Source: a virus
Taxonomy: Duplodnaviria > Heunggongvirae > Uroviricota > Caudoviricetes
Virus record (IMG/VR): IMGVR_UViG_3300002835_000086
Reading direction: 5' to 3' (one strand)
Length of the DNA stretch: 64,000 nucleotides
The position numbers and the translations under genes were made by a program. The notes under the pieces were generated by a model. It made no database searches, was not told the DNA's origin, and saw only the letters and a list, made by a program, of their open reading frames with translations. Below are positions 1 to 64,000 of the stretch, one piece after another. The stretch's first letter is position 1. Each line of letters opens with the position of its first letter.

Positions 1-390
1 ATTTTTATCCCATATGTAAACCATAGAATCATTATCATTCATTCTATCCCTACATAATCTATGGTGTCCATCTATTACAATTAGTTTTCCCTTGTGTTTG
101 TATAAATGAATATCTTTTTTATCATATGTTTCATCGGACATATCATTTACGTAGTCCATATTAATATCCTTTTGAACACTATAAACTTTCTTTGTTGGTG
201 ACAATCTTTGTTTTTTTGGGTTAAGTGTGTGTATTAATTCATCACTATCATTTACCACCATATCAAAAATGTTTGTGGATTCTAAATCTTTTTTTAATTC
301 AGGTTCGTACATAATTCCACAGTCTTTATGACTTTCGGTTATCATCCCCATCATTGATTGTATTCTTGATATTTGTTCTTGTAGGTTCAT
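1..390 (-). CDS. ParB-like (ParB/Srx-fold) nuclease-domain protein, N-terminal part; the gene continues beyond the window start
   Basis: ATG at 388-390 overlaps the stop of the upstream gene (TAATG). The minus frame is open to position 1. My translation contains the motif KLIVIDGHHRL, typical of ParB/sulfiredoxin-fold domains. Confidence 0.4.
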   Translation of the reverse strand, partial: MNLQEQISRIQSMMGMITESHKDCGIMYEPELKKDLESTNIFDMVVNDSDELIHTLNPKKQRLSPTKKVYSVQKDINMDYVNDMSDETYDKKDIHLYKHKGKLIVIDGHHRLCRDRMNDNDSMVYIWDKN

Positions 391-1175
391 TACTTTTTAT
401 TCTTAACACAGTTAGGATATCTTTTACCAAACATCGTCTTCATACCTTTTTGAGTATATCCTTTCCAACATCTTTCAGTAATCTCGGTCTCACTTAACGA
501 ACCTTTTAATTCATCTGCTTGTCGAGCTCGTAATTTCATCAAATACATTCGTTCAATCCACTCATCAGGCTCTTTTTGAAGTTCATCCTTCTTAAATAAA
601 GTATTTGGAATAATAAAGTCAATCATTTCGTCTTTGGTAATACCTTCAGGTTTTGTTGGTGGTGGAACACACACACTATTCATTTCTTGGTCTACAGATA
701 TCTCATCAACATCAATATCATCCCTACCAACTATTTTATTTACCTCATCCAATTGTGTATCTTCAAACCACTGAAGCATCAAGTGAGTCAAATAAGTCCC
801 TCTAAGTGATAGAATATTTAAAGTTTCTTTGAACTTACCTTTTGGTATAAATAACGTTCCTGATATAAATGCTCGTTCCATCATTTTTCTTGGGTCATCC
901 CACACACTTTCATCGTTGTGGAAAAATAATGCCAATTCCATTATAATTTTCCCGTCCTTACACCATTCCAAATCGTATCTTGTCTCATAATGTTTTATAA
1001 GATATACATTGGAACCCTCAACATACTTATTCAGAATGTTATAAACCACTTTTTCTATATTAGGCGTAGGCTTAGTATATTTGGACCTAATCTGTTCCAT
1101 CAATATTTCTTTAACACAATTCGTCAAGTTCATAATAATAAATACTTGGTTAATATTTATATTAACAATAGCCAC
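390..1175 (-). CDS. hypothetical protein
   Basis: 261-aa ORF in the minus-strand gene array; no motif recognised. Confidence 0.5.
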   Translation of the reverse strand: MAIVNININQVFIIMNLTNCVKEILMEQIRSKYTKPTPNIEKVVYNILNKYVEGSNVYLIKHYETRYDLEWCKDGKIIMELALFFHNDESVWDDPRKMMERAFISGTLFIPKGKFKETLNILSLRGTYLTHLMLQWFEDTQLDEVNKIVGRDDIDVDEISVDQEMNSVCVPPPTKPEGITKDEMIDFIIPNTLFKKDELQKEPDEWIERMYLMKLRARQADELKGSLSETEITERCWKGYTQKGMKTMFGKRYPNCVKNKK

Positions 1176-1215
1176 CCTGTTATCAGGGCAATTTAGGACC
1201 GTTACCGTTTCGGTA

Positions 1216-1246
1216 ACAAAAAAAAGGGGAATTCGCTACTCCCCTT
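1216..1246 (-). terminator. rho-independent terminator (GGGGA/TCCCC hairpin plus T-run on minus strand)
   Basis: Hairpin aggggaattcgctactcccct at 1226-1245 followed, on the minus strand, by 8 T. It lies just 3' of the 1248..1871 gene. A perfect 7-bp inverted repeat GTTACCG-TTT-CGGTAAC sits at 1201-1217. Confidence 0.6.
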
Positions 1247-1247
1247 T

Positions 1248-1871
1248 TTATTTTAAACTCTCAGGTAAATAAAGTAATGTTGGGTTTTTCTTTTGAATAT
1301 CAACATCAGGATATCTTTCCTTGAATTTCATTGTATTGAAGGGTTGTGTGATGATGTGTACCCCACTCCTTGTTTTAATGTATGTCATAAATGTATCCCT
1401 ACCATCTTCCTTATGTAACTCATTAATGAATTCTCTCATAGAAGTGTAATAACTGTTATGTGCAAAGTTATCAAGACTTACATTGTCAATATCAATAACC
1501 CAACGTTTCTCTTGTGTTTTAATTTGACCAACAACAGAATCAAACAGGTGTTGTTGTTTTAGGTTTCCGTCCTGAATTCTTTGAGCAAGGGCGACCATCA
1601 TATTCAATGATACATCTTTGTGGTTTTGCTTTTGAACGTGAATATATGCACGAGCTTTGAACATCTCACAGAGTTGTTTAATCTCTTCATATCGTTTTTC
1701 AAGATACTCAATACTACTAACACAATATGTTTTAATAGTCCTAACCGATTGGTGATTATCTCTTTCACCTTCAGGTTGGTCTTTCTTTCTCTTGAAGACA
1801 TAGAGCATATAAAAATCACCCTCGTTTTCGAAGTTAAGTAGTTGTTTTATTTGTAGTATATTATCTATCAT
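1248..1871 (-). CDS. hypothetical protein
   Basis: 207-aa ORF, terminator immediately downstream. Confidence 0.55.
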   Translation of the reverse strand: MIDNILQIKQLLNFENEGDFYMLYVFKRKKDQPEGERDNHQSVRTIKTYCVSSIEYLEKRYEEIKQLCEMFKARAYIHVQKQNHKDVSLNMMVALAQRIQDGNLKQQHLFDSVVGQIKTQEKRWVIDIDNVSLDNFAHNSYYTSMREFINELHKEDGRDTFMTYIKTRSGVHIITQPFNTMKFKERYPDVDIQKKNPTLLYLPESLK

Positions 1872-1874
1872 AAA

Positions 1875-2117
1875 TTATTTTATAAATGTATTATAAATTG
1901 CGGAGTTGGCAATAAAAAATGCACACCAACCTAAAATACTCATAACCACCACATATCCAACATAAAGTTCATCTTTATTGTCGAATTGAAATTTTAAATA
2001 TTCTTTGAATGATTTCATATCAACAAGTTTACTGACGGTCCAATGCATCAACAAAACCTCCAATACACCAACTAAAATTAAAATAAACAATACCATCATT
2101 TCCATATTTTTTTCCAT
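1875..2117 (-). CDS. small membrane protein (2 TM)
   Basis: 80 aa with two hydrophobic helices. It is followed by two further unannotated micro-ORFs on the minus strand (about 2098-2211 and 2226-2324), each a single predicted TM helix. Confidence 0.4.
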   Translation of the reverse strand: MEKNMEMMVLFILILVGVLEVLLMHWTVSKLVDMKSFKEYLKFQFDNKDELYVGYVVVMSILGWCAFFIANSAIYNTFIK

Positions 2118-2377
2118 CGGTTTTTAATTTCATCACCGTAACAAATAACAACCCCCAGTAAAAATATACCAAGAACCGTCCCTATAATTGTGTAAAAGTG
2201 TTCAGGTCTCATAATCTATAATTTAAAAAAGTTTATCGTACAACCATCTGAATACATAATCGACTCCTCTAAAGATAACGTAAACAAGACAATAAAGTAG
2301 GAGGAGGTAGATTAAAATCATACCACAAAGATATAATCTTATTTTGATATAACCAACACGACCACTATTTATTTTTA

Positions 2378-2650
2378 ATGGATAACGCAATCGTCATAAA
2401 AAAACTACTACTAGCCCTTTTGAGGAGACAGTACCCCGAAATTGTTGATGTCGTAGTTAGTGTTAGAAAGGACCCTATGTTAGAATATCGCACAGATTAT
2501 TTTATCTACATTGGAGTCGCTTATAAGGACTTGTTAAATATCAATGCAAGTAAAATGATGAACGATGCCAGAGAAATTGTTTACGATGTTGCAGGAGGAA
2601 GAAATAGTTTTAATAGCGTTTCAATTCAAACCTATGACCCGAATAATTAA
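2378..2650 (+). CDS. hypothetical protein
   Basis: 90-aa plus-strand ORF, convergent with 2647..3078. Confidence 0.35.
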   Translation: MDNAIVIKKLLLALLRRQYPEIVDVVVSVRKDPMLEYRTDYFIYIGVAYKDLLNINASKMMNDAREIVYDVAGGRNSFNSVSIQTYDPNN

Positions 2651-3078
2651 GTTGTTGAATTAATCGACTCAGCAATCATCTTTTTAAATTTTGTCGTACT
2701 CCATCCGTGAGAACGATTTAAATAATGAATGTCAATTGGAAGTTCCTTACCAGTAAAGTCTTTATCTTTGTAATCATCACCCAGGAATCTCACACCAGGA
2801 CTTACTTTCAAAATAAGTTCAACCAATTCTTTTTCTGTTGTGTAGGTTGAGACCTCATTAACGTATTTAAGTGATAACAACATTTTGACTCTCTCCTCAA
2901 CACTTAGGATTGGTTTTAACTTCTCAGGTCTTTCGATGGTTGGGTCAGTGTGCAACAACACGTGGACCCAATAACAATGTTCTTTCATCTCTTTGAACAT
3001 CTCGATATATCCAGGATGGATAACATCAAAATTACCAGCAATCACACCAATACTATACTTCTCACTATTTGGTTTCAT
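2647..3078 (-). CDS. cytidylyltransferase-family nucleotidyltransferase (TagD / RfaE domain II-like)
   Basis: N-terminal GxFDxxHPGY motif (GNFDVIHPGYIEMF) followed by VHVLLHTD, matching the HxGH nucleotidyltransferase fold of glycerol-3-P cytidylyltransferase and ADP-heptose synthase. Confidence 0.6.
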   Translation of the reverse strand: MKPNSEKYSIGVIAGNFDVIHPGYIEMFKEMKEHCYWVHVLLHTDPTIERPEKLKPILSVEERVKMLLSLKYVNEVSTYTTEKELVELILKVSPGVRFLGDDYKDKDFTGKELPIDIHYLNRSHGWSTTKFKKMIAESINSTT

Positions 3079-3087
3079 AAAATAAAA

Positions 3088-3486
3088 TTAAAAATGGTTC
3101 CTATAAAAATAAATTATGTCAGGAAACCTCTCAAATATCTTTGCCGTGACATCACATAACCACAGGTCTAAATTATAATCTATCGAGTAAATTGATGGTA
3201 ACACATACCAAGCACCACCAATTTCTTTTTTACCGTCTTTAGTCTTAATCAAAGTGTATGATGCTTTCATTTTCTCATCCGACAAGGTACACTTGAACTC
3301 ACTATCACCTTGAGCAATTAATTCACAGAGATAGTCAGCACCTGATATCATCTCGAGTTCGTCAATATCACCTTCCCATTTGGGAATGTCCACAAACCAT
3401 CTGCTTTCAGGGGTTTTATAAAATCTATATGTTACTTCCATATTCTTGAGATTTGTTTTCTCAGAGGGGTTTTTATAATTATACAT
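3088..3486 (-). CDS. hypothetical protein
   Basis: 132-aa ORF. Confidence 0.45.
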   Translation of the reverse strand: MYNYKNPSEKTNLKNMEVTYRFYKTPESRWFVDIPKWEGDIDELEMISGADYLCELIAQGDSEFKCTLSDEKMKASYTLIKTKDGKKEIGGAWYVLPSIYSIDYNLDLWLCDVTAKIFERFPDIIYFYRNHF

Positions 3487-3504
3487 TATTAAAAAAAAAG
3501 TTTC

Positions 3505-3550
3505 AACTTGTTTGGGTAGATTAAACGGTAAAAACTTATATTTGTGGGTA
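3505..3550 (+). promoter_or_regulatory. Bacteroidetes-type promoter (TTG ... TATATTTG) upstream of the 3564 gene
   Basis: TATATTTG at 3537-3544 matches the TAnnTTTG -7 element, about 20 nt before the ATG at 3564, with a TTG about 30 nt further upstream. Confidence 0.4.
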
Positions 3551-3563
3551 TTTATCTTTAACT

Positions 3564-4457
3564 ATGAGTGATTACAGACAATATATTACGGAATCCGTAA
3601 ATTTGCGTGACTATTTAACAGATTCTGATTACGAGATTATATTTTATGATATGTTGAGGGATTTTGCCTTCGAGAGAAATCCAAAGTTATCTCGTAGAAT
3701 CAATATGTCATATCTAATGACTAATTTTTTAGATAGTTTTATTAAACACTATAATTTGGATAAGAATAAAACACGTTATAGTCCAAGAGGTATTCCTGCA
3801 ATTTATGGTCGTGAACTTTATGACGCAGGTTTATATGAAGTATCAATTTATTCACCTGAGAAAAAATTTACAGACACGTTCAAAAGATATTTAAATTGGT
3901 CAATATCAAAAATGAATATACCTAAAGAAGTTAATTACACCGTAACTGAAGAAATACCTAATAATGTAGAATTCCGTACATTTATAAATTATGAAGATAT
4001 TGTTAAATCAGGCCAAGTAAATCCCGAAATTTTAAAATACACGTCTCGTTCATATTCATCTCCATTTAACAAATTAGTTAGTGACTTGAAGTCTGAGCTA
4101 AACCTAAAGAAGGGTAACCCAACTGAAGGAGGTATACAATTTAACGTATACGAAACAGAATATACTGGCCGTCAGGAGTGGACTCAAAAATTCCTTAAAC
4201 AACTTAGAAAATTTGTCAAGTCAAACGAGTTTTTAAAAGACAAGGTTAAAGCAATTAAACTAAAAGAAAACAACTACAGAATGAACCTCGACATAATTTT
4301 AAATAACCCTGACCAATACACATCTTGGCATAGTCGTAGTGAAAATAGAGAAAAATTACAAAATATTTTCACCGTTATTAAAGATTACATTGAAGGTGAA
4401 GGATATAGTTTATCAGTATTTGAAATAGATTCACCTACTATGAGAAAACACTTTTAA
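3564..4457 (+). CDS. hypothetical protein (plus-strand island with its own promoter and terminator)
   Basis: 297-aa ORF on the opposite strand to its neighbours, bracketed by the promoter motif and a bidirectional terminator. Confidence 0.55.
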   Translation: MSDYRQYITESVNLRDYLTDSDYEIIFYDMLRDFAFERNPKLSRRINMSYLMTNFLDSFIKHYNLDKNKTRYSPRGIPAIYGRELYDAGLYEVSIYSPEKKFTDTFKRYLNWSISKMNIPKEVNYTVTEEIPNNVEFRTFINYEDIVKSGQVNPEILKYTSRSYSSPFNKLVSDLKSELNLKKGNPTEGGIQFNVYETEYTGRQEWTQKFLKQLRKFVKSNEFLKDKVKAIKLKENNYRMNLDIILNNPDQYTSWHSRSENREKLQNIFTVIKDYIEGEGYSLSVFEIDSPTMRKHF

Positions 4458-4462
4458 ATAAA

Positions 4463-4492
4463 AACCCCCACTTTAAGTGAGGGTTTTTTGTT
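4463..4492. terminator. bidirectional rho-independent terminator (CCCCCAC...GTGAGGG family)
   Basis: aaaacccccactttaagtgagggtttttt lies between the convergent genes 3564..4457 (+) and 4493..4714 (-). Confidence 0.65.
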
Positions 4493-4714
4493 TTACCAAG
4501 ATTCAACATCAGTTAAATCAATTTCAACCTTAGCCAGGTGACTATAAACCACAAGACCATTTCCAATTCCTGTTGGAGTTATTTTCCAAGTGAATGTACC
4601 ATATTCTCCATAAATCGCTTTAATGTGTGATAACCATTCGTCATACATTTCCTGTTGTTTCTCATTAAGTTCCTCGTGAATTACAGTTTTTCTTATTTTA
4701 TTCTCTTCCATCAC
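4493..4714 (-). CDS. hypothetical small protein
   Basis: 73 aa; ATGA overlap with the RNA ligase gene upstream. Confidence 0.4.
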   Translation of the reverse strand: MMEENKIRKTVIHEELNEKQQEMYDEWLSHIKAIYGEYGTFTWKITPTGIGNGLVVYSHLAKVEIDLTDVESW

Positions 4715-5724
4715 TTCTCGTTTAATAAGAATTTATTACTGATTGCTTTGAAACTTATTTTGGTATCGTAAGACCTAACCACAACACCTTCACGTTCAGT
4801 ATTCCTGTTTAATACGGAACTACCTTCAGCATATTTTAACATACCTTCAACAGAATTTGGTAACAAGAAGTCCATCTCCAAGAAAGGAACATAATCAAAA
4901 CCACAATTCTCCATAAGGTCAACAAACTTTGGCATAGTATATCTAACACCATTATCAATGTCAAAGGCGTTGAAGAACTTTACCATCTGACCTTTAATTT
5001 TGTATGGGTTACCCTGAATACCTTCACCAATTAATTCACCTTGTAAACAAACGTTTTTGCCCAATGAACTTAACTTTTCTTCTATGTTCATTTCACGAGC
5101 AACTTTCCAAAAAGTATTACCTTCAGTTTCTAAAAGTTCCAAATTACGAGAACAAACACCAAACTCACCTTTTCTAAAGTAGAATGTTGCAGATGAACCA
5201 TCCAACTTTTCAGTTACGTAAAATTTGTGTTCACTCCTGTAACACATCGCAGAGTATTCAACAGAGATGTTCTGAACCCTTTCCTCATCAGTTTTGTGTA
5301 AGAACGATGGGAACGGACCTTTGACTTTACCAGCAAGTTCTGCGGGGATTGGTGGTTCGTATTTAACGATACCCAATCTCTCGGTAACATCAAGACCCTC
5401 ATAAGCTGTCCAACCAAAGTCCCCGAAGACACTCATAGGTAAGATTAAACCTTGTGAAACTTGTCCACGAAGTTTAATGGTTTTTAAACGGAAACCTTCT
5501 TGGTCACCCATTTTTTTGTAAGACGATTTACGCAAGAACTCGAAATCTTCTTTGATTGGTAGGAATGAATCAATCTCACAGTATACACACAAGTCACCAG
5601 GTTCGTATTCACCTTTCTTGGTAACAACCTTCCAACCTCCTACAACGGCAACTTCAATCGCATCGGCTCCGACGATTTCTTGGATGTCAGTAACTTTTCT
5701 AATAGACGCTAATTTTCTTTCCAT
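4711..5724 (-). CDS. ATP-dependent RNA ligase (RNA_ligase / Rnl family nucleotidyltransferase)
   Basis: Nucleotidyltransferase motif I as VTEKLDGSSATFYF (the K-x-DG lysine adenylation site), in a 337-aa protein of typical phage RNA ligase length. Confidence 0.75.
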   Translation of the reverse strand: MERKLASIRKVTDIQEIVGADAIEVAVVGGWKVVTKKGEYEPGDLCVYCEIDSFLPIKEDFEFLRKSSYKKMGDQEGFRLKTIKLRGQVSQGLILPMSVFGDFGWTAYEGLDVTERLGIVKYEPPIPAELAGKVKGPFPSFLHKTDEERVQNISVEYSAMCYRSEHKFYVTEKLDGSSATFYFRKGEFGVCSRNLELLETEGNTFWKVAREMNIEEKLSSLGKNVCLQGELIGEGIQGNPYKIKGQMVKFFNAFDIDNGVRYTMPKFVDLMENCGFDYVPFLEMDFLLPNSVEGMLKYAEGSSVLNRNTEREGVVVRSYDTKISFKAISNKFLLNEK

Positions 5725-5750
5725 ATGTTTTTTTTACAAACATACGGATT

Positions 5751-6440
5751 TTATCTGATTTTACCAACACTAAACCCGTCGCTATCTACAACAATCCCTG
5801 TTCTTTTGAAGAAATTTTCATAGAAGTAGTCATTTAATTCATCTTGTATCTCCATACTAACTTCCCATCCAATCTCCTCATCATTAACAACATCTTTCAA
5901 ATTTCTAGGTTCATAGTCACCTGTCATAACTAAACTAACAGTACCATCTACGATTGCCCAAAAATCAATTCGTTTTAAATCTTCATTTACGTGGTAGTTT
6001 TTTATTTTGAAGTCAAAGTTGTATCCACCACTTTCTACGTGATGTTTTGATAACAAAAAGTCTAAATTATTTTTAATTATATTATCAAAACCACCCAACA
6101 CATTTCTAATTAAAATATGACGAGCTTTTTCAAGAGTCATCCCATTTTTACCAATAAAAAACTCTTTGAATGTGTCATCCAATAAAGGTCGTTTAGTTAA
6201 AACTCTTTTAACAGTCTCATCGAATGATGTGTCTTCATTGATTGGATTTGGTTGGTTATCGTGCCAACACTTATGACAAATGTATGTGTCATCACCACCT
6301 TCAGATATCTTCCAAGACCACCCACAATTATCACATATAACCTCACCATTCTCAACTTTTTCGGTAAGTAATGTCATAACTTGTTTTATACGTGAAATGT
6401 CTTCAGATAGTCTCATATTAATAAATATCCCTATCACCAA
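5751..6440 (-). CDS. hypothetical protein with N-terminal zinc ribbon
   Basis: CDNCGW...CHKCWH motif near the N-terminus; otherwise unrecognised. Confidence 0.45.
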   Translation of the reverse strand: MVIGIFINMRLSEDISRIKQVMTLLTEKVENGEVICDNCGWSWKISEGGDDTYICHKCWHDNQPNPINEDTSFDETVKRVLTKRPLLDDTFKEFFIGKNGMTLEKARHILIRNVLGGFDNIIKNNLDFLLSKHHVESGGYNFDFKIKNYHVNEDLKRIDFWAIVDGTVSLVMTGDYEPRNLKDVVNDEEIGWEVSMEIQDELNDYFYENFFKRTGIVVDSDGFSVGKIR

Positions 6441-7153
6441 TAACCAACATCTTTCTTAAAATGCTCAATGTTGTGTCTGTTAAAATAGTTGCTTATTACC
6501 AATCTAATCATTCCAAAATACCCCATCTTTAGAAATCTACGATTATCTTGCCCAACATAGTGTTTTGATATTTGGAACTTTTTTGGACTGTATTGTTTAC
6601 TGAGATGATAATCTTCTGAGTGTTGGAGCGTTTCATCGAACCCATCTGTACTGAAGAACGCACTACGAGTTGTCATAAAATAAGTCCCTAACGCAAACGG
6701 AACTTTCTTTTTCATAATGTGATTAATCCTGTTGAAAATCTTAAATATCATTTCACATTTAACATCACCATTTATACACCTAACATTACAAGTCAACAAA
6801 TCAAGGTTGTTATCCTCCATTTGTTTTAACGTGTCTTTTATTTGATTTGGGTTTAATAACGTTGAGTCAGCATCAAGGAATAAAATATATGGTGTAGTAC
6901 TTCTCATCGCACCTTGATTTCTCCCGTAAGCTACAGGACCACCATTAATCAACTCAATTTTGATTGTTGGCTCATAATAAGTTTTTAAAGACTTAACTAA
7001 GTCTCTTGTACCATCGGTGCTCTTAGCGTCTGCGACAATAACTTTAGTTCCCCAAATCCCATTTTGTGAAGCGATACTTGTAATTGTAGCATCAATATAC
7101 TTCCATTCATTATAGGATGGTATCACAATTGTTAGTTTATCTTTAATACTCAT
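6434..7153 (-). CDS. family 2 glycosyltransferase (GT-A fold)
   Basis: N-terminal LTIVIPSYNE, VIVADAKSTDGT and a LFLDADSTL DxD motif, classic GT2. Confidence 0.75.
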   Translation of the reverse strand: MSIKDKLTIVIPSYNEWKYIDATITSIASQNGIWGTKVIVADAKSTDGTRDLVKSLKTYYEPTIKIELINGGPVAYGRNQGAMRSTTPYILFLDADSTLLNPNQIKDTLKQMEDNNLDLLTCNVRCINGDVKCEMIFKIFNRINHIMKKKVPFALGTYFMTTRSAFFSTDGFDETLQHSEDYHLSKQYSPKKFQISKHYVGQDNRRFLKMGYFGMIRLVISNYFNRHNIEHFKKDVGYW

Positions 7154-7832
7154 TCAATTCAAATTTTCCGTTATTATAAATAATGTAGGATTTGTTTTCA
7201 ATCCAATCACCACAGTTAAGATAATGAACATCACTCACCATCTTATCAGATGGTTGATGTATGTGTCCACAAATCACTGTATCACATCCTCTCTTTTTCG
7301 CTTGGTAAGCCAATTGTTTCTCAAAGGATGTCATAAATTGTACCGCCTCTTTAACACTGTCTTTAAGGTATTTAGATAATGAAAACTTCATACCCATACC
7401 TTTTAGTTTTCTATCGACATAAATTGCTAAGTCATATCCCATTGAACCGATAACACCTAACCATTTCCACTTGACAACACCGTCATATAAATCACCGTGT
7501 GTTACAAAAACATTTTCACCAAACTTATATTCGTTGACGATTTTTATGTTACCGAAATCAATATCATCATACGACCTTAAGAAGTCATCGTGATTACCTG
7601 ATACGTAAATAACCTCAGTCCCATTCTTTGAGTAAGATAATATCTTTCTAATCACGTTTGTGTATGATTGTTTCCAATAAAATCTTTTTTTAAGTAACCA
7701 TCCATCTATAATGTCCCCCACCAAAAAAAGATATTTTGGTTCATACTTTTTAAGGACTTCAATTAGTTCTTCAGCGTTTACTCCTCGAGCACCCAAGTGA
7801 ACATCTGAGATAAACAACGCATCAATTTTCAT
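7143..7832 (-). CDS. calcineurin-like metallophosphoesterase (LpxH-like architecture)
   Basis: ISDVHLG ... GDIIDGW ... GNHDDF ... GHIHQ metal-binding motifs. Confidence 0.7.
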   Translation of the reverse strand: MKIDALFISDVHLGARGVNAEELIEVLKKYEPKYLFLVGDIIDGWLLKKRFYWKQSYTNVIRKILSYSKNGTEVIYVSGNHDDFLRSYDDIDFGNIKIVNEYKFGENVFVTHGDLYDGVVKWKWLGVIGSMGYDLAIYVDRKLKGMGMKFSLSKYLKDSVKEAVQFMTSFEKQLAYQAKKRGCDTVICGHIHQPSDKMVSDVHYLNCGDWIENKSYIIYNNGKFELNEY

Positions 7833-8049
7833 ATAACATTTTCATATATTTTTGTTTAATACCAATAGCTCTCTTTTTGTCAGAAAAGCTAACTTGGTTC
7901 GTCGATACGATACTTATAAAATCTTCAACATCACTGTCTTCAATATTTTCAAATATGAACGCAAGTTCAGTGTCATTCAGTCCATATGACTTTTTTAAAT
8001 ATTCATCAACAAGGTCGAAAAAAAACTGACTATCTTCTTGACTAACCAT
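7822..8049 (-). CDS. hypothetical small acidic protein
   Basis: 75-aa ORF, overlaps neighbours by a few nt in operon style. Confidence 0.35.
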   Translation of the reverse strand: MVSQEDSQFFFDLVDEYLKKSYGLNDTELAFIFENIEDSDVEDFISIVSTNQVSFSDKKRAIGIKQKYMKMLYEN

Positions 8050-8284
8050 TGAGTAATTCTTTTTCTCGTTTATTCATAATCTCCGACAATTTGTTTTCAT
8101 AAACTGTATGAAGTTCAAGGTTACACTGATATTGTAAATCATAATCGACTTTTTTATCTCGACTAAGATTTTTATCGTATAGAGTAATCAGTCTGTTTGC
8201 AGAATGAAGTTGTTTGAAATTTTCACAAGAGTTGATTACTTTAATAACCCAGTTCTTTAAATCTCCGTAGTGATTGCTAATCAT
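8042..8284 (-). CDS. hypothetical small protein
   Basis: 80-aa ORF. Confidence 0.35.
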   Translation of the reverse strand: MISNHYGDLKNWVIKVINSCENFKQLHSANRLITLYDKNLSRDKKVDYDLQYQCNLELHTVYENKLSEIMNKREKELLNG

Positions 8285-8374
8285 ATTAGTATAAATATTA
8301 AAATTGTTAGTGGTTCCAGTAAATTAACGTAAGGGTAATATTGAATCATCTTACCTTCTATATGTCCAATCATA

Positions 8375-8650
8375 TCATAAGTTGTTTAAAACCGCCTCCA
8401 ACATTTGGATGGCTTCTTTATCCTTCTTGGTCTTAACTTCTTTACTCTTGAGGTATTCCAAAGACGCAATAACCTCATCCTTCTTACTCATATTGGTATT
8501 CGCCGGCAGGTTATGAGTGTGTCCCATAACCGAACTGTAGGTGCGTTCAGGTAGGTCACCACCTTCATAAAGAACTTTATAAATTGTTGCAGTCATCACA
8601 GGGTCCTTGATGATTCTGTTAAGGAAATAAAAGGTAAGTAGTTTCTTCAT
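8375..8650 (-). CDS. hypothetical small protein
   Basis: 91-aa ORF. Confidence 0.35.
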   Translation of the reverse strand: MKKLLTFYFLNRIIKDPVMTATIYKVLYEGGDLPERTYSSVMGHTHNLPANTNMSKKDEVIASLEYLKSKEVKTKKDKEAIQMLEAVLNNL

Positions 8651-8851
8651 ATTGCTAAGATAGAAAAAATATTTTGATTAACCAAAATTATTCTTATTCC
8701 CATCTCCAATTATGTTGGTTCTCCACCAATTGTTAAACTTGGATTTTGGGAATACTCGGGCATTTTTTTCTAACACGACACCCAAAAATGATATCAGAAT
8801 AACAAACCCATAAAAAAATAAAATATAAACTAACGCGGTATTATTCATTCA

Positions 8852-9253
8852 TTAAAGTTTAATCTCAAATCTATCTCTCATAGATTGTAATTTATCTTCA
8901 GGAACACCGTGAGCGTTTACTCCACCGTGACGATTTTCTACGATGATTGAAAACACCTTGTAATCCCAATCTTTTGCCATATCAATGTAACTCTGCATTT
9001 CCCACTCCTGTGTAAATGTATTTGATACAACTATCACATTGTTCAACCCTGCGGTGTGATTTAAAATCATTGCAGTATTAACACTGTGTTGACACCACTC
9101 GTGGGCGTCTCTCAATTTAGAACCATCGAACTTATATTCACCATTGACCATAAAGTATTGGTCAGTCTCAAAGTGAGTCCCCCCCAAGTTTTTTGCCAAT
9201 GTTGATTTACCTGAACCAGGGACACCTCTAACTAAGTATAAAATCTTTTCCAT
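8852..9253 (-). CDS. P-loop kinase (AAA_33 / polynucleotide-kinase-like)
   Basis: Walker A GVPGSGKST at the N-terminus; at 133 aa it is the size of the stand-alone kinase modules that accompany RNA ligases. Confidence 0.6.
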   Translation of the reverse strand: MEKILYLVRGVPGSGKSTLAKNLGGTHFETDQYFMVNGEYKFDGSKLRDAHEWCQHSVNTAMILNHTAGLNNVIVVSNTFTQEWEMQSYIDMAKDWDYKVFSIIVENRHGGVNAHGVPEDKLQSMRDRFEIKL

Positions 9254-9552
9254 AGAACAAATATAATAAAAAAAACCTGAGAAGTCTCAGGTTTTTACTT
9301 TTTTACTAATTTCTTAGCCTCTTCTATCATCGCCTCAGTACTGCTGTACTTACACGGACAAGAAGGTCTACCGTTCTCTTTCAAGATTTGTTTTGCCTGT
9401 TCAAGTGTCATAACTGTTTCCTTTTAGTTCTTTTATGTATCGATTAATAATATCGTTGTTATTACTAATTCTGTCAAGGGTTTTTTTAACATTTACCCTG
9501 TTTCTTTTTGGTTTCCCCTCTTTTCTTGCCTTTGCCATACTCATAAATATGT

Positions 9553-9586
9553 TAAAAACAAAAAACCCCACCGTTAAGTGGGGTTC
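9553..9586 (-). terminator. rho-independent terminator (CCCCAC...GTGGGG hairpin)
   Basis: aaaaaaccccaccgttaagtggggtt lies immediately 3' of the PPIase gene on the minus strand. Confidence 0.6.
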
Positions 9587-9590
9587 AAGA

Positions 9591-10040
9591 TTAAATCAAT
9601 TCCATAGAATTGATTTGGTCACCTTGTTGGAGTTGGTCAATGATATCAACACCTTCAACAATCTTCCCAAAACAGGTATGATTACCGTCCAAGTGTTGGG
9701 TGTTCTGTCTATTGTGACAGATAAAGAACTGTGAACCTCCTGTGTTACGACCAGCGTGTGCCATTGAAAGAACACCTTTATCGTGGAATTGTTTTGGCGC
9801 TGTTACTTCACATTGGATTGTGTATCCAGGTCCTCCATTTCCAACACCGTTAGGACAACCACCTTGGGCAACAAATCCAGGAATCACTCTATGGAAATTA
9901 AGTCCGTCATAGAATTTCTTGTTAATCAAACTCTTAAAGTTTTCTACCGTGATTGGAGTTTCGTTGTCATACAACTCCGCAATCATATCACCTTTTGCTG
10001 TTGAGATTTTTACTTTACTCATATATCTTGTTTTTAACAA
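9591..10040 (-). CDS. cyclophilin-type peptidyl-prolyl cis-trans isomerase
   Basis: FHRVIPGFVAQGGCP.G.GNGGPGY, SMAHAGRNTGGSQFFI and LDGNHTCFGKIVEG match the cyclophilin signature regions. The true start is probably the Met at residue 7. Confidence 0.9.
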   Translation of the reverse strand: MLKTRYMSKVKISTAKGDMIAELYDNETPITVENFKSLINKKFYDGLNFHRVIPGFVAQGGCPNGVGNGGPGYTIQCEVTAPKQFHDKGVLSMAHAGRNTGGSQFFICHNRQNTQHLDGNHTCFGKIVEGVDIIDQLQQGDQINSMELI

Positions 10041-10056
10041 TGATAACTAAAAAATA

Positions 10057-10899
10057 TTAGTGTATCAAGACCTTCTCGGTTTTACCATTATCATAAAGAT
10101 AAATTATAATTTCTTCTTTACGAACATTATAAACAGGTCGACCCATCATGTCATACATCCCAATTACTTTTGGTTCAGGTTTGGTAAATGTAATCACACT
10201 TGAAAGATTAGAACGCTTACAAACATCTAATTTCCTAAACATGAATGTGTCCTGACTAACACATTTGTTCCACCATTGAGCAACTACTAATACACGACCA
10301 GTGTCTTTAAATACAAAGTTAAAAAGCCTTGTATCACCATAACCTAAGAAGTCCGCATCTGGAAAATCATATTCCATTCCAATTTGGTAATCACTAAGTG
10401 AGTCCCACTCACTTTGAGTCATTTTAGCCATCCAAGGTCCTGAGTAGAACATTAAGTAGTAGCTCATACAAGTATCTTTTAATGGGTAACCTTTAATAGT
10501 GCTCATTTCAAATTTATACTGCTTACAACTATTTGGATACACATTCGAACTTACAGTAGCGCCTGGAAACTTAATAATTTCTAAAGGTCGGTAGATGGCC
10601 GTATCACATTTTGTACACCTGTTCCAAACCTTCAAATACATTTTATATTTACCTTTAACATTAAATTGAACTTGAATCAACCCCCTATTATCTCTAATAG
10701 TATCAGTCTTTTTGGTTTGGAAGTCGTAAACCATAAACATATAATCAACACAAGTGTCATCAAGTACTTGACCACTCACATACCATTTGTAAAGATTACG
10801 TTGATTTGATTGTTGGAGTTTTAGTGTGCTCCAATCACATTTTGCGTTCGCTGTTGCTAAGGAGACCAAAAGCATTAAAAGCGTAAATAGTTTTTTCAT
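10057..10899 (-). CDS. secreted cysteine-rich protein
   Basis: Signal peptide MKKLFTLLMLLVSLATANA; 280 aa with many Cys, Trp and Tyr. Confidence 0.5.
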   Translation of the reverse strand: MKKLFTLLMLLVSLATANAKCDWSTLKLQQSNQRNLYKWYVSGQVLDDTCVDYMFMVYDFQTKKTDTIRDNRGLIQVQFNVKGKYKMYLKVWNRCTKCDTAIYRPLEIIKFPGATVSSNVYPNSCKQYKFEMSTIKGYPLKDTCMSYYLMFYSGPWMAKMTQSEWDSLSDYQIGMEYDFPDADFLGYGDTRLFNFVFKDTGRVLVVAQWWNKCVSQDTFMFRKLDVCKRSNLSSVITFTKPEPKVIGMYDMMGRPVYNVRKEEIIIYLYDNGKTEKVLIH

Positions 10900-10945
10900 A
10901 ATTTCAAATATAGAACATATATTTCAGAATATTGTCATCATAAAG

Positions 10946-10975
10946 TAAAAACCCCCACCGATTGGTGAGGGTTTC
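10946..10975 (-). terminator. rho-independent terminator (CCCCCAC...GTGAGGG family)
   Basis: aaaaacccccaccgattggtgagggtt at the 3' end of the SPFH gene. Confidence 0.55.
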
Positions 10976-10979
10976 AAAG

Positions 10980-11834
10980 TTACTTAATCCCATACATTAG
11001 ATTGGTTCCATTTCCCAGGACCGTGGACGGTACGTTACCTTTCCACTTCTCAATCCATTGTTGTTGAATCAACATAGGAGTTAGTGTTTGTTGTCGTAGT
11101 CGGTTTGCTTCCGCTTCAGCCTTAGCTCTTGTTAACATCGCCTGAGCGTTACCTTCAGCAGTTGCCACTTTAATCTTAGCCTCAGCCTCAGCTTGTTTTA
11201 CTTTGTTCTCAGCCGTTAAAGCCGCTTGGACCGCGTTATTCTTAGCTTCAATTGCTTTCTTGAATGTTTCAGGGTAAACCAAGTTAGATGTAAACTGACT
11301 TAGAATAAACCCTTCAGGTTCAAGTTGTTTTACCAAAACACTTCTAACCTTCAACTCAAACAATTCACGGTTTGAAATCAATTCATCCGCAGTGTATGAG
11401 TTAGCAACAACTCGGAAAGCATCATACACAGCCGTCTTTAGAAATCCACCTTCAATATCACCCAACTCAACACGATACTTTGAAAAAATGTAAGGTACTT
11501 TTTCACGTTTAACTGAGTAGTTCAACAATGGTGATACGTGAAACTCGGAACCGTCTTTTGAGTTAACAACAAACGACTCATCGATTTCATTCTCCCTGTC
11601 CAACTTATATTCTTTGTGTTGAACGTATGTTGGGAACTCAACAATTTTTGTACTGATTGGGTTATAAAATACCCACCCTGTTACCTCAGTAACATCATCA
11701 ACACCTTTACCATCTCCATAGAGATTTACCTTAACACCTACGTGTCCTGCATCAATACGTTCACATCCTGCGAACATAGTGAAAATTAATACCAAAGCAA
11801 TTACGCTTCCCAAAATTTTAGTTAGATTGCTCAT
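10980..11834 (-). CDS. SPFH / band-7 (prohibitin/stomatin-like) membrane protein
   Basis: N-terminal TM helix, then a band-7 core, then a long Ala/Glu/Lys-rich coiled-coil C-terminus (AEAEAKIKVATAEGNAQAMLTRAKAEAEANRLRQQ). Confidence 0.7.
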   Translation of the reverse strand: MSNLTKILGSVIALVLIFTMFAGCERIDAGHVGVKVNLYGDGKGVDDVTEVTGWVFYNPISTKIVEFPTYVQHKEYKLDRENEIDESFVVNSKDGSEFHVSPLLNYSVKREKVPYIFSKYRVELGDIEGGFLKTAVYDAFRVVANSYTADELISNRELFELKVRSVLVKQLEPEGFILSQFTSNLVYPETFKKAIEAKNNAVQAALTAENKVKQAEAEAKIKVATAEGNAQAMLTRAKAEAEANRLRQQTLTPMLIQQQWIEKWKGNVPSTVLGNGTNLMYGIK

Positions 11835-12063
11835 CTTCTTTTTTGTTTGTTTTAAATAAATTAATTAATGAATCCGCAACATTTTTAATTACATAAACTC
11901 CGCCAATAAAGGTTGCTAATAAAAATGCGAAGCCAATTATTACAAGTGCACTGTCAGGTTTATTCATAAAAATAAATGAATAGTCCATAATTTCCCACAT
12001 CACCAATACAGTGATTACGATTAATGCTAAATGGAATAACGTTTTTATAAGGATATTTTTCAT
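11818..12063 (-). CDS. small membrane protein (possible NfeD-like partner of the SPFH protein)
   Basis: 81 aa with 2 TM helices, immediately upstream of and overlapping the SPFH gene. Confidence 0.35.
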   Translation of the reverse strand: MKNILIKTLFHLALIVITVLVMWEIMDYSFIFMNKPDSALVIIGFAFLLATFIGGVYVIKNVADSLINLFKTNKKEDEQSN

Positions 12064-12073
12064 ACTCGTTTTT

Positions 12074-12103
12074 TTAAAAAACCCCCCACCGAAGTGAGGG
12101 GTT
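12074..12103 (-). terminator. rho-independent terminator (CCCCCCAC...GTGAGGGG)
   Basis: aaaaaaccccccaccgaagtgaggggtt; same hairpin family as 4463, 10946 and 26170. Confidence 0.55.
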
Positions 12104-12287
12104 AGTGTGTTGGCTAGGTTTTCTTCAATAAAGGTTTTAATGAGTTTTAAGGTTTGACTCTCTCAGTGATTTTTGAACAGGTGAACAATCTAATTTTTGA
12201 ATACTTTAACGTCATCAATTATCTAATGGATAGTAGAGTTTTTATGTAACTAAATCTCCAAAAACACCAACCAAACACAACTTTCTT

Positions 12288-12722
12288 TTACAACGTTTTT
12301 GTCGCGTTGTATGTGTCTAACTCATCCTGAAGAGCATCAATCTCGTCTTCATAAGACTTAACCATCTTGTCTCGGGCGCTAGCGCTGATAACTACATTAT
12401 AGTTCAACAACATTGATTCACCATAACCTCTACGACTAACGTTACCCTCTTGGGTATCCATTTTCTTCAAGGTCTTAACCAAATTTTTCAATTCAGACAA
12501 ACGGAAAATCTTGTCATAAACTTCATTATTCGCCCTGTGGATTGCAGTCTTCAATTCAATCAATTGGTTAGTTTCTTCCAACAAACTCTGCAATTCTGTC
12601 TGTGGGTCATAACTACGGATGGCTCCTTCGATAACTGAGTTATCTTTTTCAATTCGAACAATTCTCTCATTGATACTTTTCACCAATCGAGCTTTTTGTT
12701 TTAGTGCTTGTTTAATCGTCAT
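12288..12722 (-). CDS. hypothetical coiled-coil protein
   Basis: 144 aa, heptad-like charged sequence. Confidence 0.45.
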   Translation of the reverse strand: MTIKQALKQKARLVKSINERIVRIEKDNSVIEGAIRSYDPQTELQSLLEETNQLIELKTAIHRANNEVYDKIFRLSELKNLVKTLKKMDTQEGNVSRRGYGESMLLNYNVVISASARDKMVKSYEDEIDALQDELDTYNATKTL

Positions 12723-12761
12723 AATCTTCTATTTAAGTTTTACAAATATAAATGTTTTTTA

Positions 12762-13430
12762 TTAACTGTCAACTTCCGTGGGGTCAATTCTTTTTTCGTG
12801 ATGGTCTTTAGGAAGTGTTAACCTTACTTTTGGTCGGTCCTTTAACAAAGAACGAATCTCACTTAAATCATAAGGATATAAGTTGTTACCGTCAACCCCA
12901 ACGTCCATTGCTCGTCCATCAGCAATCTTAAGATGTGATGGTAAGTGAACGTGTCCGTGTAAGTGAATTACCCCATCATTCATACCATTCCAAGACGCTA
13001 TTGGATAGTGTAGACATACGATAGAAATCTTATCTACAATCTTTCCGTTGGGAATCCTCAAATCTAAATGTAAGTAATCAAAACATCCTTTGAACACCCT
13101 TTGGATGTCTTCTTTATCTCTACGAATGTGGTGGTCGTGGTTACCAAAAACTAAGTAAACGTTTTTACATAAGATTCTGTTACGAAACTCTTCAATCTTA
13201 TCGAATCCACCGAAAGACCAGTCACCTAAGTGAATCAATATATCATTCTCACCAATCATCTCATTGATGTTGTTGACCAAGACATCATTCATATGGTCAA
13301 GGGATTTGAAATCTCGAGTTAGATTTTCAGCGCCAACCCATTTTGTAGTTGCGCTACAAATATTACCGTGACCATAGTGAGTATCACTGGTAAAAAATAA
13401 CCGCTGTCCTTTCTCTAATACAAGTTTCAT
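12762..13430 (-). CDS. metallophosphoesterase (calcineurin-like, phage lambda PPase / Pnkp-phosphatase-like)
   Basis: FFTSDTHYGH ... HLGDWSFGG ... VFGNHDHH ... HLHGHVH motifs. Confidence 0.7.
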   Translation of the reverse strand: MKLVLEKGQRLFFTSDTHYGHGNICSATTKWVGAENLTRDFKSLDHMNDVLVNNINEMIGENDILIHLGDWSFGGFDKIEEFRNRILCKNVYLVFGNHDHHIRRDKEDIQRVFKGCFDYLHLDLRIPNGKIVDKISIVCLHYPIASWNGMNDGVIHLHGHVHLPSHLKIADGRAMDVGVDGNNLYPYDLSEIRSLLKDRPKVRLTLPKDHHEKRIDPTEVDS

Positions 13431-13469
13431 AGGACAAAGGTAAAATAAAATATAGATTAAATCAAAAAA

Positions 13470-14264
13470 TTACGCGATTTTTTCAAACTTAGATAAAGTT
13501 TCACTTGCTTTAGAACGTGCCATACCTGATGAACCACCAGCATTCAAGTCAGCAAAATAGTTAGACGCGTCTTTTTCATTATCAAATTTAGGAAGTGAAT
13601 TTGGTGATTTACCTTTTAACATAAAGGCAATTGCAACTTTGGCAGCTACTCTTGGGTCATCTAATGAATCAGGATTACCTTCAAGGTTTTCACCAACAAG
13701 ACTACCATATTTTTTGTAGTTCGCTCTACCTGTTAGTCCATTGAACCCTCTACCTCTGTATTTGTATCCATCACCAGGTTCAGTGTTACCCAATCTGATA
13801 CCTGATTTGTACCCATACATATATTCAAAAAAGTCCTTATTACTTTTTTTAAGTCTCGTTAACTGTCTATCACTTAACCTTTGGGCTCTTTTACCAAAAA
13901 TACTTCTGATTCTATCGTTACTTGTATTACCGTAACCAATTTCAGAACCCATCTGAAAACCAGATTCTTTGGCCAAAACACTTAATATACCAATTTGAGT
14001 ATCAACATCAGTAATACCCATTTTATTCATTTCATCTATCACGATTTCTACGTTTCTGCCGGCTTCACCACTATAACTGTGTTTGATTTTACCATTATCG
14101 GAAACTTCAAGGTCGTCGGTTTTAACCTCATCACCTTTTGGTTTCTCTTCAGGCGCAAATGCTGAAAGGGTTTTTAAAAAATCGGCAAGTCTCCCAATAG
14201 CTTGTTCATTTAAACCCATAAGTCTAAACTGCTTATTAACTTCTTTCAAAAGTGGTTTTGACAT
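13470..14264 (-). CDS. glycoside hydrolase family 19-like lysozyme/chitinase (candidate endolysin)
   Basis: ILSVLAKESGFQ and YRGRGFNGLTGRANYKKYG match the GH19 catalytic-region motifs HETGG and GRGPIQLTGRANY. Confidence 0.6.
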   Translation of the reverse strand: MSKPLLKEVNKQFRLMGLNEQAIGRLADFLKTLSAFAPEEKPKGDEVKTDDLEVSDNGKIKHSYSGEAGRNVEIVIDEMNKMGITDVDTQIGILSVLAKESGFQMGSEIGYGNTSNDRIRSIFGKRAQRLSDRQLTRLKKSNKDFFEYMYGYKSGIRLGNTEPGDGYKYRGRGFNGLTGRANYKKYGSLVGENLEGNPDSLDDPRVAAKVAIAFMLKGKSPNSLPKFDNEKDASNYFADLNAGGSSGMARSKASETLSKFEKIA

Positions 14265-14295
14265 AATATTTTTATCTATAAATATACAATTACAA

Positions 14296-14312
14296 AGTAT
14301 TTATCATATATC
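14296..14312 (+). promoter_or_regulatory. TAnnTTTG -7 promoter element upstream of the 14324 gene
   Basis: TATATCTTTG sits about 20 nt before the ATG. Confidence 0.35.
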
Positions 14313-14323
14313 TTTGATTCATT

Positions 14324-14611
14324 ATGGCCGACAGGAATTTTTATATGAGAAGAGTATTGACCAAAATTGTAAAAAATATGGTTAGTAAAAATCCTGCATT
14401 CAAAAATATTCGTTCAGTTGAAATACAATTCTTACTTAAATCTCCTGTTAGAAGCGCAATGTGTGATTGGGTTTATGGTCTTACTATCAAGACATATAAC
14501 GATGATGTTAACCAACCTCAAATAATTTCTCAAATAAAAGAAAGAATTGATTCTGTTACATCACAACTAACAAAAGACACTTTCTGTCTCACCGACTATT
14601 ACTTCGAGTAG
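14324..14611 (+). CDS. hypothetical protein
   Basis: 95-aa plus-strand ORF with an upstream promoter motif. Confidence 0.4.
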   Translation: MADRNFYMRRVLTKIVKNMVSKNPAFKNIRSVEIQFLLKSPVRSAMCDWVYGLTIKTYNDDVNQPQIISQIKERIDSVTSQLTKDTFCLTDYYFE

Positions 14612-15726
14612 TCGTATTTACGAAAAATCCCATCTACCGTATGTAACGCTTGAGCAACCACTTGGTGCATATCATAATAAGCATAGGTCCCAAGTCTACC
14701 CCCAAATATGTATTTAGATTCAGACTCTGTCAATGATTTATATTTTTCATAAATCTCAACATTTTTACCGTCTCTGATTGGGTAATATGGTTCGTTCTCA
14801 CCAGTATACTCACAAGAGTATTCCTTACTGATATAAGTACCTTTTTGATTCTTAGGGTCAAACCATTTATGTTCTAATATTCGAGTATACTTAGTATCAG
14901 AATCAGTAAAATTCATTACAGGGTTTCCTTGGAAGTTGTCAACTTCTAATTGGTAATTCTCCCATCTAAGACTACGATATTCCAATCGACCAAATTCGTA
15001 ATCGTAAAACTTATCAATTGGTCCTGTGTAAATTATCTTATCAGATAAAGACTCAAGGATATCTCTATTCTCAAAAAAATCAAATTCAGTCAGTACTTCA
15101 ATACCTGATAGTAGTTTTTCAAAAATTTGGGTATAACCTCCGTCAGGAATTCCTTGGTACTTGTCATTGAAATAATTGTTATTCCAAGTAAATCTAACAG
15201 GTAATCTTTTAATAATGGATGGTGGTAGTTCAGAACATTTCTTATCCCATTGTTTCTCAGTATAACCTTTAATCAACTTTTCATATATGTCAGTCCCTAC
15301 CATTGAAAGAGCTTGTTCTTCCAAATTAGTGATAGGTCCCTTATATTTTTGTTCATCAATCATATACTGTGCCTTTTCAGGTGTGTTAACACCCCACAGT
15401 TGATTGAATGTCCACATATTGAAAGGTAATGAGTAAATCTCACCCTTATAGTTAGCCAAAGGTGAATTAACAAACTGATTAAAAGTTGCAAATCTGTTTA
15501 CGTAGTTCCAAACTCTTTCATCATTAGTATGGAATATGTGAGCACCATACTTGTGAACGTGTATACCGTCTATATTTTCAGTATAACAGTTTCCACCGAT
15601 ATGATTTCTTTTTTCAACAACTAATACGTTGAATTTCTTACTTAGTTCGTGGGCGCAGATTGCTCCAAAGAGACCTGCCCCCACGATTACAAAGTCATAA
15701 TGTCTATAGGAAGTCAAAAACGACAC
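14599..15726 (-). CDS. glf: UDP-galactopyranose mutase (makes UDP-galactofuranose)
   Basis: N-terminal FAD-binding fold DFVIVGAGLFGAICAHEL; the 375-aa length and overall sequence pattern are those of Glf. Confidence 0.8.
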   Translation of the reverse strand: MSFLTSYRHYDFVIVGAGLFGAICAHELSKKFNVLVVEKRNHIGGNCYTENIDGIHVHKYGAHIFHTNDERVWNYVNRFATFNQFVNSPLANYKGEIYSLPFNMWTFNQLWGVNTPEKAQYMIDEQKYKGPITNLEEQALSMVGTDIYEKLIKGYTEKQWDKKCSELPPSIIKRLPVRFTWNNNYFNDKYQGIPDGGYTQIFEKLLSGIEVLTEFDFFENRDILESLSDKIIYTGPIDKFYDYEFGRLEYRSLRWENYQLEVDNFQGNPVMNFTDSDTKYTRILEHKWFDPKNQKGTYISKEYSCEYTGENEPYYPIRDGKNVEIYEKYKSLTESESKYIFGGRLGTYAYYDMHQVVAQALHTVDGIFRKYDYSK

Positions 15727-16861
15727 TGTCAGGAGATAATACAGGTTTATTAATCTTGTTCTCTAATCTTTCTTTGAACTCATACAAGAAGTTAGATGAA
15801 TTAGTATAACATCTATCCTCAATCAAGAAACACAAATTAGGATATGGGTTTTCTCTACCTTCATTAATCATTTGTTCAACAACCTCAAGAGCTTCTTTGT
15901 TCCTTTGTCTTTTCTCATAAAAGAATGCCAAATACATCAAGTGTTCATTTCTTGTTGGAGAGAACGGTCCTGCAGATTTGTAGTGTTCTTCCGCTTTATC
16001 ATACTCCCCTCTAAAGTTATATGCTTCACCCAAAAGTATAAATGTTAGATATGACATCTCATCTAATCTTGCAGGTTTACCAGTATTAAACCAGTTGTGA
16101 TTAAGTGCTAAAAACTTATTAAAGTAGAAAATCGCTCTACGAGCATATTCGTCTGAGTGGTCCTTTCCAAATGCAAGTTCATCAGGATTTCCATAACAAT
16201 CAGCATAACTCTTACCAACATACCAAAGATGATACATATCCTCATTGATGGTGTTTCCAACAACTTTGTCAATTTCTAATTCCAAAGCATCTCTCAAAAA
16301 CTTTCTTGGTGCAAACCAAGTCTGACCATCATTTGTGATTAAGTGTCTAAATCCAAAAGGTAGAACCATTCTTTGGAAATTTTCACCGACTTCAGGTAAG
16401 TGAATTGTTTCGTGTCTTTTATCGTGTTGAAAAAACCAAGGTCTTTTTGCATTCCATAACCAAGTTCTGTAATACTTTGTACCCATTGCCTGAGCTGTAA
16501 TGTTGAATGAATCAATTGAAGTGTCTTCCAATACAGTCCAATCAAAGTCCTCATCAACAATTAGTTGTTCATCAGCATCCATTCTCAGAATCCAATCACA
16601 TCCGTGGTCAGCCTTCAAACATTCCTGTAAGGTATGGTCTCTATTCCATCCTGGATATTGCCATTCAATCTCATACAGGAATCCAGGAATCCCTTTTTCT
16701 TTGAAGTAGTTTCTTATAATGTCTTGTGTTCCGTCAGTAGACCCATTGTCCTGTATAACCCAATAATCAATATATTGGAAACAGGAGTCTAACATTCTTG
16801 TGATAGTTCTGGCCTCATTAGCCACCATCGCGTTTAAGCAAATTTTGGTTTTTTTATTCAT
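15704..16861 (-). CDS. family 2 glycosyltransferase with C-terminal TPR-like region
   Basis: GT-A N-terminus (CLNAMVANEARTI...IQDNGSTDGT) and an ILRMDADEQL DxD motif. Confidence 0.65.
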   Translation of the reverse strand: MNKKTKICLNAMVANEARTITRMLDSCFQYIDYWVIQDNGSTDGTQDIIRNYFKEKGIPGFLYEIEWQYPGWNRDHTLQECLKADHGCDWILRMDADEQLIVDEDFDWTVLEDTSIDSFNITAQAMGTKYYRTWLWNAKRPWFFQHDKRHETIHLPEVGENFQRMVLPFGFRHLITNDGQTWFAPRKFLRDALELEIDKVVGNTINEDMYHLWYVGKSYADCYGNPDELAFGKDHSDEYARRAIFYFNKFLALNHNWFNTGKPARLDEMSYLTFILLGEAYNFRGEYDKAEEHYKSAGPFSPTRNEHLMYLAFFYEKRQRNKEALEVVEQMINEGRENPYPNLCFLIEDRCYTNSSNFLYEFKERLENKINKPVLSPDSVVFDFL

Positions 16862-18101
16862 AAATGTAATTCATTACTTGTTCTTGTTTATAGTATTTTT
16901 TGATTGGGACACTGTTTTGGAACTTTTGTGAGTGTTGTGTAATCTCATCCCAATTCCAATCAAAATAACCCATTTCTTCAATTCTGTCGTGTATTCTTTT
17001 ATCATAGAAGTCCCTGATTAATCTGGCCCTACGATTAATATCTGTTGCATTATTATCAACTGTTGAGTTGTTATTGTTGTATTGTAGATATAACACCTTC
17101 TTTACGTGAATCATCTTGGTTTCTAAAAATGTACGAATAAGAATCTCCAAGTCATCAGCAACAGGTGTTAATTTATTGTGTCCTGAAATATTATGATAAA
17201 CACTTCTCTCCCACATTCTAGCGTGGTTTGGCATTGTGATATTGAATCTAATTGTGAGTGGGTTTACATCAGGGTACCAATGAGCAAGTCTATCAACACC
17301 GTCAACATTTACCCAACTGTGTCCAGCATACCCAAAGTCAAAATAGTTATCGTGACGAGCATACCAATTACCAGTCCAATCGTGGTCATAAAACTTAGGT
17401 TCACCGTCCTCGTATATCTCTGAACAATCAGTATAAAGAAATCCCGCGTCAGGGTATTTTAATATTGCATCATTAGCGGTTTCAAGACAAGTTGTAACCA
17501 AACAATCATCGTGGTCCAATTCAATCAACCAATCACCATCACCTAACATAGCTGCACGATGTTTAGCCAAACCAATATTACCACCCGATAATGGATAAAT
17601 CCTGTGAGGTTTTACCCGATAGTCTTTCTCCGCAATTTCAGTTATCATCTCCCAAGTTTCAGGGTCAGGCGAATCATCAACCACAACCCATTCCCAATTA
17701 TCAAAGGTTTGGTTGTTTAAAGACTCATAAGTCCTATAAATCCTTTCTCCTGTTTTGTAGGTTGGTGTGAAAATTGTAAATCTTGGTCTAAAATATTCAC
17801 AGTTTCTAAACACAGTCTGACAAACAATTACGTTCGCCAAAATTGCTTCATCAATCGGTTCATCATAGTGAATGTGAAATCTTTTCAAATGATAGTGTGG
17901 GATGTTTACTTCTTCACCAAAACTTATAATTAAGTCAGGTTTATATTTTGTATAATCACCAACGACATCGTTTGTATATGGTAGATTATAAACAACAACA
18001 TCATCAAACAGATGTTCTTCCCAGTATATTTGTGAGATTAAGGTTGTTTCACCTTCCGTACCTAATCCATACACTATTGCTGACGGTTTTTTTGTCTTCA
18101 T
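16854..18101 (-). CDS. family 2 glycosyltransferase with N-terminal extra domain
   Basis: FTIFTPTYKTG ... VVVDDSPD ... LDHDD motifs typical of GT2. Confidence 0.65.
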   Translation of the reverse strand: MKTKKPSAIVYGLGTEGETTLISQIYWEEHLFDDVVVYNLPYTNDVVGDYTKYKPDLIISFGEEVNIPHYHLKRFHIHYDEPIDEAILANVIVCQTVFRNCEYFRPRFTIFTPTYKTGERIYRTYESLNNQTFDNWEWVVVDDSPDPETWEMITEIAEKDYRVKPHRIYPLSGGNIGLAKHRAAMLGDGDWLIELDHDDCLVTTCLETANDAILKYPDAGFLYTDCSEIYEDGEPKFYDHDWTGNWYARHDNYFDFGYAGHSWVNVDGVDRLAHWYPDVNPLTIRFNITMPNHARMWERSVYHNISGHNKLTPVADDLEILIRTFLETKMIHVKKVLYLQYNNNNSTVDNNATDINRRARLIRDFYDKRIHDRIEEMGYFDWNWDEITQHSQKFQNSVPIKKYYKQEQVMNYIYE

Positions 18102-18145
18102 ACGTTCAAAACATAGTTATTTAAAGTGTTGTTGTAAAGTTCATA

Positions 18146-18173
18146 TAAAAGAAAAGGTCCTCTTTCGAGGACC
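18146..18173 (-). terminator. rho-independent terminator
   Basis: Hairpin ggtcctctttcgaggacc plus an A-run (T-run on the minus strand), 3' of the 18189 gene. Confidence 0.55.
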
Positions 18174-18188
18174 AATTCACCAACCATC

Positions 18189-18929
18189 TTATACCCACTC
18201 CATCATAATCTGAGACTTCCCGTTCCATTCTTTGATTTGACGTTTCGGAACCCAAAACTCCATCTCTCCGATTTCCTCAACTCGTTTGAGGTATGCCTCA
18301 CGGTAAGCTCCGGCTTCAGAAGAGTTCTTGATGTAAGGGATTCTCATATGCTTTGAACAAATCTTACCCATTCCTGTCAACATTGAGAACTCATCAGTCA
18401 AATCTTTACCACAACACATACAAACCTTCATACGGCTTACGGTCATCTTACCTGAGAACTTAACCGCCTTTGGTGAGATAGCCAAAATCTTAGTGATATC
18501 CAAGATTGTTGGGTTGAACTCAAGGTTGTAAGTCTCCTTCATTTGTTGACCGATTTTACGTCCAACCTTGATGGTTTCTCCTACGGTTGGAAGTTTGAAG
18601 TTGATAGTCTTAGACTTGTCTTCTTCCTTCTCGATTTGTTTGAGAGCTGCGTTGATTTGTTTGTTGGTCAACGTTCCCCACTTTTGAAGTTTAAGAGAGA
18701 TGTCTTTCACGAAGGTGCTCTCACCGTTGTATTCAACGATTTTCTTCAACTCGGGACGTTCCTCAACGTTCAAAGTGGTTACAGGTGCATTGAGACATTT
18801 CTCAGCGGCTTCGACTTGCTTGGGAGTCAAACGACCCCACTGGTTAAGAGATTCTTTCATTTTAAGGATGAAGCTGTTGTTACCTTGGTAGTTACGAACT
18901 TTTTCTTGGGTAGTGATGGTGGTTGTCAT
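18189..18929 (-). CDS. hypothetical protein with internal duplicated motif (start moved to MTTTITTQ)
   Basis: The ORF track extends to 19061, but that extension contains a terminator hairpin and promoter motif. A TATCTTTGTA box sits about 25 nt upstream of the ATG at 18929. The protein has two copies of a WG(R/T)LTxKQ(V/I) repeat and a C-terminal CxCCGK...CSKH motif. Confidence 0.5.
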   Translation of the reverse strand: MTTTITTQEKVRNYQGNNSFILKMKESLNQWGRLTPKQVEAAEKCLNAPVTTLNVEERPELKKIVEYNGESTFVKDISLKLQKWGTLTNKQINAALKQIEKEEDKSKTINFKLPTVGETIKVGRKIGQQMKETYNLEFNPTILDITKILAISPKAVKFSGKMTVSRMKVCMCCGKDLTDEFSMLTGMGKICSKHMRIPYIKNSSEAGAYREAYLKRVEEIGEMEFWVPKRQIKEWNGKSQIMMEWV

Positions 18930-18947
18930 ATTGGTTGGTTTTAAATT

Positions 18948-18985
18948 CAATACAAAGATAAGGAAAGTTTTGGTTCCCACAACAC
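18948..18985 (-). promoter_or_regulatory. TATCTTTGTA promoter motif for the 18929 gene
   Basis: Same TATCTTTGTA(t/g)TG box as upstream of the 19495 gene. Confidence 0.4.
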
Positions 18986-18989
18986 AATT

Positions 18990-19023
18990 CAAAAAAAAAT
19001 CCCCTCTTTTTTTAGAGGGGATT
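18990..19023 (-). terminator. rho-independent terminator
   Basis: tcccctctttttttagagggga hairpin with a 10-A run (T-run on the minus strand) just 3' of the 19031..19495 gene. Confidence 0.65.
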
Positions 19024-19030
19024 GTCACTC

Positions 19031-19495
19031 TTAGTTTTGAGTGAAGGCTTGGTCTGCCCAAGTCTTAGCTCCGAAGAATTCCCAAATCTTCATATCACAC
19101 ATATCGGGGAAAGACTCTCTCATTGTACCTACAGTCAACACGTCCAAGAATCCTTTGTCGATACTGTTCCACTTGTTTCCTTTGGTGGTCAATACGTTCA
19201 TCCAGTTACCGTATTCGTCCTTCACTTGAACGTTAACAAGTGTGTTCTTCTTGTATCCACTGATAACTCGCTTGGGAGTTCCTTTGGTGTCGTGGATACT
19301 GATGAACCCTGCTCGACACTTACCAGCGATACGGAACTCATACTCTTTGTTCTCGTCTTTAAGGTGGTTAGAAACCGATACAGTGTGACGTTTGCTCTTT
19401 ACAATGGTTTCGAAACTTCCGTAGAATACGTCTCCTGCCATTACGCCTTCAGTAACTTTGATGATAGATTTTGGGGTGGTGGTTGTGGTTGTCAT
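19031..19495 (-). CDS. hypothetical protein (MTTTTTT N-terminus)
   Basis: 154 aa; shares the poly-Thr N-terminus and upstream promoter box with the 18929 gene. Confidence 0.5.
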   Translation of the reverse strand: MTTTTTTPKSIIKVTEGVMAGDVFYGSFETIVKSKRHTVSVSNHLKDENKEYEFRIAGKCRAGFISIHDTKGTPKRVISGYKKNTLVNVQVKDEYGNWMNVLTTKGNKWNSIDKGFLDVLTVGTMRESFPDMCDMKIWEFFGAKTWADQAFTQN

Positions 19496-19507
19496 ATGTG
19501 TGTGTAT

Positions 19508-19545
19508 TTGTTTTTAACACTACAAAGATAGTGATATTATCCAAA
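19508..19545 (-). promoter_or_regulatory. TATCTTTGTAGTG promoter motif
   Basis: TAnnTTTG -7 element about 25 nt upstream of the ATG at 19495. Confidence 0.4.
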
Positions 19546-19560
19546 CTGCCAAAACTTTTT

Positions 19561-19986
19561 TTAAGAATTTCTACAACTTCCGTCACAACCTTGTCCGGCA
19601 CCTTCGTAGTAGTTGGTCCTGAAGTCAACGTGGGTTCCTGTTGGTACGTTTGTTTTTCTACCACATTGGATACAAACTTCAAACCCATCGATACTGTTAC
19701 CTAAACTTGTAACCATACCGTTCTCGTCTATCTGTAACGTAACGTGTTCATCTCGGTTAGATTTCATTAACTCAATCTCATTCCAATATTTTTGACGAAC
19801 ATATTCACCGAGAGAATAATCGTTTGGGTGGGAGAGTATTTCTTTTGATGTGATTTTTATTTCCATAGTTTTTTTTGTAAAAATAGTTTTAAGTTGTTTG
19901 TATGTAAACAAGATACCAGTCTTGTGGTATTTATTAAATATCTTGAGGTAAAATATGAAATTAGATGACGTTTTAAGAATTTTCAA
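19561..19986 (-). CDS. hypothetical zinc-finger protein
   Basis: CIQCGRKT ... GCDGSCRNS Cys cluster at the C-terminus. Confidence 0.45.
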   Translation of the reverse strand: MKILKTSSNFIFYLKIFNKYHKTGILFTYKQLKTIFTKKTMEIKITSKEILSHPNDYSLGEYVRQKYWNEIELMKSNRDEHVTLQIDENGMVTSLGNSIDGFEVCIQCGRKTNVPTGTHVDFRTNYYEGAGQGCDGSCRNS

Positions 19987-20479
19987 ACATTCAGGTGGTT
20001 ACCCAAACCCAAAAGCAACAGATATTTTGGATTTTATGAATCTGAACAAAATCAAGTTCGCCCAAATGGTTGCAGATAGATTTGGTGAATCAGGGGCCGA
20101 TAAGTTCTTCGACACCTCAGTAAAACGTTTATCTCAAAAAGATGGTGTATTTAAAATTTACCCATATGCTCAATGGGGACAGGATAACCCAAGTTATCTT
20201 GATTTGGATTTTAGTAATTCAAATACGGTTTTAGAAGAAGTTGGTAACCCTTACATTGGTATTTTGATTGAAGATTGGCAATTAAAAGATTCTTTAGTCG
20301 AGTTTATGGATGATGAAGGTAATACTCAAACATATACATTAGACGAACTTTTTGAAGTGATATCTGATGAAGAACCTTACCAACTTGATGATGCAATAGA
20401 AGATTGGATGTCTGTCATACAAAGGTCAATTTCAAATTACTTAGGAGTTCCGGTAGTTTTAGGAAATAGGAAAAAATAA
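19955..20479 (+). CDS. hypothetical acidic protein (plus-strand island)
   Basis: 174 aa, followed by a strong terminator. Confidence 0.5.
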   Translation: MKLDDVLRIFKHSGGYPNPKATDILDFMNLNKIKFAQMVADRFGESGADKFFDTSVKRLSQKDGVFKIYPYAQWGQDNPSYLDLDFSNSNTVLEEVGNPYIGILIEDWQLKDSLVEFMDDEGNTQTYTLDELFEVISDEEPYQLDDAIEDWMSVIQRSISNYLGVPVVLGNRKK

Positions 20480-20480
20480 A

Positions 20481-20512
20481 AAAGGTCAGATGATATCTGA
20501 CCTTTTCTTTTG
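20481..20512 (+). terminator. rho-independent terminator
   Basis: aggtcagatgatatctgacct perfect hairpin followed by ttttctttt. Confidence 0.7.
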
Positions 20513-20560
20513 GGACTGACAGGATTTGTCAATCGACTCCACCACCTGGACTACCAGGAT

Positions 20561-20881
20561 TTACTTGGTAACCAAAGCTTCCACTTTGGATTTCATATGT
20601 TCTGACAATGATACCTCACCAACCGTGGGTGTAATCAATGAAGTCAAAACAATTGAATCAACCAAATATTTGTACGGAATGTGAACCAAGAAGTCGGTAC
20701 CATTGAAGAAATCCAAATCTCCTTTGAGTTCCAAACAACCGTGAACCATTTTCAAAAACAACTTAAACTGAATACCGTCAACAAAGGTTTCATTCAAGAG
20801 GGTCCCGAACTTCTCGTTCTCAATCCTAATATTGTATGTAAAATTGATTTTCATACCACAAATATAGAAATAACTTTTCAT
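20561..20881 (-). CDS. hypothetical protein (start trimmed to MKSYFY)
   Basis: The tracked ORF 20561..20968 runs through the terminator hairpin of the upstream RNA; an internal Met after the hairpin is the more plausible start. Confidence 0.35.
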   Translation of the reverse strand: MKSYFYICGMKINFTYNIRIENEKFGTLLNETFVDGIQFKLFLKMVHGCLELKGDLDFFNGTDFLVHIPYKYLVDSIVLTSLITPTVGEVSLSEHMKSKVEALVTK

Positions 20882-20883
20882 AT

Positions 20884-20918
20884 AAACAAAAAAACCCGAA
20901 GATTTTTTTCTTCGGGTT
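20884..20918 (-). terminator. rho-independent terminator ending the ncRNA
   Basis: Minus strand reads cccgaagaaaaaaatcttcggg followed by ttttttt. Confidence 0.7.
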
Positions 20919-21805
20919 CTGGCACTTAGGTTGAGAATACACCTTCGATTAAGAATCTTTAGGGACATTATTGTTTCTTCCCGTTTCCACTACCTTTTGA
21001 GTAGTAATTCTTAGTGACGGTTCCTTAGGGGTACCATTCCTTGAGTCGTGCGGTTACTCTCTTTGTACTTGTTACTCTCCGAGGTTGCCACCCCAGTGAA
21101 TCCTTGCGGGATTAGAGAACTTTCTCAAGAATCATTTGGGTCTTGGGAACCCATAATGGCAATGAACATCTCATTACTATGTAGTCACCTTTCGCCTACG
21201 ACTGACAGACACTTTTCCTTCGTCTTTTAGTATTTGCATACTTCAAAATGCAAAGTTGTTGGTCTGTGGATGGTGAAAGTAGCGGTCTGCCAACCAGACA
21301 AGCCATCTTTTGAACGACTCGATACTGAACTACTCTCTGAGATATCCCTACCTCGATACTTCAAGAAATCTTCATAATTAAAATCTTGGTAGATTCTAAC
21401 TAAGGTTACCAACAGCACCACCTGTACGATAACATGACTTTCGTCTTTAAGACACCTCTGATATTGAATCCCGTGATTGTAAAGTTGGATGACTTTACTT
21501 CTCACAACAATTCTACGAGTTATTCTTATTGTTCTTCCGAACTCAACTCAACGACCCACATCGCTGAGTCATCATTCCATTTTGTCTACAGTGTCACCCT
21601 CGACTACTCAGGAACAATGATATCCCGCTTGCCTACTCGAGCTCTAAGAACCGAAGTTCAAAGAACCGCAGTCTCCGTTAACCTTCGGAGACCACTTTAT
21701 CCCACTTTCGTGGTTTATTTATTGACCATAGGCGGCCAATTATCTTATTTACTAACCTGTTGGTTAGAAGGATAATCAAATATGTAAAAGAACGTGTTTC
21801 GTTAA
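20884..21805 (-). ncRNA. candidate large structured non-coding RNA of about 0.9 kb (GOLLD/ROOL-class ornate RNA or other large ribozyme-like RNA)
   Basis: About 920 nt with no credible ORF on either strand and GC clearly above flanking DNA. Many short stem-loops carry GNRA or UUCG loops, for example CCAC-GAAA-GTGG, GAAC-TTCG-GTTC and GTCTCCG-AAGGTTAA-CGGAGAC. It begins just downstream of a TTG...TAACTTTG promoter next to the tRNA and ends at a strong terminator. Confidence 0.55.
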
Positions 21806-21811
21806 TTGTTT

Positions 21812-21844
21812 CACAAAGTTAAGAAGATTATTTTAATCTGTCAA
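21812..21844 (-). promoter_or_regulatory. Bacteroidetes-type promoter (TTGACA ... TAACTTTG) for the ncRNA
   Basis: Minus strand reads TTGACAGATTAAAATAATCTTCTTAACTTTGTG. The TAnnTTTG -7 box is preceded by a TTG at the appropriate distance. Confidence 0.4.
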
Positions 21845-21867
21845 GCACTTTGTAAAAGTTTTTTTTG

Positions 21868-21941
21868 TTGCGGGAGTCGGACTCGAACCGACGGCCTCAA
21901 GGTTATGAGCCTTGCGAGCTACCAACTGCTACCACCCCGCG
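21868..21941 (-). tRNA. tRNA-Met(CAU) with initiator (fMet) features
   Basis: Minus strand: CGCGGGGTGGTAGCAGTTGGTAGCTCGCAAGGCTCATAACCTTGAGGCCGTCGGTTCGAGTCCGACTCCCGCAA. The cloverleaf has anticodon stem CAAGG/CCTTG with loop CTCATAA (anticodon CAT), T-arm GTCGG-TTCGAGT-CCGAC and a 7-bp acceptor stem with a C1/A72 mismatch. It is near-identical at both ends to E. coli initiator tRNA (CGCGGGG...CCCCCGCAACCA). CCA is not encoded. There is one extra nucleotide in the D stem. Confidence 0.85.
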
Positions 21942-21963
21942 ATATATTTTAAAGAACGTGATT

Positions 21964-22014
21964 CGAAAAAAAATCCCAAAACTTATATCCTCTCGAACAC
22001 TCATTTTGGGATTT
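21964..22014 (-). terminator. rho-independent terminator (11-bp stem aaatcccaaaa / ttttgggattt)
   Basis: Long inverted repeat followed by a T-run on the minus strand, in the 3' region of the Nudix gene and upstream of the tRNA. Confidence 0.5.
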
Positions 22015-22171
22015 GGGGTTTGAGGATTCTACTCCTCTTCTTCCGAGTGTCTCACAAACTTACGAACAAATTTTGGACTTGTCAAATTGTTTATGAAACT
22101 TTTTTTGGGGGTATTATCTACCTTTCGGTAGAGTTTTATAAATATATGCTAAAATTGGAAAAAACCAAGTC

Positions 22172-22591
22172 TTACAGTATATTCATTAACAATTTATTTA
22201 ATTTTTCTCCTGTTTCAAGGTTTTTTACTTGTTTTTTGGTAAAATAACCACATTCGGTGTGTTCCTCACCGTCTTTGGCACTCTCCAAATCAGGTATAAG
22301 TTCCGTATCGCTATTGTATTCATATAGATACATTAGTCCCTTGAAGTGTTTACCATCACGCGTAAATCTTGGTAACATACCAGTGAACTTTAAGTTATCA
22401 GGATTCAAATCTAAATCAGTTTCTTCTTTAAATTCTCTAACAGCTGCCACCCTTGTCTCTTCCCCCTCTTCAATTTTTCCCGCAGGAACAGACCACATAC
22501 CAGGGAAACTACCCTTCTTATTTCTCTTACATAGTAAGCATTTGTCACCAACTTTGACTAGTACACCGACGTATCTTTTGTAATCATTCAT
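22172..22591 (-). CDS. Nudix hydrolase
   Basis: Nudix box GKIEEGEETRVAAVREFKEETDL (Gx5Ex7REUxEExGU). Confidence 0.8.
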   Translation of the reverse strand: MNDYKRYVGVLVKVGDKCLLCKRNKKGSFPGMWSVPAGKIEEGEETRVAAVREFKEETDLDLNPDNLKFTGMLPRFTRDGKHFKGLMYLYEYNSDTELIPDLESAKDGEEHTECGYFTKKQVKNLETGEKLNKLLMNIL

Positions 22592-22595
22592 ATTT

Positions 22596-22607
22596 ATAGA
22601 TATCTAT
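22596..22607. promoter_or_regulatory. 12-bp perfect palindrome ATAGATATCTAT between divergent Nudix and DUF192 genes
   Basis: It lies in the 14-bp gap between the two divergent start codons and overlaps the ATG at 22606; operator-like. Confidence 0.35.
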
Positions 22608-22956
22608 GAGAGTAAAAATAGGTGAAAATATATTCAATGTGAAGATTAGACACGACAATAAAGGTCGTGCTATGGGTATGATGGGTCGTAAATTTACTGA
22701 CGAGTATAACGGTATGTTATTCTTTATGGATGAAGACTCAAGTTGTTTTTGGATGAAGAACTGCGTCATTCCTCTTGATATCATATTCATTGATAATAGA
22801 GTAATAACTAAGATACACCACGACTGTCCTCCTTGTAAAGAAGATGACTGTCCAAGTTATTGTGGAAAGGGTGGAATGATTTTAGAAATTATGGGTGGTT
22901 CTGCAAAAGAACTCGATATCAAAAAAGGTGATGAGATTAAGATTCTTGTTGACTAG
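22606..22956 (+). CDS. DUF192 (COG1430) family protein
   Basis: GMLFFMDEDSSCFWMKNCVIPLDIIFID ... YCGKGGMILEI ... KGDEIKI matches the conserved DUF192 core. Confidence 0.65.
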   Translation: MRVKIGENIFNVKIRHDNKGRAMGMMGRKFTDEYNGMLFFMDEDSSCFWMKNCVIPLDIIFIDNRVITKIHHDCPPCKEDDCPSYCGKGGMILEIMGGSAKELDIKKGDEIKILVD

Positions 22957-24355
22957 CATCAATCTTCTCTTGTAACTTTCTCAAAAATTCCTCACCAATC
23001 ATTTTAACAAACTTAATGTAAGGAGCGTCCTCTCTTTCAGGGTCGTATCTGTATGAACCTCTTGGTGGTCTTGTACTTCTTCCAAGATAGTTAAGTCCTG
23101 ATATGTTGGTAATACATTTGTGTCCACCTGAGTTAGCTTGAATCAAGTCCCAAGCGTTGATACCAATCTTATCTAACATTTGCATTTCTTCTTCAGATAG
23201 TTGGTCGTATGGTTTTTCCATCATATCCTTAATTTTATCAAGGATTTTTTCACCACCATCCATCATCATCAACTTACCACCATAAATTGCATCGAAGTCT
23301 TTGAATGTAAATCCTACTGATTCAGGTCCAACTGATGATTCACTCACATACTTTATCGTTGATAATGGGATTGTTCTATCTTTAAGTTGTCCCTCCCATT
23401 TGGCCAGAACCTCTTGTGCAATCTCACCGAGATTAACACCTTTGAGTTCTCTATCTTTTTTGAATGGATTACAAGATGCCTGTACTAACCCTAACGGCCA
23501 CATAATAATTAAGAAGTCAGCTTCAGGATTGTTTCTAAAAGGAGTGTATCGGTCATATGACCCAGTACCTTTTAAACTACCCATACCATACTGAACGATG
23601 ATATTACCAATCTTCCTAACATTTGGATGACCTTTCATTGAGTCCATATAGGTCTCAGCGTTTCTTTGAAGGTCCTCAGGTTTTTCTCTTGTATTGGAAC
23701 CCATCCAAGATTTGATGTTGTTTAATATTGAAAGTAAGGATGGTTCCGAATCATTAACCAAGTATTCAAGGAACCCTTTCTTGTTTTTGAACGCCAACAA
23801 TAGTTTGTTTGTAACAAATCCTAACAACATTTTGTTACTAGCCAAATCTTTTTCTTTGTTAAGTCTAAACAAATAATTGATTACATCCTTGGTTGTTAAA
23901 CCATATTTGGCAAAGTCTGCTGAGTCGACAGTTGATATTAATCTAATGTCATCAGCAGGAAATAATTCTTTTGGTGAGATAATTTGTGAAATGGTTTCAA
24001 CGTTTGACCTTGCCTGTCTAAAAGACTTTGAAGCGTCTTTCTCAGCACCGACTTGTTTGTCGTGGTGGTCAGTGTGAATAACAAACATTGGTTTACCGTG
24101 AGCAAAATCAACTAAGACTGGCATTACATCACCAGATGCATCAGGTTTTTTAACTGAGAATTCTTTATCTCCATACTGTATAACCTCACTATCAACAACT
24201 TTAATACCATTATCTTCAAGGTATTTTTTCATTGCAATTGCAGTTGTTACACCATCCAAATCTTGGTGGAAATATATTTTAGCCTTTGGGTATCTTTGTG
24301 CCAAAGCCTTAATGTCTCTTAAACCTGATTCCTTAATTATTTTTTTCATACACAC
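22937..24355 (-). CDS. DHH-DHHA1 family phosphoesterase (NrnA/RecJ-like nanoRNase or pAp/cyclic-dinucleotide phosphodiesterase)
   Basis: HQDLDGVTTAIA (motif I/II) and FVIHTDHHDKQ (DHH motif) at the N-terminus; GGH of DHHA1 (ANSGGHKC) near the C-terminus. Confidence 0.7.
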   Translation of the reverse strand: MCMKKIIKESGLRDIKALAQRYPKAKIYFHQDLDGVTTAIAMKKYLEDNGIKVVDSEVIQYGDKEFSVKKPDASGDVMPVLVDFAHGKPMFVIHTDHHDKQVGAEKDASKSFRQARSNVETISQIISPKELFPADDIRLISTVDSADFAKYGLTTKDVINYLFRLNKEKDLASNKMLLGFVTNKLLLAFKNKKGFLEYLVNDSEPSLLSILNNIKSWMGSNTREKPEDLQRNAETYMDSMKGHPNVRKIGNIIVQYGMGSLKGTGSYDRYTPFRNNPEADFLIIMWPLGLVQASCNPFKKDRELKGVNLGEIAQEVLAKWEGQLKDRTIPLSTIKYVSESSVGPESVGFTFKDFDAIYGGKLMMMDGGEKILDKIKDMMEKPYDQLSEEEMQMLDKIGINAWDLIQANSGGHKCITNISGLNYLGRSTRPPRGSYRYDPEREDAPYIKFVKMIGEEFLRKLQEKIDASQQES

Positions 24356-24358
24356 TAA

Positions 24359-24730
24359 TTACATTGATGGTAACATACTCATAAGAACCACATCGTTAGC
24401 TCTTAACCCATTTTTAGCCTTTAAATTACACAAATGATTGAATTTATACATATGGTTCGCTTGCATCGTCATATCTTCTAATTTACTCAAACTATCACCA
24501 GGTTTGATTTTATACAACATTATGTTTTGCACACCTTCGTTTTTAATATCTTTAACTAAATCTTCTTTAGTGAAACAATATTTTGCACCGGCTTCAGTTG
24601 GTTTAGGACCTTTTTTAAGAATCTCTTCCGCTTTTTTAACGTAAAAAGATTCAGGTTGTGTCTGTTCACTAACAACCTTACGAATTAAGTTAGTTAATTC
24701 TGACTCTGTTAATCTAATAACTTTTTTCAT
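24359..24730 (-). CDS. LysM-like domain protein
   Basis: YKIKPGDSLSKLEDMTMQANHMYKFNHLCNLKAKNGLRANDVV resembles the LysM peptidoglycan-binding motif. Confidence 0.4.
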   Translation of the reverse strand: MKKVIRLTESELTNLIRKVVSEQTQPESFYVKKAEEILKKGPKPTEAGAKYCFTKEDLVKDIKNEGVQNIMLYKIKPGDSLSKLEDMTMQANHMYKFNHLCNLKAKNGLRANDVVLMSMLPSM

Positions 24731-25101
24731 TAGTATTTAAGTGTTAATAGGTATTTTAATTTGTTTATTAATAGTAACATCTCATCTCTCAAGTTGAGTA
24801 AGTCGCTATCAACTTTAGGGTCTAATCTGTCAGTAAGTGAAATTAAAAATTCACACGTACCATCAATAAAGCTTTGTAATGACATTGATTCTAAGTCTTG
24901 AAACATAATTGAGAATGATTCTGTAAATTCAGGTCTACCATATTTACCCATCATACCTTCAACAAAGTCATCAATGAATCCCCCCATTTTATCGTATACT
25001 TTACCGTATGCTCTGTGTTTTGCGTCATACATAGTTTGCCAATGTATAAATCTAAATTGGTTTTGTATTTGTACTAATTTTAATATTACTTCTTCTTTCA
25101 T
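24730..25101 (-). CDS. hypothetical protein
   Basis: 123-aa ORF, ATGA-style overlap with neighbours. Confidence 0.45.
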   Translation of the reverse strand: MKEEVILKLVQIQNQFRFIHWQTMYDAKHRAYGKVYDKMGGFIDDFVEGMMGKYGRPEFTESFSIMFQDLESMSLQSFIDGTCEFLISLTDRLDPKVDSDLLNLRDEMLLLINKLKYLLTLKY

Positions 25102-25102
25102 T

Positions 25103-26158
25103 TTAAGCCGTCATTGGTCCTTTTATTAATGTATTCATAAACATACCCATTATATCCATTTTTTGTGAACCTAAAGACATTTCGTTACCACCATCTTTAA
25201 CTTCATCTGATACTTTTGGGAAATCCTCTTGTAAATATGTTTGTGCTTCAGGAGTTTTTTCATACTTCTCCATCTTGGCTAATAATTCGTCTTCCCCTCC
25301 AACTATTTTTTCAAGTTCATCTGGTCCAACAAAATTTGCAACACCTAAATAATCTAAGAATCCTAAATAGAATTTGGTTTTACCCATCAAAACTCTAATC
25401 TTCATATTACCTTTTCTCCATAGGTCCGAAACTCTTCCAGCACCTAATCCACCACCATAAAAAAATCTTTGTAAAAAATTTGGTTTGTTTAAAATTGTGG
25501 GGTCCAAGAATTTTTCTCTCTTAACTAACGACTCAAGTCCTTGAATTAGTTCTTGTTGTTGTTTAGCAGATTTAGTAGGTAATCTTTTCGCTAAAGAAGC
25601 CGCCTCAGTTCCAACACCTCTAAAAAGTCTTACCCATTCTTTGATGGTGTTTTTAAATCCTCTTGTGATGGCTCCACCAGGTATACGGTCAATGAATTCA
25701 TCAACTTTTGGTGCCCATTCTCTACCTTTTCTTGCGAAAGTACCAAGAGCACCTTCACTTTTAGCAATTTGATTTAGATATTTTTGCGCTTTAACAGTAT
25801 CACCAGCATCAACTGCTTTAGATACCGCTCTCATTAATTGAGGTGTTTTACCCCCAACTTTCATCGCTCCCATAACAGATTTACCTAAAGCATCACCAAT
25901 GTAAGGGACAACAGAAATTAACGATAAAAAGGCATAAAGGTTATCGCCTTGTCTGTAATAAGATATTGCGTTTATTAAATCAGCAATTCCTGTTGGGTCT
26001 ACAATCCCAACCAAACTTAACACATCATTTTTCCAATTGTCCTCGTTAAGAGTTTTAGTATCAGAAGTTTTTTCCAATACCATAACACTCTTAATGATTT
26101 CAAGTTGGGATTCCGTTAATATTACTTGAGGCATAAATTCTTTTACAATAAATACCAA
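25103..26158 (-). CDS. hypothetical protein
   Basis: 351-aa ORF; no motif recognised. Confidence 0.5.
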   Translation of the reverse strand: MVFIVKEFMPQVILTESQLEIIKSVMVLEKTSDTKTLNEDNWKNDVLSLVGIVDPTGIADLINAISYYRQGDNLYAFLSLISVVPYIGDALGKSVMGAMKVGGKTPQLMRAVSKAVDAGDTVKAQKYLNQIAKSEGALGTFARKGREWAPKVDEFIDRIPGGAITRGFKNTIKEWVRLFRGVGTEAASLAKRLPTKSAKQQQELIQGLESLVKREKFLDPTILNKPNFLQRFFYGGGLGAGRVSDLWRKGNMKIRVLMGKTKFYLGFLDYLGVANFVGPDELEKIVGGEDELLAKMEKYEKTPEAQTYLQEDFPKVSDEVKDGGNEMSLGSQKMDIMGMFMNTLIKGPMTA

Positions 26159-26169
26159 GAAGTTAAAAA

Positions 26170-26198
26170 GAAAACCCCCACTTTTTTAGTGAGGGTTC
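26170..26198 (-). terminator. rho-independent terminator (CCCCCAC...GTGAGGG family)
   Basis: aaaacccccacttttttagtgagggtt at the 3' end of the methyltransferase gene. Confidence 0.5.
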
Positions 26199-27055
26199 TG
26201 ATTGTTGAAATCGATGACTTGTTGTCTTCGTTGTTCTACGAATAACCCGACTCTGTCTCGAGCCACTTTAGAATAGTTTGGACTCAGTTCAATACCAATC
26301 CATCTTCTGTCAAGTGTCTCAGCGGCGACCAAACTTGTACCTGAACCTGCGAATGGGTCAAGAACAATGTCATTCTTATACGTAAGAATTTTGATTGCCT
26401 TGGTTGGAATATCCATTGAGAACGTGGCTTTAGTTAGACTTCGTGTGTCAGCAAAGTATTTCCACTGTCCGAAAACCAAATCGATGAACTCACGTTTTTG
26501 TTGTTCCGTATACATCATCTTTGGTCTCATATTACCATCCTTACCTTCTACTTCTCCCATTTCGCCAGTCCATTCAGGTTGACCTTTTACTTTCTTAATG
26601 TGTTTGTTTTTGTATGCCAAAATAACACATTCTTTTGGGTTATAGATGTAAGGGGCTGAAGGGCTCATCCAAGACCCCCAAGCCGTGGTACGACTTCTAT
26701 GTGGTGATTCTTCTTCAAGGTCAACAACTCCGAAGAATTTGTAACCAATCTGTTTCATAATCTGCCACACTTCACTGACCATAAAGATTCTACCTCCTTT
26801 ATCCTGACGGTTGATTTCGTATGGGATGTTAAGAGCAATCCTACCATCATCTTTCAATACACGGTATGCTTGTTCCATCCACGAATATGTAAATTTTACA
26901 TATTCCTCCCAAACCATATCATCTTCGTGAACATCATAATCGATACCAACACCATAAGGTGGTGATGTAACAATCAGGTCCACTGAACCTTCAGGCATCG
27001 AAGCCATCACTTCAATACAATCTCCATTAATTACTCTTCCAATTAAATCTTCCAT
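26186..27055 (-). CDS. beta-class DNA methyltransferase (N6-adenine or N4-cytosine), orphan
   Basis: Motif IV SPPY near the N-terminus (LIVTSPPYGVG) and motif I DPFAGSGTS near the C-terminus, the circular permutation typical of beta-class amino-MTases. There is no adjacent endonuclease. Confidence 0.85.
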   Translation of the reverse strand: MEDLIGRVINGDCIEVMASMPEGSVDLIVTSPPYGVGIDYDVHEDDMVWEEYVKFTYSWMEQAYRVLKDDGRIALNIPYEINRQDKGGRIFMVSEVWQIMKQIGYKFFGVVDLEEESPHRSRTTAWGSWMSPSAPYIYNPKECVILAYKNKHIKKVKGQPEWTGEMGEVEGKDGNMRPKMMYTEQQKREFIDLVFGQWKYFADTRSLTKATFSMDIPTKAIKILTYKNDIVLDPFAGSGTSLVAAETLDRRWIGIELSPNYSKVARDRVGLFVEQRRQQVIDFNNQNPH

Positions 27056-27056
27056 A

Positions 27057-28226
27057 TTATAATCCTAAAATTTCAAGGGTTTTATTCACTCTACTTTGTG
27101 GTGACAAGTTTCTTTCATAATACTCCCTTGCGTTTTTAGAAATATAACTTAAAAATTCGTGGTCATCAACAACCTCTTTGAATCTTTCCTCAATCATTTT
27201 TACGTGGTGAGGTCCTGATAGTCGGTCACTGGCAACTCCATTGTGTCTTGGCATATCATCAGGATATGGAACAGAAATGTAATGTACGTTTGGAATTAAC
27301 TTTTCGTGCATTTCAACTTGGAACTCAAATCTAATCAATGGCATTCCAATCGCCATACATTCAATGTCTCTATAACAAAGTTCTCCCACTCCTGCCATAG
27401 ACAACGACACTTGGTAATCTATCATATCATTGAAGTATGCTTCAGGGGTTGTTGGTGTTTCGGGACAATACAACAACTCATCCGAGAAATGTTTTAAAGC
27501 GGGTCTTTGTGAAACATTACCTCTGAAATACATTAAAGGTACTTTGTTTTGAACGTGTTTTCTTTTGTGATAAAACTGTTCCAAGTCAATCAAACCAGAT
27601 GGGAAATAAATCCAAGGTGAGTATTTGTCATAGTTATTATCAACGTGGTGTTTAATCTTGTAATCAATGAACTGTGAAATCAAAACCTTCTTACATAAAG
27701 GATTGTGTTTCTCATTCATAGTTGCGTAACCCAAGTCATCAGAGACACTCATAATCCAAAACTCACCAGAGTCAGCATCTTCAATAACATATTCACACTC
27801 CAACAATAAGAATTCTTTGGCAAGACCTTTTTTTAATTTAATTTCTTGTCTGTCAAAGTGAGCATTCTCAAAATGCCTGTTCTCAATAACCTCATATCGT
27901 TCTGATAGTTCTTGGGTTAACTCATCCCAAAATAAATTGTAATTACGATAGTATCGAGTTTTGTCATTTGTTGGGTTATGGATTATCAGTCTACGATGAG
28001 GTTTATCACCATTTCCACTTTTATTCTGAACCTCACGGTTGAGATACCATAGAGCTTTATTCAAATCTTGAAGTTCCTTGTCAGTCCCCTTTTTACCTGC
28101 CCTTGAAATATATTTTACAGTATTCCCAAGATTAAATCCTAAGTCCCAAGCTTCAATAACTTTTATTGCTTCATATGGATTATTCTTTCCCCCATAATGT
28201 TGAGGGTGATTTACTTGTTCACTCAT
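27057..28226 (-). CDS. DUF3310-domain protein fused to a GT-B-like glycosyltransferase domain
   Basis: N-terminal 65 aa (VNHPQHYGG...IEAWDLGFNLGNTVKYISRAGKKG...DLNKALWYL) is a textbook DUF3310. The C-terminal part contains GELCYRDIECMAIGMPLI, resembling the GT1/GT4 E-x7-E motif. Confidence 0.5.
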   Translation of the reverse strand: MSEQVNHPQHYGGKNNPYEAIKVIEAWDLGFNLGNTVKYISRAGKKGTDKELQDLNKALWYLNREVQNKSGNGDKPHRRLIIHNPTNDKTRYYRNYNLFWDELTQELSERYEVIENRHFENAHFDRQEIKLKKGLAKEFLLLECEYVIEDADSGEFWIMSVSDDLGYATMNEKHNPLCKKVLISQFIDYKIKHHVDNNYDKYSPWIYFPSGLIDLEQFYHKRKHVQNKVPLMYFRGNVSQRPALKHFSDELLYCPETPTTPEAYFNDMIDYQVSLSMAGVGELCYRDIECMAIGMPLIRFEFQVEMHEKLIPNVHYISVPYPDDMPRHNGVASDRLSGPHHVKMIEERFKEVVDDHEFLSYISKNAREYYERNLSPQSRVNKTLEILGL

Positions 28227-28229
28227 ATA

Positions 28230-29393
28230 TTAATCGTTATAAATTGAACCACTTTTATTTTCAGACTCTTCGAATTGATGTTGTTCCATAATATCTTTAA
28301 GTGGTGATTTTTGAGTATCAACTTTAGTATTCATATTATGAATAATCTTATCAAGAGTTAATGCAAAGTCCAGAGTTTCGGATATGATACCAACAATTTT
28401 ATATGGGTCACCATTTGATGCCGGTCTACGGTCTTCAACATAACCCTTCCATTCTTTTGATGTAGACAATGGAACTCTGATTGATGCACCTCGGTCAGCA
28501 ACCCCCCAACTAAACTTGTCAATAGATTGGGTTTCGTGTTTACCAGTCAAACGAAGATTGTTATCAGAACCGTAATTGTTAATGTGTAACTGATGACGTG
28601 AATCAAAGGCGTTAAAGATGTTTTTGAAGTATTCATCACCACCTTCATTTCTCATCTTGTCATTTGAGAAGTTACAGTGTAATCCTGAACCATTCCAATC
28701 ACCCATCACAGGTTTAGGGTGGAATTCAATCTTAAAACCATAGTCCTCAGACATTTGTTGTAAAATGTATCTCGACATCCACAAATCATCACCGGCCTTT
28801 AATTTACCTTTGGAGAATACCTGGTACTCCCACTGACCCAATAAGACCTCGGCGTTTGTACCTGTAATTTCAATACCTGCCAAGATACAATTTTCCATAT
28901 GAGTATCCACAAATTTTCTACCGTTAACTTGTCCGTTACCTACACCACAATAGTATTTTCCTTGTGGTTCAGGATATCCATTCTCAGGGAAACCCAAAGG
29001 TCTACCATCTTTCATAATGGTATACTCTTGTTCAAAACCAAACCAAAGGTCCTCTTCTTCTTCCCCAACAAGACTTCTTGTATTTGATACGTGTGGAGTC
29101 CCATCGGGATTCATAACCTCACACAACACCAAGAAAGACCATAGACCACCTTCGTTAAGTGAGTTGTGATAAACTCTAACAGGTTTCAAAATACAATCAG
29201 AAAAATGTCCGTCAGCTTGTTGTGTTGATGAACCATCAAAACTCCACTCAGGGCAATCCTTCAGTGTTATAATATCCCCATATGGAATATTCTGAAGACC
29301 AGTCTCTTCTTTTTCAATCACCTTAACCTTACTTCTAAGATTAGGTTCTGGCTGATACCCATCCAACCACACATATTCTAATTTAACTTTCAT
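28230..29393 (-). CDS. glutamine synthetase type II (eukaryote-like GSII) homologue
   Basis: N-terminal KVKLEYVWLDG, GPYYC-like KYYCGVGNGQVNGRKF and NRGASIR-like DRGASIRVP motifs; at 387 aa it is the size of GSII. Confidence 0.8.
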   Translation of the reverse strand: MKVKLEYVWLDGYQPEPNLRSKVKVIEKEETGLQNIPYGDIITLKDCPEWSFDGSSTQQADGHFSDCILKPVRVYHNSLNEGGLWSFLVLCEVMNPDGTPHVSNTRSLVGEEEEDLWFGFEQEYTIMKDGRPLGFPENGYPEPQGKYYCGVGNGQVNGRKFVDTHMENCILAGIEITGTNAEVLLGQWEYQVFSKGKLKAGDDLWMSRYILQQMSEDYGFKIEFHPKPVMGDWNGSGLHCNFSNDKMRNEGGDEYFKNIFNAFDSRHQLHINNYGSDNNLRLTGKHETQSIDKFSWGVADRGASIRVPLSTSKEWKGYVEDRRPASNGDPYKIVGIISETLDFALTLDKIIHNMNTKVDTQKSPLKDIMEQHQFEESENKSGSIYND

Positions 29394-29398
29394 ATTAT

Positions 29399-29590
29399 TT
29401 AATTTTCTTTTTTTACAACGTAGTAACCTTTGGAATAACTAGACTCCTCAATCAATCCTTCATCCATTAGTTTATTTAATTTAACTTCAGTTTCATTTTC
29501 AGTCTCTTTCAAAATGTATTTTGAAATGTAACTGATGTGAATTGGTTGTCTCAACTTAGAAAGTAGTGTCTTGAGCGTCTTGTCTTCCAT
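29399..29590 (-). CDS. hypothetical small protein
   Basis: 63 aa; first of four consecutive small minus-strand ORFs. Confidence 0.3.
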   Translation of the reverse strand: MEDKTLKTLLSKLRQPIHISYISKYILKETENETEVKLNKLMDEGLIEESSYSKGYYVVKKEN

Positions 29591-29592
29591 AA

Positions 29593-29820
29593 TTAATAAT
29601 CTAAAAATTTATCATTGTCTTCCAAAAATTCTAAAAATGGGTGGTCATAATCCATATCAACCCATTTTCCTTTATTTCCATCCCATATCAAATATTCATC
29701 TGAGATATTTGTTCGGGTATATTTAAGTTCAAAAGTTTTACCCTTATCATCCTTGACCTTATATTGAGTTGTATAAGAGAATGATAGTTCTTCTGGTGGA
29801 CCTACAATTGAGTATTTCAT
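29593..29820 (-). CDS. hypothetical small protein
   Basis: 75 aa. Confidence 0.3.
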   Translation of the reverse strand: MKYSIVGPPEELSFSYTTQYKVKDDKGKTFELKYTRTNISDEYLIWDGNKGKWVDMDYDHPFLEFLEDNDKFLDY

Positions 29821-30041
29821 TTCTTTTTCTTTTTGTACTTTTTCTCAACACCCTCCGTTTTTTCTTTTTTCTTAACTTCGGTAATGATTGGAGCAACTCG
29901 TCCATCTTCTTTCCATTCGTTCTTTGGAATGAACTTCCAATAACCCGTTGAAACTCGTTGGTCCGCAACCTTGTCTTCAACGCGCATAATTCGTCCCACC
30001 TCGTACTGAGATGTTTCTTTGATAGCTTTAATGCATTTCAT
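29817..30041 (-). CDS. hypothetical small basic protein (poly-Lys tail)
   Basis: 74 aa ending in KKYKKKKK. Confidence 0.3.
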   Translation of the reverse strand: MKCIKAIKETSQYEVGRIMRVEDKVADQRVSTGYWKFIPKNEWKEDGRVAPIITEVKKKEKTEGVEKKYKKKKK

Positions 30042-30243
30042 TTTTAGTAGTATTAGATTTTAAGTTAAATGTAGTAATGATTTCTTGTTCTGACAAATTC
30101 TTCTCATAAAGTTTATAAACTTTGCTTGAAAACTCATCCATAAAGATGATTGCGTCAGCCTTACCATAGAGACCGTCCAAATTGTATTTGTATAAGTAAT
30201 GTAAGGTTGTTTGTTCTGAAATGTATCGTCTGTGAAAACCCAT
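30028..30243 (-). CDS. hypothetical small protein
   Basis: 71 aa. Confidence 0.3.
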   Translation of the reverse strand: MGFHRRYISEQTTLHYLYKYNLDGLYGKADAIIFMDEFSSKVYKLYEKNLSEQEIITTFNLKSNTTKNEMH

Positions 30244-30252
30244 ATCACAAAA

Positions 30253-31038
30253 TTACGAAACAATTTTTAAATTATCAAAATTTTCTAACTTTTCTTTTGG
30301 GACACTTTGAAGAATATATGAAAGAAGTTTTCTTTTCGCCATTGGGATAAGCGTCTCTTCAAAAGGGAAATGTTGTCTTGATTGAAACTCAAACACAGGT
30401 AATTTACTTTGGTACACGTCTTGTTTCCAATTTGTAGATTCATTAATTATTTGATTAACTGTTCTACCATCAGTAACTCCTGAAAAAATAGACTCAAGAT
30501 GTAATTTAGAGTCTTTTGACTTTTTTATCTTTCTTATTGAGTACTCCCAAATGTATAACTCTTTTTCAGGTTTACGAGTATAAACTAAGTACCCATAACC
30601 TTTGTGTAAGTAGTTCTTATTTTTTTTATGTTGTATATCTGTAGATTCGTAAACAATAGACCATATGGATTTACCAATACTGAAAACATCCATAAGTTTT
30701 GAGTTTGAGTAATATAAAGTTTTCTTTAATTCTAAACTTTGGTCTTCATTTAGATTAGGTAATTTTTTTGGGTATAATTCTTTCAATAGAATTTCATCAT
30801 CACAAGTTTCGAATTTTTTATTCGTAAGTAATAATGTATTTTCTCGATTAATTGATTGGACATTAGCTAAATGAAGTGAAATCTCGACAAAATCAGGGTA
30901 TATCTTATAATCGTCAAAACTACTCTCACATTTTTGTATGTAATCTAATAGCGTATATTTGTTATACTCAAAATCTATTGGTTCCTGAAACATCCATTCA
31001 GGACTCAACTTAAATTGTGTTTTTCTCTTTCTTCCCAT
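30253..31038 (-). CDS. hypothetical protein
   Basis: 261-aa ORF. Confidence 0.5.
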   Translation of the reverse strand: MGRKRKTQFKLSPEWMFQEPIDFEYNKYTLLDYIQKCESSFDDYKIYPDFVEISLHLANVQSINRENTLLLTNKKFETCDDEILLKELYPKKLPNLNEDQSLELKKTLYYSNSKLMDVFSIGKSIWSIVYESTDIQHKKNKNYLHKGYGYLVYTRKPEKELYIWEYSIRKIKKSKDSKLHLESIFSGVTDGRTVNQIINESTNWKQDVYQSKLPVFEFQSRQHFPFEETLIPMAKRKLLSYILQSVPKEKLENFDNLKIVS

Positions 31039-31068
31039 TTACTAAATGATAATTAAAAAGAAAATTTA

Positions 31069-32820
31069 TTAAAGTTTTATAATGTAATAAGTCTCTCCTT
31101 GGACGGTCTCTTCGTGAACCGCCCCATCATTGTGTGACATCATATCATAACTCTCATTATCGATAACAGTATCTATAAATTTTTCCTTATCAATAAAATC
31201 ATCTAATTCTAATCCGTAATCCTCCGCGTATCCAGTTGGGTTGTATCTAACTTCATCCAACTTACTTTCAATCATATTTTCAATATCATCGTCTGAAAAA
31301 TCACCTTCAGGATTTTCTTCTATTTCTTCTTTTTGTTCTTCTAATTCAGTAATATAGTCTTCCAATTGACTAATTCTATCGTCAATTTTATCAACCTTAT
31401 CTTCATCATCAATCCCATATTTAATTTTTTCAAGTCTTTCTATCTCCCTTTGTGTTTGTAAAACTCTAGCGTCAATAATTTTAATAGTTTCAACTTGTTT
31501 TGAATCTAATTGTCTTTGGGAATCGTCTAAATAAGCATCAGGCTCTTGGTAAACGTCCTGATTGAAATAATCATCAAACCAATTAAGTATTTCATCCTCA
31601 TTAACCGCATTATCCTTAACCCAACTAGCAAACCCATCATACCCTTCAGTATCAACCATATCCTCAACATACTCTCTCAACGCATCATCCATCTCCGTCT
31701 CGGTACCCACAGTATATTCATCACCATATAGTTCAGTTGCAAATTTTTGCATTCCATAGTGTTGGGATTCCAAAGGTATTAAATCGTAAACGTCTTTATA
31801 TTCTTTAAACTCATCTAACTCTTCTTCTAATTGTTCAATCTGAGATAATAAATCATACCTTACAGTATCAGAATTTTCATATTCTTCTTGAAGTTCACTT
31901 ATTCTTTCTAAAATATCCGTTCTTCTTTCTTCATCATCTTCACTCATAGATTCGATTTCTCCCTCTGAAACCAAATAATCAAAAAGTGCGTGTGCCATCA
32001 ATCCTATAGTTGGGCAATCAGGACCTAACTCCCACTCTTTATCAATTCTTCGTTCATTTGCTTCTTCCATAGACAATCTTTTTTCTTGAGCAATCCTTTT
32101 TTCTTGTTCTTTTTTATCAATATCAGTCTTTGTTATGTAGTAATCTAAATTACTCATTTTGTCTTCATATTTTCTCTCAAGAAAACTAATAATAAACGAA
32201 TACACAACATTAAAGTTTGGTATAGAATTTAAAACATCCTCCATACCAACTCTCACATTTTTAACATAAAAATAAGGTTTGGAGTTTCTAACAAAAACAA
32301 TTGTTATTTTTTCCTCAGGATTATTTTTATTAATTAAATAGACAATTTTTTTGTCCCCATATTCCCCATATGTTATGTTAAACGAGTTTTCACTACTAAC
32401 GTCGACACATCCTACAGAATCTTTACCATAATAACAAGCGCCTGATTGGGTAGATGGTGAAACAATCAATAATTTATCATCTTCAAATATTATGGACTTG
32501 TTATTGGTAGTGGTCATATTGTTTAGATATTGACCGGTAAAACTATCTATTTGGTTTTTTAAATCTTCATATGAACCAAACTTATTAATGTCAGTTGTTT
32601 GTAAAACACCTTTAAGTCTTTCAAATTTCTGTGTCAAATCAATAATATTAATTAAGTTAATATTATCCCCTTCTTCAGGGAATTTGTTTGCAACCCAATC
32701 CCAATACTCAGGTTGGATGTATTTTACTATTGACGATAAGAGTGGTAAACTCAGTTTGTCCTTATATTTTGTTGTAAAATCAGACTTACTTTGTTCTTTT
32801 AATAACTTACGGATTGACAT
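31069..32820 (-). CDS. large acidic hypothetical protein (coiled-coil and Asp/Glu-rich C-terminal half)
   Basis: 583 aa with a very acidic coiled-coil C-terminal two-thirds; sits upstream of the fibre genes. Confidence 0.55.
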   Translation of the reverse strand: MSIRKLLKEQSKSDFTTKYKDKLSLPLLSSIVKYIQPEYWDWVANKFPEEGDNINLINIIDLTQKFERLKGVLQTTDINKFGSYEDLKNQIDSFTGQYLNNMTTTNNKSIIFEDDKLLIVSPSTQSGACYYGKDSVGCVDVSSENSFNITYGEYGDKKIVYLINKNNPEEKITIVFVRNSKPYFYVKNVRVGMEDVLNSIPNFNVVYSFIISFLERKYEDKMSNLDYYITKTDIDKKEQEKRIAQEKRLSMEEANERRIDKEWELGPDCPTIGLMAHALFDYLVSEGEIESMSEDDEERRTDILERISELQEEYENSDTVRYDLLSQIEQLEEELDEFKEYKDVYDLIPLESQHYGMQKFATELYGDEYTVGTETEMDDALREYVEDMVDTEGYDGFASWVKDNAVNEDEILNWFDDYFNQDVYQEPDAYLDDSQRQLDSKQVETIKIIDARVLQTQREIERLEKIKYGIDDEDKVDKIDDRISQLEDYITELEEQKEEIEENPEGDFSDDDIENMIESKLDEVRYNPTGYAEDYGLELDDFIDKEKFIDTVIDNESYDMMSHNDGAVHEETVQGETYYIIKL

Positions 32821-32909
32821 TATTTTTTATTTGATAAATACTTTGATTGATTTATATTTCTACAAGTTTACTATTTATATGTAATAAAACTCCAATACTA
32901 CAAAATTAT

Positions 32910-33059
32910 GGGATGTGGTTGTAAAAACAAAGCAAACAACAGTACTAACACTCAATCAAGTCAACAACAGACTCAAGCAACCGCTCAAAGAGCTCAGTAT
33001 GTTCAAGAGACTGTTAAAGATGCCATTAAGAAAACAGTTGAGAAATATTACAAACGTTA
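32910..33059 (+). CDS. small Gln-rich protein (49 aa, MGCGCK N-terminus), not in the ORF track
   Basis: My own translation of 32910-33059 gives a 49-aa ORF, followed by a clean terminator at 33085-33113. Confidence 0.3.
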
Positions 33060-33084
33060 AGTTGTAATATGTTAGTAAAATTAA

Positions 33085-33113
33085 AAGGGTGAAGAAATTC
33101 ACCCTTTTTTTAT
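33085..33113 (+). terminator. rho-independent terminator
   Basis: aagggtgaagaaattcaccctt followed by ttttttt. Confidence 0.6.
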
Positions 33114-33121
33114 ATTTATAA

Positions 33122-34144
33122 GTGATGACAGGGAAATTACAAAGATTAATCGACGATGTTAATAATGGTAAATTTGATATTATCAAAGATTTTTTTGGTG
33201 ATATGGAAACTTTTTTGGACTATCTTGGTAAAAAAGGTTTGATACACGAATTAGACCTTATTAACAACGAAGAAGAATTCGAATATGAAGTTAACAAAAT
33301 AGCCCTCGCAATTAAAGAACATAATCCCGAAAAATTTAGAGAATATGTTTTATCTTCATTAAGTGATGTTACTTATGAAAATGGTGAATACTATGTGACT
33401 TTGAATGATAAAAGTAGACTCGCGTATCTTTTTTGTGATGATAGAAGAAATGGTATGTCTCAATCAACAATATCAGAGATACTAGATGGTGAATGGGATT
33501 TTGATTTTTGGGATACTACCGATAATGTTTATAGGGATGTTATTCAAGAACTAAATAAGGATAATCTTACTTATTTATCAAAAAAAATAAGTAACGAATT
33601 ATCTGACGTTAAGGTAGAACCTGAAACAGAATTGTTAGAAGAAATTGCCGAGGAACAAGGTCATCCTGAATATGTAACCTTAACCCCCGAGTTGATTCAC
33701 GACAGAATATTCAATGATGAGGATTCAACAGAAAGTATTTTGAATGAAACCGAAAACATTAAATCAGATTTACACTCATTACATAACAGAGCATATGCAA
33801 ATGCTTATGAAGATGAGGTGTATAGTGGTATAATGGATGAACTTGAAACATTTTTTGATATGCGCCATTCTGATTGGATAACAGTTCCAAGTAGTGTAAA
33901 CCCAAACAAATCTTATACCTATTTCAAAGTTAAAATAAATAATTTTGATTCAGAGATTTCCGATTACCTTAATAACGCGAAGAATCATAATGAACCATTA
34001 AGTAATTATGGTGACTATCTTAGTATTTTGAGTGAAAATATTAGTTATGGTAGTGCCAATTGTTTGGTATATTACACGCCTGATTATGCGGATTGGCCAA
34101 AAACAAAAGAAAATATTAACGAACTTTTTGGTGACTATTTTTAA
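33122..34144 (+). CDS. hypothetical acidic protein
   Basis: 340-aa plus-strand ORF, convergent with the first collagen-like gene. Confidence 0.5.
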
Positions 34145-37100
34145 ATAATCCCCTTTAGTTTAGCTTTATCCAAAACTTTTTTAGCTCTCTCTTCAAGAGA
34201 TGTTATTCTAACCTCTTGTTCTTTTAACGCTTCAATGTTAACGGCAATCATTTCTTTATAATTCATTGTTAACACTTTACCTTCAGTATAAATAACTTCA
34301 GGAACATAAGGCAAAACTTCTTGAGCAATAAATCCAATAGCTTTTTTGTCATTAGAACTATATTCTTTACCTCTCCATTTAAATGTGACACCTCTAATAC
34401 TTAATATCTTATTTAGAGCATCACCGATAGGTTTAACATCTTTTTTCAGTCTTTCATCTGAAGGACCTGTTGGTCCTTGTGGACCTTGAGCTCCTTGTGC
34501 TCCGAATGTTGAACTAGCACCTCCTTGAGCCCCTGGTGCTCCTTGTGCCCCTGTTGGACCTGGTGTTGCAGAACCTTGAGCACCTGTTGGTCCTTTAAGA
34601 CCTGTAGGTCCTTGTGCACCGACGGCTCCCTCAAAACCTTGTGAACCTTGAGCTCCTTGAGCCCCTGTTGCACCTTGTGCACCTTGTGGTCCATTAGGAG
34701 ACGTTGGCCCTTGAGCCCCTTGAGCTCCTTGAGCTCCAATAGCACCTGAATTTCCTTGAGCGCCTTGAGCACCTTGAGCGCCGGCTGTACCTGAACCTTG
34801 AGCACCTTGAGGTCCTGTTGGTCCTGTTGCACCTTGAGGTCCTGTTGGTCCTGTTGCACCTTGAGCACCTTGAAATCCTTGACCCCCTGTAGGTCCTACG
34901 GCTCCTTGTGAACCTTGAGCCCCTTGAGGTCCTGTTGGTCCTGTTGCACCTTGAGCTCCTTGAGCTCCAACAGGTCCTTGAGCACCTGTGGCTCCTTGGA
35001 ATCCCTGCTGACCATTAGGTCCTATTCCACCTACGTCCCCTTGAGCACCTTGCGCTCCTTGGAATCCTTGTCCTCCTGTTGCTCCTTGAGACCCTTGAGC
35101 ACCTGTTCCTCCTTGAGCTCCCTGAAAACCTTGTCCTCCTTGCGCCCCTTGTGGACCTTGAGCTCCTGTGGCACCTTGAGCACCTTGAGCTCCCTGCCCA
35201 CCTTGCGCTCCTTGTGGACCTATTGCTCCTTGGAAACCTTGTGCTCCTTGAAAACCTTGTCCTCCTTGAGCCCCTTGAGTTCCTGTTGCTCCTTGAGCAC
35301 CTTGAGCCCCTTGTGCTCCCTGTCCTCCTGTTGCGCCTTGAGCTCCTTGTGCTCCTTGTCCTCCTGTTGCTCCTTGGACTCCTTGTCCACCTGTTGCTCC
35401 TTGCGCACCTTGGTTACCAACAGCACCTTGAGCTCCTTGGAAACCTTGAGCCCCCTGACCTCCTTGTGCACCTTGTACTCCAACAGCACCTTGAGCCCCT
35501 TGTGCTCCTTGGAAACCTTGTCCTCCTTGAGCACCTTGAGTACCTGATATACCTACAGAACCTTGAGAACCTTGAGCCCCTTGTCCTCCTTGAGCACCTT
35601 GAGTTCCTGATACACCTTGAGCTCCTTGAGCCCCTTGGAAACCTTGACCTCCTTGAGCACCTTGAGTTCCTGTTGTACCTTGAGCCCCTTGAGCTCCTTG
35701 AAAACCTTGTCCTCCTTGAGCTCCTTGGGTTCCTGTTGCTCCTTGAGCTCCTTGAGCTCCTTGAGCTCCTTGGAAACCTTGAGCACCTTGGGTTCCTGTT
35801 GCACCTTGAGCCCCTTGAGCTCCTTGGAAACCTTGACCTCCTTGAGCCCCTTGGGTTCCTGTCGCTCCTTGTGCACCTTGAGCTCCTTGTGCTCCCTGTC
35901 CACCCTGAGCACCCTGAGTTGCTGTCGCTCCTTGCGCTCCTTGAGCTCCTTGAGCTCCTTGACCACCTTGAGCACCTTGGTTACCAACTGCCCCTTGTGA
36001 ACCTTGAGCCCCTTGTGCTCCTTGTCCACCTTGGGCTCCCTGATTACCTTTAGCCCCTTGAGCTCCTTGCGCCCCTTGGGCTCCTTGACCACCTTGAGCA
36101 CCTTGGTTACCAACTGCCCCTTGTGAACCTTGAGCCCCTTGCGCTCCTTGTCCACCTTGCGCTCCTTGTCCACCTTGAGCACCTTGAGCCCCTTGTGCTC
36201 CTTGAGCACCTTGTCCTCCTTGAGCACCTTGTGTTCCCGTTGCACCTTGAGCACCTTGAGCTCCTTGGAAACCTTGTCCACCTTGAGCACCCTGTGTTCC
36301 TGTTGCTCCTTGAGCCCCTTGTGCTCCTTGGGCTCCTTGTCCACCTTGAGCACCCTGTGTTCCTGTTGCACCTTGAGCACCTTGTGCTCCTTGGGCTCCT
36401 TGTCCACCTTGGGCACCTTGGTTACCCTTTCCACCTTGAGCACCTTGTGCTCCTTGGGCTCCTTGTCCACCTTGAGCACCCTGTGTTCCTGTTGCACCTT
36501 GAGCACCTTGTGCTCCTTGGGCTCCTTGTCCACCTTGGGCACCTTGGTTACCCTTTCCACCTTGAGCACCTTGTGCTCCTTGGGCCCCTTGTCCACCTTG
36601 AGCACCCTGATTACCTGTCGCACCCTGAGCCCCTTGAGCTCCTTGAGCTCCCTGTCCACCTTGTGCACCTTGGTTACCAACCGCTCCTTGTGAACCTTGA
36701 GCTCCTTGAGCTCCTTGTCCTCCTTGGGCGCCTTGGTTACCAACCGCTCCTTGTGAACCTTGAGCTCCTTGAGCACCTTGTCCACCTTGAGCACCTTGAT
36801 TACCTTTTCCACCTTGAGCGCCTTGAGCTCCTTGAGCTCCTTGTCCTCCTTGGGCACCTTGGTTACCAACCGCTCCTTGTGAACCTTGAGCTCCTTGAGC
36901 TCCTTGTCCACCTTGAGCGCCTTGATTACCTTTTCCACCTTGGGCGCCTTGAGCACCTTGAGCACCTTGTCCTCCTTGAGCCCCTTGGTTACCTGTTGCC
37001 CCTTGAGCTCCTTGTGCGCCTTGTGAACCTTGCCCTCCTGTTGCTCCTTGGGAACCTTGAGCTCCTTGGGCTCCTTGACTACCAACCGCTCCTTGAGCAC

Positions 37101-37425
37101 CTTGGTTACCAGTATTACCCTGAGCACCTTGTCCTCCTTGGGCACCTTGATTACCTTGAGCGCCTTGTGGTCCAGCATTTACATTACCTTTCCATCCGGT
37201 AGAGTCTATTATTAATCCGTAATTGTTTGTAACTGTATTAGCACTTAAATTTGTATTTTGTACTTGGAATATAGGTGCTGTCTTGGCAATTTTTAGATAT
37301 GTTGTTGTTTGATTTACAACATAATTCAATGTAGAACTAGAATATACCAAATCACTTCGAGTATTCCCCGAATCATAAAATTGTATTGTTATACTTGCAG
37401 GTACTATTATTATATTCTCAGCCAC
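34141..37425 (-). CDS. collagen-like (Gly-X-Y) fibre protein with C-terminal tail-fibre intramolecular-chaperone (peptidase S74) domain
   Basis: About 300 uninterrupted G-X-Y triplets ([12 protein letters not shown]...). A ~85-aa N-terminal domain is shared with the two paralogues. The C-terminus, [22 protein letters not shown]...IGFIAQEV, matches the S-D-x-R-L-K autocleavage site and chaperone fold of phage tail-fibre/tailspike C-terminal domains. Confidence 0.85.
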
Positions 37426-40400
37426 GTAATTTTTCTTCTAATTCAGTTAATGATGTTTTAAGGACATCCATTCTTTTTTGATTTTCTTTTACAAAAGATA
37501 CTCCAAGAGTAACAAGTAGTTCATACTGTAAAGATTTATAACCAAACTTATCTTCCCAAACAATTTCAGGAAAATATTTTTCAACTTGTTGGGCGATAAA
37601 ACCTATACTTCGTTTTTTAAGTAAATACTTTTCATTGTCTTTATACAATGAAAGTTGTGGTATATTTTCAACCCAATCAAAAGATACACCATTCATATTA
37701 ACAACATCAATAGCTCTATCAAATTTCTTGATGTTTTCTTTCAATCTTCTATCTGAAGGTGGCCCTTGAGGTCCTTGAGCACCTTGTGCTCCTTGTGGTC
37801 CCGTTTTACCAGCATTACCTTGAGCACCTTGAGCACCTTGTGGTCCTGTAACACTAGCACCTTGAGCTCCTTGAGAACCAGTACCTCCTGCAGGTCCTGT
37901 TGCACCTTGAGCTCCTTGGACTCCTTGTGGACCTGTCCCACCTGTAACAGCTCCTTGAGCGCCTTGTGCTCCTTGTGCCCCTGCAGCTCCTTTTCCTCCT
38001 TGAGCACCTTGTGCTCCTGTGGAACCCTGAGTTCCGGCCTTTCCTGTTGCACCTGTAGCACCTTTTGGTCCCGATGGTCCTTGAGCTCCTGTTGGTCCTT
38101 GAGGTCCTCTTGACCCTTGTACACCTTGTCCTCCTGTCTGACCTGCAGCACCTTGAGCCCCCTGTGTCGCACCCGCAGGTCCTTTTGTTCCTCCCGCACC
38201 TTGAGCACCTGTAGGACCTGGACCTCCTGTAGGACCTGTCGCTCCTTGAGACCCTTGAGAACCTTGAGCTCCAGCGGGTCCTTGAGCACCTTGTGTAACA
38301 CTCGGATTCCCTTGTGGTCCTTGTGAACCTGTTGCTCCTGTGGCACCCTGAGCTCCTTGGGTACCTCCTTGAGCACCTGTGGCTCCTTGTGGGCCTTGAG
38401 GTCCTTTTGCTCCTTGAGCTCCTTGAGGACCTCCTTGAGCCCCTATCGGACCTTGGGCTCCTTGAGCTCCTGTAGCACCTGTTGCACCTTGAGTACCTCC
38501 TGTAGCACCTTGGAATCCCTGAGGTCCTGTAGCACCTGTAGCACCCTGAGCCCCTTGAGGTCCTCCTTGTGCACCAACAGGTCCTTGAGCACCTGTAGCA
38601 CCTGTAGCACCTGGAGCCCCTTGCGGAGTACCTTGTGGTCCTTGAGCACCTTGAGCTCCTGTTGGTCCTGTAGAGCCTGTTGCTCCTTGGACCGCTCCTT
38701 GAGCACCTTGATTACCAACAGCACCTGTTTGTCCAGTCGCACCTTGTGCCCCTTGAGCACCTTGAGGTCCTCCTGGATTTCCCTGAGCACCTTGGGCTCC
38801 TTGTCCACCTTGAGCACCCTGTGCACCTGTTGGTCCTCCCTGTGCACCTGTTGGTCCTTGAGCACCTTGGGCTCCTTGAGCACCTTGTCCTCCTTGTACA
38901 CCTCCTTGAGAACCTGTTGGTCCTTGAGCTCCTGTCGCACCTGTGGCACCTGTCGCTCCTTGCGTTCCTCCTTGAGCACCTGTTGGTCCTTGAGCCCCTG
39001 TTGCACCTGTGGCTCCTGTAGCCCCTTGAGGTCCTCCTTGTGCACCAACAGGTCCTTGAGCTCCTGTAGCTCCTGTGGCTCCCGTCGCACCCTGAACTCC
39101 ACCTTGAGCACCTGTTGGTCCTTGAGCTCCTGTAGCTCCTGTGGCCCCTGTTGCACCCTGAACTCCACCTTGAGCACCTGTAGGTCCTTGTGCACCTGTT
39201 GTTCCATTAGCACCCGTTGCCCCCTGAACTCCACCTTGAGCACCTGTTGGCCCTTGTGCACCTGTTGTTCCATTAGCACCTTGAGCCCCTTGAGGTCCTC
39301 CTTGTGCACCTGTTGGTCCTTGGGCACCTGTTGTACCTTGAGCACCTTGAGCTCCTTGAGAAGCTCCTTGTGCTCCTTGTGAACCAACGGCTCCTTGAGC
39401 ACCTTGTGCTCCCTGATTTCCCTGAACTCCACCTTGTGCTCCTGTAGGTCCTTGGGCACCTGTTGTACCTTGAGCACCTTGAGCCCCTTGAGAAGCCCCT
39501 TGAGCTCCTTGTGAACCAACGGCTCCTTGTGCACCCTGTGCTCCCTGATTTCCCTGAACTCCACCTTGTGCTCCTGTAGGTCCTTGTGCACCTGTTGTAC
39601 CAGCGGCACCTGTTGCCCCCTGAACTCCACCTTGAGCACCTGTAGGTCCTTGTGCTCCTGTGGCACCTGTCGCACCTGTTGCCCCTTGGACACCTCCTTG
39701 AGCTCCCGTACTACCTTGAGCTCCTTGAGCACCTGTCGTACCCTGAGCACCCTGAGAAGCACCTTGTGCACCTTGTGAACCAACGGCTCCTTGAGCACCT
39801 TGTGCTCCCTGATTTCCTTGGACACCACCTTGAGCTCCCGTAGGTCCTTGGGCACCTGTCGTACCTTGAGCACCTTGAGCACCTTGTGATGCACCTTGAG
39901 CTCCTTGTGAACCAACGGCTCCTTGAGCACCTTGTGCTCCCTGATTTCCTTGGACACCACCTTGAGCACCTGTTGTCCCTTGAGCACCTTGAGCTCCTGT
40001 CGCCCCTGTCGCTCCTTGCGTTCCTCCTTGAGCGCCCGTACTACCTTGGGCACCTTGGGCACCTGTGGCTCCTGTCGCTCCTTGTGTTCCTCCTTGAGCA
40101 CCTGTACTACCTTGAGCACCTTGTGCCCCTGTCGTACCTTGAGCACCTTGTGAACCTCCTTGAGCACCTTGTGAACCAACGGCTCCCTGAGCACCTTGGG
40201 CTCCTTGTCCTCCTTGTGTCCCACCTTGAGCACCTGTACTACCTTGAGCACCTTGAGCACCTGTCGTACCTTGAGCACCTTGTGAACCTCCTTGAGCTCC
40301 TTGTGAACCAACGGCTCCTTGAGCACCTTGTGCTCCCTGATTTCCTTGGACACCACCTTGAGCACCTGCAATACCTTGAGCACCTTGTGCCCCTGTTGTT

Positions 40401-40840
40401 CCTTGCGCCCCTTGAGACGCTCCTTGAGCACCTTGTGCTCCTACTGCTCCTTGAGCACCAGTACTACCTTGTGCTCCTTGAGCTCCTGTACTACCACCCC
40501 CACCTTGAGCTCCCGTTGTTCCTTGTGCCCCAACATTTCCTTGAGCTCCTTGAGCACCTTTAATAGTTGTTTGTGGTCCAATCCATACACCGGCATTATT
40601 AATCATATTTTGACCACCAACCCATAAACCTGATGGTGAACTTGATATTGTAACACCTGTAGTTGTTATGTCATTATTACTGAAAACTACTAATGATGGA
40701 CTTGTTGTTGCAGAAAATTTGACATCACCCGGTGCAACCATATTAATTTGGATACTATCCGCAGCAGACGCCCCCTCGTATACTATATGAGGCGATGAGT
40801 TTCCTGTAGTTCCACTTGGATATATTATTACGTCTGCCAT
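37418..40840 (-). CDS. collagen-like fibre protein 2 with periodic G-X-Y-Z interruptions and C-terminal S74 chaperone domain
   Basis: About 310 triplets. One-residue insertions (GASQG, GGVQG, GGTQG, GGPQG) recur roughly every 7 triplets through most of the helix. The C-terminus reads [29 protein letters not shown]...[16 protein letters not shown]. Confidence 0.85.
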
Positions 40841-40843
40841 ATA

Positions 40844-43800
40844 TTAATTTCTTTCAACCTTTTCTTCTAAATTTGTTAATAGAGAATCCAAGTCATCAAT
40901 AAATACTTGTTGCTCTTTTATGGCTTCTACTAAATAAGCGTTAAGTGAGGTATAGTTTAAACTATAATAACCGCCACCCCTTAATTCAATTATATCTGGT
41001 ATTACACTTCTAACTTCTTGTGCAATAAAACCAAACGAGTGTAGTTTACCATCTCGTTTCATTGCCTCATAGTTGGGGTCTAATTCGTTCCAATCAAATT
41101 CAACAGGATTTAATTGTAAAACACTTTCTAACGAGTTTTCAATAGTAGTAATTTCTTGTTTTAAACTAATATCTGAAGGACAAGTATTAGGAACACCAAT
41201 AATTAAACAACCTCCTGTGTCTAGGTCGTAATAAAGTGATGATAAGTCATACCATACGGGAGCAGGTAAAGGAGTTACACAACTAAGATTTGCACAGTCA
41301 GTCGCATTTTCAAACACAGATGTGTTGTTAGTCCAAGTAGTAATATCGTCTGGCGAGTATATGTCCCCATAAAATCCGCGGTTTAATGAACAAGCACTAC
41401 CCGGGTCACCCGCATAATAACCTGAATATTGAAAACAAGATGCTGATGGTGGTCCTGCCGGTCCTGGCGCTCCAGGAGCACCCTGAGCACCTTGTGGTCC
41501 CGTATCACCTTGAGCTCCCGTAGCACCTGTTAGTCCGTCGGCACCTGCAGGTCCTGGTGCTCCTTGAGCACCTTGTGTTAACCCTTGTGCACCTTGTGGT
41601 CCTTGAGCGCCTTGTGCACCTTGTGGTCCTTTTGCACCTGTAGGTCCTGGTGCTCCTTGTGCACCTAATGGACCGGCACCTCTAAGTTCCCCTATTCCCC
41701 CTTGAGCCCCCTGAGCACCTGATGGTACAATTGGTGTAGGTCCTTGAGCACCTTGTGCACCTTGTCCTCCACCTGCTCCTTGAGCTCCTTGGAATCCAAG
41801 AGGTCCTTGAGCACCTTGAGTAGCACCTGTTGGTCCTTGAGCCCCTGTAGCACCTTGTGGTCCAGGAAGTCCAGCAATTCCTTGTGTTCCAACATTTCCT
41901 TGAGCACCTGTAGGTCCGGGAGAACCTTGAGCACCTGTTGCACCGATATTTCCAATAGGACCAGGACCTGTTCCTTGAGCTCCTTGTGGTCCTTGAACAC
42001 CAGGAAATCCTGTGTTTCCTTGTGCACCTGTGGCACCTGTTGCACCTGTTGGTCCAACATCTCCTTGTGAACCTTGAAATCCAAAAGTACCGGTACCACC
42101 ACCAGCACCTGTATTTCCAACATCACCTTGTGCACCTGAAAAACCTGTGGCACCTTGAGCTCCTTGAGAACCTGTAGGCCCAACCGGACCTGTTGCTCCA
42201 CCCGCTCCTTGAGAACCTTGAGCTCCTGTAGCACCAGTATTTCCAACATTACCTTGTGAACCTTGAGCTCCTTGAGCCCCTTGTGGTCCTCCTCCTCCCA
42301 CAGGACCCGCAAAACCTGGAAATCCTGTAGAACCTTGAGAACCTTGAGCTCCTTGAGCCCCTTGTGGTCCAACGGCCCCTTGAGAACCCTGAGCTCCTTG
42401 AGCTCCTTGAGCACCTATTGTACCTGAATTACCTGTTGGCCCAAAGACTCCTACCGTTCCTTGAGCTCCTTGTGCTCCTTGTGGTCCTCCTGAACCTTGT
42501 GGACCTCGAGCCCCTTGTGAACCCTGAGCACCTTGTGCTCCTTGTGCACCCACATTACCTGTAGGTCCAACGGCTCCTTGTGAACCCTGAGCACCTTGTG
42601 CTCCTTGTGCACCTTGGTTACCTGTAGGTCCAACGGCTCCTTGTGAACCCTGAGCTCCTTGGGCTCCTTGCGCACCTTGGTTACCTGTAGGTCCAACGGC
42701 TCCTTGTGAACCTTGAGCTCCTTGTGCTCCTTGTGGTCCTCCTGAACCTTGCGGTCCAACGGCTCCTTGTGAACCTTGTGCTCCTTGTGCTCCTTGTGGT
42801 CCTCCTGAACCTTGCGGTCCAACGGCTCCTTGTGAACCCTGAGCACCTTGTGCTCCTTGTGCACCCACATTACCTGTAGGTCCAACGGCTCCTTGTGAAC
42901 CCTGAGCACCTTGTGCTCCTTGTGCACCTTGGTTACCTGTAGGTCCAACGGCTCCTTGTGAACCTGTATTACCTTGAGCTCCTTGGTTACCGGTATTTCC
43001 TTGGGCTCCTGTATGTCCTGTTGAACCTTGTGCTCCTTGAGCTCCTGTTGCACCTCCATTACCTGTTGGTCCAACCGCTCCTTGGAAACCTGTGTTACCT
43101 TGTGCTCCTTGATTACCTGTGTTTCCTTGTGCACCTGTATGTCCTGTTGAGCCCTGAGCACCTTGTGCACCTGTTGCCCCACCATTACCTGTAGGCCCTA
43201 CATTACCTTGTGAACCTTGAGCCCCTTGTGCCCCTTGAGCCCCTTGAGCCCCTTGTGGTCCTACATTACCTTGTGAACCTTGTGCTCCTTGTGCTCCTTG
43301 TGGTCCTGTTGAACCTGTTGGTCCGACATTACCCTGAGCTCCCTGATTACCTTGAGCACCTGTTGGCCCCACGTTTCCTTGTGCACCTGTGTGTCCTGTT
43401 GAACCCTGAGCACCTTGTGCTCCTGTAGCTCCCGCATTACCTGTTGGTCCTACGTTACCCTGAGAACCTTGATTTCCTTGTGCACCTGTATTACCAGTAT
43501 TACCTTGAGCACCTGTATGTCCTGTTGAACCCTGAGCGCCTTGTGCTCCTGTCGCACCTCCGTTACCTGTTGGTCCGACATTACCCTGAGCGCCCTGATT
43601 ACCTTGTGAACCTTGTGACCCTGTTGCACCTGTTGGTCCGACATTACCTTGTGCTCCCTGATTACCTTGTGAACCTTGTGACCCTGTCGCTCCTGTTGGT
43701 CCGACATTACCCTGAGCACCTTGATTACCTTGAGAACCTTGAGCTCCCACATTACCTTGTGCACCAGGATGTCCTGTTGAACCCTGAGCTCCTTGAGCAC

Positions 43801-44422
43801 CTGTCGCACCTCCGTTACCTGTTGGTCCGACATTACCCTGAGCACCTTGATTACCTTGAGAACCTTGAGCTCCCACATTACCTTGTGCGCCAGGATGTCC
43901 TGTTGAACCCTGAGCTCCTTGTGCACCTGTCGCTCCTCCGTTACCTGTTGGTCCGACATTACCCTGAGCGCCCTGATTACCCTGAGCACCTGTTGGTCCC
44001 ACGTTTCCTTGTGCACCAGGATGTCCTTGAGAACCTTGAGCATTTGCTGAACCTTGAGCTCCTTGATTACCCTTTCCACCTTGTGAACCTTGTGAACCCT
44101 GAGCACCCGTATTTCCAATGGCTCCTTGAGCTCCTTGATTACCTTGGAATCCTGTTATATTTGTTCCAGGTCCTAACCAAGCACCTGTACCATTTAATAC
44201 TTGAATTCCTCCAATAGTTAGATTATTAATGATATTAATATCATCATACGCTTGGATACCACCCGATGACATTAATAATGTAGAACCCCACTTTATAGAA
44301 GTACCAGCACCATAAGGTCTGACCTCTAACCTCAAAGTTCCCGTATTTTCAAAATCAATATAGGGAATCCTTCCGGGATTCGGGACTAAATTACCAGGTA
44401 CAATTGTTATATTTTTTGCCAT
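40844..44422 (-). CDS. collagen-like fibre protein 3 with Cys-rich distal domain and C-terminal S74 chaperone domain
   Basis: About 280 triplets, then a ~110-aa Cys-rich non-collagen domain ([11 protein letters not shown]...CANLSCVTP...[12 protein letters not shown]), then [10 protein letters not shown]...FGFIAQEV. Confidence 0.85.
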
Positions 44423-44483
44423 CAGGGATTTTTCTACTCTCTATAAATACAATTCTTATGCTTTTTAGATAAACAAAAAACAA

Positions 44484-44765
44484 TTAAATAATATGTTTTT
44501 TGATTATATCAACAGCTTCAGTTAATTCATTATAGTCCCTATCAGGAGTATACATATGAGGAATGGTTTTTTCTTTAGTTTCTTCAATAATGAGTAATGC
44601 TGGTACAAAATCATTTTCTGTTAATTGTGAAAAGATATCATACTCTTCTTCATACTCATCAATGTCTCTATCAACGAAGTCAATGTTCTCTTTGACTAAC
44701 ATCTCTTTGAAGTCAGTACAATGAGGACAGCCTTTCATTGTATAAACAATAATTGTTTTACTCAT
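44484..44765 (-). CDS. glutaredoxin / NrdH-like redoxin
   Basis: CPHC active site in YTMKGCPHCTDFK; 93 aa. Confidence 0.7.
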   Translation of the reverse strand: MSKTIIVYTMKGCPHCTDFKEMLVKENIDFVDRDIDEYEEEYDIFSQLTENDFVPALLIIEETKEKTIPHMYTPDRDYNELTEAVDIIKKHII

Positions 44766-45073
44766 TAGTTCATTAGTATTTCAGTTAATTCAGGTGTCGG
44801 CACAACTCCTGTTCTTGTCATATCAACTACACCATTTTTGAAGAGTTTTAAAGTCGGTACCGCTCTGATTCCCATCTCTGTTCTTACGAAGTCGTGGTCT
44901 GTGTCAATATCGTATTTGTATACAGGTATTTTTGTTTCATTCTCAGATGTGATTTTCTCAAGTGATGATAACAATACTTTACAAGGCCCACACCAAGTTG
45001 CGTATAAATCTAAGAGGAAACTTTCCTTGTTATTTATTTTTTCTTTCAATTGTTCTGTCGTTAACTGTTCCAT
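44765..45073 (-). CDS. thioredoxin
   Basis: WCGPCK active site; 102 aa. Confidence 0.9.
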   Translation of the reverse strand: MEQLTTEQLKEKINNKESFLLDLYATWCGPCKVLLSSLEKITSENETKIPVYKYDIDTDHDFVRTEMGIRAVPTLKLFKNGVVDMTRTGVVPTPELTEILMN

Positions 45074-45082
45074 ATTCTATAA

Positions 45083-45391
45083 TTAGTTTTTTTTATTTAA
45101 AAGTGACCTTAAATATATTTCCACAACGTTCATTTTTTCAGGTAAGAAATAACACACAATACTAAATCGTGTATTACTATCCCATTCCTGTACGTGTAGA
45201 TATATTTGTTCTTTTTTATTCGCCGAGTAAATCATCTCTCTAAGATTATTTGTAGGGTAACTATCCTTTACGTATACCAATTCAAGCTTGTTGAATTTTT
45301 TACCGTCAATATCAACGTTCCCTAAATTAAACTCTGAAAATATAACCCCCTCTTTTTGTTCAATACTTTCAATATACCTCGGTCTTTCCAT
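45083..45391 (-). CDS. hypothetical protein
   Basis: 102-aa ORF. Confidence 0.4.
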   Translation of the reverse strand: MERPRYIESIEQKEGVIFSEFNLGNVDIDGKKFNKLELVYVKDSYPTNNLREMIYSANKKEQIYLHVQEWDSNTRFSIVCYFLPEKMNVVEIYLRSLLNKKN

Positions 45392-45419
45392 AATATTATT
45401 TTACTACAAAATATATGAA

Positions 45420-45446
45420 AATAAAAAAGGGAGTAAACCTCCCTTA
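45420..45446 (-). terminator. rho-independent terminator
   Basis: aagggagtaaacctccctt hairpin followed by a T-run on the minus strand. Confidence 0.55.
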
Positions 45447-45731
45447 ATTTAAAAATATCTTACCGAAAGCATTTTCAATAAATTGTATTTGTTCTCTGTG
45501 TTTTTCTTTGTTCTTCTTAGGTCCACCATTCAACTTCAAACATATATCAATATATTGTGATTGTGTTAAAGTTATTTCTTCACCACTATCAAAGTTTTGT
45601 TGTGCAACCTTTTCGATTTCTTTGTAAAACTCTTCTTTCTTTTCTAAGGGAACAAGACTTTTTAAATCATCTTCATTAGAATTGAAAAACTTCTTAACTC
45701 CTGCAATGTAAATTTTTACATCAACACTCAT
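45444..45731 (-). CDS. hypothetical protein
   Basis: 95-aa ORF. Confidence 0.4.
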   Translation of the reverse strand: MSVDVKIYIAGVKKFFNSNEDDLKSLVPLEKKEEFYKEIEKVAQQNFDSGEEITLTQSQYIDICLKLNGGPKKNKEKHREQIQFIENAFGKIFLN

Positions 45732-45749
45732 AACAATAAAATTTAATAA

Positions 45750-47084
45750 TTATCTTCTTCCTTCTAACTCTGTGAAGTCATATAGACCTGGACCAACCTC
45801 GAATGCCACATCAGTGATTTCCTTAGGTAATACTATATTATTTGAACCCATAATATTCATAATCATAATCTCAGGTAAAGTGGCAACACACGCAGGTATT
45901 GACTTAACCTCAGGACAATTTAGAACTGCAAAATATGCTAATTTTTTAAGTTCACATATCGCATCAGGAACACTAGTTATACACCCATCAAATGTAAGCC
46001 TATCTAAGTTTGTGAATCTTGAAATTGTATCAGGAATTCTAAATGTAATTGGTGTTCTAGTGTTTCTAGTTGAGATATTAATTTTGTGTATGTCGTCAGG
46101 TAATGAATCAAATAACTCATCCAAACCATACAACCCAATAAACTTACCTACAGAACCAGACTCAAAGTTATCAATAACCAATTCTTTACCTTGGTGTGTT
46201 AAACCTTTAGCAAATTCAGGTTTGAAGTAATCTTTAAGTTCTGCCATAGGACCGTTCAAATACTCAATTAAATTAACACTACGGTCATCCTTATCCATAA
46301 ACTGATTTGATTGGAAATGGAATTGGTATCTTTCTTTTGGTAATCCTGTTGTTGGAGATACATTAGTATCATTTGGATTATAGATAACATACAAAGGTCC
46401 GTCTTTAATGTATCTATCGAAGTAACTTAAACCAGGTGCTGAAGTACACCAACGAGTCTCTTGTTGATTACCACCGTAAAAACAAGCGGCTTCTTTACCT
46501 CTTTCTCCTTTATCAGATATCTTAATAACTCTCCAATTTTTACCCTCAAATCCAGATTCAGCACCAGGGTGTACTGGCGCAGCCTTTCTTTCGGCTTTAG
46601 TTGTTGTCGCCATAGTTAAGTCAAAGTCCTTAACAGCATCGTATAAAGCTTCAGGTGTTAGTTTATTGATATCCCTCATTTCAAGAGGTAACTTACCTTT
46701 AAACCTTTTAAACTTGGTCAAATCCTCAGTCACTTTGTAAAGGTCTTCCATAAACCTTTCTCTCATAACTTTAACTTCTCTCTCGTGACCTTGTTCACCT
46801 CTTGGGATTTCAGTCTTAACGTTCATATAACTCTTAATTAACCAAGGAGTGTATTCACCAACTTTAACTCGAGATAATTCCTCTTTTGATGCTCTTTCCA
46901 AATCAACATCATTTAAACGAGATGTTGGGTCGGCTTGGATTAATTCGAAGAACTCTTGTTTGCTCAATGGAGCCTTTAAAGGTTTACCTTCTTTATCTTT
47001 TTTAGGTAATACAAACTTATCCATCAAAACTTCAAGTCTTGATTGTTCCAATATGATTTTCTTAAGTACGTTTGCGAACTTCAT
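45750..47084 (-). CDS. hypothetical protein with C-terminal leucine-rich-repeat-like region
   Basis: 444 aa. The C-terminal ~90 aa show Leu-x-x-Leu periodicity (RFTNLDRLTFDGC...LKKLAYFAVLNCPEV). Confidence 0.5.
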   Translation of the reverse strand: MKFANVLKKIILEQSRLEVLMDKFVLPKKDKEGKPLKAPLSKQEFFELIQADPTSRLNDVDLERASKEELSRVKVGEYTPWLIKSYMNVKTEIPRGEQGHEREVKVMRERFMEDLYKVTEDLTKFKRFKGKLPLEMRDINKLTPEALYDAVKDFDLTMATTTKAERKAAPVHPGAESGFEGKNWRVIKISDKGERGKEAACFYGGNQQETRWCTSAPGLSYFDRYIKDGPLYVIYNPNDTNVSPTTGLPKERYQFHFQSNQFMDKDDRSVNLIEYLNGPMAELKDYFKPEFAKGLTHQGKELVIDNFESGSVGKFIGLYGLDELFDSLPDDIHKINISTRNTRTPITFRIPDTISRFTNLDRLTFDGCITSVPDAICELKKLAYFAVLNCPEVKSIPACVATLPEIMIMNIMGSNNIVLPKEITDVAFEVGPGLYDFTELEGRR

Positions 47085-47130
47085 TATCTTACAAATTTAA
47101 TAATAAATATACAATTAACCACAAATTATT

Positions 47131-48015
47131 CTAATAATTCATTATAAGAATCTCTTCCCCCATATTTTGAGTTTTACCTTTGGTTGCCGCAGCTGCCTTG
47201 GCAAAAAGTTTTTTCTCCCATCGATACTTGTCTTCAGGGAACCAAGTATGTAGTAATTCAAAATCATAATAGGATAAACTGAATTTACCCTTAACCTCAT
47301 CTAATACATTTGCCAACCTTTCGTGGTCGTCTCTATCAAAATCGTGATTTGAGTAGTAGTTCTCAGTTTTCCAATATGGTGGGTCCAAATAAATGTATGT
47401 AGTTGGTGAATCATACTTAGCAATTACTTCAGCAAAATCCATATTTTCGACCACACTAATTTTCAAGAAATGTTCCACCCACTCAGGCTTAGATAACTTA
47501 TCCCTAAATGTTAGATACTTTGACTTGTATTTACCTTTCAAATCAATGAACGAACTTGTTTCTGGTCTACTCCCACTAAACACTTGTGTTAGAACATATG
47601 CATATTTTGCCGCAATATTATAATCAGGATTATTAATCTCTAACCCGTCCGAAAATAATTCTCTCTGGAACTCCACAAATTGTTCTTTATAGATTGTAGG
47701 AGTTGTCTCCTCTCCAAGTTGTTGACAAGGAATTGAATTAACAGCCTTGAGTAGTTCTTTTGGATTCTTAAGACAAGAAAATAAATTGTGATTCAATGGA
47801 TTAAAGTCGTTGTAAACAACAGTTTTTAAATTAGGGAATTTTTTTAAATCCATATTATAAAAACACCAAAACATTCCTCCGAATGTTTCAACATACGTTT
47901 CCATATCTGTTGGATAGAAATCAACTATCCATTTACCAATCTTACTTTTACCTCCAATATAACTGAGCATAGAATTCTTTTTTACAAAGATAAGAATTAG
48001 ATTCTTAAAAAGCAA
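47131..48015 (-). CDS. dam: Dam-like (alpha-class, D12) N6-adenine DNA methyltransferase, orphan
   Basis: N-terminal LSYIGGKSKIGKWI (motif I) and IYLDPPYW (motif IV); no endonuclease partner. Confidence 0.85.
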   Translation of the reverse strand: MLFKNLILIFVKKNSMLSYIGGKSKIGKWIVDFYPTDMETYVETFGGMFWCFYNMDLKKFPNLKTVVYNDFNPLNHNLFSCLKNPKELLKAVNSIPCQQLGEETTPTIYKEQFVEFQRELFSDGLEINNPDYNIAAKYAYVLTQVFSGSRPETSSFIDLKGKYKSKYLTFRDKLSKPEWVEHFLKISVVENMDFAEVIAKYDSPTTYIYLDPPYWKTENYYSNHDFDRDDHERLANVLDEVKGKFSLSYYDFELLHTWFPEDKYRWEKKLFAKAAAATKGKTQNMGEEILIMNY

Positions 48016-48049
48016 CCCCCAATGTTAAGTTTTTTCAAGATATTGATAT

Positions 48050-48092
48050 ATGTTAACACAACCTTATACTTATGTTAAGAGAGTGTTAACAC
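48050..48092. promoter_or_regulatory. two palindromic GTGTTAACAC / ATGTTAACAC boxes, 33 bp apart, upstream of the 48123 gene
   Basis: 10-bp palindromes built around GTTAAC in the divergent region between the dam gene and the small secreted-protein gene. Confidence 0.35.
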
Positions 48093-48122
48093 TTTTCATA
48101 AACCAAAATAAATTAAAATAAA

Positions 48123-48365
48123 ATGAAAAAGTTTTTATTGGTTTTAATGATGGGTTTATTATTCACACCATCATTCGCTCAAGGCGGAAAAGGAAAGAAG
48201 AAACACAAGACACAACAAAATACAGAAGTTGTGTCAGAAGTGCGACCAATTCATAGACAACGTTGGGTTGAAAGGGATGGTGAGTATTATGTCATCGTTT
48301 CAAGAACCACAATAAGTAAAGAAGATTATCTAAGACTTAGAGAGCTTCAGAGAAACAATCACTGA
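48123..48365 (+). CDS. small secreted basic protein
   Basis: Signal peptide MKKFLLVLMMGLLFTPSFA; 80 aa; own terminator. Confidence 0.5.
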   Translation: MKKFLLVLMMGLLFTPSFAQGGKGKKKHKTQQNTEVVSEVRPIHRQRWVERDGEYYVIVSRTTISKEDYLRLRELQRNNH

Positions 48366-48403
48366 TAACAGTTTTTGTATGGGCGACAAGACGCTTTTTG
48401 AGA

Positions 48404-48434
48404 AAACCCCATCTTGCTACACGGGGTTTTTTTA
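48404..48434 (+). terminator. rho-independent terminator
   Basis: aaaacccc-atcttgctacac-ggggttttttt. Confidence 0.6.
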
Positions 48435-48660
48435 CAATATGATTGACTCCACTTACGAGGTTTTTTGAAATTAGATTTACTTGCCTCGTTTGTTTGAATA
48501 TATTCTTTAATAATTGATTTAATTAAATCTCTCATAATAATAAATACTATGGCTTGTCAAGATTGTAAAAAAGGTTCACCAATAAGATTAACTAAAAATC
48601 AGTGGTTGTCATTGATTGCCGGAGCATATATGGTTAGTGCTACGATATACACCACTTATG

Positions 48661-49596
48661 TTATTTTTCGTTGGCTTCTAAAGTAGCCTTATCGAACTTA
48701 ACACTTAATTTAACATACATATACGCCCCGTTGAATCCTTTACCTTTTAATCTCAACGGTACGTTACTATCAAACACTTTAGGTGCGGCAACTTTCAATT
48801 CACCATCGGGATGTGGGATAGTATAATAATCCTCAGTTAAATCTTTATAATCCAATACGAGATTATAAATCAAATCATCCCCCATTTTTTGAAATCCTTC
48901 TGATTCAACAATTTCTATTTTTAAGATTAAATCTCCATACATACCTTGTTGGAAGTCACCCTTTTGGTCCATCTTGAAGAACTGACCTTCATCAACCCCT
49001 TTAGGTAAGTTTACACTTATACTTTCAAATTTCTTTGTTGTACCAACACCAGAACAATTACTACAGAATCTGGCTAAATTATACCCTTTACCCTGACATT
49101 GTGGACAAGCACTTCTAACTTGTTGTTGGAAGAATCCTGAACCAAGGATTTGAGTGATAGCACCTGTGCCACCACATCCATTACAACCAACTCTATCACC
49201 ACCAGAACCTGAACAACTATTACAAGCAACATCTCTTTGGTAACTTAAGTTTTTAGTAACCCCCTTATAAGATTCTAAAACACTGACATCAACCTTTAAA
49301 ACTTTATCAGGAACTTTTCTATGTCTTGGATTACCTCTCCCCCCATTTTGAAACATCTCTCTAAAAAAGTCCTCAAATTGAGAACCTGCAAAGGGATTGT
49401 TTTGTGAGTTAAGATATGATTCTTTTTTAGACGGATTTGATAATATATCATACGCCTCGGCGATTTCTTTAAACTTTTCAGCACCTTCAGGGTTTACATC
49501 TGGGTGATATTGTTTACTTAATTTCCTATACGCTTTTTTGATTTCATCGTCAGACGCGTTTTCAGAAACACCTAAAATTTCGAAATAATTTTTCAT
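48661..49596 (-). CDS. dnaJ: DnaJ-family co-chaperone (J domain, Cys-rich zinc-finger, C-terminal domain)
   Basis: J domain YFEILGV...KKAYRKLSKQYHPD. Cys-rich repeats CNSCSGSG, CNGCGGTG, CPQCQGKG and CSNCSGVG. Confidence 0.9.
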   Translation of the reverse strand: MKNYFEILGVSENASDDEIKKAYRKLSKQYHPDVNPEGAEKFKEIAEAYDILSNPSKKESYLNSQNNPFAGSQFEDFFREMFQNGGRGNPRHRKVPDKVLKVDVSVLESYKGVTKNLSYQRDVACNSCSGSGGDRVGCNGCGGTGAITQILGSGFFQQQVRSACPQCQGKGYNLARFCSNCSGVGTTKKFESISVNLPKGVDEGQFFKMDQKGDFQQGMYGDLILKIEIVESEGFQKMGDDLIYNLVLDYKDLTEDYYTIPHPDGELKVAAPKVFDSNVPLRLKGKGFNGAYMYVKLSVKFDKATLEANEK

Positions 49597-49607
49597 TCAG
49601 CTATTAT

Positions 49608-50249
49608 ATGAACTTCTATATTGTATTGTTTAAGGATAAGACTAAGAAAAAGATAATAAAGAAATTTTCTAATTCAAAAAAAGCCGAGGATTTTTATAAC
49701 GAAATGTTAAAAGAAAATAAAAGTGTTATTTTTGAAAAGTTATTTGATAACGGGAAACCCTCAAAATACGACATTGGTTTATTGTCAGATAAAAAACCAA
49801 AATCAAATCAAATCTATATTCAAGATGAGATTGGTAGAAATATTAAAGTAACATTTGAGGATGATTCTTTTACCGCAATAAAAATATCACCATACAAAGT
49901 TGAAGAAACTATATTCGATATTTCCAATAATAAAAAAATATCAATAACCGATTTTGTTTCCTTATTAAAAAAGGACGATAGTTTAAAAGTTATCTATCCT
50001 CTTAACAACAAAATTATATTGCAAAATGATGATAACTTAAAACTATTCTCATTAAAAAGTGAGAGTGAATGTATGAGGTTCATTGAGTGTTTATCTGAAC
50101 ATATCTACACTCAAAAAAGAAAAGATTGTATGTTTGTGAATGATACTTCCAAACCTCAAAAGAAATATCTAATTAAATTACTTTCAGAATATGGGTTTGA
50201 TAAAAAAATGTTATACCGTAAACACACTACTTATCCTCGGTCAACATAA
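49608..50249 (+). CDS. hypothetical protein
   Basis: 213-aa plus-strand ORF. Confidence 0.45.
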   Translation: MNFYIVLFKDKTKKKIIKKFSNSKKAEDFYNEMLKENKSVIFEKLFDNGKPSKYDIGLLSDKKPKSNQIYIQDEIGRNIKVTFEDDSFTAIKISPYKVEETIFDISNNKKISITDFVSLLKKDDSLKVIYPLNNKIILQNDDNLKLFSLKSESECMRFIECLSEHIYTQKRKDCMFVNDTSKPQKKYLIKLLSEYGFDKKMLYRKHTTYPRST

Positions 50250-50457
50250 AATGAAAATCAACCCCTGATATTTCAACAGTAAACTGGTTGTGATGTCTGT
50301 CAATTTCCCTGAATTTTCCAATCATTTTACTATAGTCTTCTTTATTTAATTCAAAAACAACTATTGTGTCACCTTCAGGAAAAAGGTCAACCAAATAATC
50401 AGACAGTAATGCCATCTTTCCTAATTCGTCCAGAGAATTCTCTTTATCTTGCTCCAT
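50227..50457 (-). CDS. hypothetical small protein
   Basis: 76 aa. Confidence 0.3.
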   Translation of the reverse strand: MEQDKENSLDELGKMALLSDYLVDLFPEGDTIVVFELNKEDYSKMIGKFREIDRHHNQFTVEISGVDFHFMLTEDK

Positions 50458-50603
50458 AATGTTTCTTTTGGTTTGACGAATAATTCATCTTTTTTTAGTT
50501 TTTTAAGTTCTTCAGCGAACTTAGTCTTTTCGTTGTTTAACTCGGCTTGGTCTTTATCAATTTCCTTCTTCAGCCAGTTCAACATTTTCTCCTCGTGGCT
50601 CAT
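50421..50603 (-). CDS. hypothetical small basic protein
   Basis: 60 aa. Confidence 0.3.
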   Translation of the reverse strand: MSHEEKMLNWLKKEIDKDQAELNNEKTKFAEELKKLKKDELFVKPKETLWSKIKRILWTN

Positions 50604-50994
50604 CTATAATATCAAGTAATTGTGGTTTATCTCCAAACTCAAATTGTAAGGTCTTTAAAGTGTCTAAATCTCTCTTAGCAAAAGTTTCTTTAAGTTGTTG
50701 TACCGCAAGATTGAATAATTCATCTTTCATTTCACGTTCCTTATTCAATCTAATAACTTTATTGATACCTGTAATTGTTTTCTCAAAAGATATTTCACTC
50801 ATTTCACAGACAAAACTAATTCCTTTCATATTTTCCACGCCAGAATCAAATGGAACAATACTACAAATCTCTTGAATTGATTTTGGTAATCCCCAATTTG
50901 AGGGGAAGGCTAAGTCTATAGACATATAAGTCTCAAGTTTTCTCATTGAGACAAAGTAACTCCCGAAGGATTCTATGTGTTGGTATAAGTTCAT
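50557..50994 (-). CDS. hypothetical protein
   Basis: 145 aa. Confidence 0.4.
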   Translation of the reverse strand: MNLYQHIESFGSYFVSMRKLETYMSIDLAFPSNWGLPKSIQEICSIVPFDSGVENMKGISFVCEMSEISFEKTITGINKVIRLNKEREMKDELFNLAVQQLKETFAKRDLDTLKTLQFEFGDKPQLLDIIDEPRGENVELAEEGN

Positions 50995-51175
50995 ACTTGT
51001 AAAATATAGGTTAAAATATAACTAATAGAAAGCCCAAAAAACAATAAGTCCCTGTTAGATAACTTAAGTTCGTTTCCTAACAGGGCCCCTATTAATCTTA
51101 CGAGGTTCCTTAAACTAACCAATATTGAAAATATAAACACAAATAAAAAAATAGTGTTAATATTCAACATAACTT

Positions 51176-51349
51176 AGTCTTTTTTACTCTCATCCAAAAT
51201 CTCTACGCGAAGTTGTTGTAACAAAGCTTTCAATTCTTGACAAGTCTTTCTAGCTCTTGTACCGGCACTTTTATTACCTTTGTAGAACTTCTCCGTGTCA
51301 AACGATAGAGTTTCGGTTAAATCTTTAATTTGCTTCAAAGTTTCCATTT
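51176..51349 (-). CDS. small basic protein (57 aa), not in the ORF track
   Basis: My own translation: METLKQIKDLTETLSFDTEKFYKGNKSAGTRARKTCQELKALLQQLRVEILDESKKD. A hairpin terminator (ccctgttag...ctaacaggg, 51050-51086) lies downstream. Confidence 0.3.
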
Positions 51350-51418
51350 TCAATTAAAAATAAAATCTGTTTATTTGTTGGTTTAATTATAATATAGATT
51401 AAACCATAATCAACCCAA

Positions 51419-51883
51419 TTATAAATGAATTACAGAACGATTAAATAGTTTATAAACCTCTGTTAATATATCCAGGTCAGATTTAACAAAAGTTTTGTCT
51501 AAGTCAAATAAGTCTTTTACAAATAAGTTGATTGATTTTCTGATGTTCTCATCTTTTTGATTATAAAAGCTGTCGTTCATAAACACCTTCATATAATCTT
51601 TATGTTCACCATCAGAATCTATGAGAATATTTTCCTTTTGGAAGTTTTCTAATATTTTGTTCCAACACCAATTAAAGTGATTTGTTATATCTTCTTCAGA
51701 AAATTTAATTTTAGTTTCTAATGTGTCGTCACCAAGATATGTTGTTACCACTAATGTGGTTAAAGATTCAACAATATCATTAAATAACTCAACCCTTTCA
51801 GGTATCATATTATGGATATTAAACCATATCTCAACGTCTTCCTTTGGCACAGGTTGGGTTATCCAATTATAAAAATTCTCCAT
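51419..51883 (-). CDS. hypothetical protein
   Basis: 154 aa. Confidence 0.45.
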   Translation of the reverse strand: MENFYNWITQPVPKEDVEIWFNIHNMIPERVELFNDIVESLTTLVVTTYLGDDTLETKIKFSEEDITNHFNWCWNKILENFQKENILIDSDGEHKDYMKVFMNDSFYNQKDENIRKSINLFVKDLFDLDKTFVKSDLDILTEVYKLFNRSVIHL

Positions 51884-51929
51884 AGTTTCCTATGGAGAAT
51901 CATAAAATCAAATTATATTAATTGTAGTG

Positions 51930-53669
51930 TTATTGAGTTTTTTTGTTATAATCAACAAGACTTTTCATTTTTTGAATCTCTTCAGAAATTAATTTCTCTT
52001 GTTTATTTTCTTTACTCTCACCTAATTTTTTGAAGATGTCTTGTGATTTTTTAGCACCTTTCTTAAGTTTCAAATCACCTTGTTCTGTTGACTCACCAGC
52101 TTGGTCCACAGGTTGTGGATATCTCTTATAAGACGCGTTCATTTGTTCTGCACCATAAACATTATCCTCAAAGTTTTTATACATCTTTTCACCAAGTTCT
52201 GATGGAACAACATTACCTAAAGCATTCCCATCTTTGTCAACTTGAGCATTACCCGTTTTAGATGAACCTTTTAAGTTAGCCTCAATCCACTCATCATTTG
52301 GTTTAATCTCGTCATAAACCAAATTAGTCATACCAGGATATGCAAAATCGTCAATGTATTCCTCAACAGCATCTGAAGCTTTATAAGCTTTCTTAGGTGT
52401 TTCTTTCATTTCACCGTTACCCCTTGGGAATTTCTTAGGTTCCATATCATATTCACCTTCAGAAGCATCTTTTAAATACTCTTTCATCTTCTTAACAGTG
52501 TCTTTGATGTGTTTGTCATTAACCTCTTTGTTTTTCTTTTCAACCTTATTGAAATCGGGTTCAACTGAAGAACTTTTTTTACTAATATTTGATTGTTCCA
52601 TTACAATTCTTTCAATTAAATCAATTATTTCATTTTCAGTCAATTTAACACTTTCATTAACTTTAGCTTTACCTTTACCAGGCCAATCTTTTTTAGCTCT
52701 TTTTGCAAAGTATAATTGACTCATTTTTGTCTTATCAGTATGTGGTACTTTCTTACCATCATCTTTTAATTTCTGAGTCTTGTCTTTCAATTTTTTGATT
52801 GCCTTATCTAAATCATCAATTGTCATATCAGAATATTGACCAGTTTGTTTAACATCAACATTTCCTTTCCACTTTTCAGTAACTTCATATTTTTTACCGT
52901 CAACAGTAAAACTATCTTTACCTTCTTTCTTAGCCTTTGCTAAAGCCCCTGAGAATGCATTACCTTCTTCAGTCTCTCCTTGTTCACCCATTCTTTGTTT
53001 TTTTATATCCGAGTAAACACCAATAACTTTAGATGGTCTACCATCAAACTCATCTCTATCTTCTTCACCAATATCCATTCTTTTTTTACGTAATTTCAAT
53101 GGTCCCCATTTGTCACGATATGTGTTAAATATTCTTCTACCACTATCACTTTGGTCTCCACTTTGAAACCACCTTTGATTGCCAGCCTTTTCAGTAAATG
53201 AATCATAATCATCAAACTCTTCCTCGTCATAATCAAAATCAAAACCACCAGTGTACTCTCTATCCCTTTCATCAGTCCAATACTCTTTATCACCTCTGTT
53301 TTGACCTAAAAATTTACTTTCATTGAATTCTTTAGCAACTTTCTTTTCGTAATTGTATCCTACATTTTTAACCTTGCCTACTTTTTTAGGACTATCAGTT
53401 TCAAAATCACCGTAAGGTTTAACCCCTTCAATGTCATCATCACCCATAGTGTATTCTTTCATAGGTTTTTTCTTACGTAGAAGTTTGAAGTCCCCAGCAT
53501 CTATTTTATTATTCTTGTTCTTGTCTAACTCACTTTGTCTACCGTGTAGTTTTTCAGTGGTTTCAACTTTTTTGGCAATTTCAGAAACAATTTGGTCAGC
53601 CTTAGCCTCCAAAGCTTCATTTAATGCTTTTTCAACGATGTTGTCAATATATTTTGAAAAATTGTCCAT
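51930..53669 (-). CDS. large highly charged (Lys/Glu/Asp-rich) protein, possible virion-internal protein
   Basis: 579 aa, low complexity and charged; no enzymatic motif. Confidence 0.5.
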   Translation of the reverse strand: MDNFSKYIDNIVEKALNEALEAKADQIVSEIAKKVETTEKLHGRQSELDKNKNNKIDAGDFKLLRKKKPMKEYTMGDDDIEGVKPYGDFETDSPKKVGKVKNVGYNYEKKVAKEFNESKFLGQNRGDKEYWTDERDREYTGGFDFDYDEEEFDDYDSFTEKAGNQRWFQSGDQSDSGRRIFNTYRDKWGPLKLRKKRMDIGEEDRDEFDGRPSKVIGVYSDIKKQRMGEQGETEEGNAFSGALAKAKKEGKDSFTVDGKKYEVTEKWKGNVDVKQTGQYSDMTIDDLDKAIKKLKDKTQKLKDDGKKVPHTDKTKMSQLYFAKRAKKDWPGKGKAKVNESVKLTENEIIDLIERIVMEQSNISKKSSSVEPDFNKVEKKNKEVNDKHIKDTVKKMKEYLKDASEGEYDMEPKKFPRGNGEMKETPKKAYKASDAVEEYIDDFAYPGMTNLVYDEIKPNDEWIEANLKGSSKTGNAQVDKDGNALGNVVPSELGEKMYKNFEDNVYGAEQMNASYKRYPQPVDQAGESTEQGDLKLKKGAKKSQDIFKKLGESKENKQEKLISEEIQKMKSLVDYNKKTQ

Positions 53670-53709
53670 ACGATTTTTAATTATAAATATCCACGATTAT
53701 GTAATCGTT

Positions 53710-54681
53710 TTATTTTTTGTTTTTAGTTTTTAGATTGTAATAAAGTATCTTTTTGATTATTTGTTCATCAACACCCAATTTTTGACTAGCCGAATTAATT
53801 GCTTCTTTAACTGAACCATTTTCAAAAATTTTAACTGCACCTGCCCCTTGATTACAATAGGGAAAGGTCAAACATTTCTTTTTGACCTTAACAAACTTTC
53901 CTCCTTTATAAATTGGTTTCTTACCCCCTCTCCAGTTTTTCTTATTTTTAGCAATAAATGCCGGTGTTGAGTAAGCTCCTACTGAGGCTGACGTAGTTGC
54001 TTCTGTTGCTTCAACCTTTTCTATATCACCTTCTTTACTCTCAATCTTAGATAATTTTGTATAGTAATGTGGGTCTTCATATAAATGGTCTTTTGCAATC
54101 TCCATTGCAATTTTAATACTATCGGTATGTTCTAATTCAGTTTTAACACCCTTAACAAGTTCTTTCTTTAAGGTTTTAAACACATCTTCAATTTCACCCT
54201 TCATTTTACCTTTAGAGTGCATTTTAGCAATATCCTTAAGTGTTTTACCTTTGGCTAAACCACCAGGTATCTTTTCAGTTTCATTTGTTTCCTCTTTAGT
54301 AAATAATGGTGCTGAAAATGGACCTGCAGATGATGCACCTGTTGCCTCATCAGCCTCTATTTTATTAACCCTACCATATTTTTTCTTTTTTACAAATGGG
54401 TCATTAGACGCCGCATTTGGAACACCGTAACTGTATTGGTCACCAGTGTCTTTATCGTGTTTTCTAGATTTTTTCTTAAACTCAACAAAATCAGAATCTA
54501 ATTTCAAATCTTCTTTGAATTTATTTTTAGCATCTTCGTATTCAGATTCTTTTGTCTCACCCTCCATATTCATAGAATATTTCAAAGCATCCCCAATAGT
54601 GTCAGAATTTAATTTGACATTCGGCTGTGATGTATAAGCCGCCATAATACCTTTTTTAAATAAATCTGAACTACTTCTCAT
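53710..54681 (-). CDS. Lys-rich hypothetical protein
   Basis: 323 aa. Confidence 0.5.
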   Translation of the reverse strand: MRSSSDLFKKGIMAAYTSQPNVKLNSDTIGDALKYSMNMEGETKESEYEDAKNKFKEDLKLDSDFVEFKKKSRKHDKDTGDQYSYGVPNAASNDPFVKKKKYGRVNKIEADEATGASSAGPFSAPLFTKEETNETEKIPGGLAKGKTLKDIAKMHSKGKMKGEIEDVFKTLKKELVKGVKTELEHTDSIKIAMEIAKDHLYEDPHYYTKLSKIESKEGDIEKVEATEATTSASVGAYSTPAFIAKNKKNWRGGKKPIYKGGKFVKVKKKCLTFPYCNQGAGAVKIFENGSVKEAINSASQKLGVDEQIIKKILYYNLKTKNKK

Positions 54682-54682
54682 C

Positions 54683-54928
54683 TTATGCGTTTCTTAATCT
54701 TGGTTCCCAATATGAACGGTTCATCCACATAAATTGGTAGAACTCTCTAAACATTCTTAAAGTAATATCTTTAATGTCTCCTTGAAGTTTACCTCTTTTT
54801 ATTTCTTTGGCAATCGTGTCCATCATTTTGTCTTCGAATTGCTTAATAGTATTAGTATTCATAAAGCTCTTTATTTCTTTACGAATTAATACCTCTATTT
54901 CTTTTACGTCTGAACTTGTTAGTGCCAT
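54683..54928 (-). CDS. hypothetical small protein
   Basis: 81 aa. Confidence 0.35.
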   Translation of the reverse strand: MALTSSDVKEIEVLIRKEIKSFMNTNTIKQFEDKMMDTIAKEIKRGKLQGDIKDITLRMFREFYQFMWMNRSYWEPRLRNA

Positions 54929-55356
54929 TACTTTGTTATGTATAAATAACTCAAAGTCAGAATTATTGCTCCTGAAATTATCTGAGAAAAAGTTTTTTTT
55001 GTTTTAACTTTTCTTAATTCTTTTTGAGTGGTTTTTATCTCATCGTTTAAGATTTCATTTTTTCTTTTTTCACTTTCAACTAAGGTAATGTAATTATCCT
55101 CTTTTGACTTTAGTTTTTGTATTACTGAATCTTGATAAGTAACTTTTAATTCTAATTGTGTGATTTGAATATTAGCCAAAGATAATTGAGCAATCGCCGA
55201 ATCACCCCTCATCAAATCTTTAACAACCTCTCTAGCAACTTTAACAGGTAAAACTACTACCTGGCTATCTTTACTTTGAGTAACGGTCTGTGAAAAACTT
55301 GGTAAGCTCAGTGTCAGTAAAATTACTAACAGAATTAATCTTTTTACCATATTCAT
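54928..55356 (-). CDS. signal-peptide coiled-coil protein with C-terminal TM (spanin-like candidate)
   Basis: MNMVKRLILLVILLTLSLPSFSQ signal peptide. Its start is embedded out of frame in the 3' end of the 55271..55639 gene, an Rz/Rz1-like overlapped architecture, but there is no lipobox Cys. Confidence 0.35.
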   Translation of the reverse strand: MNMVKRLILLVILLTLSLPSFSQTVTQSKDSQVVVLPVKVAREVVKDLMRGDSAIAQLSLANIQITQLELKVTYQDSVIQKLKSKEDNYITLVESEKRKNEILNDEIKTTQKELRKVKTKKTFSQIISGAIILTLSYLYITK

Positions 55357-55639
55357 TCCCTACTTTAATTCTAATCTCTTTTATTTGTTGTATACTGTTG
55401 TTTGTCTCTTCAATTTTAACTTCATACTTTTCAATCTCAGTTTGTAGTTTCTCTTGTTTTTTTTCGATATTTTCAATCTTATTATTTAACTCTCTAATTT
55501 CAAAACGAGCTTCTTCACTCATCTTACTTAAAGGTGTTAAAACAAAAATCATCCAATACAATATAAAAAGACACACAACAAATATTAATATAGATTTGTA
55601 GTTGTTCTTAATATATGATATGATTAGATTACTCTTCAT
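55271..55639 (-). CDS. N-terminal-TM coiled-coil protein (i-spanin-like candidate)
   Basis: N-terminal TM ILIFVVCLFILYWMIFVL followed by a periplasmic-type coiled coil. Confidence 0.35.
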   Translation of the reverse strand: MKSNLIISYIKNNYKSILIFVVCLFILYWMIFVLTPLSKMSEEARFEIRELNNKIENIEKKQEKLQTEIEKYEVKIEETNNSIQQIKEIRIKVGNEYGKKINSVSNFTDTELTKFFTDRYSK

Positions 55640-56204
55640 CTTGTGTTGTTTGTTTTCTTGAAGCTAAAACCCTCGACCACTTAACTTTAAATTTATCGTA
55701 AAAACTTTTTAACTTATTAATTGTTTCTAAAGTCTCATCATCAACTTTCAACATATTCCCGTTGATGTAAGTACCACTACTTTCACCAATAGTATAAATA
55801 AAATCAATATCTTTATCGATAATTTTACCTGACCATTCAACAGTAGTTGGGTATAGGTTTAATTGATTAAAATCTGAAAGGTCTGAAACCTCTTCAGAGA
55901 AGTCATCCATAGTCTCTTGGAAAGCAACTTTATCGTCAGTTGTAATGTCTGTATCAGATTTTTCTTTTCCGTGAATGGCTAGTATCCCACCTGATATTCT
56001 ATATTTTTGGACATACTCATCGTCAGCCTCTTTTTCTTTACCATTCTCAGCAGTATCGTATTCATCCTGTTCGATTTCATCTTCGATACTCTTACCAATA
56101 TTCATTGGTCCAAGTTTTTCGGCGTTTAATTGTTCCATCACCAATCTTGATGTCTTTAACAAGTCTTTAATTTCGTCGTACCTATTGTTCGCTAAGTTGT
56201 TCAT
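55629..56204 (-). CDS. acidic hypothetical protein
   Basis: 191 aa. Confidence 0.45.
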   Translation of the reverse strand: MNNLANNRYDEIKDLLKTSRLVMEQLNAEKLGPMNIGKSIEDEIEQDEYDTAENGKEKEADDEYVQKYRISGGILAIHGKEKSDTDITTDDKVAFQETMDDFSEEVSDLSDFNQLNLYPTTVEWSGKIIDKDIDFIYTIGESSGTYINGNMLKVDDETLETINKLKSFYDKFKVKWSRVLASRKQTTQDEE

Positions 56205-56793
56205 CTTCTATTTGTTTTTTGAATGATGTGAAAGGAAATGCAGGACTTAAATCTGTAAATCTTTGGTCATAATTACTTCTTGAAACTATTCCCTTGAAGT
56301 TTTCGATGCCATCGAATTTTGTATTATGCCCTACGAATTTATTTGGTATTGAAAATTTCTCACACAACATTTTACAAAGTTCAACAGATTTCTCGATTTG
56401 AACATCCGTGTATGGTTGCCAAAAGAAATAGTCTCTCCACTTCTTTTCATATACATTATCTTTATAAATATTACCAATCCAATTCAAGTAGTGTTCAGAA
56501 AGAGGTTTTTTATTTAACCATCCATAGTTTTCAAAACAAACAATTATATGATTTTTTTTAATCCTATCATTAATTAAAAAATCACTAGTGTAATTCGGTG
56601 ATAATATCTCTAATACTCTACCTTCTCGAGTTATTAGATAGTGAGGTAACTTAGTATAGTTACCCCCCATTCTAAACTTAAGGGAGGTCAAGTATTCACT
56701 TGCCTCCCTTGATGTATGACAGAGCACAATCTGTCTTTTTTCTTTAAGTTTTTTTTGTGTCTTAAATTTACCGTAAACGATTACTTCATCCAT
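56182..56793 (-). CDS. peptidoglycan amidase-like protein (Amidase_2/PGRP-like), candidate endolysin
   Basis: Weak resemblance only: an isolated His (LCHTSRE) early in the protein and a downstream HIIVCFENYG segment, the spacing seen in zinc amidases. Gene order (membrane protein, then this gene) fits a lysis cassette. Confidence 0.4.
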   Translation of the reverse strand: MDEVIVYGKFKTQKKLKEKRQIVLCHTSREASEYLTSLKFRMGGNYTKLPHYLITREGRVLEILSPNYTSDFLINDRIKKNHIIVCFENYGWLNKKPLSEHYLNWIGNIYKDNVYEKKWRDYFFWQPYTDVQIEKSVELCKMLCEKFSIPNKFVGHNTKFDGIENFKGIVSRSNYDQRFTDLSPAFPFTSFKKQIEDEQLSEQ

Positions 56794-57466
56794 TTCGTCC
56801 TGTATAGGATAGTCGGTTTATATTGTTTTGTTCTTCGGATAAATTTTCAAACTTTTTCCTGTTCATTTCATCAAGAAGTTTTTGTAGTCTTTCAATCTCT
56901 TCTTGTGACGCTTTTAACCTTTCATTCTCATCTCTTTCGAATTCTTTCTTAGCAACTTCTTTCGATATTTCGTCAATGTCAACGTCAGGTGGTAAAGTTT
57001 TCTTATCCTGTTCCTCAAATTTAACTAACATATGTAAAAACGAAAGAGAAATTAGTGGTAACATACCACCAGCAAAGAACGCTAAGAATCTTTTATGTGA
57101 CACAAGGTTACCAGATTCAACTCCAATATATGAAACGAGAGGGTCTGTCATTTCAACCCAACTCTTGAACATATCTCCATTCATATCAATATACTGATAA
57201 GCAAAAAATATGTTACCAATAAATTGTATTAATGTTACAATACCAAATGGTAAATAAACTTTTCTACCCATTTGTGCTGATATTGCAGCAAGTGCTGACA
57301 ACGCAGCAATTTCAATACCTACTGATAGATAGATTGCCCAAGTAACAGGATTACTTATTCCATACCAAGTAGTAACGTGAGATATTGAAACAAATGCAAC
57401 TGTTAGAATTGGAATCAAAAATGCAAAGTAGATGATTTTTTTAAAATTCCTTTGTATCCAATTCAT
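56786..57466 (-). CDS. multi-pass membrane protein with C-terminal coiled coil (holin-like candidate)
   Basis: Four predicted TM helices in the first 150 aa; overlaps the start of the amidase-like gene. Confidence 0.35.
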   Translation of the reverse strand: MNWIQRNFKKIIYFAFLIPILTVAFVSISHVTTWYGISNPVTWAIYLSVGIEIAALSALAAISAQMGRKVYLPFGIVTLIQFIGNIFFAYQYIDMNGDMFKSWVEMTDPLVSYIGVESGNLVSHKRFLAFFAGGMLPLISLSFLHMLVKFEEQDKKTLPPDVDIDEISKEVAKKEFERDENERLKASQEEIERLQKLLDEMNRKKFENLSEEQNNINRLSYTGRNG

Positions 57467-57468
57467 AG

Positions 57469-57756
57469 TTATTTCATTTTAGCTTCTAATGACGAAATTT
57501 CATTGTCAATTTGAGTTTGTCTATTAACATCTAAAATTTTTCTATCAGTTGATTGAATCATTCTTTTTTCGGATTTCAACCCTTCAATCTGAAGTCTTAA
57601 ATTCAATTCTTCTTTAGTGTATGTGGAGTCTTTGATTACACCAATCTCTTTTCTAATTTTTGACAACTCACGAGTGTCTCCACAACTTTTGAAGAAACTC
57701 AACACCGCAATTACCAAAACAATCACAGTGAAATTCTTTTTAATAAATTCTTTCAT
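57469..57756 (-). CDS. single-TM coiled-coil small protein
   Basis: N-terminal TM VIVLVIAVLSFF; 95 aa. Confidence 0.35.
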   Translation of the reverse strand: MKEFIKKNFTVIVLVIAVLSFFKSCGDTRELSKIRKEIGVIKDSTYTKEELNLRLQIEGLKSEKRMIQSTDRKILDVNRQTQIDNEISSLEAKMK

Positions 57757-57788
57757 AGTTTTTTTTTATAAATAAATATCCAAAAATC

Positions 57789-58598
57789 TTATAGATAATC
57801 AAAAAGTTCACTAGACTCATTACGCAACTTACGTAAAGCCTTCTCTTTAATTTGTCTAACACGTTCCTTAGTTAATTGGAAGTCATTACCAATATCTTCA
57901 AGTGTACGGGTATTTCCTGACAATCCGTAGTAATCTTCAATGATAATTTTTTCACGGTCATCTAAAACTTCTAAGATACCTTTCAACTTGTCTTTAAGGA
58001 TGTCTTTTGTATGAAATCCGGAGTCAGGTGCCAAAGCATCAGGATTACTCAAAACATCCAACAAAGTATCACCATCTTCATTGAGGGGATTATCATAATT
58101 AACCGTATAAGGAAGGGTTACAAACTTTTCGGGTAACTCAACCCCACTCTTCTCAAGTTCTTTTTTAGCCTTTTGAAGTTCTTGAACAACATTCACAGGA
58201 AGACGAATAGTTCTCGCATTCTCGTTAAGTGATTGTAGGATTGATTGTCTTACCCACCAAACCGCATATGAAATAAACCTTAGCTGTTTGGACCAATCGA
58301 AATTTTCAACAGCTTTAAGTAATCCAAGATTACCTTCAGCAATTAGGTCACAAAGTTCTAATCCTTGATTTTGGTATTGTTTGGCAACAGTAATTACAAA
58401 TCGGAGATTACCTGTTAACAATTCTTGTTCAATTTGACGTTTCTCTGTTAACGTCAAATCATCCGATAACATTCTCTGAGCGAGTTGTTTTTCTCTATCA
58501 GGTGTCATAACTTTTATCTTACGAATATCTTTAAGATAAGTTGCAATCTCTTCTTGATTAATAGGGATACTTAAATTTTTGTCTTTCATATGTCTCAC
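57789..58598 (-). CDS. sigma-70 family RNA polymerase sigma factor
   Basis: Region 2 LRFVITVAKQYQNQGLELCDLIAEGNLGLLKAVENFD, region 3, and region 4.2 TLEDIGNDFQLTKERVRQIKEKALRKLR. Confidence 0.9.
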   Translation of the reverse strand: MRHMKDKNLSIPINQEEIATYLKDIRKIKVMTPDREKQLAQRMLSDDLTLTEKRQIEQELLTGNLRFVITVAKQYQNQGLELCDLIAEGNLGLLKAVENFDWSKQLRFISYAVWWVRQSILQSLNENARTIRLPVNVVQELQKAKKELEKSGVELPEKFVTLPYTVNYDNPLNEDGDTLLDVLSNPDALAPDSGFHTKDILKDKLKGILEVLDDREKIIIEDYYGLSGNTRTLEDIGNDFQLTKERVRQIKEKALRKLRNESSELFDYL

Positions 58599-59137
58599 TT
58601 AATGTAGGTTTTTAAAATTTGTTGTTCTTCTTCTGTTAGTGTTTCAAGTCCTTGGTCGTATATTTTTTCTAAAAGGTCGTCTAATGTAGGTATCTTGATT
58701 TTGTTTTTTGAGCGACGAATGATATCAATAATGTCGTCTTCATCATCATCGTCATCTTCATTTTCAAGAAATTCTAATATTGAAAACCCTTCCGTTCCAT
58801 TCTTAACATTCGTCATATTAACAGATGACAAATTTAGTTCCGAATTTGGATTATCGATGTTAAAAAACCACTTTTCGTCATCATCAGGTAAAAAGACTGA
58901 CATATTGTCAGTTTCACTGACAAAAATTCCATATATGTTACCGTAAAAAGCATCGTGAACATATGATTTAATCTCATCTTTAGTCATTTCACTCTTGAAA
59001 TGAAAAAAAAACAAACCTGAATTGTAAAGATAAGAAAAATTTTCAGACCCAACGACTGGTGATACCACCATAATAATATCGTTTTTGTGTTTGTCGTTAA
59101 AGTCCTTAAAAGAGATAATTAAGTTGTACTTTGTCAT
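58595..59137 (-). CDS. acidic hypothetical protein
   Basis: 180 aa, poly-Asp/Glu tract. Confidence 0.45.
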   Translation of the reverse strand: MTKYNLIISFKDFNDKHKNDIIMVVSPVVGSENFSYLYNSGLFFFHFKSEMTKDEIKSYVHDAFYGNIYGIFVSETDNMSVFLPDDDEKWFFNIDNPNSELNLSSVNMTNVKNGTEGFSILEFLENEDDDDDEDDIIDIIRRSKNKIKIPTLDDLLEKIYDQGLETLTEEEQQILKTYIK

Positions 59138-59186
59138 AGATTAAAATTATAATGCTAAGATACAACTTAATTTCTAAATAACCAAC

Positions 59187-61559
59187 CTATTGTATAACAT
59201 TTGATACGTTATCATCCTTTTTAATCTTAACGATATTGTCAGCCCAGTTGGACACTAAAGGATTGTGTGTGATAACAAATATCTTTTCAAAGTAATCTTT
59301 AATCTTAGAAAAGAACTCACCAACTAATTCCAGATTCTCATTGGAGATTTTACCGAATACCTCATCCCAAACAATAACATTTGGTTTTGGTAGTGAACAT
59401 ATCTTACTTAAGACTGAACGAAGTGCCATACTTGCAATTGTTCTCTCATACCCTGAACCAGAAGCCATAAGTTTTTCAACTCCAGTAGAATTATCAATCA
59501 TAATGAACTCAACCTCATTCTTATCATTAATTCTAATTTCAAGGTTGAAATAACAAGAGTCTTGTAAAAGTCTTTGTAATTCTTGGTTGATGACAGGCAT
59601 CATAGTCTTCATAATAATTTTAGAAATACCATTCTTACCATACAACTCCAAATACAATTTATAGACCTTTTCACGTTCAAACTCTTGTCCAATTTTAGTA
59701 ATCAAATCTGTATTCTTACTAATTTTATCTTCAAAGTTTTGAATTTGATTCGCGTTTTGTACTTGTTGTCTCTCAAATCCTCTTTTTTGATTTATAAGTT
59801 CATCAATACGAAGTTGTGCCTTTAAAATCTGAGCTTCAAGTTCCTGGTTCTTTTTAATTTTTTCTTGAGACTCCTCATATCTTCTTAGTTTGTCCTTAAC
59901 TCTTTCAAGTTTCAACTTTGTTGCCTCGAGAGAAACCTCATACTTTTCACGAATAAGTTTATTCTTCTCATATTCGTCAAACTCTTTTTTAAGTTGTGTG
60001 AATCCTTGTTCTTTGACGGTTAAATCCTGCATTAACTTCAATTTCTCGTCTTTTTGCACGATAAATCCGTCAAGCTCGGCGATTTTTGCCTGTGTAATTG
60101 CAGCGTTCATTAATTCAATCCCACAGTGCTCACACTTTATGCCACCTGAAACCTCAGACTTTAATTTCTCCAACCCTTCAATTTGAATCTCAATCTGAGC
60201 AATTTGAATATTAACGTCACTAATCTCACGTCTAACCACATCGTGTTTATCCTCGTGATAATATTGAGTCGGTTCTTTAACAACAACTGACTTTATTTGT
60301 TGTTCTATTTTTTCACATTCACCCTCAACATTTGATATCTCACTTTTAAGTGATAGTGGGTTTAATGATAACAATTCTTGGTCAATGTCACTAAATTTGG
60401 CATTTAATAAACCATCTTTATATTCTTGACCTCTTGATAAACGGTCACTAACATCTTTTAACTCTTTCTCAAGATTTTCATCACTTTGTTTAACAGTTAT
60501 AATTTGTTCCTGTGATGTGGTAATCTCTTGCTTTAAAGTCTCTGAATTGTAAACGTTAGACAACATACCTTTTGAAAATTCACTGTAAATCTCCTTGGCA
60601 GCTTCTTCTTTTCTTTTTAGAAACTCAAGTCCCATAAATCTTGATAACACTTGTCCACGAGCAGTTGGTTTGGAATCAATAAGTTCTTCAAGATTACTAG
60701 AGGTTGTTAAAATTGTCATCAAGAAATCATCCATTTCACCAATAGAATTTTTGATAAACTTTTCAGTCTCTCTACGTTGTTCACCAGTAAAATTTTGATA
60801 ACTACCATCAGGTAATTTTTTCAAGAAGTCCAATTCTGTTTTAACATTCCAATCACCAGACTTTGCTTTTTTTCTTTCAATGTTACGACTAACAATGTAT
60901 TCATCACCGTCAATAACAATTTCACCTCTTACAGAAACTTTATTAGAATCTCGGAACCTGTTAAAGATTTCTTCAGCCTTTTGAGTTTTGGATGTTGTGT
61001 TGAAAAACAAAAACATCAATAAATCTACAGTTAATACTGTCTTACCACCAAAGTTTGGTGGGTCTGATTCCACAACCGTAATACCATTACATTTTTCAAA
61101 ATCCAAAACTTGATTGTCCCCATAACTTAGAAAGTTTGAAAAATGTATTTTCTTAATGAACCATTTTTTGAATGGTGTTAGTTCAACATCTTCAACCAAC
61201 AATTTATTATCAACCGCACCATCAATAGAAATTATTGAGTCATACAAATCCATAGAACCTTTAGACTCCAACATACTTTTAATAAGTTCTCGTTGGTAGT
61301 TCTTATCCATAATATTGAAAGACACGTCAACTGTTTGAGTAACTTCTTCAGATTGTTTACTCTTTGTAATAACGTTAACGTTGGTTGTGTTATACTTTTT
61401 AGTGAAGTATTGTTTAACACTTTTAATTCTTTCTTGAGTAAAGTTCTCGGGCGTATCTTCCCATATAACTTGTACGTATGGATTTTCGTATTCTTCTATT
61501 TTAATTTTTTTAGGCATATTTTTGTAATCAAATAATTTTGGTGGGTTGAATAAGTCCAT
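59187..61559 (-). CDS. sbcC: Rad50/SbcC-like recombination ATPase (T4 gp46-like) with N-terminal extension
   Basis: P-loop region ESDPPNFGGKTVLTVDLLMFLFF; central coiled coil with a CxxC zinc hook (GGIKCEHCGIE); signature-like ASGSGYERTIAS; Walker B VIVWDEVF. Confidence 0.75.
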   Translation of the reverse strand: MDLFNPPKLFDYKNMPKKIKIEEYENPYVQVIWEDTPENFTQERIKSVKQYFTKKYNTTNVNVITKSKQSEEVTQTVDVSFNIMDKNYQRELIKSMLESKGSMDLYDSIISIDGAVDNKLLVEDVELTPFKKWFIKKIHFSNFLSYGDNQVLDFEKCNGITVVESDPPNFGGKTVLTVDLLMFLFFNTTSKTQKAEEIFNRFRDSNKVSVRGEIVIDGDEYIVSRNIERKKAKSGDWNVKTELDFLKKLPDGSYQNFTGEQRRETEKFIKNSIGEMDDFLMTILTTSSNLEELIDSKPTARGQVLSRFMGLEFLKRKEEAAKEIYSEFSKGMLSNVYNSETLKQEITTSQEQIITVKQSDENLEKELKDVSDRLSRGQEYKDGLLNAKFSDIDQELLSLNPLSLKSEISNVEGECEKIEQQIKSVVVKEPTQYYHEDKHDVVRREISDVNIQIAQIEIQIEGLEKLKSEVSGGIKCEHCGIELMNAAITQAKIAELDGFIVQKDEKLKLMQDLTVKEQGFTQLKKEFDEYEKNKLIREKYEVSLEATKLKLERVKDKLRRYEESQEKIKKNQELEAQILKAQLRIDELINQKRGFERQQVQNANQIQNFEDKISKNTDLITKIGQEFEREKVYKLYLELYGKNGISKIIMKTMMPVINQELQRLLQDSCYFNLEIRINDKNEVEFIMIDNSTGVEKLMASGSGYERTIASMALRSVLSKICSLPKPNVIVWDEVFGKISNENLELVGEFFSKIKDYFEKIFVITHNPLVSNWADNIVKIKKDDNVSNVIQ

Positions 61560-61765
61560 TATCCTTGAATTCCGCTGAATCCTGTGGTTCCGCTATTTTG
61601 TACGTCACCTTCTTGTTCTTGTTGTTTAAGAGCGTTTTCTCTCAAGTCAGCTAAATACTTTTGCATTTGCTCGTTCATCATTTTTTGATAAGCGTTCTGA
61701 GCCGCTTTAATTTGTTGGTTGCGAGCAGCAACCTTTTTACGATGTTCTTTTGCTTTTTTTCCCAT
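61559..61765 (-). CDS. small Lys-rich protein
   Basis: 68 aa, basic. Confidence 0.35.
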   Translation of the reverse strand: MGKKAKEHRKKVAARNQQIKAAQNAYQKMMNEQMQKYLADLRENALKQQEQEGDVQNSGTTGFSGIQG

Positions 61766-61770
61766 TTTAA

Positions 61771-62106
61771 TTAATTTCTGTGTTCAAACCATTCTACAAT
61801 GGAGTTAATTGCCCAAACACCACCTGAAGCTAATAGTCCATCAAAGAACCAAGAGATTTTAATTGGTGTCATAAAAAAGGCGTTAATTGGAGAGAAGATA
61901 GTCAATCCCAAGAAGAATCCCACCCAAGTGCTAGTACACATCATACAAGCAATCAAACCTGACAAGAATTTCCCAATGAATTGGAACGGAGCATAATCAT
62001 TACCTCCCCATTTATGAATTCCTTCACGCAAACCGCTGAAGATACTTCCGAAAACTAAAATTTGACTAAATCCATAAGCCAAAAGTAACCAAGTTAATAA
62101 CAACAT
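61771..62106 (-). CDS. membrane protein
   Basis: 111 aa, 3-4 TM helices. Confidence 0.4.
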   Translation of the reverse strand: MLLLTWLLLAYGFSQILVFGSIFSGLREGIHKWGGNDYAPFQFIGKFLSGLIACMMCTSTWVGFFLGLTIFSPINAFFMTPIKISWFFDGLLASGGVWAINSIVEWFEHRN

Positions 62107-62113
62107 ATTTTTT

Positions 62114-63007
62114 TTATTTATAAAGTTTATCGTCTAAATTAGAACCTCTTAAATATAACGCTTTTTTTTCATCTTGTAACCTCATAAGTTCAGAAATCTT
62201 ACTTTCAAGTTCAACTATTTTAGAATCTTTATCCAAAATATTTTGTCTTAATTTTACAAGAGTATCTTGTAGTTTCTTACTATTATCGTTATCAGACTGT
62301 TTTTCAATGTAAACTTCTTTTACAATTTCAACTGGTGGTTTGTCTAAAACTTCGTCTAAACTACGTCTAAGTTCATCTAGTTCTTCATCCTTTTTAGACA
62401 TTTTATCGTGGAAAATATTTTCCATTTCTGTCGTTTTAGTGGAAAATATTTGTAGTTTACCCTCAGTTTCTGTTAGTTTAGTGGAAAATTTTTGTTTTTC
62501 AGTTTCCAACTGTTGTATTTTTAACAACAGTTCAGTTCTCTCAATATCCAACTTTTCAATTTTACCACCAAGTTCCTTCACCTGTTCGTCATCGGTTATG
62601 TAAACTTCTTTTTCAACTACTCTGTCTACAGGTACCTCTTTGACAACTTCTTTGATAACAACTTTTTCAACAGGGATTTCCCTGATAACTTCCACAGGAA
62701 CTTCCACAGTAACTTCCACAGGAACTTCCACAGTAACTTCCACAGGAACTTCCTTGATGACCTCAATTTCCTTGATTACTTCAACCTCTTTAATGACTTC
62801 AACGGGAATTTCCACCCGTTTTTCTCGGATTACCTCCTTTTCCACCCATTTTTCTTGTTCTCCACCCATTTTACCCAAAAGACCATATCTCTGAATATCA
62901 AACCCCTGTTTGAAGCTATCTTGCACAAACTTGTTGATATCTGTGATTCCATTCATCATACAGAAATCGTAAATCTCTTTGGTATTTTTAAGTTGGACTG
63001 AATACAT
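62114..63007 (-). CDS. coiled-coil protein with PVEV tandem repeats
   Basis: (E/I)VPVEVTVEV repeats encoded by an 18-bp tandem DNA repeat at about 62640-62800. Confidence 0.45.
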   Translation of the reverse strand: MYSVQLKNTKEIYDFCMMNGITDINKFVQDSFKQGFDIQRYGLLGKMGGEQEKWVEKEVIREKRVEIPVEVIKEVEVIKEIEVIKEVPVEVTVEVPVEVTVEVPVEVIREIPVEKVVIKEVVKEVPVDRVVEKEVYITDDEQVKELGGKIEKLDIERTELLLKIQQLETEKQKFSTKLTETEGKLQIFSTKTTEMENIFHDKMSKKDEELDELRRSLDEVLDKPPVEIVKEVYIEKQSDNDNSKKLQDTLVKLRQNILDKDSKIVELESKISELMRLQDEKKALYLRGSNLDDKLYK

Positions 63008-63789
63008 TACCCTGCGTTTACCAATCTTTCAGACCCTTCAACAAGGTCATCATAAGAACTAATTTTAAATGCCAAAAATGGTTTAGGATTTGGTAGGTCA
63101 ATAAACGTATATTCATCTTTTTTAACCTCGTAGACACCATATCCGTGTTTAGTTAATGTCTCACCAAAGTTTTGTTGAATCGTAGACCCTACCATATAAG
63201 CCTTCTTTTTACCAGGAATATCAAACACTTGTCTTTTATGGATATCACCACAAAGAACTAGGTCACACCCTTTGAATTTAGAAGAGTCGAACCCATCTTC
63301 AAACTTGTATCCAATATCTGTAGATAAACCAACTACAGGTCCGTGGAACAACCCAATCTTAACCCTATCACTCTTTTCAATGTCAGGCGGGATGTTATGG
63401 TCCATCAATGAATATACCACCCAATCAATGTTTTCATCTTCATACACACCCCTGTTTTTATAATAAACAATTTCAGGATTATTCAATGAATCGATAATAG
63501 GTGTCAGAGCGTCTAATCTTGACTGGTTGTTTTCAAGGAAGTCGTGGTTACCGATTATCAAAACTGTTTTAGCAATTTTAGAACACTCGGTAAGTGTCCA
63601 AGCAACCATATCAATAAGCTCAGGTGTCATTTGGTTCTTAGAATGCACCAAATCACCCGTAAAGACAATCCTGTCAGGATTCAATGCTCTCCACTCATCA
63701 AATGCTTTTGCCAGAATGGATTTATACAATTCGTGGTCTTTAAACAAACGAATATGTAAATCAGAAAAGTGAATTAATCTGTTTATCAT
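63007..63789 (-). CDS. sbcD: Mre11/SbcD-like nuclease (T4 gp47-like metallophosphoesterase)
   Basis: FSDLHI, TGDLVHS, GNHDF and GDIHK metal-binding motifs. Confidence 0.85.
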   Translation of the reverse strand: MINRLIHFSDLHIRLFKDHELYKSILAKAFDEWRALNPDRIVFTGDLVHSKNQMTPELIDMVAWTLTECSKIAKTVLIIGNHDFLENNQSRLDALTPIIDSLNNPEIVYYKNRGVYEDENIDWVVYSLMDHNIPPDIEKSDRVKIGLFHGPVVGLSTDIGYKFEDGFDSSKFKGCDLVLCGDIHKRQVFDIPGKKKAYMVGSTIQQNFGETLTKHGYGVYEVKKDEYTFIDLPNPKPFLAFKISSYDDLVEGSERLVNAG

Positions 63790-63995
63790 TCTGGCATTGC
63801 AAATTCAGGATTTATATGTCCACAAGCATCACACTTGTAGATTGGGAAGGGTACGATAGAATCGTTTGCCGAACCTGTAAGTAGTTTACTCACTTTCTTG
63901 AAAGAGAGGACTTCTTGGAAGGTTTCATTTTCGCAGGCATCACATTTAATTGTTTCTGCGTCTTTAAGACTAATTTGTGGTCGTAAATCGTTCAT
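63786..63995 (-). CDS. small zinc-ribbon protein
   Basis: CDACEN ... CDACGH double CxxC; 69 aa. Confidence 0.4.
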   Translation of the reverse strand: MNDLRPQISLKDAETIKCDACENETFQEVLSFKKVSKLLTGSANDSIVPFPIYKCDACGHINPEFAMPE

Positions 63996-64000
63996 ATTAT

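Follow-up and report, generated by a model that had tools for sequence, protein, structure and literature searches.

A probable initiator tRNA gene adjacent to a GOLLD RNA in an uncultured jumbo-type phage

The analyzed window, i.e. the complete stretch of 64,000 nucleotides (64 kb), contains a single tRNA gene, which was identified by ARAGORN as a tRNA-Met(CAT) on the minus strand (Table 1). The nucleotides from C1 through the discriminator base A73 occupy positions 21868-21941. The anticodon is located at position 35 and not at position 34, which corresponds to one extra base 5′ of the anticodon. With the Rfam tRNA model, the gene scored 37 bits compared to a gathering score of 29, with E = 3.7e-4 for the whole window and E = 2.9e-6 when the search was restricted to a 501-nt stretch. 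The low score is due to an insertion in the D arm and to the open 1:72 position. ARAGORN and Rfam bear out the single tRNA-Met(CAU) of the initial annotation, which had been placed at the same nucleotides with no strand given. On the same strand, the gene is followed by a GOLLD RNA with an approximate span of 21738..20928 (810 nt), whose 5′ end lies 129 nt after the tRNA. This RNA, as well as the module that recurs in other phages, was absent from the initial account of the tRNA context.

Table 1. Features of the tRNA and GOLLD region, in window coordinates.
Feature	Position	Strand	Basis and remarks
Promoter-like element upstream of tRNA	22049..22086	minus	TTTGACA-N17-TAAGTTTG-TGAGAC
Leader between promoter and tRNA	21962..22048	minus	Invariant ACACUCGGAAGAAGAGGAGU, then long hairpin (~22013..21972), then U8
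Motif CACGTTCTTTAAAATAT	21944..21960	minus	Ends 2 nt before tRNA position 1; first of two window copies
Initiator-type tRNA-Met(CAU)	21867..21941	minus	ARAGORN; Rfam tRNA, 37 bits; covariation; comparison with bacterial initiators and non-initiator CAU controls
Second promoter-like copy	21808..21844	minus	TTGACA-N17-TAACTTTG-TGAAAC; between tRNA and GOLLD
Second motif copy CACGTTCTTTTACATAT	21780..21796	minus	~42 nt before the GOLLD 5′ end
GOLLD 5′ (variable) domain	21338..21738	minus	Homology to env-38 and LR745206
GOLLD conserved 3′ domain	20928..21337	minus	Rfam RF02032
Intrinsic-terminator-like hairpin and T run	20891..20920	minus	12-bp stem, then TTTTTTTGTT; directly after GOLLD

The minus-strand RNA of the tRNA gene is CGCGGGGUGGUAGCAGUUGGUAGCUCGCAAGGCUCAUAACCUUGAGGCCGUCGGUUCGAGUCCGACUCCCGCAAC. 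In the ARAGORN fold, the acceptor strands are CGCGGGG and UCCCGCA, followed by A73. C1 and A72 are unpaired, while G2-G7 pair with U66-C71; these pairs include G2:C71, C3:G70 and a G7:U66 wobble. The D stem consists of G10:C25, A11:U24, G12:C23 and C13:G22 with an extra U bulged between G10 and A11, and the pair A11:U24 depends on reading this extra U as a bulge. The anticodon stem CAAGG/CCUUG contains A29:U41, G30:C40 and G31:C39, so that the number of loop-adjacent G:C pairs is only two, and the anticodon loop CUCAUAA is canonical. CCA is not encoded in the gene (CAAC, then A7). The single-sequence MFE fold was found to give no clean cloverleaf (z = −1.2, no better than shuffles).

The fold was analyzed in an alignment of 11 sequences, consisting of the window tRNA, nine phage homologues and one Pelagibacteraceae initiator. 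The cloverleaf was 95.7% paired with compensatory changes at 9 pairs, a value reached by none of 500 shuffles, and slid registers of the same alignment gave 43-52% pairing. Twenty of the 21 cloverleaf pairs were kept in 97-100% of the cells. The exception is 1:72, which is unpaired in nine sequences (C:A, C:U, U:U or A:A), A:U or U:A in two and G:C in none; G:C was found at this position once among another 110 viral tRNAs that carry this arm (IMG/VR matches listed). A11:U24, G30:C40 and G31:C39 are invariant in the alignment; at 29:41, ten sequences have A:U and the remaining one has U:A. Since 1:72 alone is left open while the other pairs are kept, the open acceptor top is a selectively maintained feature and not a misfold. 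The C1/A72 mismatch and the fMet-like acceptor end of the initial annotation are consistent with these data.

An open 1:72 could also be a fold artefact of an elongator tRNA-Met or of a tRNA-Ile2 precursor, in which C34 becomes lysidine. The CAU anticodon is common to all three classes, the loop-adjacent G:C pairs number only two, and with the generic Rfam model the register of the acceptor stem is shifted. However, this shifted register has three mismatches per side, whereas six clean pairs are formed in the ARAGORN register. In addition, 1:72 is unpaired or weak in all homologues and every other pair co-varies. As an internal control, 39 non-initiator CAU tRNAs from the same fetched loci were used. 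G1:C72 was present in 38 and C11:G24 in 35 of these tRNAs, in contrast to the invariant A11:U24 of the aligned sequences. A purine at position 11 paired with a pyrimidine at position 24 is a mark of tRNA-fMet, while elongators have Y11:R24. G:C at both 30:40 and 31:39 was found in two of the 39 controls, neither of which carries au/GC/GC or three G:C pairs (3GC). The elongator Met and Ile2 features, i.e. G1:C72, Y11:R24 and the lack of a loop-adjacent G:C,G:C run, are all absent from the window tRNA.

For the comparison with bacterial tRNAs, bacterial genomes (one per species) were scanned for the exact anticodon arm CAAGGCTCATAACCTTGAGG, resulting in at least 120 loci. Among the matches listed, all 112 recovered tRNAs with this arm have an initiator acceptor stem of the CGCGGGG...CCCCGCA-A type. 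The carriers of the au/GC/GC arm among these matches belong to Pelagibacteraceae, Patescibacteria, Omnitrophota, Planctomycetota, Elusimicrobia, Alloprevotella, Bradyrhizobium and others. The window tRNA is identical to bacterial au/GC/GC initiators at 67-68 of 75 positions (67/75 for Pelagibacteraceae and Alloprevotella) and to an E. coli gene in the triple tRNA-Met cluster beside amiC (metZWV locus) at 63/75, the genes of this locus being its best E. coli matches. For the non-initiator CAU tRNAs, the identity was only 50-52/75. Both this value and the pairs C1xA72 and A11:U24 argue against the tRNA-Ile2 (lysidine) precursor considered initially. The elongator or Ile2 assignment is thus extremely unlikely, and the identification of the window tRNA as initiator-type is well supported by the sequence comparisons, in agreement with the initial proposal that it is not an ordinary elongator.

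The strict 3GC run (G:C at 29:41, 30:40 and 31:39) is interrupted in the window tRNA by A29:U41. Under the wider definition of 3GC or au/GC/GC, the stem is of the initiator kind, with three consecutive R:Y pairs of which the two loop-proximal ones are G:C. The au/GC/GC form is found in natural initiators of alpha-proteobacteria and of some mycoplasmas, and the variant was described to be less efficient at initiation in E. coli (Shetty et al., PMC5389676). The main determinant for the formyltransferase (Fmt) is the 1:72 mismatch together with 2:71 and 3:70 (PMC5389676). Since the arm-matched bacterial tRNAs are all initiators and au/GC/GC is found in nature, A29:U41 appears to be harmless and is no strike against initiator identity. 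The two G:C pairs noted as a caveat in the initial annotation are therefore real, but they do not count against the assignment. The distribution of the matches shows that the au/GC/GC variant extends far beyond alpha-proteobacteria and mycoplasmas, among bacteria as well as phages.

The extra base in the D stem was likewise seen as a caveat initially, and the bulged U is indeed present. It was also found in the locus L002, and among the unique viral tRNAs with the same arm it occurs in 14 of 84 (matches listed); the acceptor and T stems of these tRNAs have diverged with compensation. The bulged variant accounts for 8 of 14 unique GOLLD-adjacent tRNAs compared to 6 of 70 others (among the matches listed). 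None of the 78 unique bacterial initiators sharing this arm (among the matches listed) has a counterpart of the bulge, which speaks against a functional initiator. The one-base insertion, the low generic tRNA score of 37 bits and an MFE z-score of −1.2, which resembles that of shuffles, could alternatively indicate a decaying relic, i.e. a captured host initiator gene or the remnant of an attachment site in which the D-stem insertion is a disabling lesion. However, the gene is of full length, the same bulged U occurs with compensated stems in at least 14 distinct viral sequences, and the promoter, leader and motif flanking the tRNA are conserved among relatives of 72-88% identity. Furthermore, in these jumbo or huge phages the tRNA site shows no trace of integration. 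A relic is therefore very unlikely. Judged by its recurrence in phage initiator-type tRNAs, the bulge is not an error of this contig and appears to be harmless to initiator identity.

Two promoter-like elements of the form TTGACA-N17-TAAsTTTG-TGArAC were detected in the 64 kb, compared to 0.07 expected. The upstream element fits both the TTGACA/−10 pattern and the Bacteroidota pattern of −33 TTTG and −7 TAnnTTTG, and it is conserved in six related phage loci. The second copy is kept in most of the aligned relatives. The leader has an MFE of −32.9 kcal/mol (z = −5.0), and none of 200 shuffles was as stable; in the six related loci the stem of its hairpin is kept via compensatory changes. The leader belongs to no Rfam family, and an Rfam search with permissive thresholds gave matches at chance level only. 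For the hairpin and the U8 that follows it, a role as terminator, attenuator or small RNA is conceivable. A small ORF in the leader was considered as well and rejected, since its ATG is not conserved in the relatives.

The motif CACGTTCTTTwAmATAT was likewise found twice in the window (0.09 expected), once ahead of the tRNA and once ahead of GOLLD. In the relatives it is conserved as (G)AACGTTCTT-AAAATA. With only two copies in 64 kb, the motif CACGTTCTTT... was rejected as a promoter of general use in the phage. Conservation across all six related loci extends from the promoter through the leader and the motif to the tRNA.

The 3′ domain of the GOLLD RNA matches the full RF02032 model (1-416) with 307.5 bits compared to a gathering score of 150 (E = 4.3e-87). 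The 5′ part of env-38 GOLLD, for which the sequence of the cryo-EM construct was taken from the supplement of PMC12286853, is 68% identical to window positions 21738..21307 over 454 nt (E = 1e-31), and the 5′ domain of the window RNA is 71.5% identical to the huge phage LR745206. The tRNA is not embedded in the GOLLD linker; it ends at 21867, outside of GOLLD, and a promoter-like element lies between the two. The best explanation for this arrangement is a compact non-coding RNA island, in which a putative promoter, a structured leader and the tRNA are followed by a second putative promoter, GOLLD and a terminator-like hairpin.

Among the ORFs of the window, an RpoD-like sigma factor, DnaJ, a cyclophilin, a glutamine-synthetase-like protein, two DNA methyltransferases, several glycosyltransferases, a DRB0094-type RNA ligase as well as Nudix and metallophosphoesterase proteins were identified. 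Contigs related to the window reach 290-304 kb. When 24 kb were compared with 50,697 phage records for near-identity, no match was obtained, which shows that the phage does not correspond to a sequenced isolate. The RNA island is neighboured by a 472-aa gene, for which no exact-protein record and no hit in the PDB sequence search or in NCBIfam were found and which has a Pfam DHH match below threshold. Its protein-level relatives in the phage collection are restricted to Mahaphage genomes of 634-735 kb, a group with Bacteroidetes as predicted hosts (PMC7162821). The pattern TTTG-N18-21-TAnnTTTG has six full matches in the window, all on the coding strand and all between ORFs; Flavobacterium and Bacteroides promoters have TTTG/TAnnTTTG as their consensus (PMC7641319). 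Furthermore, an Alloprevotella initiator has the same D loop and T loop as the window tRNA and likewise lacks an encoded CCA. The host of the phage is thus likely to belong to the Bacteroidota, as judged from sequence. A SAR11 host, which would fit the GC content of 32% and the identity of 67/75 to the Pelagibacteraceae initiator, was downgraded because of the Mahaphage protein relatives, the fit of the TTTG/TAnnTTTG promoters and the features shared with the Alloprevotella initiator.

Between 34.1 and 44.4 kb of the window, three ORFs of 1094-1192 aa on the minus strand are composed of 9-nt repeats and code for collagen-like Gly-X-Y sequences. Their GC content ranges between 0.47 and 0.58, compared to ~0.32 elsewhere.

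For the analysis of the tRNA-GOLLD pairing in other phages, a pattern for the GOLLD 3′ domain was used, resulting in at least 119 IMG/VR loci (121 together with the window and LR745206). This survey is biased to one broad GOLLD family, since the subfamily of alpha-proteobacterial phages is too divergent for a sequence pattern. Among the matches listed, a same-strand tRNA was found 824-909 nt upstream of the 3′-domain pattern in 13 of the 121 loci, and all 13 are initiator-type tRNA-Met; these cases belong mostly to one phage lineage that is syntenic with the window at 72-88% identity. In six more of the 121 loci (matches listed), an initiator-type tRNA-Met is located 10-24 nt after the GOLLD 3′ end, and four further loci (matches listed) show an aberrant tRNA-like element with CAU at this downstream position. 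Among the IMG/VR loci listed, tRNAs of other types were never found directly beside GOLLD, although CAU accounts for only 36 of the 181 tRNAs there. A flanking tRNA is absent in 82 of the 121 loci (matches listed). When the GOLLD 3′ domains were clustered at 90% identity, a flanking CAU tRNA was found in 9 of 24 clusters (matches listed).

The reverse analysis comprised 110 new viral loci chosen by the tRNA arm only (IMG/VR matches listed). A GOLLD 3′ domain was identified in 16 of these (matches listed), and in 15 of the 16 it is located on the same strand, 530-1110 nt downstream of the tRNA. These GOLLD variants had been missed by the GOLLD pattern of the forward survey.

The pairing was also found in individual phage genomes. 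In the huge phage LR745206 (634 kb), a tRNA-Met with U1xU72, A11:U24 and UA/GC/GC is followed by GOLLD. This genome is exceptional in having odd long tRNA-like elements on both sides of GOLLD; a tRNA-like element of ~90 nt is repeated, upstream of the tRNA-Met and just after GOLLD. Roseobacter phage DSS3P8 carries an initiator-like tRNA-Met (U1:A72, A11:U24, divergent anticodon stem), GOLLD and a permuted tmRNA in that order, and tmRNA genes were also observed near GOLLD in four other phage loci. In Caulobacter phage phiCbK, an initiator-like tRNA-Met (C1xU72, UA/GC/GC) lies beside GOLLD on the opposite strand. The GOLLD of a Mesorhizobium phage has a tRNA-Asp upstream, within a large array, and that of an Erythrobacter phage has no tRNA upstream. 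In the 3′ domain of GOLLD from phiCbK, the Mesorhizobium phage and the Erythrobacter phage, all of which are alpha-proteobacterial phages, tRNA-like elements are embedded. The position of the tRNA beside GOLLD is conserved in the related loci, and across the surveyed sequences the pairing can be described as recurrent in many lineages of environmental phages and specific, but not obligatory.

The window tRNA is interpreted as a functional, phage-encoded initiator of the bacterial tRNA-fMet class, located in a non-coding RNA island of an uncultured jumbo-type phage with a probable Bacteroidota host (probability roughly 0.7). We infer that the tRNA would be expressed, processed, charged, formylated and used in initiation. 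The gene would be transcribed from a host-type promoter, and the 5′ end would be trimmed by host RNase P. The 3′ end would be trimmed and then completed by CCA addition, a step which is assumed because no CCA is encoded. Based on the CAU anticodon and A73, the tRNA would be charged by host MetRS, whereas the open 1:72 with G2:C71 and C3:G70 would permit formylation by the host formyltransferase. The ribosomal P site would then accept it via G30:C40, G31:C39 and the R:Y pair at 29:41, and the host initiator pool would be supplemented or replaced during the phage takeover of translation. Pfam scans of 49 window ORFs revealed no formyltransferase, deformylase, MetRS or CCA-adding enzyme. Transcription from the upstream promoter-like element might end at the leader hairpin and U8, short of the tRNA gene.

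The tight linkage to GOLLD suggests that the tRNA may not serve translation only. It could primarily be an accessory of GOLLD, either as a processing handle, with RNase P and 3′-end cuts setting the GOLLD ends, or as partner or cargo of the nanocage, which would be compatible with an initiator. The stereotyped upstream distance in the 13 loci, the lack of any other directly flanking tRNA type among the IMG/VR loci listed and the predominant tRNA-then-GOLLD order in the reverse analysis would agree with this, as would the six downstream copies, where the short distance to the GOLLD 3′ end leaves no room for a promoter. The same applies to the arrangements in LR745206 and Roseobacter phage DSS3P8 and the one reported for env-38 (PMC12286853), to the duplicated promoter module and motif common to tRNA and GOLLD and to the enrichment of the bulged D stem beside GOLLD. 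However, any tRNA could be a processing handle, and the initiator type with its charging and formylation determinants would be left unexplained. The window GOLLD has a promoter-like element and a terminator-like hairpin of its own, and many of the counted loci come from related phages and are not independent events. In addition, GOLLD without a flanking tRNA is frequent, as are phage initiator tRNAs with no GOLLD nearby (94 of 110, matches listed), which shows that each can exist alone. A primary role as a GOLLD accessory is thus possible but rather unlikely, and initiation is the preferred role of the tRNA.

A more far-reaching interpretation would be a functional phage module of two RNAs, the initiator-type tRNA-Met and GOLLD. 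The nanocage might store the tRNA, shield it from host nucleases or deliver it to ribosomes, or the pair might reprogram initiation, and the bulged U would then be the mark of a GOLLD partner. This proposal is tentative and its probability was considered to be low. GOLLD is among the largest non-coding RNAs of bacteria and phages and was recently shown to form RNA-only nanocages, with no known function. If a two-RNA module exists, it would be the first concrete functional handle on GOLLD, the role of which has been unknown since its first description. Where a GOLLD-flanking tRNA is present in the IMG/VR loci listed, it is an initiator-type tRNA-Met on one side or the other, often with the bulge, and this points to translation initiation and to a possible tRNA-GOLLD interaction. 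The recurrent module of putative initiator tRNA and GOLLD is hence regarded as a lead on GOLLD function and not as an established mechanism.

The gene class itself was described for other phages. An initiator tRNA is nothing special to this phage: the same anticodon arm was found on at least 120 viral contigs in the IMG/VR scan, and tRNA-fMet was reported for cultured phages, namely Erwinia jumbo phages (PMC7760394). The window tRNA alone shows 79-85% identity to the tRNAs of many phages, including Prevotella Lak phages, and the matching tRNA of Stenotrophomonas phage vB_Sm_QDWS359 is annotated as tRNA-fMet. Phage initiator tRNAs are common, and the window copy belongs to an already known gene class. 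Enteric phages tend to avoid encoding tRNA-fMet, which is a target of VapC (Van den Berg et al., PMC10264068). Unlike this tendency, environmental phages clearly do encode tRNA-fMet genes. Changes in the anticodon loop were reported for phage tRNAs that evade nucleases; the window loop CUCAUAA has none of these (PMC10264068) and thus gives no sequence hint of such an evasion. The role proposed initially, in which the tRNA would restore initiation when the host copy is depleted or cut by VapC-type toxins, is hypothetical. Taken alone, the tRNA supports the picture of large phages that bring their own parts for translation initiation.

Compared to the tRNA-fMet genes of vB_Sm_QDWS359, Prevotella Lak and Erwinia jumbo phages, the window tRNA is of the same gene class and 80-85% identical over the tRNA. 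It differs in being the sole tRNA in 64 kb with no array, in the bulged D stem and in its fixed position beside GOLLD. With bacterial au/GC/GC tRNA-fMet it has C1xA72, G2:C71, C3:G70, A73, A11:U24, the CUCAUAA loop and A29:U41/G30:C40/G31:C39 in common. In contrast to these bacterial genes it is encoded by a phage, has the U bulge between G10 and A11, a G7:U66 wobble and no encoded CCA, and adjoins GOLLD instead of a host tRNA or nusA-infB context.

A physical linkage of tRNA and GOLLD, as in the window, is also known where a tRNA or tRNA-like element lies within the J13/15 linker of GOLLD, as does the tRNA-Phe of Mycolicibacterium, and where GOLLD is part of a tRNA array (PMC12990946, PMC6582537). 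While the embedded tRNAs are Phe, Gly or Leu-like, the window tRNA is of initiator type and lies outside of GOLLD, at a distance of 129 nt on its upstream side, and is preceded by a promoter-like element of its own. A further comparable arrangement is that of env-38, the GOLLD RNA for which a 14-mer nanocage was determined by cryo-EM (PDB 9MEE; PMC12286853). GOLLD is often found near tRNA islands, and env-38 lies downstream of a Met-tRNA (Kretsch et al., PMC12286853). The order tRNA-Met then GOLLD is thus the same in both loci, which were compared by description; the env-38 paper (PMC12286853) contains no statement that its tRNA is of the initiator type or that the arrangement recurs.

In the window, the GOLLD RNA begins 129 nt downstream of the initiator-type tRNA-Met(CAU), and both are encoded on the minus strand. 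For the comparison contigs L012, L023, L030, L035, L042, L057, L065, L093, L094 and L104, a CAU tRNA or tRNA-like element was found after GOLLD and not upstream of it. These downstream-type loci comprise both related and unrelated viral contigs. The spacing between the GOLLD 3′ end and the initiator-type tRNA-Met is only 10-24 nt at such loci, which implies that GOLLD and the downstream tRNA-Met are co-transcribed. The downstream element of L012, L035, L057 and L094 is an aberrant CAU tRNA-like element, and for L012, the one locus of these four that was checked, no Rfam call was obtained.

Coordinates of features in the window and in comparison loci (L handles)
Feature	Location	Strand	Remark
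GOLLD RNA, full	20928-21738	(-)	Rfam RF02032, 307 bits
Promoter-like element and ~95-nt leader	21962-22086	(-)	Upstream of tRNA; conserved
CACGTTCTTTwAmATAT, two copies	21944-21960; 21780-21796	(-)	Partly palindromic
Nudix hydrolase	22172-22591	(-)	Adjoins RNA island
472-aa protein gene	22937-24355	(-)	Adjoins RNA island
TTTG-N18-21-TAnnTTTG matches	13435-13466; 19523-19553; 20859-20890; 22055-22086; 30248-30279; 32901-32931	(-)	
RpoD-like sigma factor	57789-58598		Phage-encoded
RNA ligase; metallophosphoesterase; small P-loop (AAA_33) kinase	4711-5724; 7143-7832; 8852-9253	(-)	
Three successive repeat ORFs	34141-44422	(-)	1094, 1140, 1192 aa
GOLLD; tRNA (downstream type)	L065 3974-4389; 4413-4484		
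tmRNA near GOLLD	L244 3172-3558		Roseobacter phage DSS3P8
tmRNA near GOLLD	L242 1716-2034		Caulobacter phage phiCbK
tmRNA near GOLLD	L030 6034-6424; L012 861-1249		Two IMG/VR contigs
tRNA-like elements inside GOLLD	L242 2607-2680; L243 2577-2648; L245 2589-2666		
tRNA-like element, two copies	L001 ~2380-2470; ~3580-3660	(-)	Huge phage LR745206
Third metZWV-locus gene	L246 401-477		E. coli strain 510016

Permuted or standard tmRNA genes were located ~0.2-2.3 kb from GOLLD in four of the loci and represent a further translation-related RNA in its neighbourhood. Close to where the GOLLD 3′ domain begins, the phages of Caulobacter, Mesorhizobium and Erythrobacter carry embedded tRNA-like elements with poor acceptor stems, which ARAGORN assigned to Gly, Leu and Glu. 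The element of LR745206 is a repeat of ~90 nt with a long insert, whose copies lie upstream of the tRNA-Met and directly after GOLLD. For a similar element near this repeat, the ARAGORN call was tRNA-Pro(agg), at an odd length of 90 nt.

At viral loci L250, L255, L256, L260, L265, L270, L276, L291, L299, L304, L338, L345, L347, L004-type and L002, the D stem of the tRNA has an extra U that bulges out between G10 and A11. Among the matches listed, this bulge recurs in 14 of 84 unique phage initiator-type tRNAs but is absent from all 78 unique initiator sequences of bacteria that share the anticodon arm. The bulged-U tRNAs are enriched beside GOLLD. Separately, the third gene of the metZWV-locus cluster in E. 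coli strain 510016 reads GTCAGG...CCCGA, with A29 opposite C41; the usual sequence is GTCGGG.

The ~95-nt leader contains a stable hairpin followed by U8 (z = -5.0), the stem of which shows compensatory changes in relatives. Rfam gave no family match for the leader, which may act as a terminator or attenuator or may itself be a small RNA. The motif CACGTTCTTTwAmATAT has only two copies in the 64 kb: one ends 2 nt short of the tRNA, and the other precedes the 5′ end of GOLLD by ~42 nt. In relatives it takes the form (G)AACGTTC-TTTAA. It may be an operator or promoter element common to both RNAs.

The Bacteroidota promoter consensus TTTG-N18-21-TAnnTTTG has six full matches in the window. Every one of them lies on the coding strand and, as read from the ORF map, between ORFs, which suggests a Bacteroidota host.

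The 472-aa protein showed a weak DHH match below threshold and no match in PDB or NCBIfam. Its gene also occupies this place beside GOLLD in relatives without the tRNA; loci of this observation beyond the window include L005 and L065. Its relatives within the phage collection are restricted to Mahaphage genomes of 634-735 kb. Elsewhere, the metallophosphoesterase and the kinase are close to the gene for an ATP-dependent RNA ligase of the DRB0094 type, which matched an NCBIfam equivalog at 216 bits. The three genes may form an RNA or tRNA repair set, which bears on tRNA-cleaving defences.

The repeat ORFs consist of 9-nt units (CCTTGAGCT on the plus strand) encoding Gly-Ala-Gln-type collagen-like triplets. 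Their GC content is 0.47-0.58 compared to ~0.32 across the remaining window, and the region also matches L099 and L064.

The 5′ domain of the window GOLLD is 68% identical to that of GOLLD env-38, for which the nanocage structure has been solved (PDB 9MEE).

Follow-up and report, generated by a model that had tools for sequence, protein, structure and literature searches.

Gp1.7 of phage T7 is a nucleotide kinase that acts on dTMP and dGMP (PMC10700055, PMC11897194) and, besides this kinase, proteins containing the domain DUF3310 (PF11753) have been reported to determine sensitivity to defence systems or to activate them (AbiV, Avs5), and to be toxic to mycobacteria. Genes for glutamine synthetase (GS) are reported in 247 huge phages of the Huge Phage Genome Collection (bioRxiv 10.1101/2025.02.27.640493) and in nine out of 25 moraphages, whose predicted hosts are Flavobacteriia (PMC12619734), so that such GS genes of phages have been published before. 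Phages also possess glycosyltransferase (GT) clusters able to build multi-sugar glycans on DNA (bioRxiv 10.1101/2023.12.21.572611), and virion glycosylation is known from mycobacteriophages (Freeman et al., 2023, as cited in PMC12619734).

The window, by which we mean the whole 64-kb stretch of viral DNA analysed here, contains three contiguous minus-strand genes coding for a DNA methyltransferase (MTase), a fusion of DUF3310 to a GT-B fold glycosyltransferase, and a GS. It is probably part of a genome larger than 200 kb, and in its features it agrees with the jumbo phages published as moraphages. The phage probably infects a member of the Bacteroidota (Flavobacteriia): no Shine-Dalgarno sequence was found upstream of 14 consecutive starts, and the DUF3310 segment shows 80 % nucleotide identity to Flavobacterium phages. 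A megablast search with 25 kb of the window produced no match among deposited phages. The explanation we favour, with a probability of roughly 0.6, sees here a site of variable accessory genes within a long co-directional array of a large aquatic phage, where DUF3310 and the MTase are ancestral and the GS and the GT-B domain were added separately. The three genes most likely fulfil separate accessory functions, and not steps of a DNA-hypermodification pathway. Gene content, folds, synteny and co-occurrence are observations, whereas the substrates and activities given below are all predictions.

All three ORFs are present exactly where the initial annotation placed them. They abut without overlapping, with gaps of 1 nt between the genes for the MTase and the fusion and of 3 nt between those for the fusion and the GS, so that of the "overlapping or abutting" boundaries originally described only the second term applies. 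Spacing stays between -14 and +30 nt throughout a co-directional array spanning positions 22,937–32,820. The proposal of one operon is plausible, but not its extent of three genes, because the tight co-directional packing continues up to ca. 32,820 and suggests a longer transcription unit. A terminator-like hairpin on the minus strand (26,171–26,199), with a 12-bp stem and a T-rich tail and found solely by a consensus scan, extends across the MTase stop codon and likely marks the end of the unit. A sigma-70 promoter scan was uninformative (61 sites versus 48.5 ± 8.9 expected), Bacteroidota-type promoters being outside the coverage of the tool, and an Rfam scan for a glutamine riboswitch or any further RNA element around the GS gene had no match in the region, its sole matches (GOLLD and a tRNA) being situated elsewhere.

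The MTase gene (26,186–27,055, minus strand; 289 aa) codes for a putative N6-adenine/N4-cytosine DNA methyltransferase, with matches to PF01555 (N6_N4_Mtase; E-value 1.2e-33, 117.4 bits versus a cut-off of 26.7) and to phrog_67. The SPPY motif (residues 31–34) precedes DPFAGSG (residues 233–239), as in beta-class enzymes, and this motif order together with the Pfam match bears out the original assignment to the beta-class SPPY amino-MTases. The nearest solved structures are TTHA0409-like proteins, CcrM, N4-cytosine MTases and M.PvuII. The enzyme would shield phage DNA from restriction through m6A or m4C methylation. It had been called an orphan, and the adjoining ORFs showed no nuclease match in Pfam, PHROG or NCBIfam, although restriction enzymes often evade detection by profiles; a conserved ORF of 351 aa downstream of the MTase gene, considered as a possible restriction enzyme, did not match any family in the same three databases.

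The GS gene (28,230–29,393, minus strand) codes for a protein of 387 aa, with a C-terminal tail of ca. 45 aa past the conserved core. Both Gln-synt_N (PF03951, 39.3 bits, cut-off 33.4) and Gln-synt_C (PF00120, 58.2 bits, cut-off 24) were detected, and the protein aligned over its full length with yeast GS (3fky, E-value 3.9e-101) and also matched Streptomyces GSII (4bax, 4e-96), which confirms that it is of the GSII type. Searches with regular expressions located the ATP signature KPVMGDWNGSGLHCNFS at residue 227 as well as all of the metal and substrate motifs (FDGSS, EQEY, NAEV, WE[FY]Q, HPKP..H, RLTG, HET, SIR and EDRRP), and the N-terminal PROSITE pattern failed by one residue, with F where D/E/N/Q/S/T/A/K is expected. 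Of 127 alignment columns without variation among 18 cellular GSII, the protein conserves 121, and the remaining six fall outside these motifs. It is thus predicted to be a canonical GS that keeps its catalytic motifs. The score against the NCBIfam model for GlnII (NF041605), 388.7 bits over model positions 1–329 of 333, is below the equivalog cut-off of 500 and, as judged from sequence, the enzyme represents a diverged viral branch, homologous to GlnII below the equivalog level. Its designation as eukaryote-type was misleading, since Bacteroidota, Planctomycetota and Verrucomicrobiota commonly have this GSII type, with 52–59 % identity, and among cellular enzymes those closest to it are bacterial GSII, Flavobacteriales included. 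Rarity in phages holds true for the deposited phage records searched, where a GSII-type GS appeared in four uncultured huge phages and in no cultured isolate, but not for large environmental phages, given its presence in related contigs and in published collections (bioRxiv 10.1101/2025.02.27.640493; PMC12619734). The results support the alternative already offered by the initial annotation, an auxiliary metabolic gene, the product of which would convert glutamate, ammonium and ATP to glutamine during infection.

The fusion gene (27,057–28,226, minus strand) is a single ORF whose 389-aa product consists of DUF3310 (residues 5–63; 28,038–28,214), a linker of 10–15 aa and a complete GT-B domain (residues 79–389; 27,060–27,992). 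The first domain covers profile positions 1–60 of 60 of PF11753 (E-value 2.2e-13, 50.5 bits, cut-off 24); it is 68 % identical to a standalone ortholog of 97 aa in the same position of the related contig L010, and 75–91 % identical to thousands of standalone proteins of 71–112 aa. In T7 gp1.7, residues 122–184 correspond to DUF3310 (E-value 4.5e-23), and this is the only segment that aligned with the fusion in a pairwise BLASTP (41 % identity with gp1.7 residues 120–183, E-value 6e-5). DUF3310 had been presented as a domain of unknown function, a description that is not wholly apt given that no other domain can be recognised in the T7 kinase. In the fusion, DUF3310 would keep a role of its own, apparently linked to nucleotide or DNA metabolism. 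Elsewhere, DUF3310 genes usually lie amid DNA-replication or nucleotide genes, a setting that leaves room for a DNA- or nucleotide-directed role of the fusion and, to that extent, counts against the explanation we favour. The AF2 model of the isolated domain is a three-helix unit (mean pLDDT of 76, with 52–64 for four other models), for which no fold could be assigned because Foldseek retrieved nothing from the PDB better than E = 5; searches of PDB sequences with the fusion and with a DUF3310 profile likewise returned nothing usable. Docking of DUF3310 onto the GT domain cannot be judged from the full-length model, since the pLDDT of the DUF3310 part is 37–67.

The recurrence of this gene in independent assemblies, with 75–100 % identity across its clade, substantiates the fusion originally described, and rules out an assembly artefact. 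Standalone GT homologs begin at the residue equivalent to position 78–79 of the fusion, and the fusion is obligate because there is no Met at the junction of both domains. For the same pairs of genomes, the DUF3310 part is more conserved (91–95 %) than the GT part (77–81 %). Its retention across the clade suggests that the fusion is at least tolerated, and perhaps useful. However, it is carried by only one of the 150 best-scoring clusters of the GT-B family, which comprises 419 clusters in all, and this single, lineage-specific event weakens its proposed value as a handle on DUF3310 function. The fusion is the only new item at the locus.

The GT-B domain has the architecture characteristic of this fold, a pair of Rossmann-like domains of which the C-terminal one contains the donor site. 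It belongs to a family without a Pfam model and showed no match in Pfam or NCBIfam, nor to PDB sequences, whereas distant members of the family gave only marginal matches, to WsaF_C and RXYLT1_C (E-value about 4e-3). Its structural neighbours are protein O-glucosyltransferases, GT4-type enzymes and A075L of chlorovirus PBCV-1 (PDB 8asa), and T4 beta-GT was not among the 50 best Foldseek matches. Outside the fusion clade, the domain is a standalone protein of ca. 311 aa. Among 70 standalone loci from IMG/VR, homologs of a PF11397 GlcNAc-transferase and of HtrL_YibB were each present in 62, and homologs of DUF3310, GS, the window-type MTase, T4 gp42 and T4 beta-GT in none. The 135 neighbour proteins were foremost GlcNAc (16), HtrL (13), GT10 (8), FkbM (7) and Methyltransf_24 (5), and others were GLF, TylF, GT_PLOD, epimerase and GDP-mannose dehydratase; sugar O-methyltransferases and fucosyltransferase-like GTs also accompany the family. 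Its members sit with other GTs near tail-fibre or structural genes, and in other phages they are fused to Glf or to sugar O-methyltransferases. The GT-B domain would take a sugar from a nucleotide sugar and attach it to a glycan carried by a protein or envelope acceptor, and its standalone relatives most likely do the same. The window lacks homologs of PF11397 and HtrL, the usual partners of the family, and thus the captured GT may act on something different here. Collagen-like proteins were discarded as the acceptor, being absent from T4-like contigs that carry standalone GT homologs.

Comparison with related contigs showed that the flanking genes are collinear in all the relatives compared (L001, L010–L013, L094–L098 and L108), and conservation of the region thus reflects genome synteny. 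The conserved core is a standalone DUF3310 gene (72–74 aa) followed by the MTase gene, whose position was unchanged in the 16 relatives that were positionally mapped, with a DUF3310 gene upstream of it in every case (16/16). The additional genes varied: L094–L097 have neither GS nor GT, and their DUF3310 gene (74 aa) overlaps that of the MTase by 4 nt; L098 contains, in this order, a GIY-YIG endonuclease, a GS 58 % identical to that of the window, DUF3310 (72 aa) and the MTase, the first of these being a homing endonuclease; L010 and L011 also lack the GT, with the order GS, a small MTase-like gene, the standalone DUF3310 (97 aa), two small ORFs and the MTase; L012 and L013 have GS, fusion, two ORFs of 73 aa and the MTase; and L001 and L108 have the fusion but not GS. 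The GT-B domain is confined at this site to one sub-clade, always in frame with DUF3310, and the GS gene adjoins the fusion in the window, in L012/L013 and in eight out of ten IMG/VR contigs of the fusion clade. Because they are independently present or absent in related phages, the three genes appear to have been added separately. Ancestrally, the site would have contained a pair of genes, a small DUF3310 gene that stood alone and, downstream of it, the gene for the beta-class DNA amino-MTase, to which two unrelated genes would have been separately added: a bacterial-type GSII gene, inserted upstream of DUF3310, and one GT, which would have been taken from a phage cluster for glycan synthesis, placed between DUF3310 and the MTase and fused in frame to the former.

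A functional meaning for the fusion, with DUF3310 binding a nucleotide to aid the GT in handling its donor or product, or oligomerising the GT or targeting it to a DNA- or replication-associated site, seems unlikely. The obligate nature and retention of the fusion, the better conservation of its DUF3310 part and the precedent of gp1.7 (PMC10700055, PMC11897194) would all agree with this possibility; nevertheless, the fusion arose in a single event, DUF3310 is standalone in thousands of proteins, the 120-aa N-terminal part of gp1.7 is missing, and the small helical unit modeled by AF2 neither matches a PDB entry nor shows a fold recognisable as nucleotide-binding, its low confidence in the full-length model precluding any judgement on docking. 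It is improbable, too, that a GT from a protein-glycosylation cluster, fused at the DUF3310/methylase junction, was repurposed for nucleotides, DNA or a host target recognised by DUF3310; if true, this would provide the first biochemical handle on what this widespread domain binds.

Glutamine is the amide donor for amino sugars, and the adjacency of GS and GT could be functional if the glutamine produced fed nucleotide and hexosamine synthesis (through glutamine:fructose-6-P amidotransferase to UDP-GlcNAc), thereby supplying the phage GTs. Glf, a cytidylyltransferase and three GT2 enzymes are likewise encoded in the window, and the GS and fusion genes are repeatedly neighbours in the fusion clade, as described above; but GS occurs without GT (L010, L098) and GT without GS (L001, L108), the window showed no gene resembling GlmS, and a shared insertion hot spot explains the adjacency equally well, leaving this possibility a slim chance.

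The idea that the MTase, the fusion and a GS-like ligase jointly hypermodify phage DNA with glycosylated and/or amidated bases, as an anti-restriction module, agrees with the abutment of three genes that are probably on one transcript, with the relationship of DUF3310 to a nucleotide kinase and to DNA-metabolism genes, and with the existence of GT clusters acting on DNA, but is very unlikely because the genes do not co-vary (relatives carry DUF3310 and MTase by themselves, or accompanied by just the GS or just the GT), because outside its clade the GT-B lies in glycan-building clusters and never beside DUF3310, GS, this MTase or a gp42-like hydroxymethylase (0/70 loci), because its 50 best structural matches do not include T4 beta-GT, because the MTase is an amino-MTase and not the C5-MTase of the known MT-dioxygenase-GT DNA pathways, and because the GS retains every catalytic motif. 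Additionally, Pfam detected no PF00303-like or ThyS-like hydroxymethylase and no dioxygenase in the ca. 44 ORFs of the window that were scanned, neither kind of enzyme was found in the related loci, and tblastn with T4 gp42 matched neither the window nor any of 97 related loci; as the 64 kb of the window probably represent less than a third of the genome's more than 200 kb, such genes could be located outside it. No GS-family enzyme is known to take part in thymidine or cytosine hypermodification pathways.

If the region is indeed an accessory-gene site, it illustrates the gathering of accessory genes at one hot spot by large aquatic phages, in this case those for a DNA methylase, a GS of host type and a captured GT, and cautions that adjacency in collinear phage genomes need not mean a pathway. 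Two by-products may outweigh the original pathway claim: the tight linkage of PF11397, HtrL and GT-B in aquatic phages, which marks a conserved viral glycosylation module without prior characterisation, and the DUF3310::GT-B protein, which lends itself, as a natural construct, to the question of what DUF3310 binds.

Compared with known systems, the MTase resembles other beta-class phage DNA MTases (phrog_67 and CcrM/M.PvuII-type PF01555 enzymes) in motif order, size and phage context, and profile searches recognised no endonuclease adjacent to it. An MTase beside a GT-B fold enzyme is also found in the phage clusters for sugar hypermodification of DNA, which combine a C5-MT with 5mYOX/TET or a ThyS-like hydroxymethylase and a GT (bioRxiv 10.1101/2023.12.21.572611), and it is in this arrangement that the likeness to the T4 alpha- and beta-glucosyltransferases resides. 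The machineries for virion-protein glycans, exemplified by the capsid-glycan xylosyltransferase A075L of PBCV-1 (PDB 8asa), share with the GT-B family the fold and the clusters of multiple GTs and sugar O-methyltransferases, with no relationship at the sequence level, although the GT of the window is parted from its usual PF11397 and HtrL partners. Moraphages and huge phages with GS (PMC12619734; bioRxiv 10.1101/2025.02.27.640493) are large freshwater or marine phages with predicted Bacteroidota hosts, a GSII-type enzyme, and DnaJ and several glycosyltransferases on their genomes, as in the window's, whose related contigs reach 240 kb; the local context of DUF3310, MTase and variable insertion site is not described in those two studies. 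Finally, T7 gp1.7 and the lactococcal phage protein SaV share with the fusion the DUF3310 of ca. 60 aa, and are encoded in early or DNA-metabolism regions of phages; gp1.7 carries the domain at its C-terminus, after a Cys-containing region of ca. 120 aa, whereas the window protein lacks that region and bears DUF3310 at its N-terminus, fused to a GT-B domain.

The MTase (26186–27055, 289 aa), DUF3310::GT-B fusion (27057–28226, 389 aa) and glutamine synthetase (GS; 28230–29393, 387 aa) genes occupy in the ORF list exactly the minus-strand coordinates of the initial annotation, and lie end to end, 1 and 3 nt apart. Equally tight spacing was found across fourteen consecutive genes (22937–32820), so it does not mark off these three as a unit. 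A consensus scan identified a terminator-like hairpin with a 12-bp stem and a T-rich tail (26199–26171, minus strand), overlapping the MTase stop codon, and a bidirectional hairpin (33083–33108); provided that both of these predicted structures function, around nine genes would share one transcript. None of the 14 starts in the array is preceded by a Shine-Dalgarno sequence, which is compatible with a Bacteroidota host. The motif LTE[SN]E[LI]xxLI[RE][KR][VI]V[SM]EQ (0.03 occurrences expected by shuffling) is shared by two otherwise unrelated minus-strand products, at the N-terminus of one (24359–24730) and internally in the other (51930–53669), with looser forms at the start of several other ORFs. 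There is also a sigma-70-like factor (57789–58598, minus strand), judged by eye from its translation.

Comparison of gene order among related contigs yielded an ordered set of variants of the site. In contigs L094–L097, a 584/608-aa gene, a 259-aa gene and small ORFs precede a standalone DUF3310 gene (74 aa) that overlaps by 4 nt a PF01555 MTase gene (283 aa), followed by DUF5856, a 465-aa protein and DUF192, without GS or GT; in the contig collection, 400 blocks have an index entry for the DUF3310 protein of these contigs (P0446). Contigs L010 and L011 contain GS, a small methyltransferase-like gene, a standalone DUF3310 gene (97 aa; 68 % identity to the window domain), two ORFs of ca. 73 aa and the MTase, and no GT. 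The order GS, fusion and MTase, the last two sometimes separated by the two 73-aa ORFs, occurs in L012, L013 and seven IMG/VR contigs, whereas L001 and L108 carry the fusion but lack GS; the window has the fusion and GS without the small ORFs. Within the fusion clade, identity to the window is 91–95 % for DUF3310, 77–81 % for the GT, 89–95 % for the MTase and 81–85 % for GS. This series indicates that the conserved core of the site is DUF3310 plus MTase, and that the site is variable, having gained GS and the GT-B gene separately. Additionally, the 240-kb contig L098 (3264–4999) has a GIY-YIG (SegE-like) homing endonuclease gene and then GS immediately before DUF3310 (72 aa), with only 58 % identity to the window in GS against 84 % in DUF3310. 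A homing endonuclease together with a diverged GS at the same site suggests mobile, repeated acquisition, and GS may have entered the site more than once. The best explanation for the cluster, to which we assign a probability of roughly 0.6, is an insertion hot spot that holds three accessory functions independent of one another.

Over its full length the GS aligns with the yeast enzyme (E 3.9e-101) and with GSII of Streptomyces (E 4e-96), and it scores 388.7 bits over the whole NCBIfam GlnII model, below its strict cut-off of 500. It retains the ATP signature, every metal and substrate motif and 121 of the 127 columns invariant among 18 cellular GSII sequences, and its sequence can be read as that of a working glutamine synthetase. 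The nearest cellular relatives (52–59 % identity) are bacterial GSII from Saprospiraceae, Flavobacteriales (including Flavobacterium, Tenacibaculum and Aquimarina), Planctomycetota and Verrucomicrobiota, so that the designation eukaryote-type, used initially, is a misnomer here. The alternative put forward at that time, that GS is an auxiliary metabolic gene, is supported.

The MTase matches PF01555 (E 1.2e-33) and phrog_67, and its motif order, SPPY at residue 31 and then DPFAGSG at residue 233, is that of the beta class. Among its closest solved structures are N6-adenine (CcrM, RsrI, MboIIA) and N4-cytosine (PvuII, rotifer N4CMT) enzymes, and SPPY presumably leans to N4-cytosine. Pfam, PHROG and NCBIfam profiles recognised no nuclease gene among the neighbouring ORFs; phages often carry orphan PF01555 methylases. 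A second orphan DNA methyltransferase, of the Dam-like D12 class, is encoded at 47131–48015 (minus strand; PF02086, E 6.9e-21).

The GT-B half of the fusion belongs to a widespread family without a Pfam model (419 clusters at 50 % identity, 203 with E ≤ 1e-10), nearly all of whose members are standalone proteins of 300–330 aa. Gene clusters with a standalone copy lie mostly in T4-like contigs, near tail-fibre and other structural genes. An IMG/VR scan yielded 150 viral loci; within 8 kb of standalone GT-B genes, homologs of the PF11397 "GlcNAc" transferase and of HtrL_YibB were each present in 62 of 70 loci, with PF11397 immediately upstream and HtrL_YibB downstream (L112–L181 and L005–L008; 62/70 viral loci). 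Enzymes initiating protein O-glycosylation are among the members of PF11397. None of these 70 loci contained homologs of DUF3310, GS, the window-type MTase, T4 gp42 dCMP hydroxymethylase or T4 beta-glucosyltransferase. A Pfam census of neighbours (135 proteins, 19 loci) was led by GlcNAc (16), HtrL_YibB (13), GT10 fucosyltransferase-like (8), FkbM (7) and Methyltransf_24 (5), and included GLF, TylF, the PLOD GT domain, epimerase and GDP-mannose dehydratase, with no thymidylate-synthase or dioxygenase family among the 25 families listed. FkbM/TylF-type O-methyltransferases and GT10-like enzymes are usual in these loci, and further fusion partners of the GT-B domain are UDP-galactopyranose mutase, FkbM, Methyltransf_24, CmcI-type rhamnosyl O-methyltransferase and NTP_transf_5. 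These neighbours and partners indicate that the family is part of a module of several enzymes that builds glycans containing methylated sugars, and the GT-B/PF11397/HtrL_YibB set has the appearance of a so far uncharacterised glycosylation module of phages. Since some phage GT clusters also decorate DNA (bioRxiv 10.1101/2023.12.21.572611), we infer only as the most economical reading that the acceptor would be protein or envelope.

The window itself lacks PF11397 and HtrL homologs. Elsewhere on its minus strand (14599–18101, 6434–7832 and 2647–3078) there is a second set of glycan genes, encoding UDP-galactopyranose mutase (Glf, E 1.9e-75; fused to the GT-B family in other phages), three GT2 enzymes, one of them with TPR repeats, an LpxH-like metallophosphatase and a cytidylyltransferase. 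Three tandem minus-strand ORFs (34141–37425, 37418–40840 and 40844–44422; 1094–1192 aa) code for collagen-like proteins, mainly G-x-y triplets after an N-terminal domain of ca. 100 aa, with a GC content of 47–57 % versus about 32 % elsewhere in the window; relatives (L001) have genes of the same kind. These products are possible fibres and glycosylation targets.

Residues 5–63 of the fusion are a full-length DUF3310. The two parts are joined cleanly end to end: GT homologs that stand alone begin with a methionine at the equivalent of residue 78–79, and in their alignment with the window protein this methionine is absent from the latter. Among the best 150 of the 419 GT-B clusters, only that of the window carries DUF3310. 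The novelty is modest: a DUF3310::GT-B architecture confined to one lineage, and the triad formed by its GT-B family with PF11397 and HtrL. In the cultured Flavobacterium phage immuto (L099, 3950–8119) a standalone DUF3310 gene overlaps one for a PD-(D/E)XK nuclease, and two annotated glycosyltransferases follow 1.2 kb downstream; the DUF3310 gene of a Chryseobacterium phage immediately precedes DnaE, and that of a cyanophage adjoins the sliding clamp. DUF3310 proteins have been linked to nucleotide kinase activity (T7 gp1.7), to AbiV (SaV, a sensitivity determinant), to activation of the defence protein Avs5 and to mycobacterial toxicity (PMC10700055, PMC8306868, PMC11897194). That DUF3310 steers a repurposed GT to nucleotides, DNA or a host target is an unlikely alternative.

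Known pathways of phage DNA glycosylation depend on a hydroxymethyl-pyrimidine source that usually clusters with the GT; this is a ThyS-like hydroxymethylase in some and a C5-MTase paired with a TET-like dioxygenase in others (bioRxiv 10.1101/2023.12.21.572611). The initial proposal that the adjacent methylase, GT and GS form one DNA-hypermodification pathway is not supported and appears very improbable, because the three genes occur in differing combinations in related contigs, the MTase beside the fusion is an amino-MTase, GS has no sign of an altered active site, Pfam detected no C5-MTase/TET-like or ThyS-like enzyme among ca. 44 scanned ORFs of the window, which covers 64 kb of a genome probably larger than 200 kb, and T4 gp42 had no tblastn matches in the window and 97 related loci.

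A full-length GOLLD RNA (20928–21337, minus strand; Rfam RF02032, 307.5 bits against a gathering score of 150, model positions 1–416 of 416) is separated by about 530 nt from the single tRNA gene of the window, a tRNA-Met (21867–21941, minus strand), and the listed ORF overlapping this RNA (20561–20968) is probably not a gene. An RNA ligase and a small AAA_33 kinase are also encoded on the minus strand (4711–5724 and 8852–9253).

The nucleotide kinase gp1.7 of T7 contains DUF3310 at residues 122–184 (E 4.5e-23) as its sole Pfam match, with 41 % identity to the window domain. Some standalone DUF3310 proteins of our homolog alignment (P0416, P0435, P0471, P0478 and P0484) have an N-terminal Cys-rich extension, such as MKKECVCGGTGPCQC, and gp1.7 likewise has a Cys-containing stretch before DUF3310. 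GS genes of large aquatic phages have been described before, 248 of them from 247 huge phages (bioRxiv 10.1101/2025.02.27.640493). The moraphages, with predicted hosts in Flavobacteriia, have GS in 9 of 25 members, DnaJ/DnaK and several core glycosyltransferases (PMC12619734). The GS of the window and its full-length DnaJ (48661–49596, minus strand; J, CXXCXGXG and C-terminal domains) fit this description, and with its glycosyltransferases the window has these traits in common with the moraphages.

Follow-up and report, generated by a model that had tools for sequence, protein, structure and literature searches.

A conserved trio of length-matched collagen-like chains with C-terminal S74 domains in an uncultured jumbo-phage lineage

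Described fibres and collagens related to the trio

Intramolecular chaperones of the peptidase S74 family (PF13884) form the C-terminus of the K1F endosialidase, the T5 pb1 L-shaped fibre and S16 gp37 (6f45). The dyad of T5 pb1 and K1F consists of a scissile serine and a lysine five residues downstream (Ser1264/Lys1269 in T5 pb1), and an upstream arginine from the neighbouring chain (Arg1250 in T5 pb1) gates cleavage (PMC4690869). The three tandem genes analyzed here, g1, g2 and g3, encode chains that share with these proteins a C-terminal domain of about 105-110 residues, the serine and Lys(+5), a helical C-terminal segment and a presumed cycle of trimerization, folding and release. The chaperones of K1F, T5 pb1 and S16 gp37 fold a triple beta-helix or a beta-structured tip, whereas those of the trio abut collagen (g1, g2) or a Cys-rich module (g3). 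Furthermore, the N-terminal domain of the trio is unrelated to these proteins.

Collagen combined with S74 is a recurring phage-fibre architecture. The E. coli O157:H7 prophage collagens (PMC3368898) and the collagen-like (pro)phage tail fibres of PHROGs 6320, 5073 and 819 have the Gly-X-Y stalk in common with the trio. The trio departs from them in its size of about 300 triplets, its three tandem matched paralogues, its different N-terminal family and its nearly uncharged composition, in which Ala-Gln dominates. Thus, the design itself is known, and what is new is the N-terminal family, the conserved coupled trio, the length matching and the periodicity of g2. This size approaches that of an animal fibrillar collagen, which contains about 330 triplets. 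The procollagen C-propeptide is not homologous to S74 but resembles its proposed role, in that it trimerizes and registers the chains at the C-terminus, supports C-to-N folding and is later removed by proteolysis. That removal requires a separate proteinase, whereas autocatalysis is proposed for the trio, which is also without hydroxyproline and Hsp47.

The A, B and C chains of complement C1q likewise come from three tandem paralogues. Every chain starts with an N-terminal segment and ends in a trimerizing domain, and the collagen regions in between are equally long. C1q is a demonstrated heterotrimer built on gC1q domains, while for the trio a heterotrimer is hypothetical, the S74 domains are unrelated and one chain is tipped. 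The C-terminal domains of C1q and collagen IX select chains and register. BclA, the exosporium hair of Bacillus anthracis and B. cereus, is, like the trio, a Pro-poor, Thr-containing Gly-X-Y filament with a length set by a variable repeat number. BclA is stabilized by Thr glycosylation; it is bacterial, far shorter and retains a C1q-like C-terminal domain, and the Y position of the trio is dominated by Gln, not Thr. Finally, hairy jumbo phages bear many long thin appendages, such as the capsid fibres of Tenacibaculum phages PTm1 and PTm5 and the tail hairs of Erwinia phage Y3 (PMC13282480). Tblastn of the N-terminal domains of the trio against 50,697 deposited phage records gave no hits and hence no sequence link to the hairy phages.

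Gene layout, neighborhood and origin

ORF calling on the 64-kb stretch of DNA that was analyzed (the window) returned precisely the three minus-strand genes of 1094, 1140 and 1192 aa described in an earlier note (Table 1). Three nucleotides separate the stop codon of g3 from the start of g2. The GTG start of g1 lies within the end of g2, in an 8-nt overlap (junction GTGGCTGA), and the -7 offset and V/L start of g1 are present in all orthologues. The trio is thus a translationally coupled module. Six public contigs encode a protein identical to g3.

Table 1 Features of the trio. Triplets are Gly-X-Y, counted in runs of at least 3.
Feature	Residues (aa)	Coordinates	Strand	Description	Basis
g3	1192	40844..44422	-	First gene of trio; collagen-like fibre chain with tip module	ORF, Pfam
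g3 N-terminal domain	1-90	44153..44422	-	g3-type; putative virion anchor	Profile family, alignment A4
g3 collagen domain	91-992	41447..44152	-	296 triplets; uninterrupted run of 230; 21/42-residue super-period	
g3 Cys-rich module	993-1082	41177..41446	-	6 Cys; candidate distal binding tip	Homologue alignment, AF2
g3 S74 chaperone	1083-1192	40844..41176	-	Ser1083, Lys1088; stop codon included	Pfam match 1083-1143, motif alignment
g2	1140	37418..40840	-	Collagen-like chain	ORF, Pfam, junction sequence
g2 N-terminal domain	1-94	40559..40840	-	g2-type (M-A-x-x-I-I-Y-P)	Profile family, alignment A4
g2 collagen domain	95-1028	37757..40558	-	298 triplets; blocks of 7 plus one inserted residue	
g2 S74 chaperone	1029-1140	37418..37756	-	Ser1029, Lys1034; stop codon included	Pfam match 1029-1094
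g1	1094	34141..37425	-	Collagen-like chain; GTG start	ORF, junction sequence
g1 N-terminal domain	1-84	37174..37425	-	g1-type	Profile family, alignment A4
g1 collagen domain	85-988	34462..37173	-	297 triplets; runs of 139 and 125; 21/42-residue super-period (63/126-bp unit)	
g1 S74 chaperone	989-1094	34141..34461	-	Ser989, Lys994; stop codon included	Pfam match 989-1044; PDB relatives 6f45, 8jov

Neighboring genes encode an SbcCD-like nuclease, an RNA ligase, a sigma factor, a DUF3310 protein, methyltransferases and DnaJ. This gene set, together with 62 related IMG/VR loci on contigs of up to 326 kb, indicates a phage origin, and the trio is a conserved module of an uncultured AT-rich jumbo-phage lineage. 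A giant eukaryotic virus was ruled out as the source, as the neighbors are typical of phage and include a bacterial-type sigma factor. Megablast and blastn searches of 50,697 phage records for a close cultured relative gave nothing useful; at the protein level, the SbcC-like gene finds its best match in an uncultured 484-kb phage (23% identity). The host search found no relatives in 185,579 species-representative genomes. The window holds a single tRNA gene, for tRNA-Met, and a 340-aa gene downstream of the trio, used as an anchor, was found at 3 loci only.

Thioredoxin and glutaredoxin genes directly precede the trio, which is surrounded by replication and metabolism genes. No tail, baseplate or capsid genes were recognized among the approximately 45 ORFs scanned in the window (the scan took in roughly two thirds of its ORFs of at least 120 aa) or among the ORFs flanking the trio in a related locus (L084). 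Thus, among the ORFs scanned, no tail or baseplate module encloses or adjoins the trio in these two settings. The sugar genes, which the earlier note connected with a possible Thr glycosylation of the fibres, are located 16-20 kb from the trio.

The G+C content of the trio is 47-57%, as against about 32%, with the excess confined to the first two codon positions. At the third position the neighboring genes exceed the trio, the GC3 of which is 0.14-0.15; this indicates that the trio is native; a foreign G+C-rich island was ruled out on these grounds and by the typical phage neighbors. Long ORFs in other frames of the trio are by-products of the repeat composition. Scanning of the operon borders for promoters and terminators revealed none above shuffled expectation.

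Domain architecture of the chains

The stalks match the Pfam Collagen family (PF01391) with 306, 239.5 and 367.9 bits for g1, g2 and g3, respectively, against a cut-off of 27.2 (E = 1.4e-112 for g3). The triplet counts fall within the 280-310 per chain estimated previously. With about 299 triplet-equivalents (299 for g3, the raw script value of 308 including G-x-x pairs inside the Cys-rich module) and 0.286 nm per residue, each stalk would be about 254-267 nm long, in agreement with the 250-270 nm proposed. The accompanying description of almost pure Gly-X-Y does not extend to g2, the helix of which contains 34 single-residue insertions, mostly after every 7 triplets, resulting in a 22/44-residue period and a 66-bp DNA unit. 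The same signature of one extra residue per 7 triplets is present in the g2 orthologues L087, L071 and L085 and has no counterpart in g1 or g3. The periodic insertion of g2 is of the single-residue (G3G) type. The 7-triplet super-period is common to all three chains; at the DNA level each paralogue has repeat arrays of its own, and no long matches link one paralogue to another.

The helices are rich in Gly, Ala and Gln, with Ala-Gln dominant, and nearly uncharged: about 900 residues include 7-9 charged ones, and KGE and KGD clamps are absent. The atypical composition pointed out earlier is confirmed relative to animal collagen but not with regard to Thr at Y, which is the norm for prokaryotic and viral collagen-like proteins (PMC8968730, PMC11923368). 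Judged from the sequences, the unusual aspects are the Ala-Gln dominance and the near absence of charge. A salt-bridge "clamp" model has been proposed for long collagens (PMC11923368); it cannot apply to the trio because there is almost no charge. For collagen biophysics, the chains present putative helices of about 255 nm in which proline and charged residues are nearly absent and hydroxyproline is missing altogether. The proline of each helix is concentrated towards the C-terminus, next to the S74 domain; of the 21 binned Pro in g1, 17 are in the last two tenths. Collagens are known to fold like a zipper from C to N (PMC11923368), and S74 may act as nucleator and register-setter for the putative helices.

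The C-terminal domains score 57.9, 45.2 and 48.8 bits against PF13884, all above the gathering cut-off of 22 (E = 8.4e-13 for g3), in support of the S74-type chaperone with catalytic serine suggested for each chain. Neither the Ser nor the Lys(+5) varies in alignments A2 and A7, and both align with the motif in 6f45 and 8jov. The S-D-x-R-L-K motif that had been assigned to all three chains is not found in g3, which reads S-D-I-S-L-K and lacks the Arg. The junction sequences verify that the serine of g1 and g2 directly abuts the helix, as had been proposed, whereas the g3 domain begins 90 residues beyond the helix end. Between paralogues, the S74 domains are 32-34% identical. No arginine is found within 20 residues upstream of the serine in g1, g2 or g3. 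This arginine belongs to the T5/K1F mechanism rather than to the Pfam family definition; since it is absent from all three chains, cleavage cannot be assumed. Cultured phages contain S74 relatives that carry a tail fibre annotation, and the best PHROG matches are families annotated tail fiber, but the PHROG matches are restricted to the collagen and S74 parts. PHROG, Pfam, PDB and the deposited phages yielded no homology to tail fibres outside these low-complexity and chaperone segments. With no tail, baseplate or capsid gene among the scanned ORFs, the earlier label of "tail fibre" is reduced to an analogy.

The Cys-rich globular module noted in g3 is smaller than described, at about 90 aa with 6 Cys rather than about 110 aa, and retains its candidacy as a binding tip. 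The Cys residues are invariant in 20 homologues, while the loops are hypervariable. AF2 confidently predicted the fold (pLDDT 87-95), for which a fold search returned no match. In the genomes compared, a tip module is confined to one chain of the trio and the other two chains never carry one. Exposed after cleavage, the modeled domain would most likely bind the host surface.

The N-terminal domains of about 90 aa constitute a small, previously unannotated family without a Pfam or PDB match by profile search. Among 1.84 billion proteins it has 35 representatives, and in nearly all of them the domain starts at residue 1. The paralogues are 18-27% identical here, and pairwise BLASTP comparisons are marginal (E = 0.1, 7e-5 and 0.002). 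Thus, the homology between the three claimed in the earlier note holds at the profile level, and is secure at that level only. The AF2 model is all-beta and of low confidence (pLDDT 62); a role in anchoring the chains to the particle is our guess. The N-termini share the conserved pattern M-A-x-N-I-x-I-x-P and show no evident signal peptide or membrane segment.

Length matching and models of assembly

In the 16 distinct genome variants compared, triplet numbers read from short-read metagenome assemblies vary 3.5-fold from about 96 to 317 in at least 8 length classes, yet the paralogues match within each genome. Triplet-equivalents are, for example, 98/98/98, 118/118/117, 167/167/166, 214/216/215 and 299/299/300. 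The between-paralogue Pearson r is 0.997-0.998, and the mean within-genome CV is 1.6% compared with 27% for shuffles, a level reached by 0 of 20000 permutations. Mismatches of 8-18 triplets are found in several genomes, and g1 is 14 triplets shorter in a 98%-identical contig (L001). Counted in residues, g2 always exceeds its paralogues by about 3.5%, and triplet number matches better than residue span. The low identities of the N-terminal and S74 domains show that the paralogues are old. As orthologues of each type are recognizable across genomes, the lengths must have changed together many times. This pattern points to physical coupling among the three, implying a physical ruler or co-assembly. 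The earlier note mentioned neither this matching nor the presence of the trio throughout a jumbo-phage lineage nor the regular insertions of g2. We found no report in the searchable literature of three old paralogues held at equal, drifting triplet number. For biomaterials, the trio may offer a trimerization tag that trims itself, along with naturally occurring variants of graded length.

In a sister clade, the super-period is 13 triplets, compared with 7 in the main clade. Pairings of N-type and C-type are permuted there with one of each kept per genome, although some N-type assignments are weak (22-44 bits). One sister-clade chain has a lectin domain (Laminin_G_3) in the middle of its helix. 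The positions of interruptions showed no coincidence between chains at zero offset (p = 0.06-0.8).

We lean towards three co-expressed, length-matched homotrimeric virion adhesion fibres, with folding that begins at the C-terminus and trimming by S74. The S74 domains would trimerize and fix the chain register, and the C-terminal fifth of the helix, where Pro is concentrated, would nucleate and zip towards the N-terminus. S74 would then release itself by cutting at the conserved Ser, which the Lys(+5) would activate, as a self-removing counterpart of the procollagen C-propeptide. Cleaved g1 and g2 would end in bare helix, and cleaved g3 in a small, Cys-scaffolded and fast-evolving globular module. 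Three separate homotrimers would be produced in equal amounts, g1 and g3 as continuous rods and g2 as a rod hinged every 6 nm, with equal triplet numbers allowing one set to span the same distance or to pack side by side. Homotrimers are favored because the g2 insertions are unmatched in g1 and g3, the sister-clade interruptions are unaligned and some genomes show mismatches of 10-18 triplets. The mid-helix lectin suggests an adhesion role. Since no virion gene was recognized among the ORFs scanned in the 64-kb window, we infer rather than observe virion association; if the fibres are on the particle, our guess leans to the tail or baseplate over the capsid. Independent homotrimers, however, offer no obvious reason for a length match within about 1%, and leave unexplained why two of the three chains are tipless and why one of each N- and C-type persists per genome after reshuffling.

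These features would be accounted for by a single heterotrimeric A-B-C collagen fibre, in which the S74 domains select chains and register and a mixed N-terminal anchor is combined with a single g3-type tip. The chains always occur as a trio, translationally coupled and therefore equimolar, with co-expressed collagen regions matched almost exactly in triplets, and better in triplets than in residue span, over the 3.5-fold range. The super-period is shared within each clade, and the permuted pairings would be neutral if all chains join one molecule. We nevertheless consider this arrangement rather unlikely. The 34 insertions exclusive to g2 would bulge from a mixed helix every 6 nm, and interruptions do not fall at corresponding positions in g2 versus g1 and g3 or in the sister clade, although incommensurate interruptions are known in animal heterotrimers (PMC11923368). 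The g3-type S74 domain is displaced from the helix end while the others abut it, several genomes including L001 carry the mismatches described above, and some N-type assignments in the sister clade are weak. To our knowledge, the S74 fibres and spikes characterized so far are all homotrimers, and we know of no heterotrimeric collagen outside animals; an A-B-C fibre would be the first of both kinds known to us. It would explain why triplet numbers match exactly, why the genes always come as three, why there is one tip module and why reshuffled pairings are tolerated.

The tail fiber annotations of the PHROG matches and of the cultured-phage S74 relatives could instead reflect three ordinary, independent receptor-binding fibres of the baseplate, since phages carrying several receptor-binding proteins are common. 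Equal lengths would then be an accident of recent duplication or of concerted repeat turnover, which conflicts with the age of the paralogues, their paralogue-specific repeat DNA and the joint length changes across at least 8 classes. Moreover, cleaved g1 and g2 would have no distal receptor-binding domain, and no tail module was found nearby among the scanned ORFs; we judge this improbable. The location behind the thioredoxin and glutaredoxin genes, in a neighborhood devoted to replication and metabolism, and the lack of structural neighbors among the same ORFs would also suit non-virion proteins released or displayed during infection. Such proteins might coat the infected cell or form a collagen-like matrix on it or in the lysate, with S74 as a mere folding aid. 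S74 is active outside virions too, for example in MYRF (PMC3742443). We give this reading very little weight, as the N-termini carry no evident export or membrane signal. The structural genes of jumbo phages are often scattered, and the architecture of anchor, stalk and tip, together with the lectin insert, fits adhesion fibres.

Three collagen-like genes with S74-type ends

ORF calling confirmed the positions given in the earlier note for three tandem minus-strand genes (g1, g2 and g3), of which g3 is transcribed first. Pfam Collagen and Peptidase_S74 both exceeded curated cut-offs in all three, bearing out collagen stalks followed by an S74-type C-terminal domain. Counting runs of at least three, g1, g2 and g3 contain 297, 298 and 296 Gly-X-Y triplets, and the predicted helix length is 254-267 nm (0.286 nm per residue). 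The G+C content of the trio region is 47-57%, compared with ~32% in the rest of the window, an excess due solely to the first and second codon positions of Gly, Ala and Gln. The GC3 of the trio (0.14-0.15) lies below that of neighbouring genes (0.24-0.31), indicating that the trio genes are native. The numerous long ORFs in the trio's other reading frames are by-products of the repeat.

Coordinates of features in the window
Feature	Position	Strand	Details
RNA ligase	4711-5724		
Sugar cluster	14599-18101 + 6434-7153	minus	Glf E = 1.9e-75; two GT2 (one with TPR repeats); GtrB-like
tRNA-Met	21867-21941	minus	only one
Glutamine-synthetase-like	28230-29393	minus	Gln-synt_C E = 9.5e-16; Gln-synt_N E = 4.8e-10
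583-aa protein	31069-32820	minus	very acidic; 3' side of trio
Hairpin	33083-33108		perfect 11-bp stem, A-/T-run flanks; gap between divergent 583-aa and 340-aa genes
340-aa protein	33122-34144	plus	very acidic; convergent with g1, 4-nt overlap with g1 stop codon
g1	34141-37425	minus	ORF, 1094 aa, GTG start
g2	37418-40840	minus	ORF, 1140 aa
g3	40844-44422	minus	ORF, 1192 aa
Glutaredoxin	44484-44765	minus	adjoins g3 upstream, 61 nt before g3 start
Thioredoxin	44765-45073	minus	upstream of g3
444-aa protein	45750-47084	minus	without Pfam or PHROG match
Sigma-70-type sigma factor	57789-58598		
SbcC- and SbcD-like nuclease subunits	59187-61559 and 63007-63789		

The Gly-X-Y stretch of g2, previously described as almost pure, is not continuous: it holds 34 single-residue insertions, 30 of which divide blocks of exactly seven triplets, giving a period of 22 residues in the protein and a 66-bp DNA unit. 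Orthologues of g2 carry the same conserved signature, one inserted residue per seven triplets. Uninterrupted runs reach 139 triplets in g1 and 230 in g3, both with a period of 21/42 residues (63/126 bp). Within a clade all three genes have the same super-period: it spans 7 triplets in the clade of the window and 13 (40-41 residues) in a sister clade. The helices consist of 35-38% Gly, 15-20% Ala, 17-26% Gln, 5-11% Thr and 2.5-6.8% Pro, with 7-9 charged residues in ~900 residues per helix and no KGE or KGD triplets in any of the three. This composition had been called atypical, which is correct against animal collagen but not against prokaryotic and viral collagen-like proteins, where Thr at Y is the rule (PMC8968730, PMC11923368). 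The unusual features of the helices are instead the dominance of Ala and Gln and the lack of charge. Since the helices are nearly uncharged, clamping by salt bridges as put forward for long collagens (PMC11923368) is excluded here. Pro is clustered in the C-terminal fifth of every helix, compatible with nucleation beside a C-terminal trimerising domain. In the host-guest peptides of Persikov et al. 2000, Ala at X and Gln at Y are reportedly among the better non-imino, uncharged helix stabilisers.

The predicted scissile serine and a lysine at +5 are present in g1, g2 and g3 and invariant across homologues. The pair aligns with the tail-fibre chaperone structures 6f45 and 8jov and, less well, with MYRF 7dc3 (a weak match); its counterpart in T5 pb1 and K1F is the Ser1264/Lys1269 pair (PMC4690869). 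The serine abuts the helix directly in g1 and g2, as claimed, while the S-D-x-R-L-K motif attributed to all three genes reads S-D-I-S-L-K in g3. In T5 pb1/K1F an upstream Arg couples cleavage to the correctly folded beta-helix. No Arg of this type is found in g1, g2 or g3; thus, autocleavage of the predicted chaperone domains is likely but not assured, and its coupling to the collagen helix would need another mode. We propose the S74 domain here as a counterpart of the procollagen C-propeptide that removes itself.

The Cys-rich module reported for g3 is present between the helix and the S74 serine, with six cysteines, but comprises 90 residues rather than ~110. In the metagenomic homologues where it recurs, its cysteines are invariant and its loops highly variable, and the adjoining S74 domain is well conserved. 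AlphaFold2 (AF2) predicts a compact alpha/beta domain with high confidence (pLDDT 87-95), and a fold search with this model returned no significant structural neighbours. The module fits a scaffolded, fast-evolving candidate binding domain that cleavage would place at the distal fibre end; in g1 and g2, cleavage would leave a bare helix end. The order thioredoxin-glutaredoxin-g3 is kept in three related loci (L001, GCA_043533415.1; L002, an ENA scaffold; and L003). It may be a coincidental nucleotide-metabolism block or may reflect redox handling of the six-Cys module.

The shared ~90-aa N-terminal domain is only marginally similar between pairs (E = 0.1, 7e-5 and 0.002), but its homology holds at the profile level: a three-sequence profile retrieved 35 cluster representatives among 1.84 billion proteins, nearly all matching from residue 1. 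Gly-X-Y follows downstream in 23 of the 25 representatives retrieved. Their 25-sequence alignment contains the common motifs M-A-x-N-I-x-I-x-P and P-x-I-x-F, and V-G-G-x-x-x-I-N-x-x-G-x-W-x-G-P directly N-terminal to the helix. The AF2 model is all-beta with low confidence (pLDDT 62). No relatives were found in Pfam or PDB, nor any match among 50,697 deposited phage records.

Length matching and chain composition

Every related locus covering the region carries three tandem genes of collagen-S74 architecture. In these loci the g3-g2 gap is 0-4 nt, and g1 starts with GTG or TTG within the end of g2 (8-nt overlap), indicating translational coupling. Triplet number ranges from ~96 to 317 between genomes (16 distinct genome variants), with a Pearson r of 0.997-0.998 for each paralogue pair, in genomes that are phylogenetically non-independent and with repeat numbers taken from short-read assemblies. 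The within-genome coefficient of variation averages 1.6%, against 27% in shuffled combinations, and 0 of 20000 permutations matched the observed within-genome agreement. Mismatches of 8-18 triplets occur between paralogues in three genomes with large inserts. The paralogues agree better in triplet number than in residue span because g2 is consistently ~3.5% longer in residues.

Triplet-equivalents of the three genes (Gly-substituted triplets included, insertions set aside; window value hand-corrected)
Locus	Triplet-equivalents
L003	98/98/98
L021	118/118/117
L087	144/143/141
L073	153/154/152
L074	157/157/155
L085	167/167/166
L071	214/216/215
Window	299/299/300
L076	342/340/338

The paralogues are old, sharing 18-27% identity in the N-terminal domains and 32-34% in the S74 domains. 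At the DNA level each paralogue has its own repeat array, and each of the three types can be recognised from genome to genome. Thus, the lengths must have changed together repeatedly, and the related trios fall into at least eight length classes. In L001 (16998-20156), on a contig 98.2% identical to the window, g1 is shorter by exactly 42 aa, equal to 14 triplets or two 63-bp units, and otherwise differs at a single amino acid; L001 g2 and g3 equal the window's in length. The shortfall reflects either genuine variation in copy number or a repeat that collapsed during assembly. L002 (7372-14111) contains N runs within the g3 and g2 arrays, and gene callers on L002 and JGI data yielded only C-terminal fragments of 150-280 aa. 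Full-length genes are therefore badly under-represented in public protein sets.

Type-specific HMMs revealed permuted pairings in the sister clade: the g3-type N-terminal domain with the g2-type S74 domain, the g1-type with the g3-type and its module, and the g2-type with the g1-type. Each sister-clade genome has exactly one of every N-type and C-type, some of the N-type assignments being weak. In two loci of this clade (L077, 5319-10001; L084, 4680-10001) the middle chain has a globular domain of 200-340 aa inserted in mid-helix. The L077 insert is a Laminin_G_3 (ConA-like lectin) match at 28.7 bits (cut-off 27.6), and the larger L084 insert has no Pfam match. The lectin-like domain in mid-helix supports a carbohydrate-adhesion role.

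The best-supported reading is that the trio encodes three co-expressed collagen-like virion fibres. Each would fold from the C-terminus via its S74 domain, which would afterwards remove itself; the g3 tip would serve as an adhesin, and the equal lengths would be maintained as the three fibres work as one set. We favour three homotrimers because every characterised S74 protein is, to our knowledge, a homotrimer, neither g1 nor g3 offers a partner for the 34 g2 insertions, and no interruptions aligned between chains were found in the sister clade. These same observations make it rather unlikely that the three chains form one A-B-C heterotrimer, an arrangement which would naturally account for the invariable trio, the two tipless chains, the ~1% precision of the length match and the persistence of a single copy of every N-type and C-type despite reshuffling, none of which homotrimers explain.

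Fibres that combine collagen with S74 are of an already known kind, and hair-like fibres are known on the capsids as well as the tails of jumbo phages (PMC13282480). Our literature searches turned up neither this trio nor any phage collagen paralogues matched in length. The N-terminal family and the tip module are new, the uncharged helix with its periodic G3G interruption is unusual, and the co-variation of length among the three genes is strong.

Genomic setting and source lineage

The window carries genes for phage replication and metabolism, namely an SbcCD-like nuclease, RNA ligase, sigma-70-type sigma factor, DnaJ, two DNA methyltransferases, DUF3310, a glutamine-synthetase-like protein, UDP-galactopyranose mutase, GT2 glycosyltransferases, thioredoxin and glutaredoxin. 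The earlier note named the trio tail fibres. PHROG 'tail fiber' matches rest on the collagen and S74 segments of g1-g3, and none of the ~45 window ORFs scanned could be assigned to a capsid, tail or baseplate family; the term is therefore an analogy and no finding.

The trio locus is present on six public contigs, and a conserved neighbour gene retrieved 62 IMG/VR loci. These lie on contigs of up to 326 kb, indicating that the source is an uncultured jumbo-phage lineage. The closest deposited relative, by SbcC, is an uncultured 484-kb phage (23% identity), and no relatives are present in species-representative bacterial genomes. The 444-aa protein retains 55-64% identity across most of the 62 loci and is a useful marker of the group.

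The sugar cluster lies 16-20 kb from the fibre genes and suggests galactofuranose-containing glycans. As pure speculation, the glutamine-synthetase-like gene might provide an auxiliary Gln supply late in infection, given the Gln content of the helices. The position of the 340-aa gene is conserved in L002 and L003, and its product has no Pfam or PHROG matches; the hairpin beside it resembles a bidirectional terminator. An Hc1-like histone gene is found in L001 and L003 and, together with the tRNA-Met, sigma factor, SbcC/SbcD and RNA ligase, forms a typical large-phage replication and expression set.
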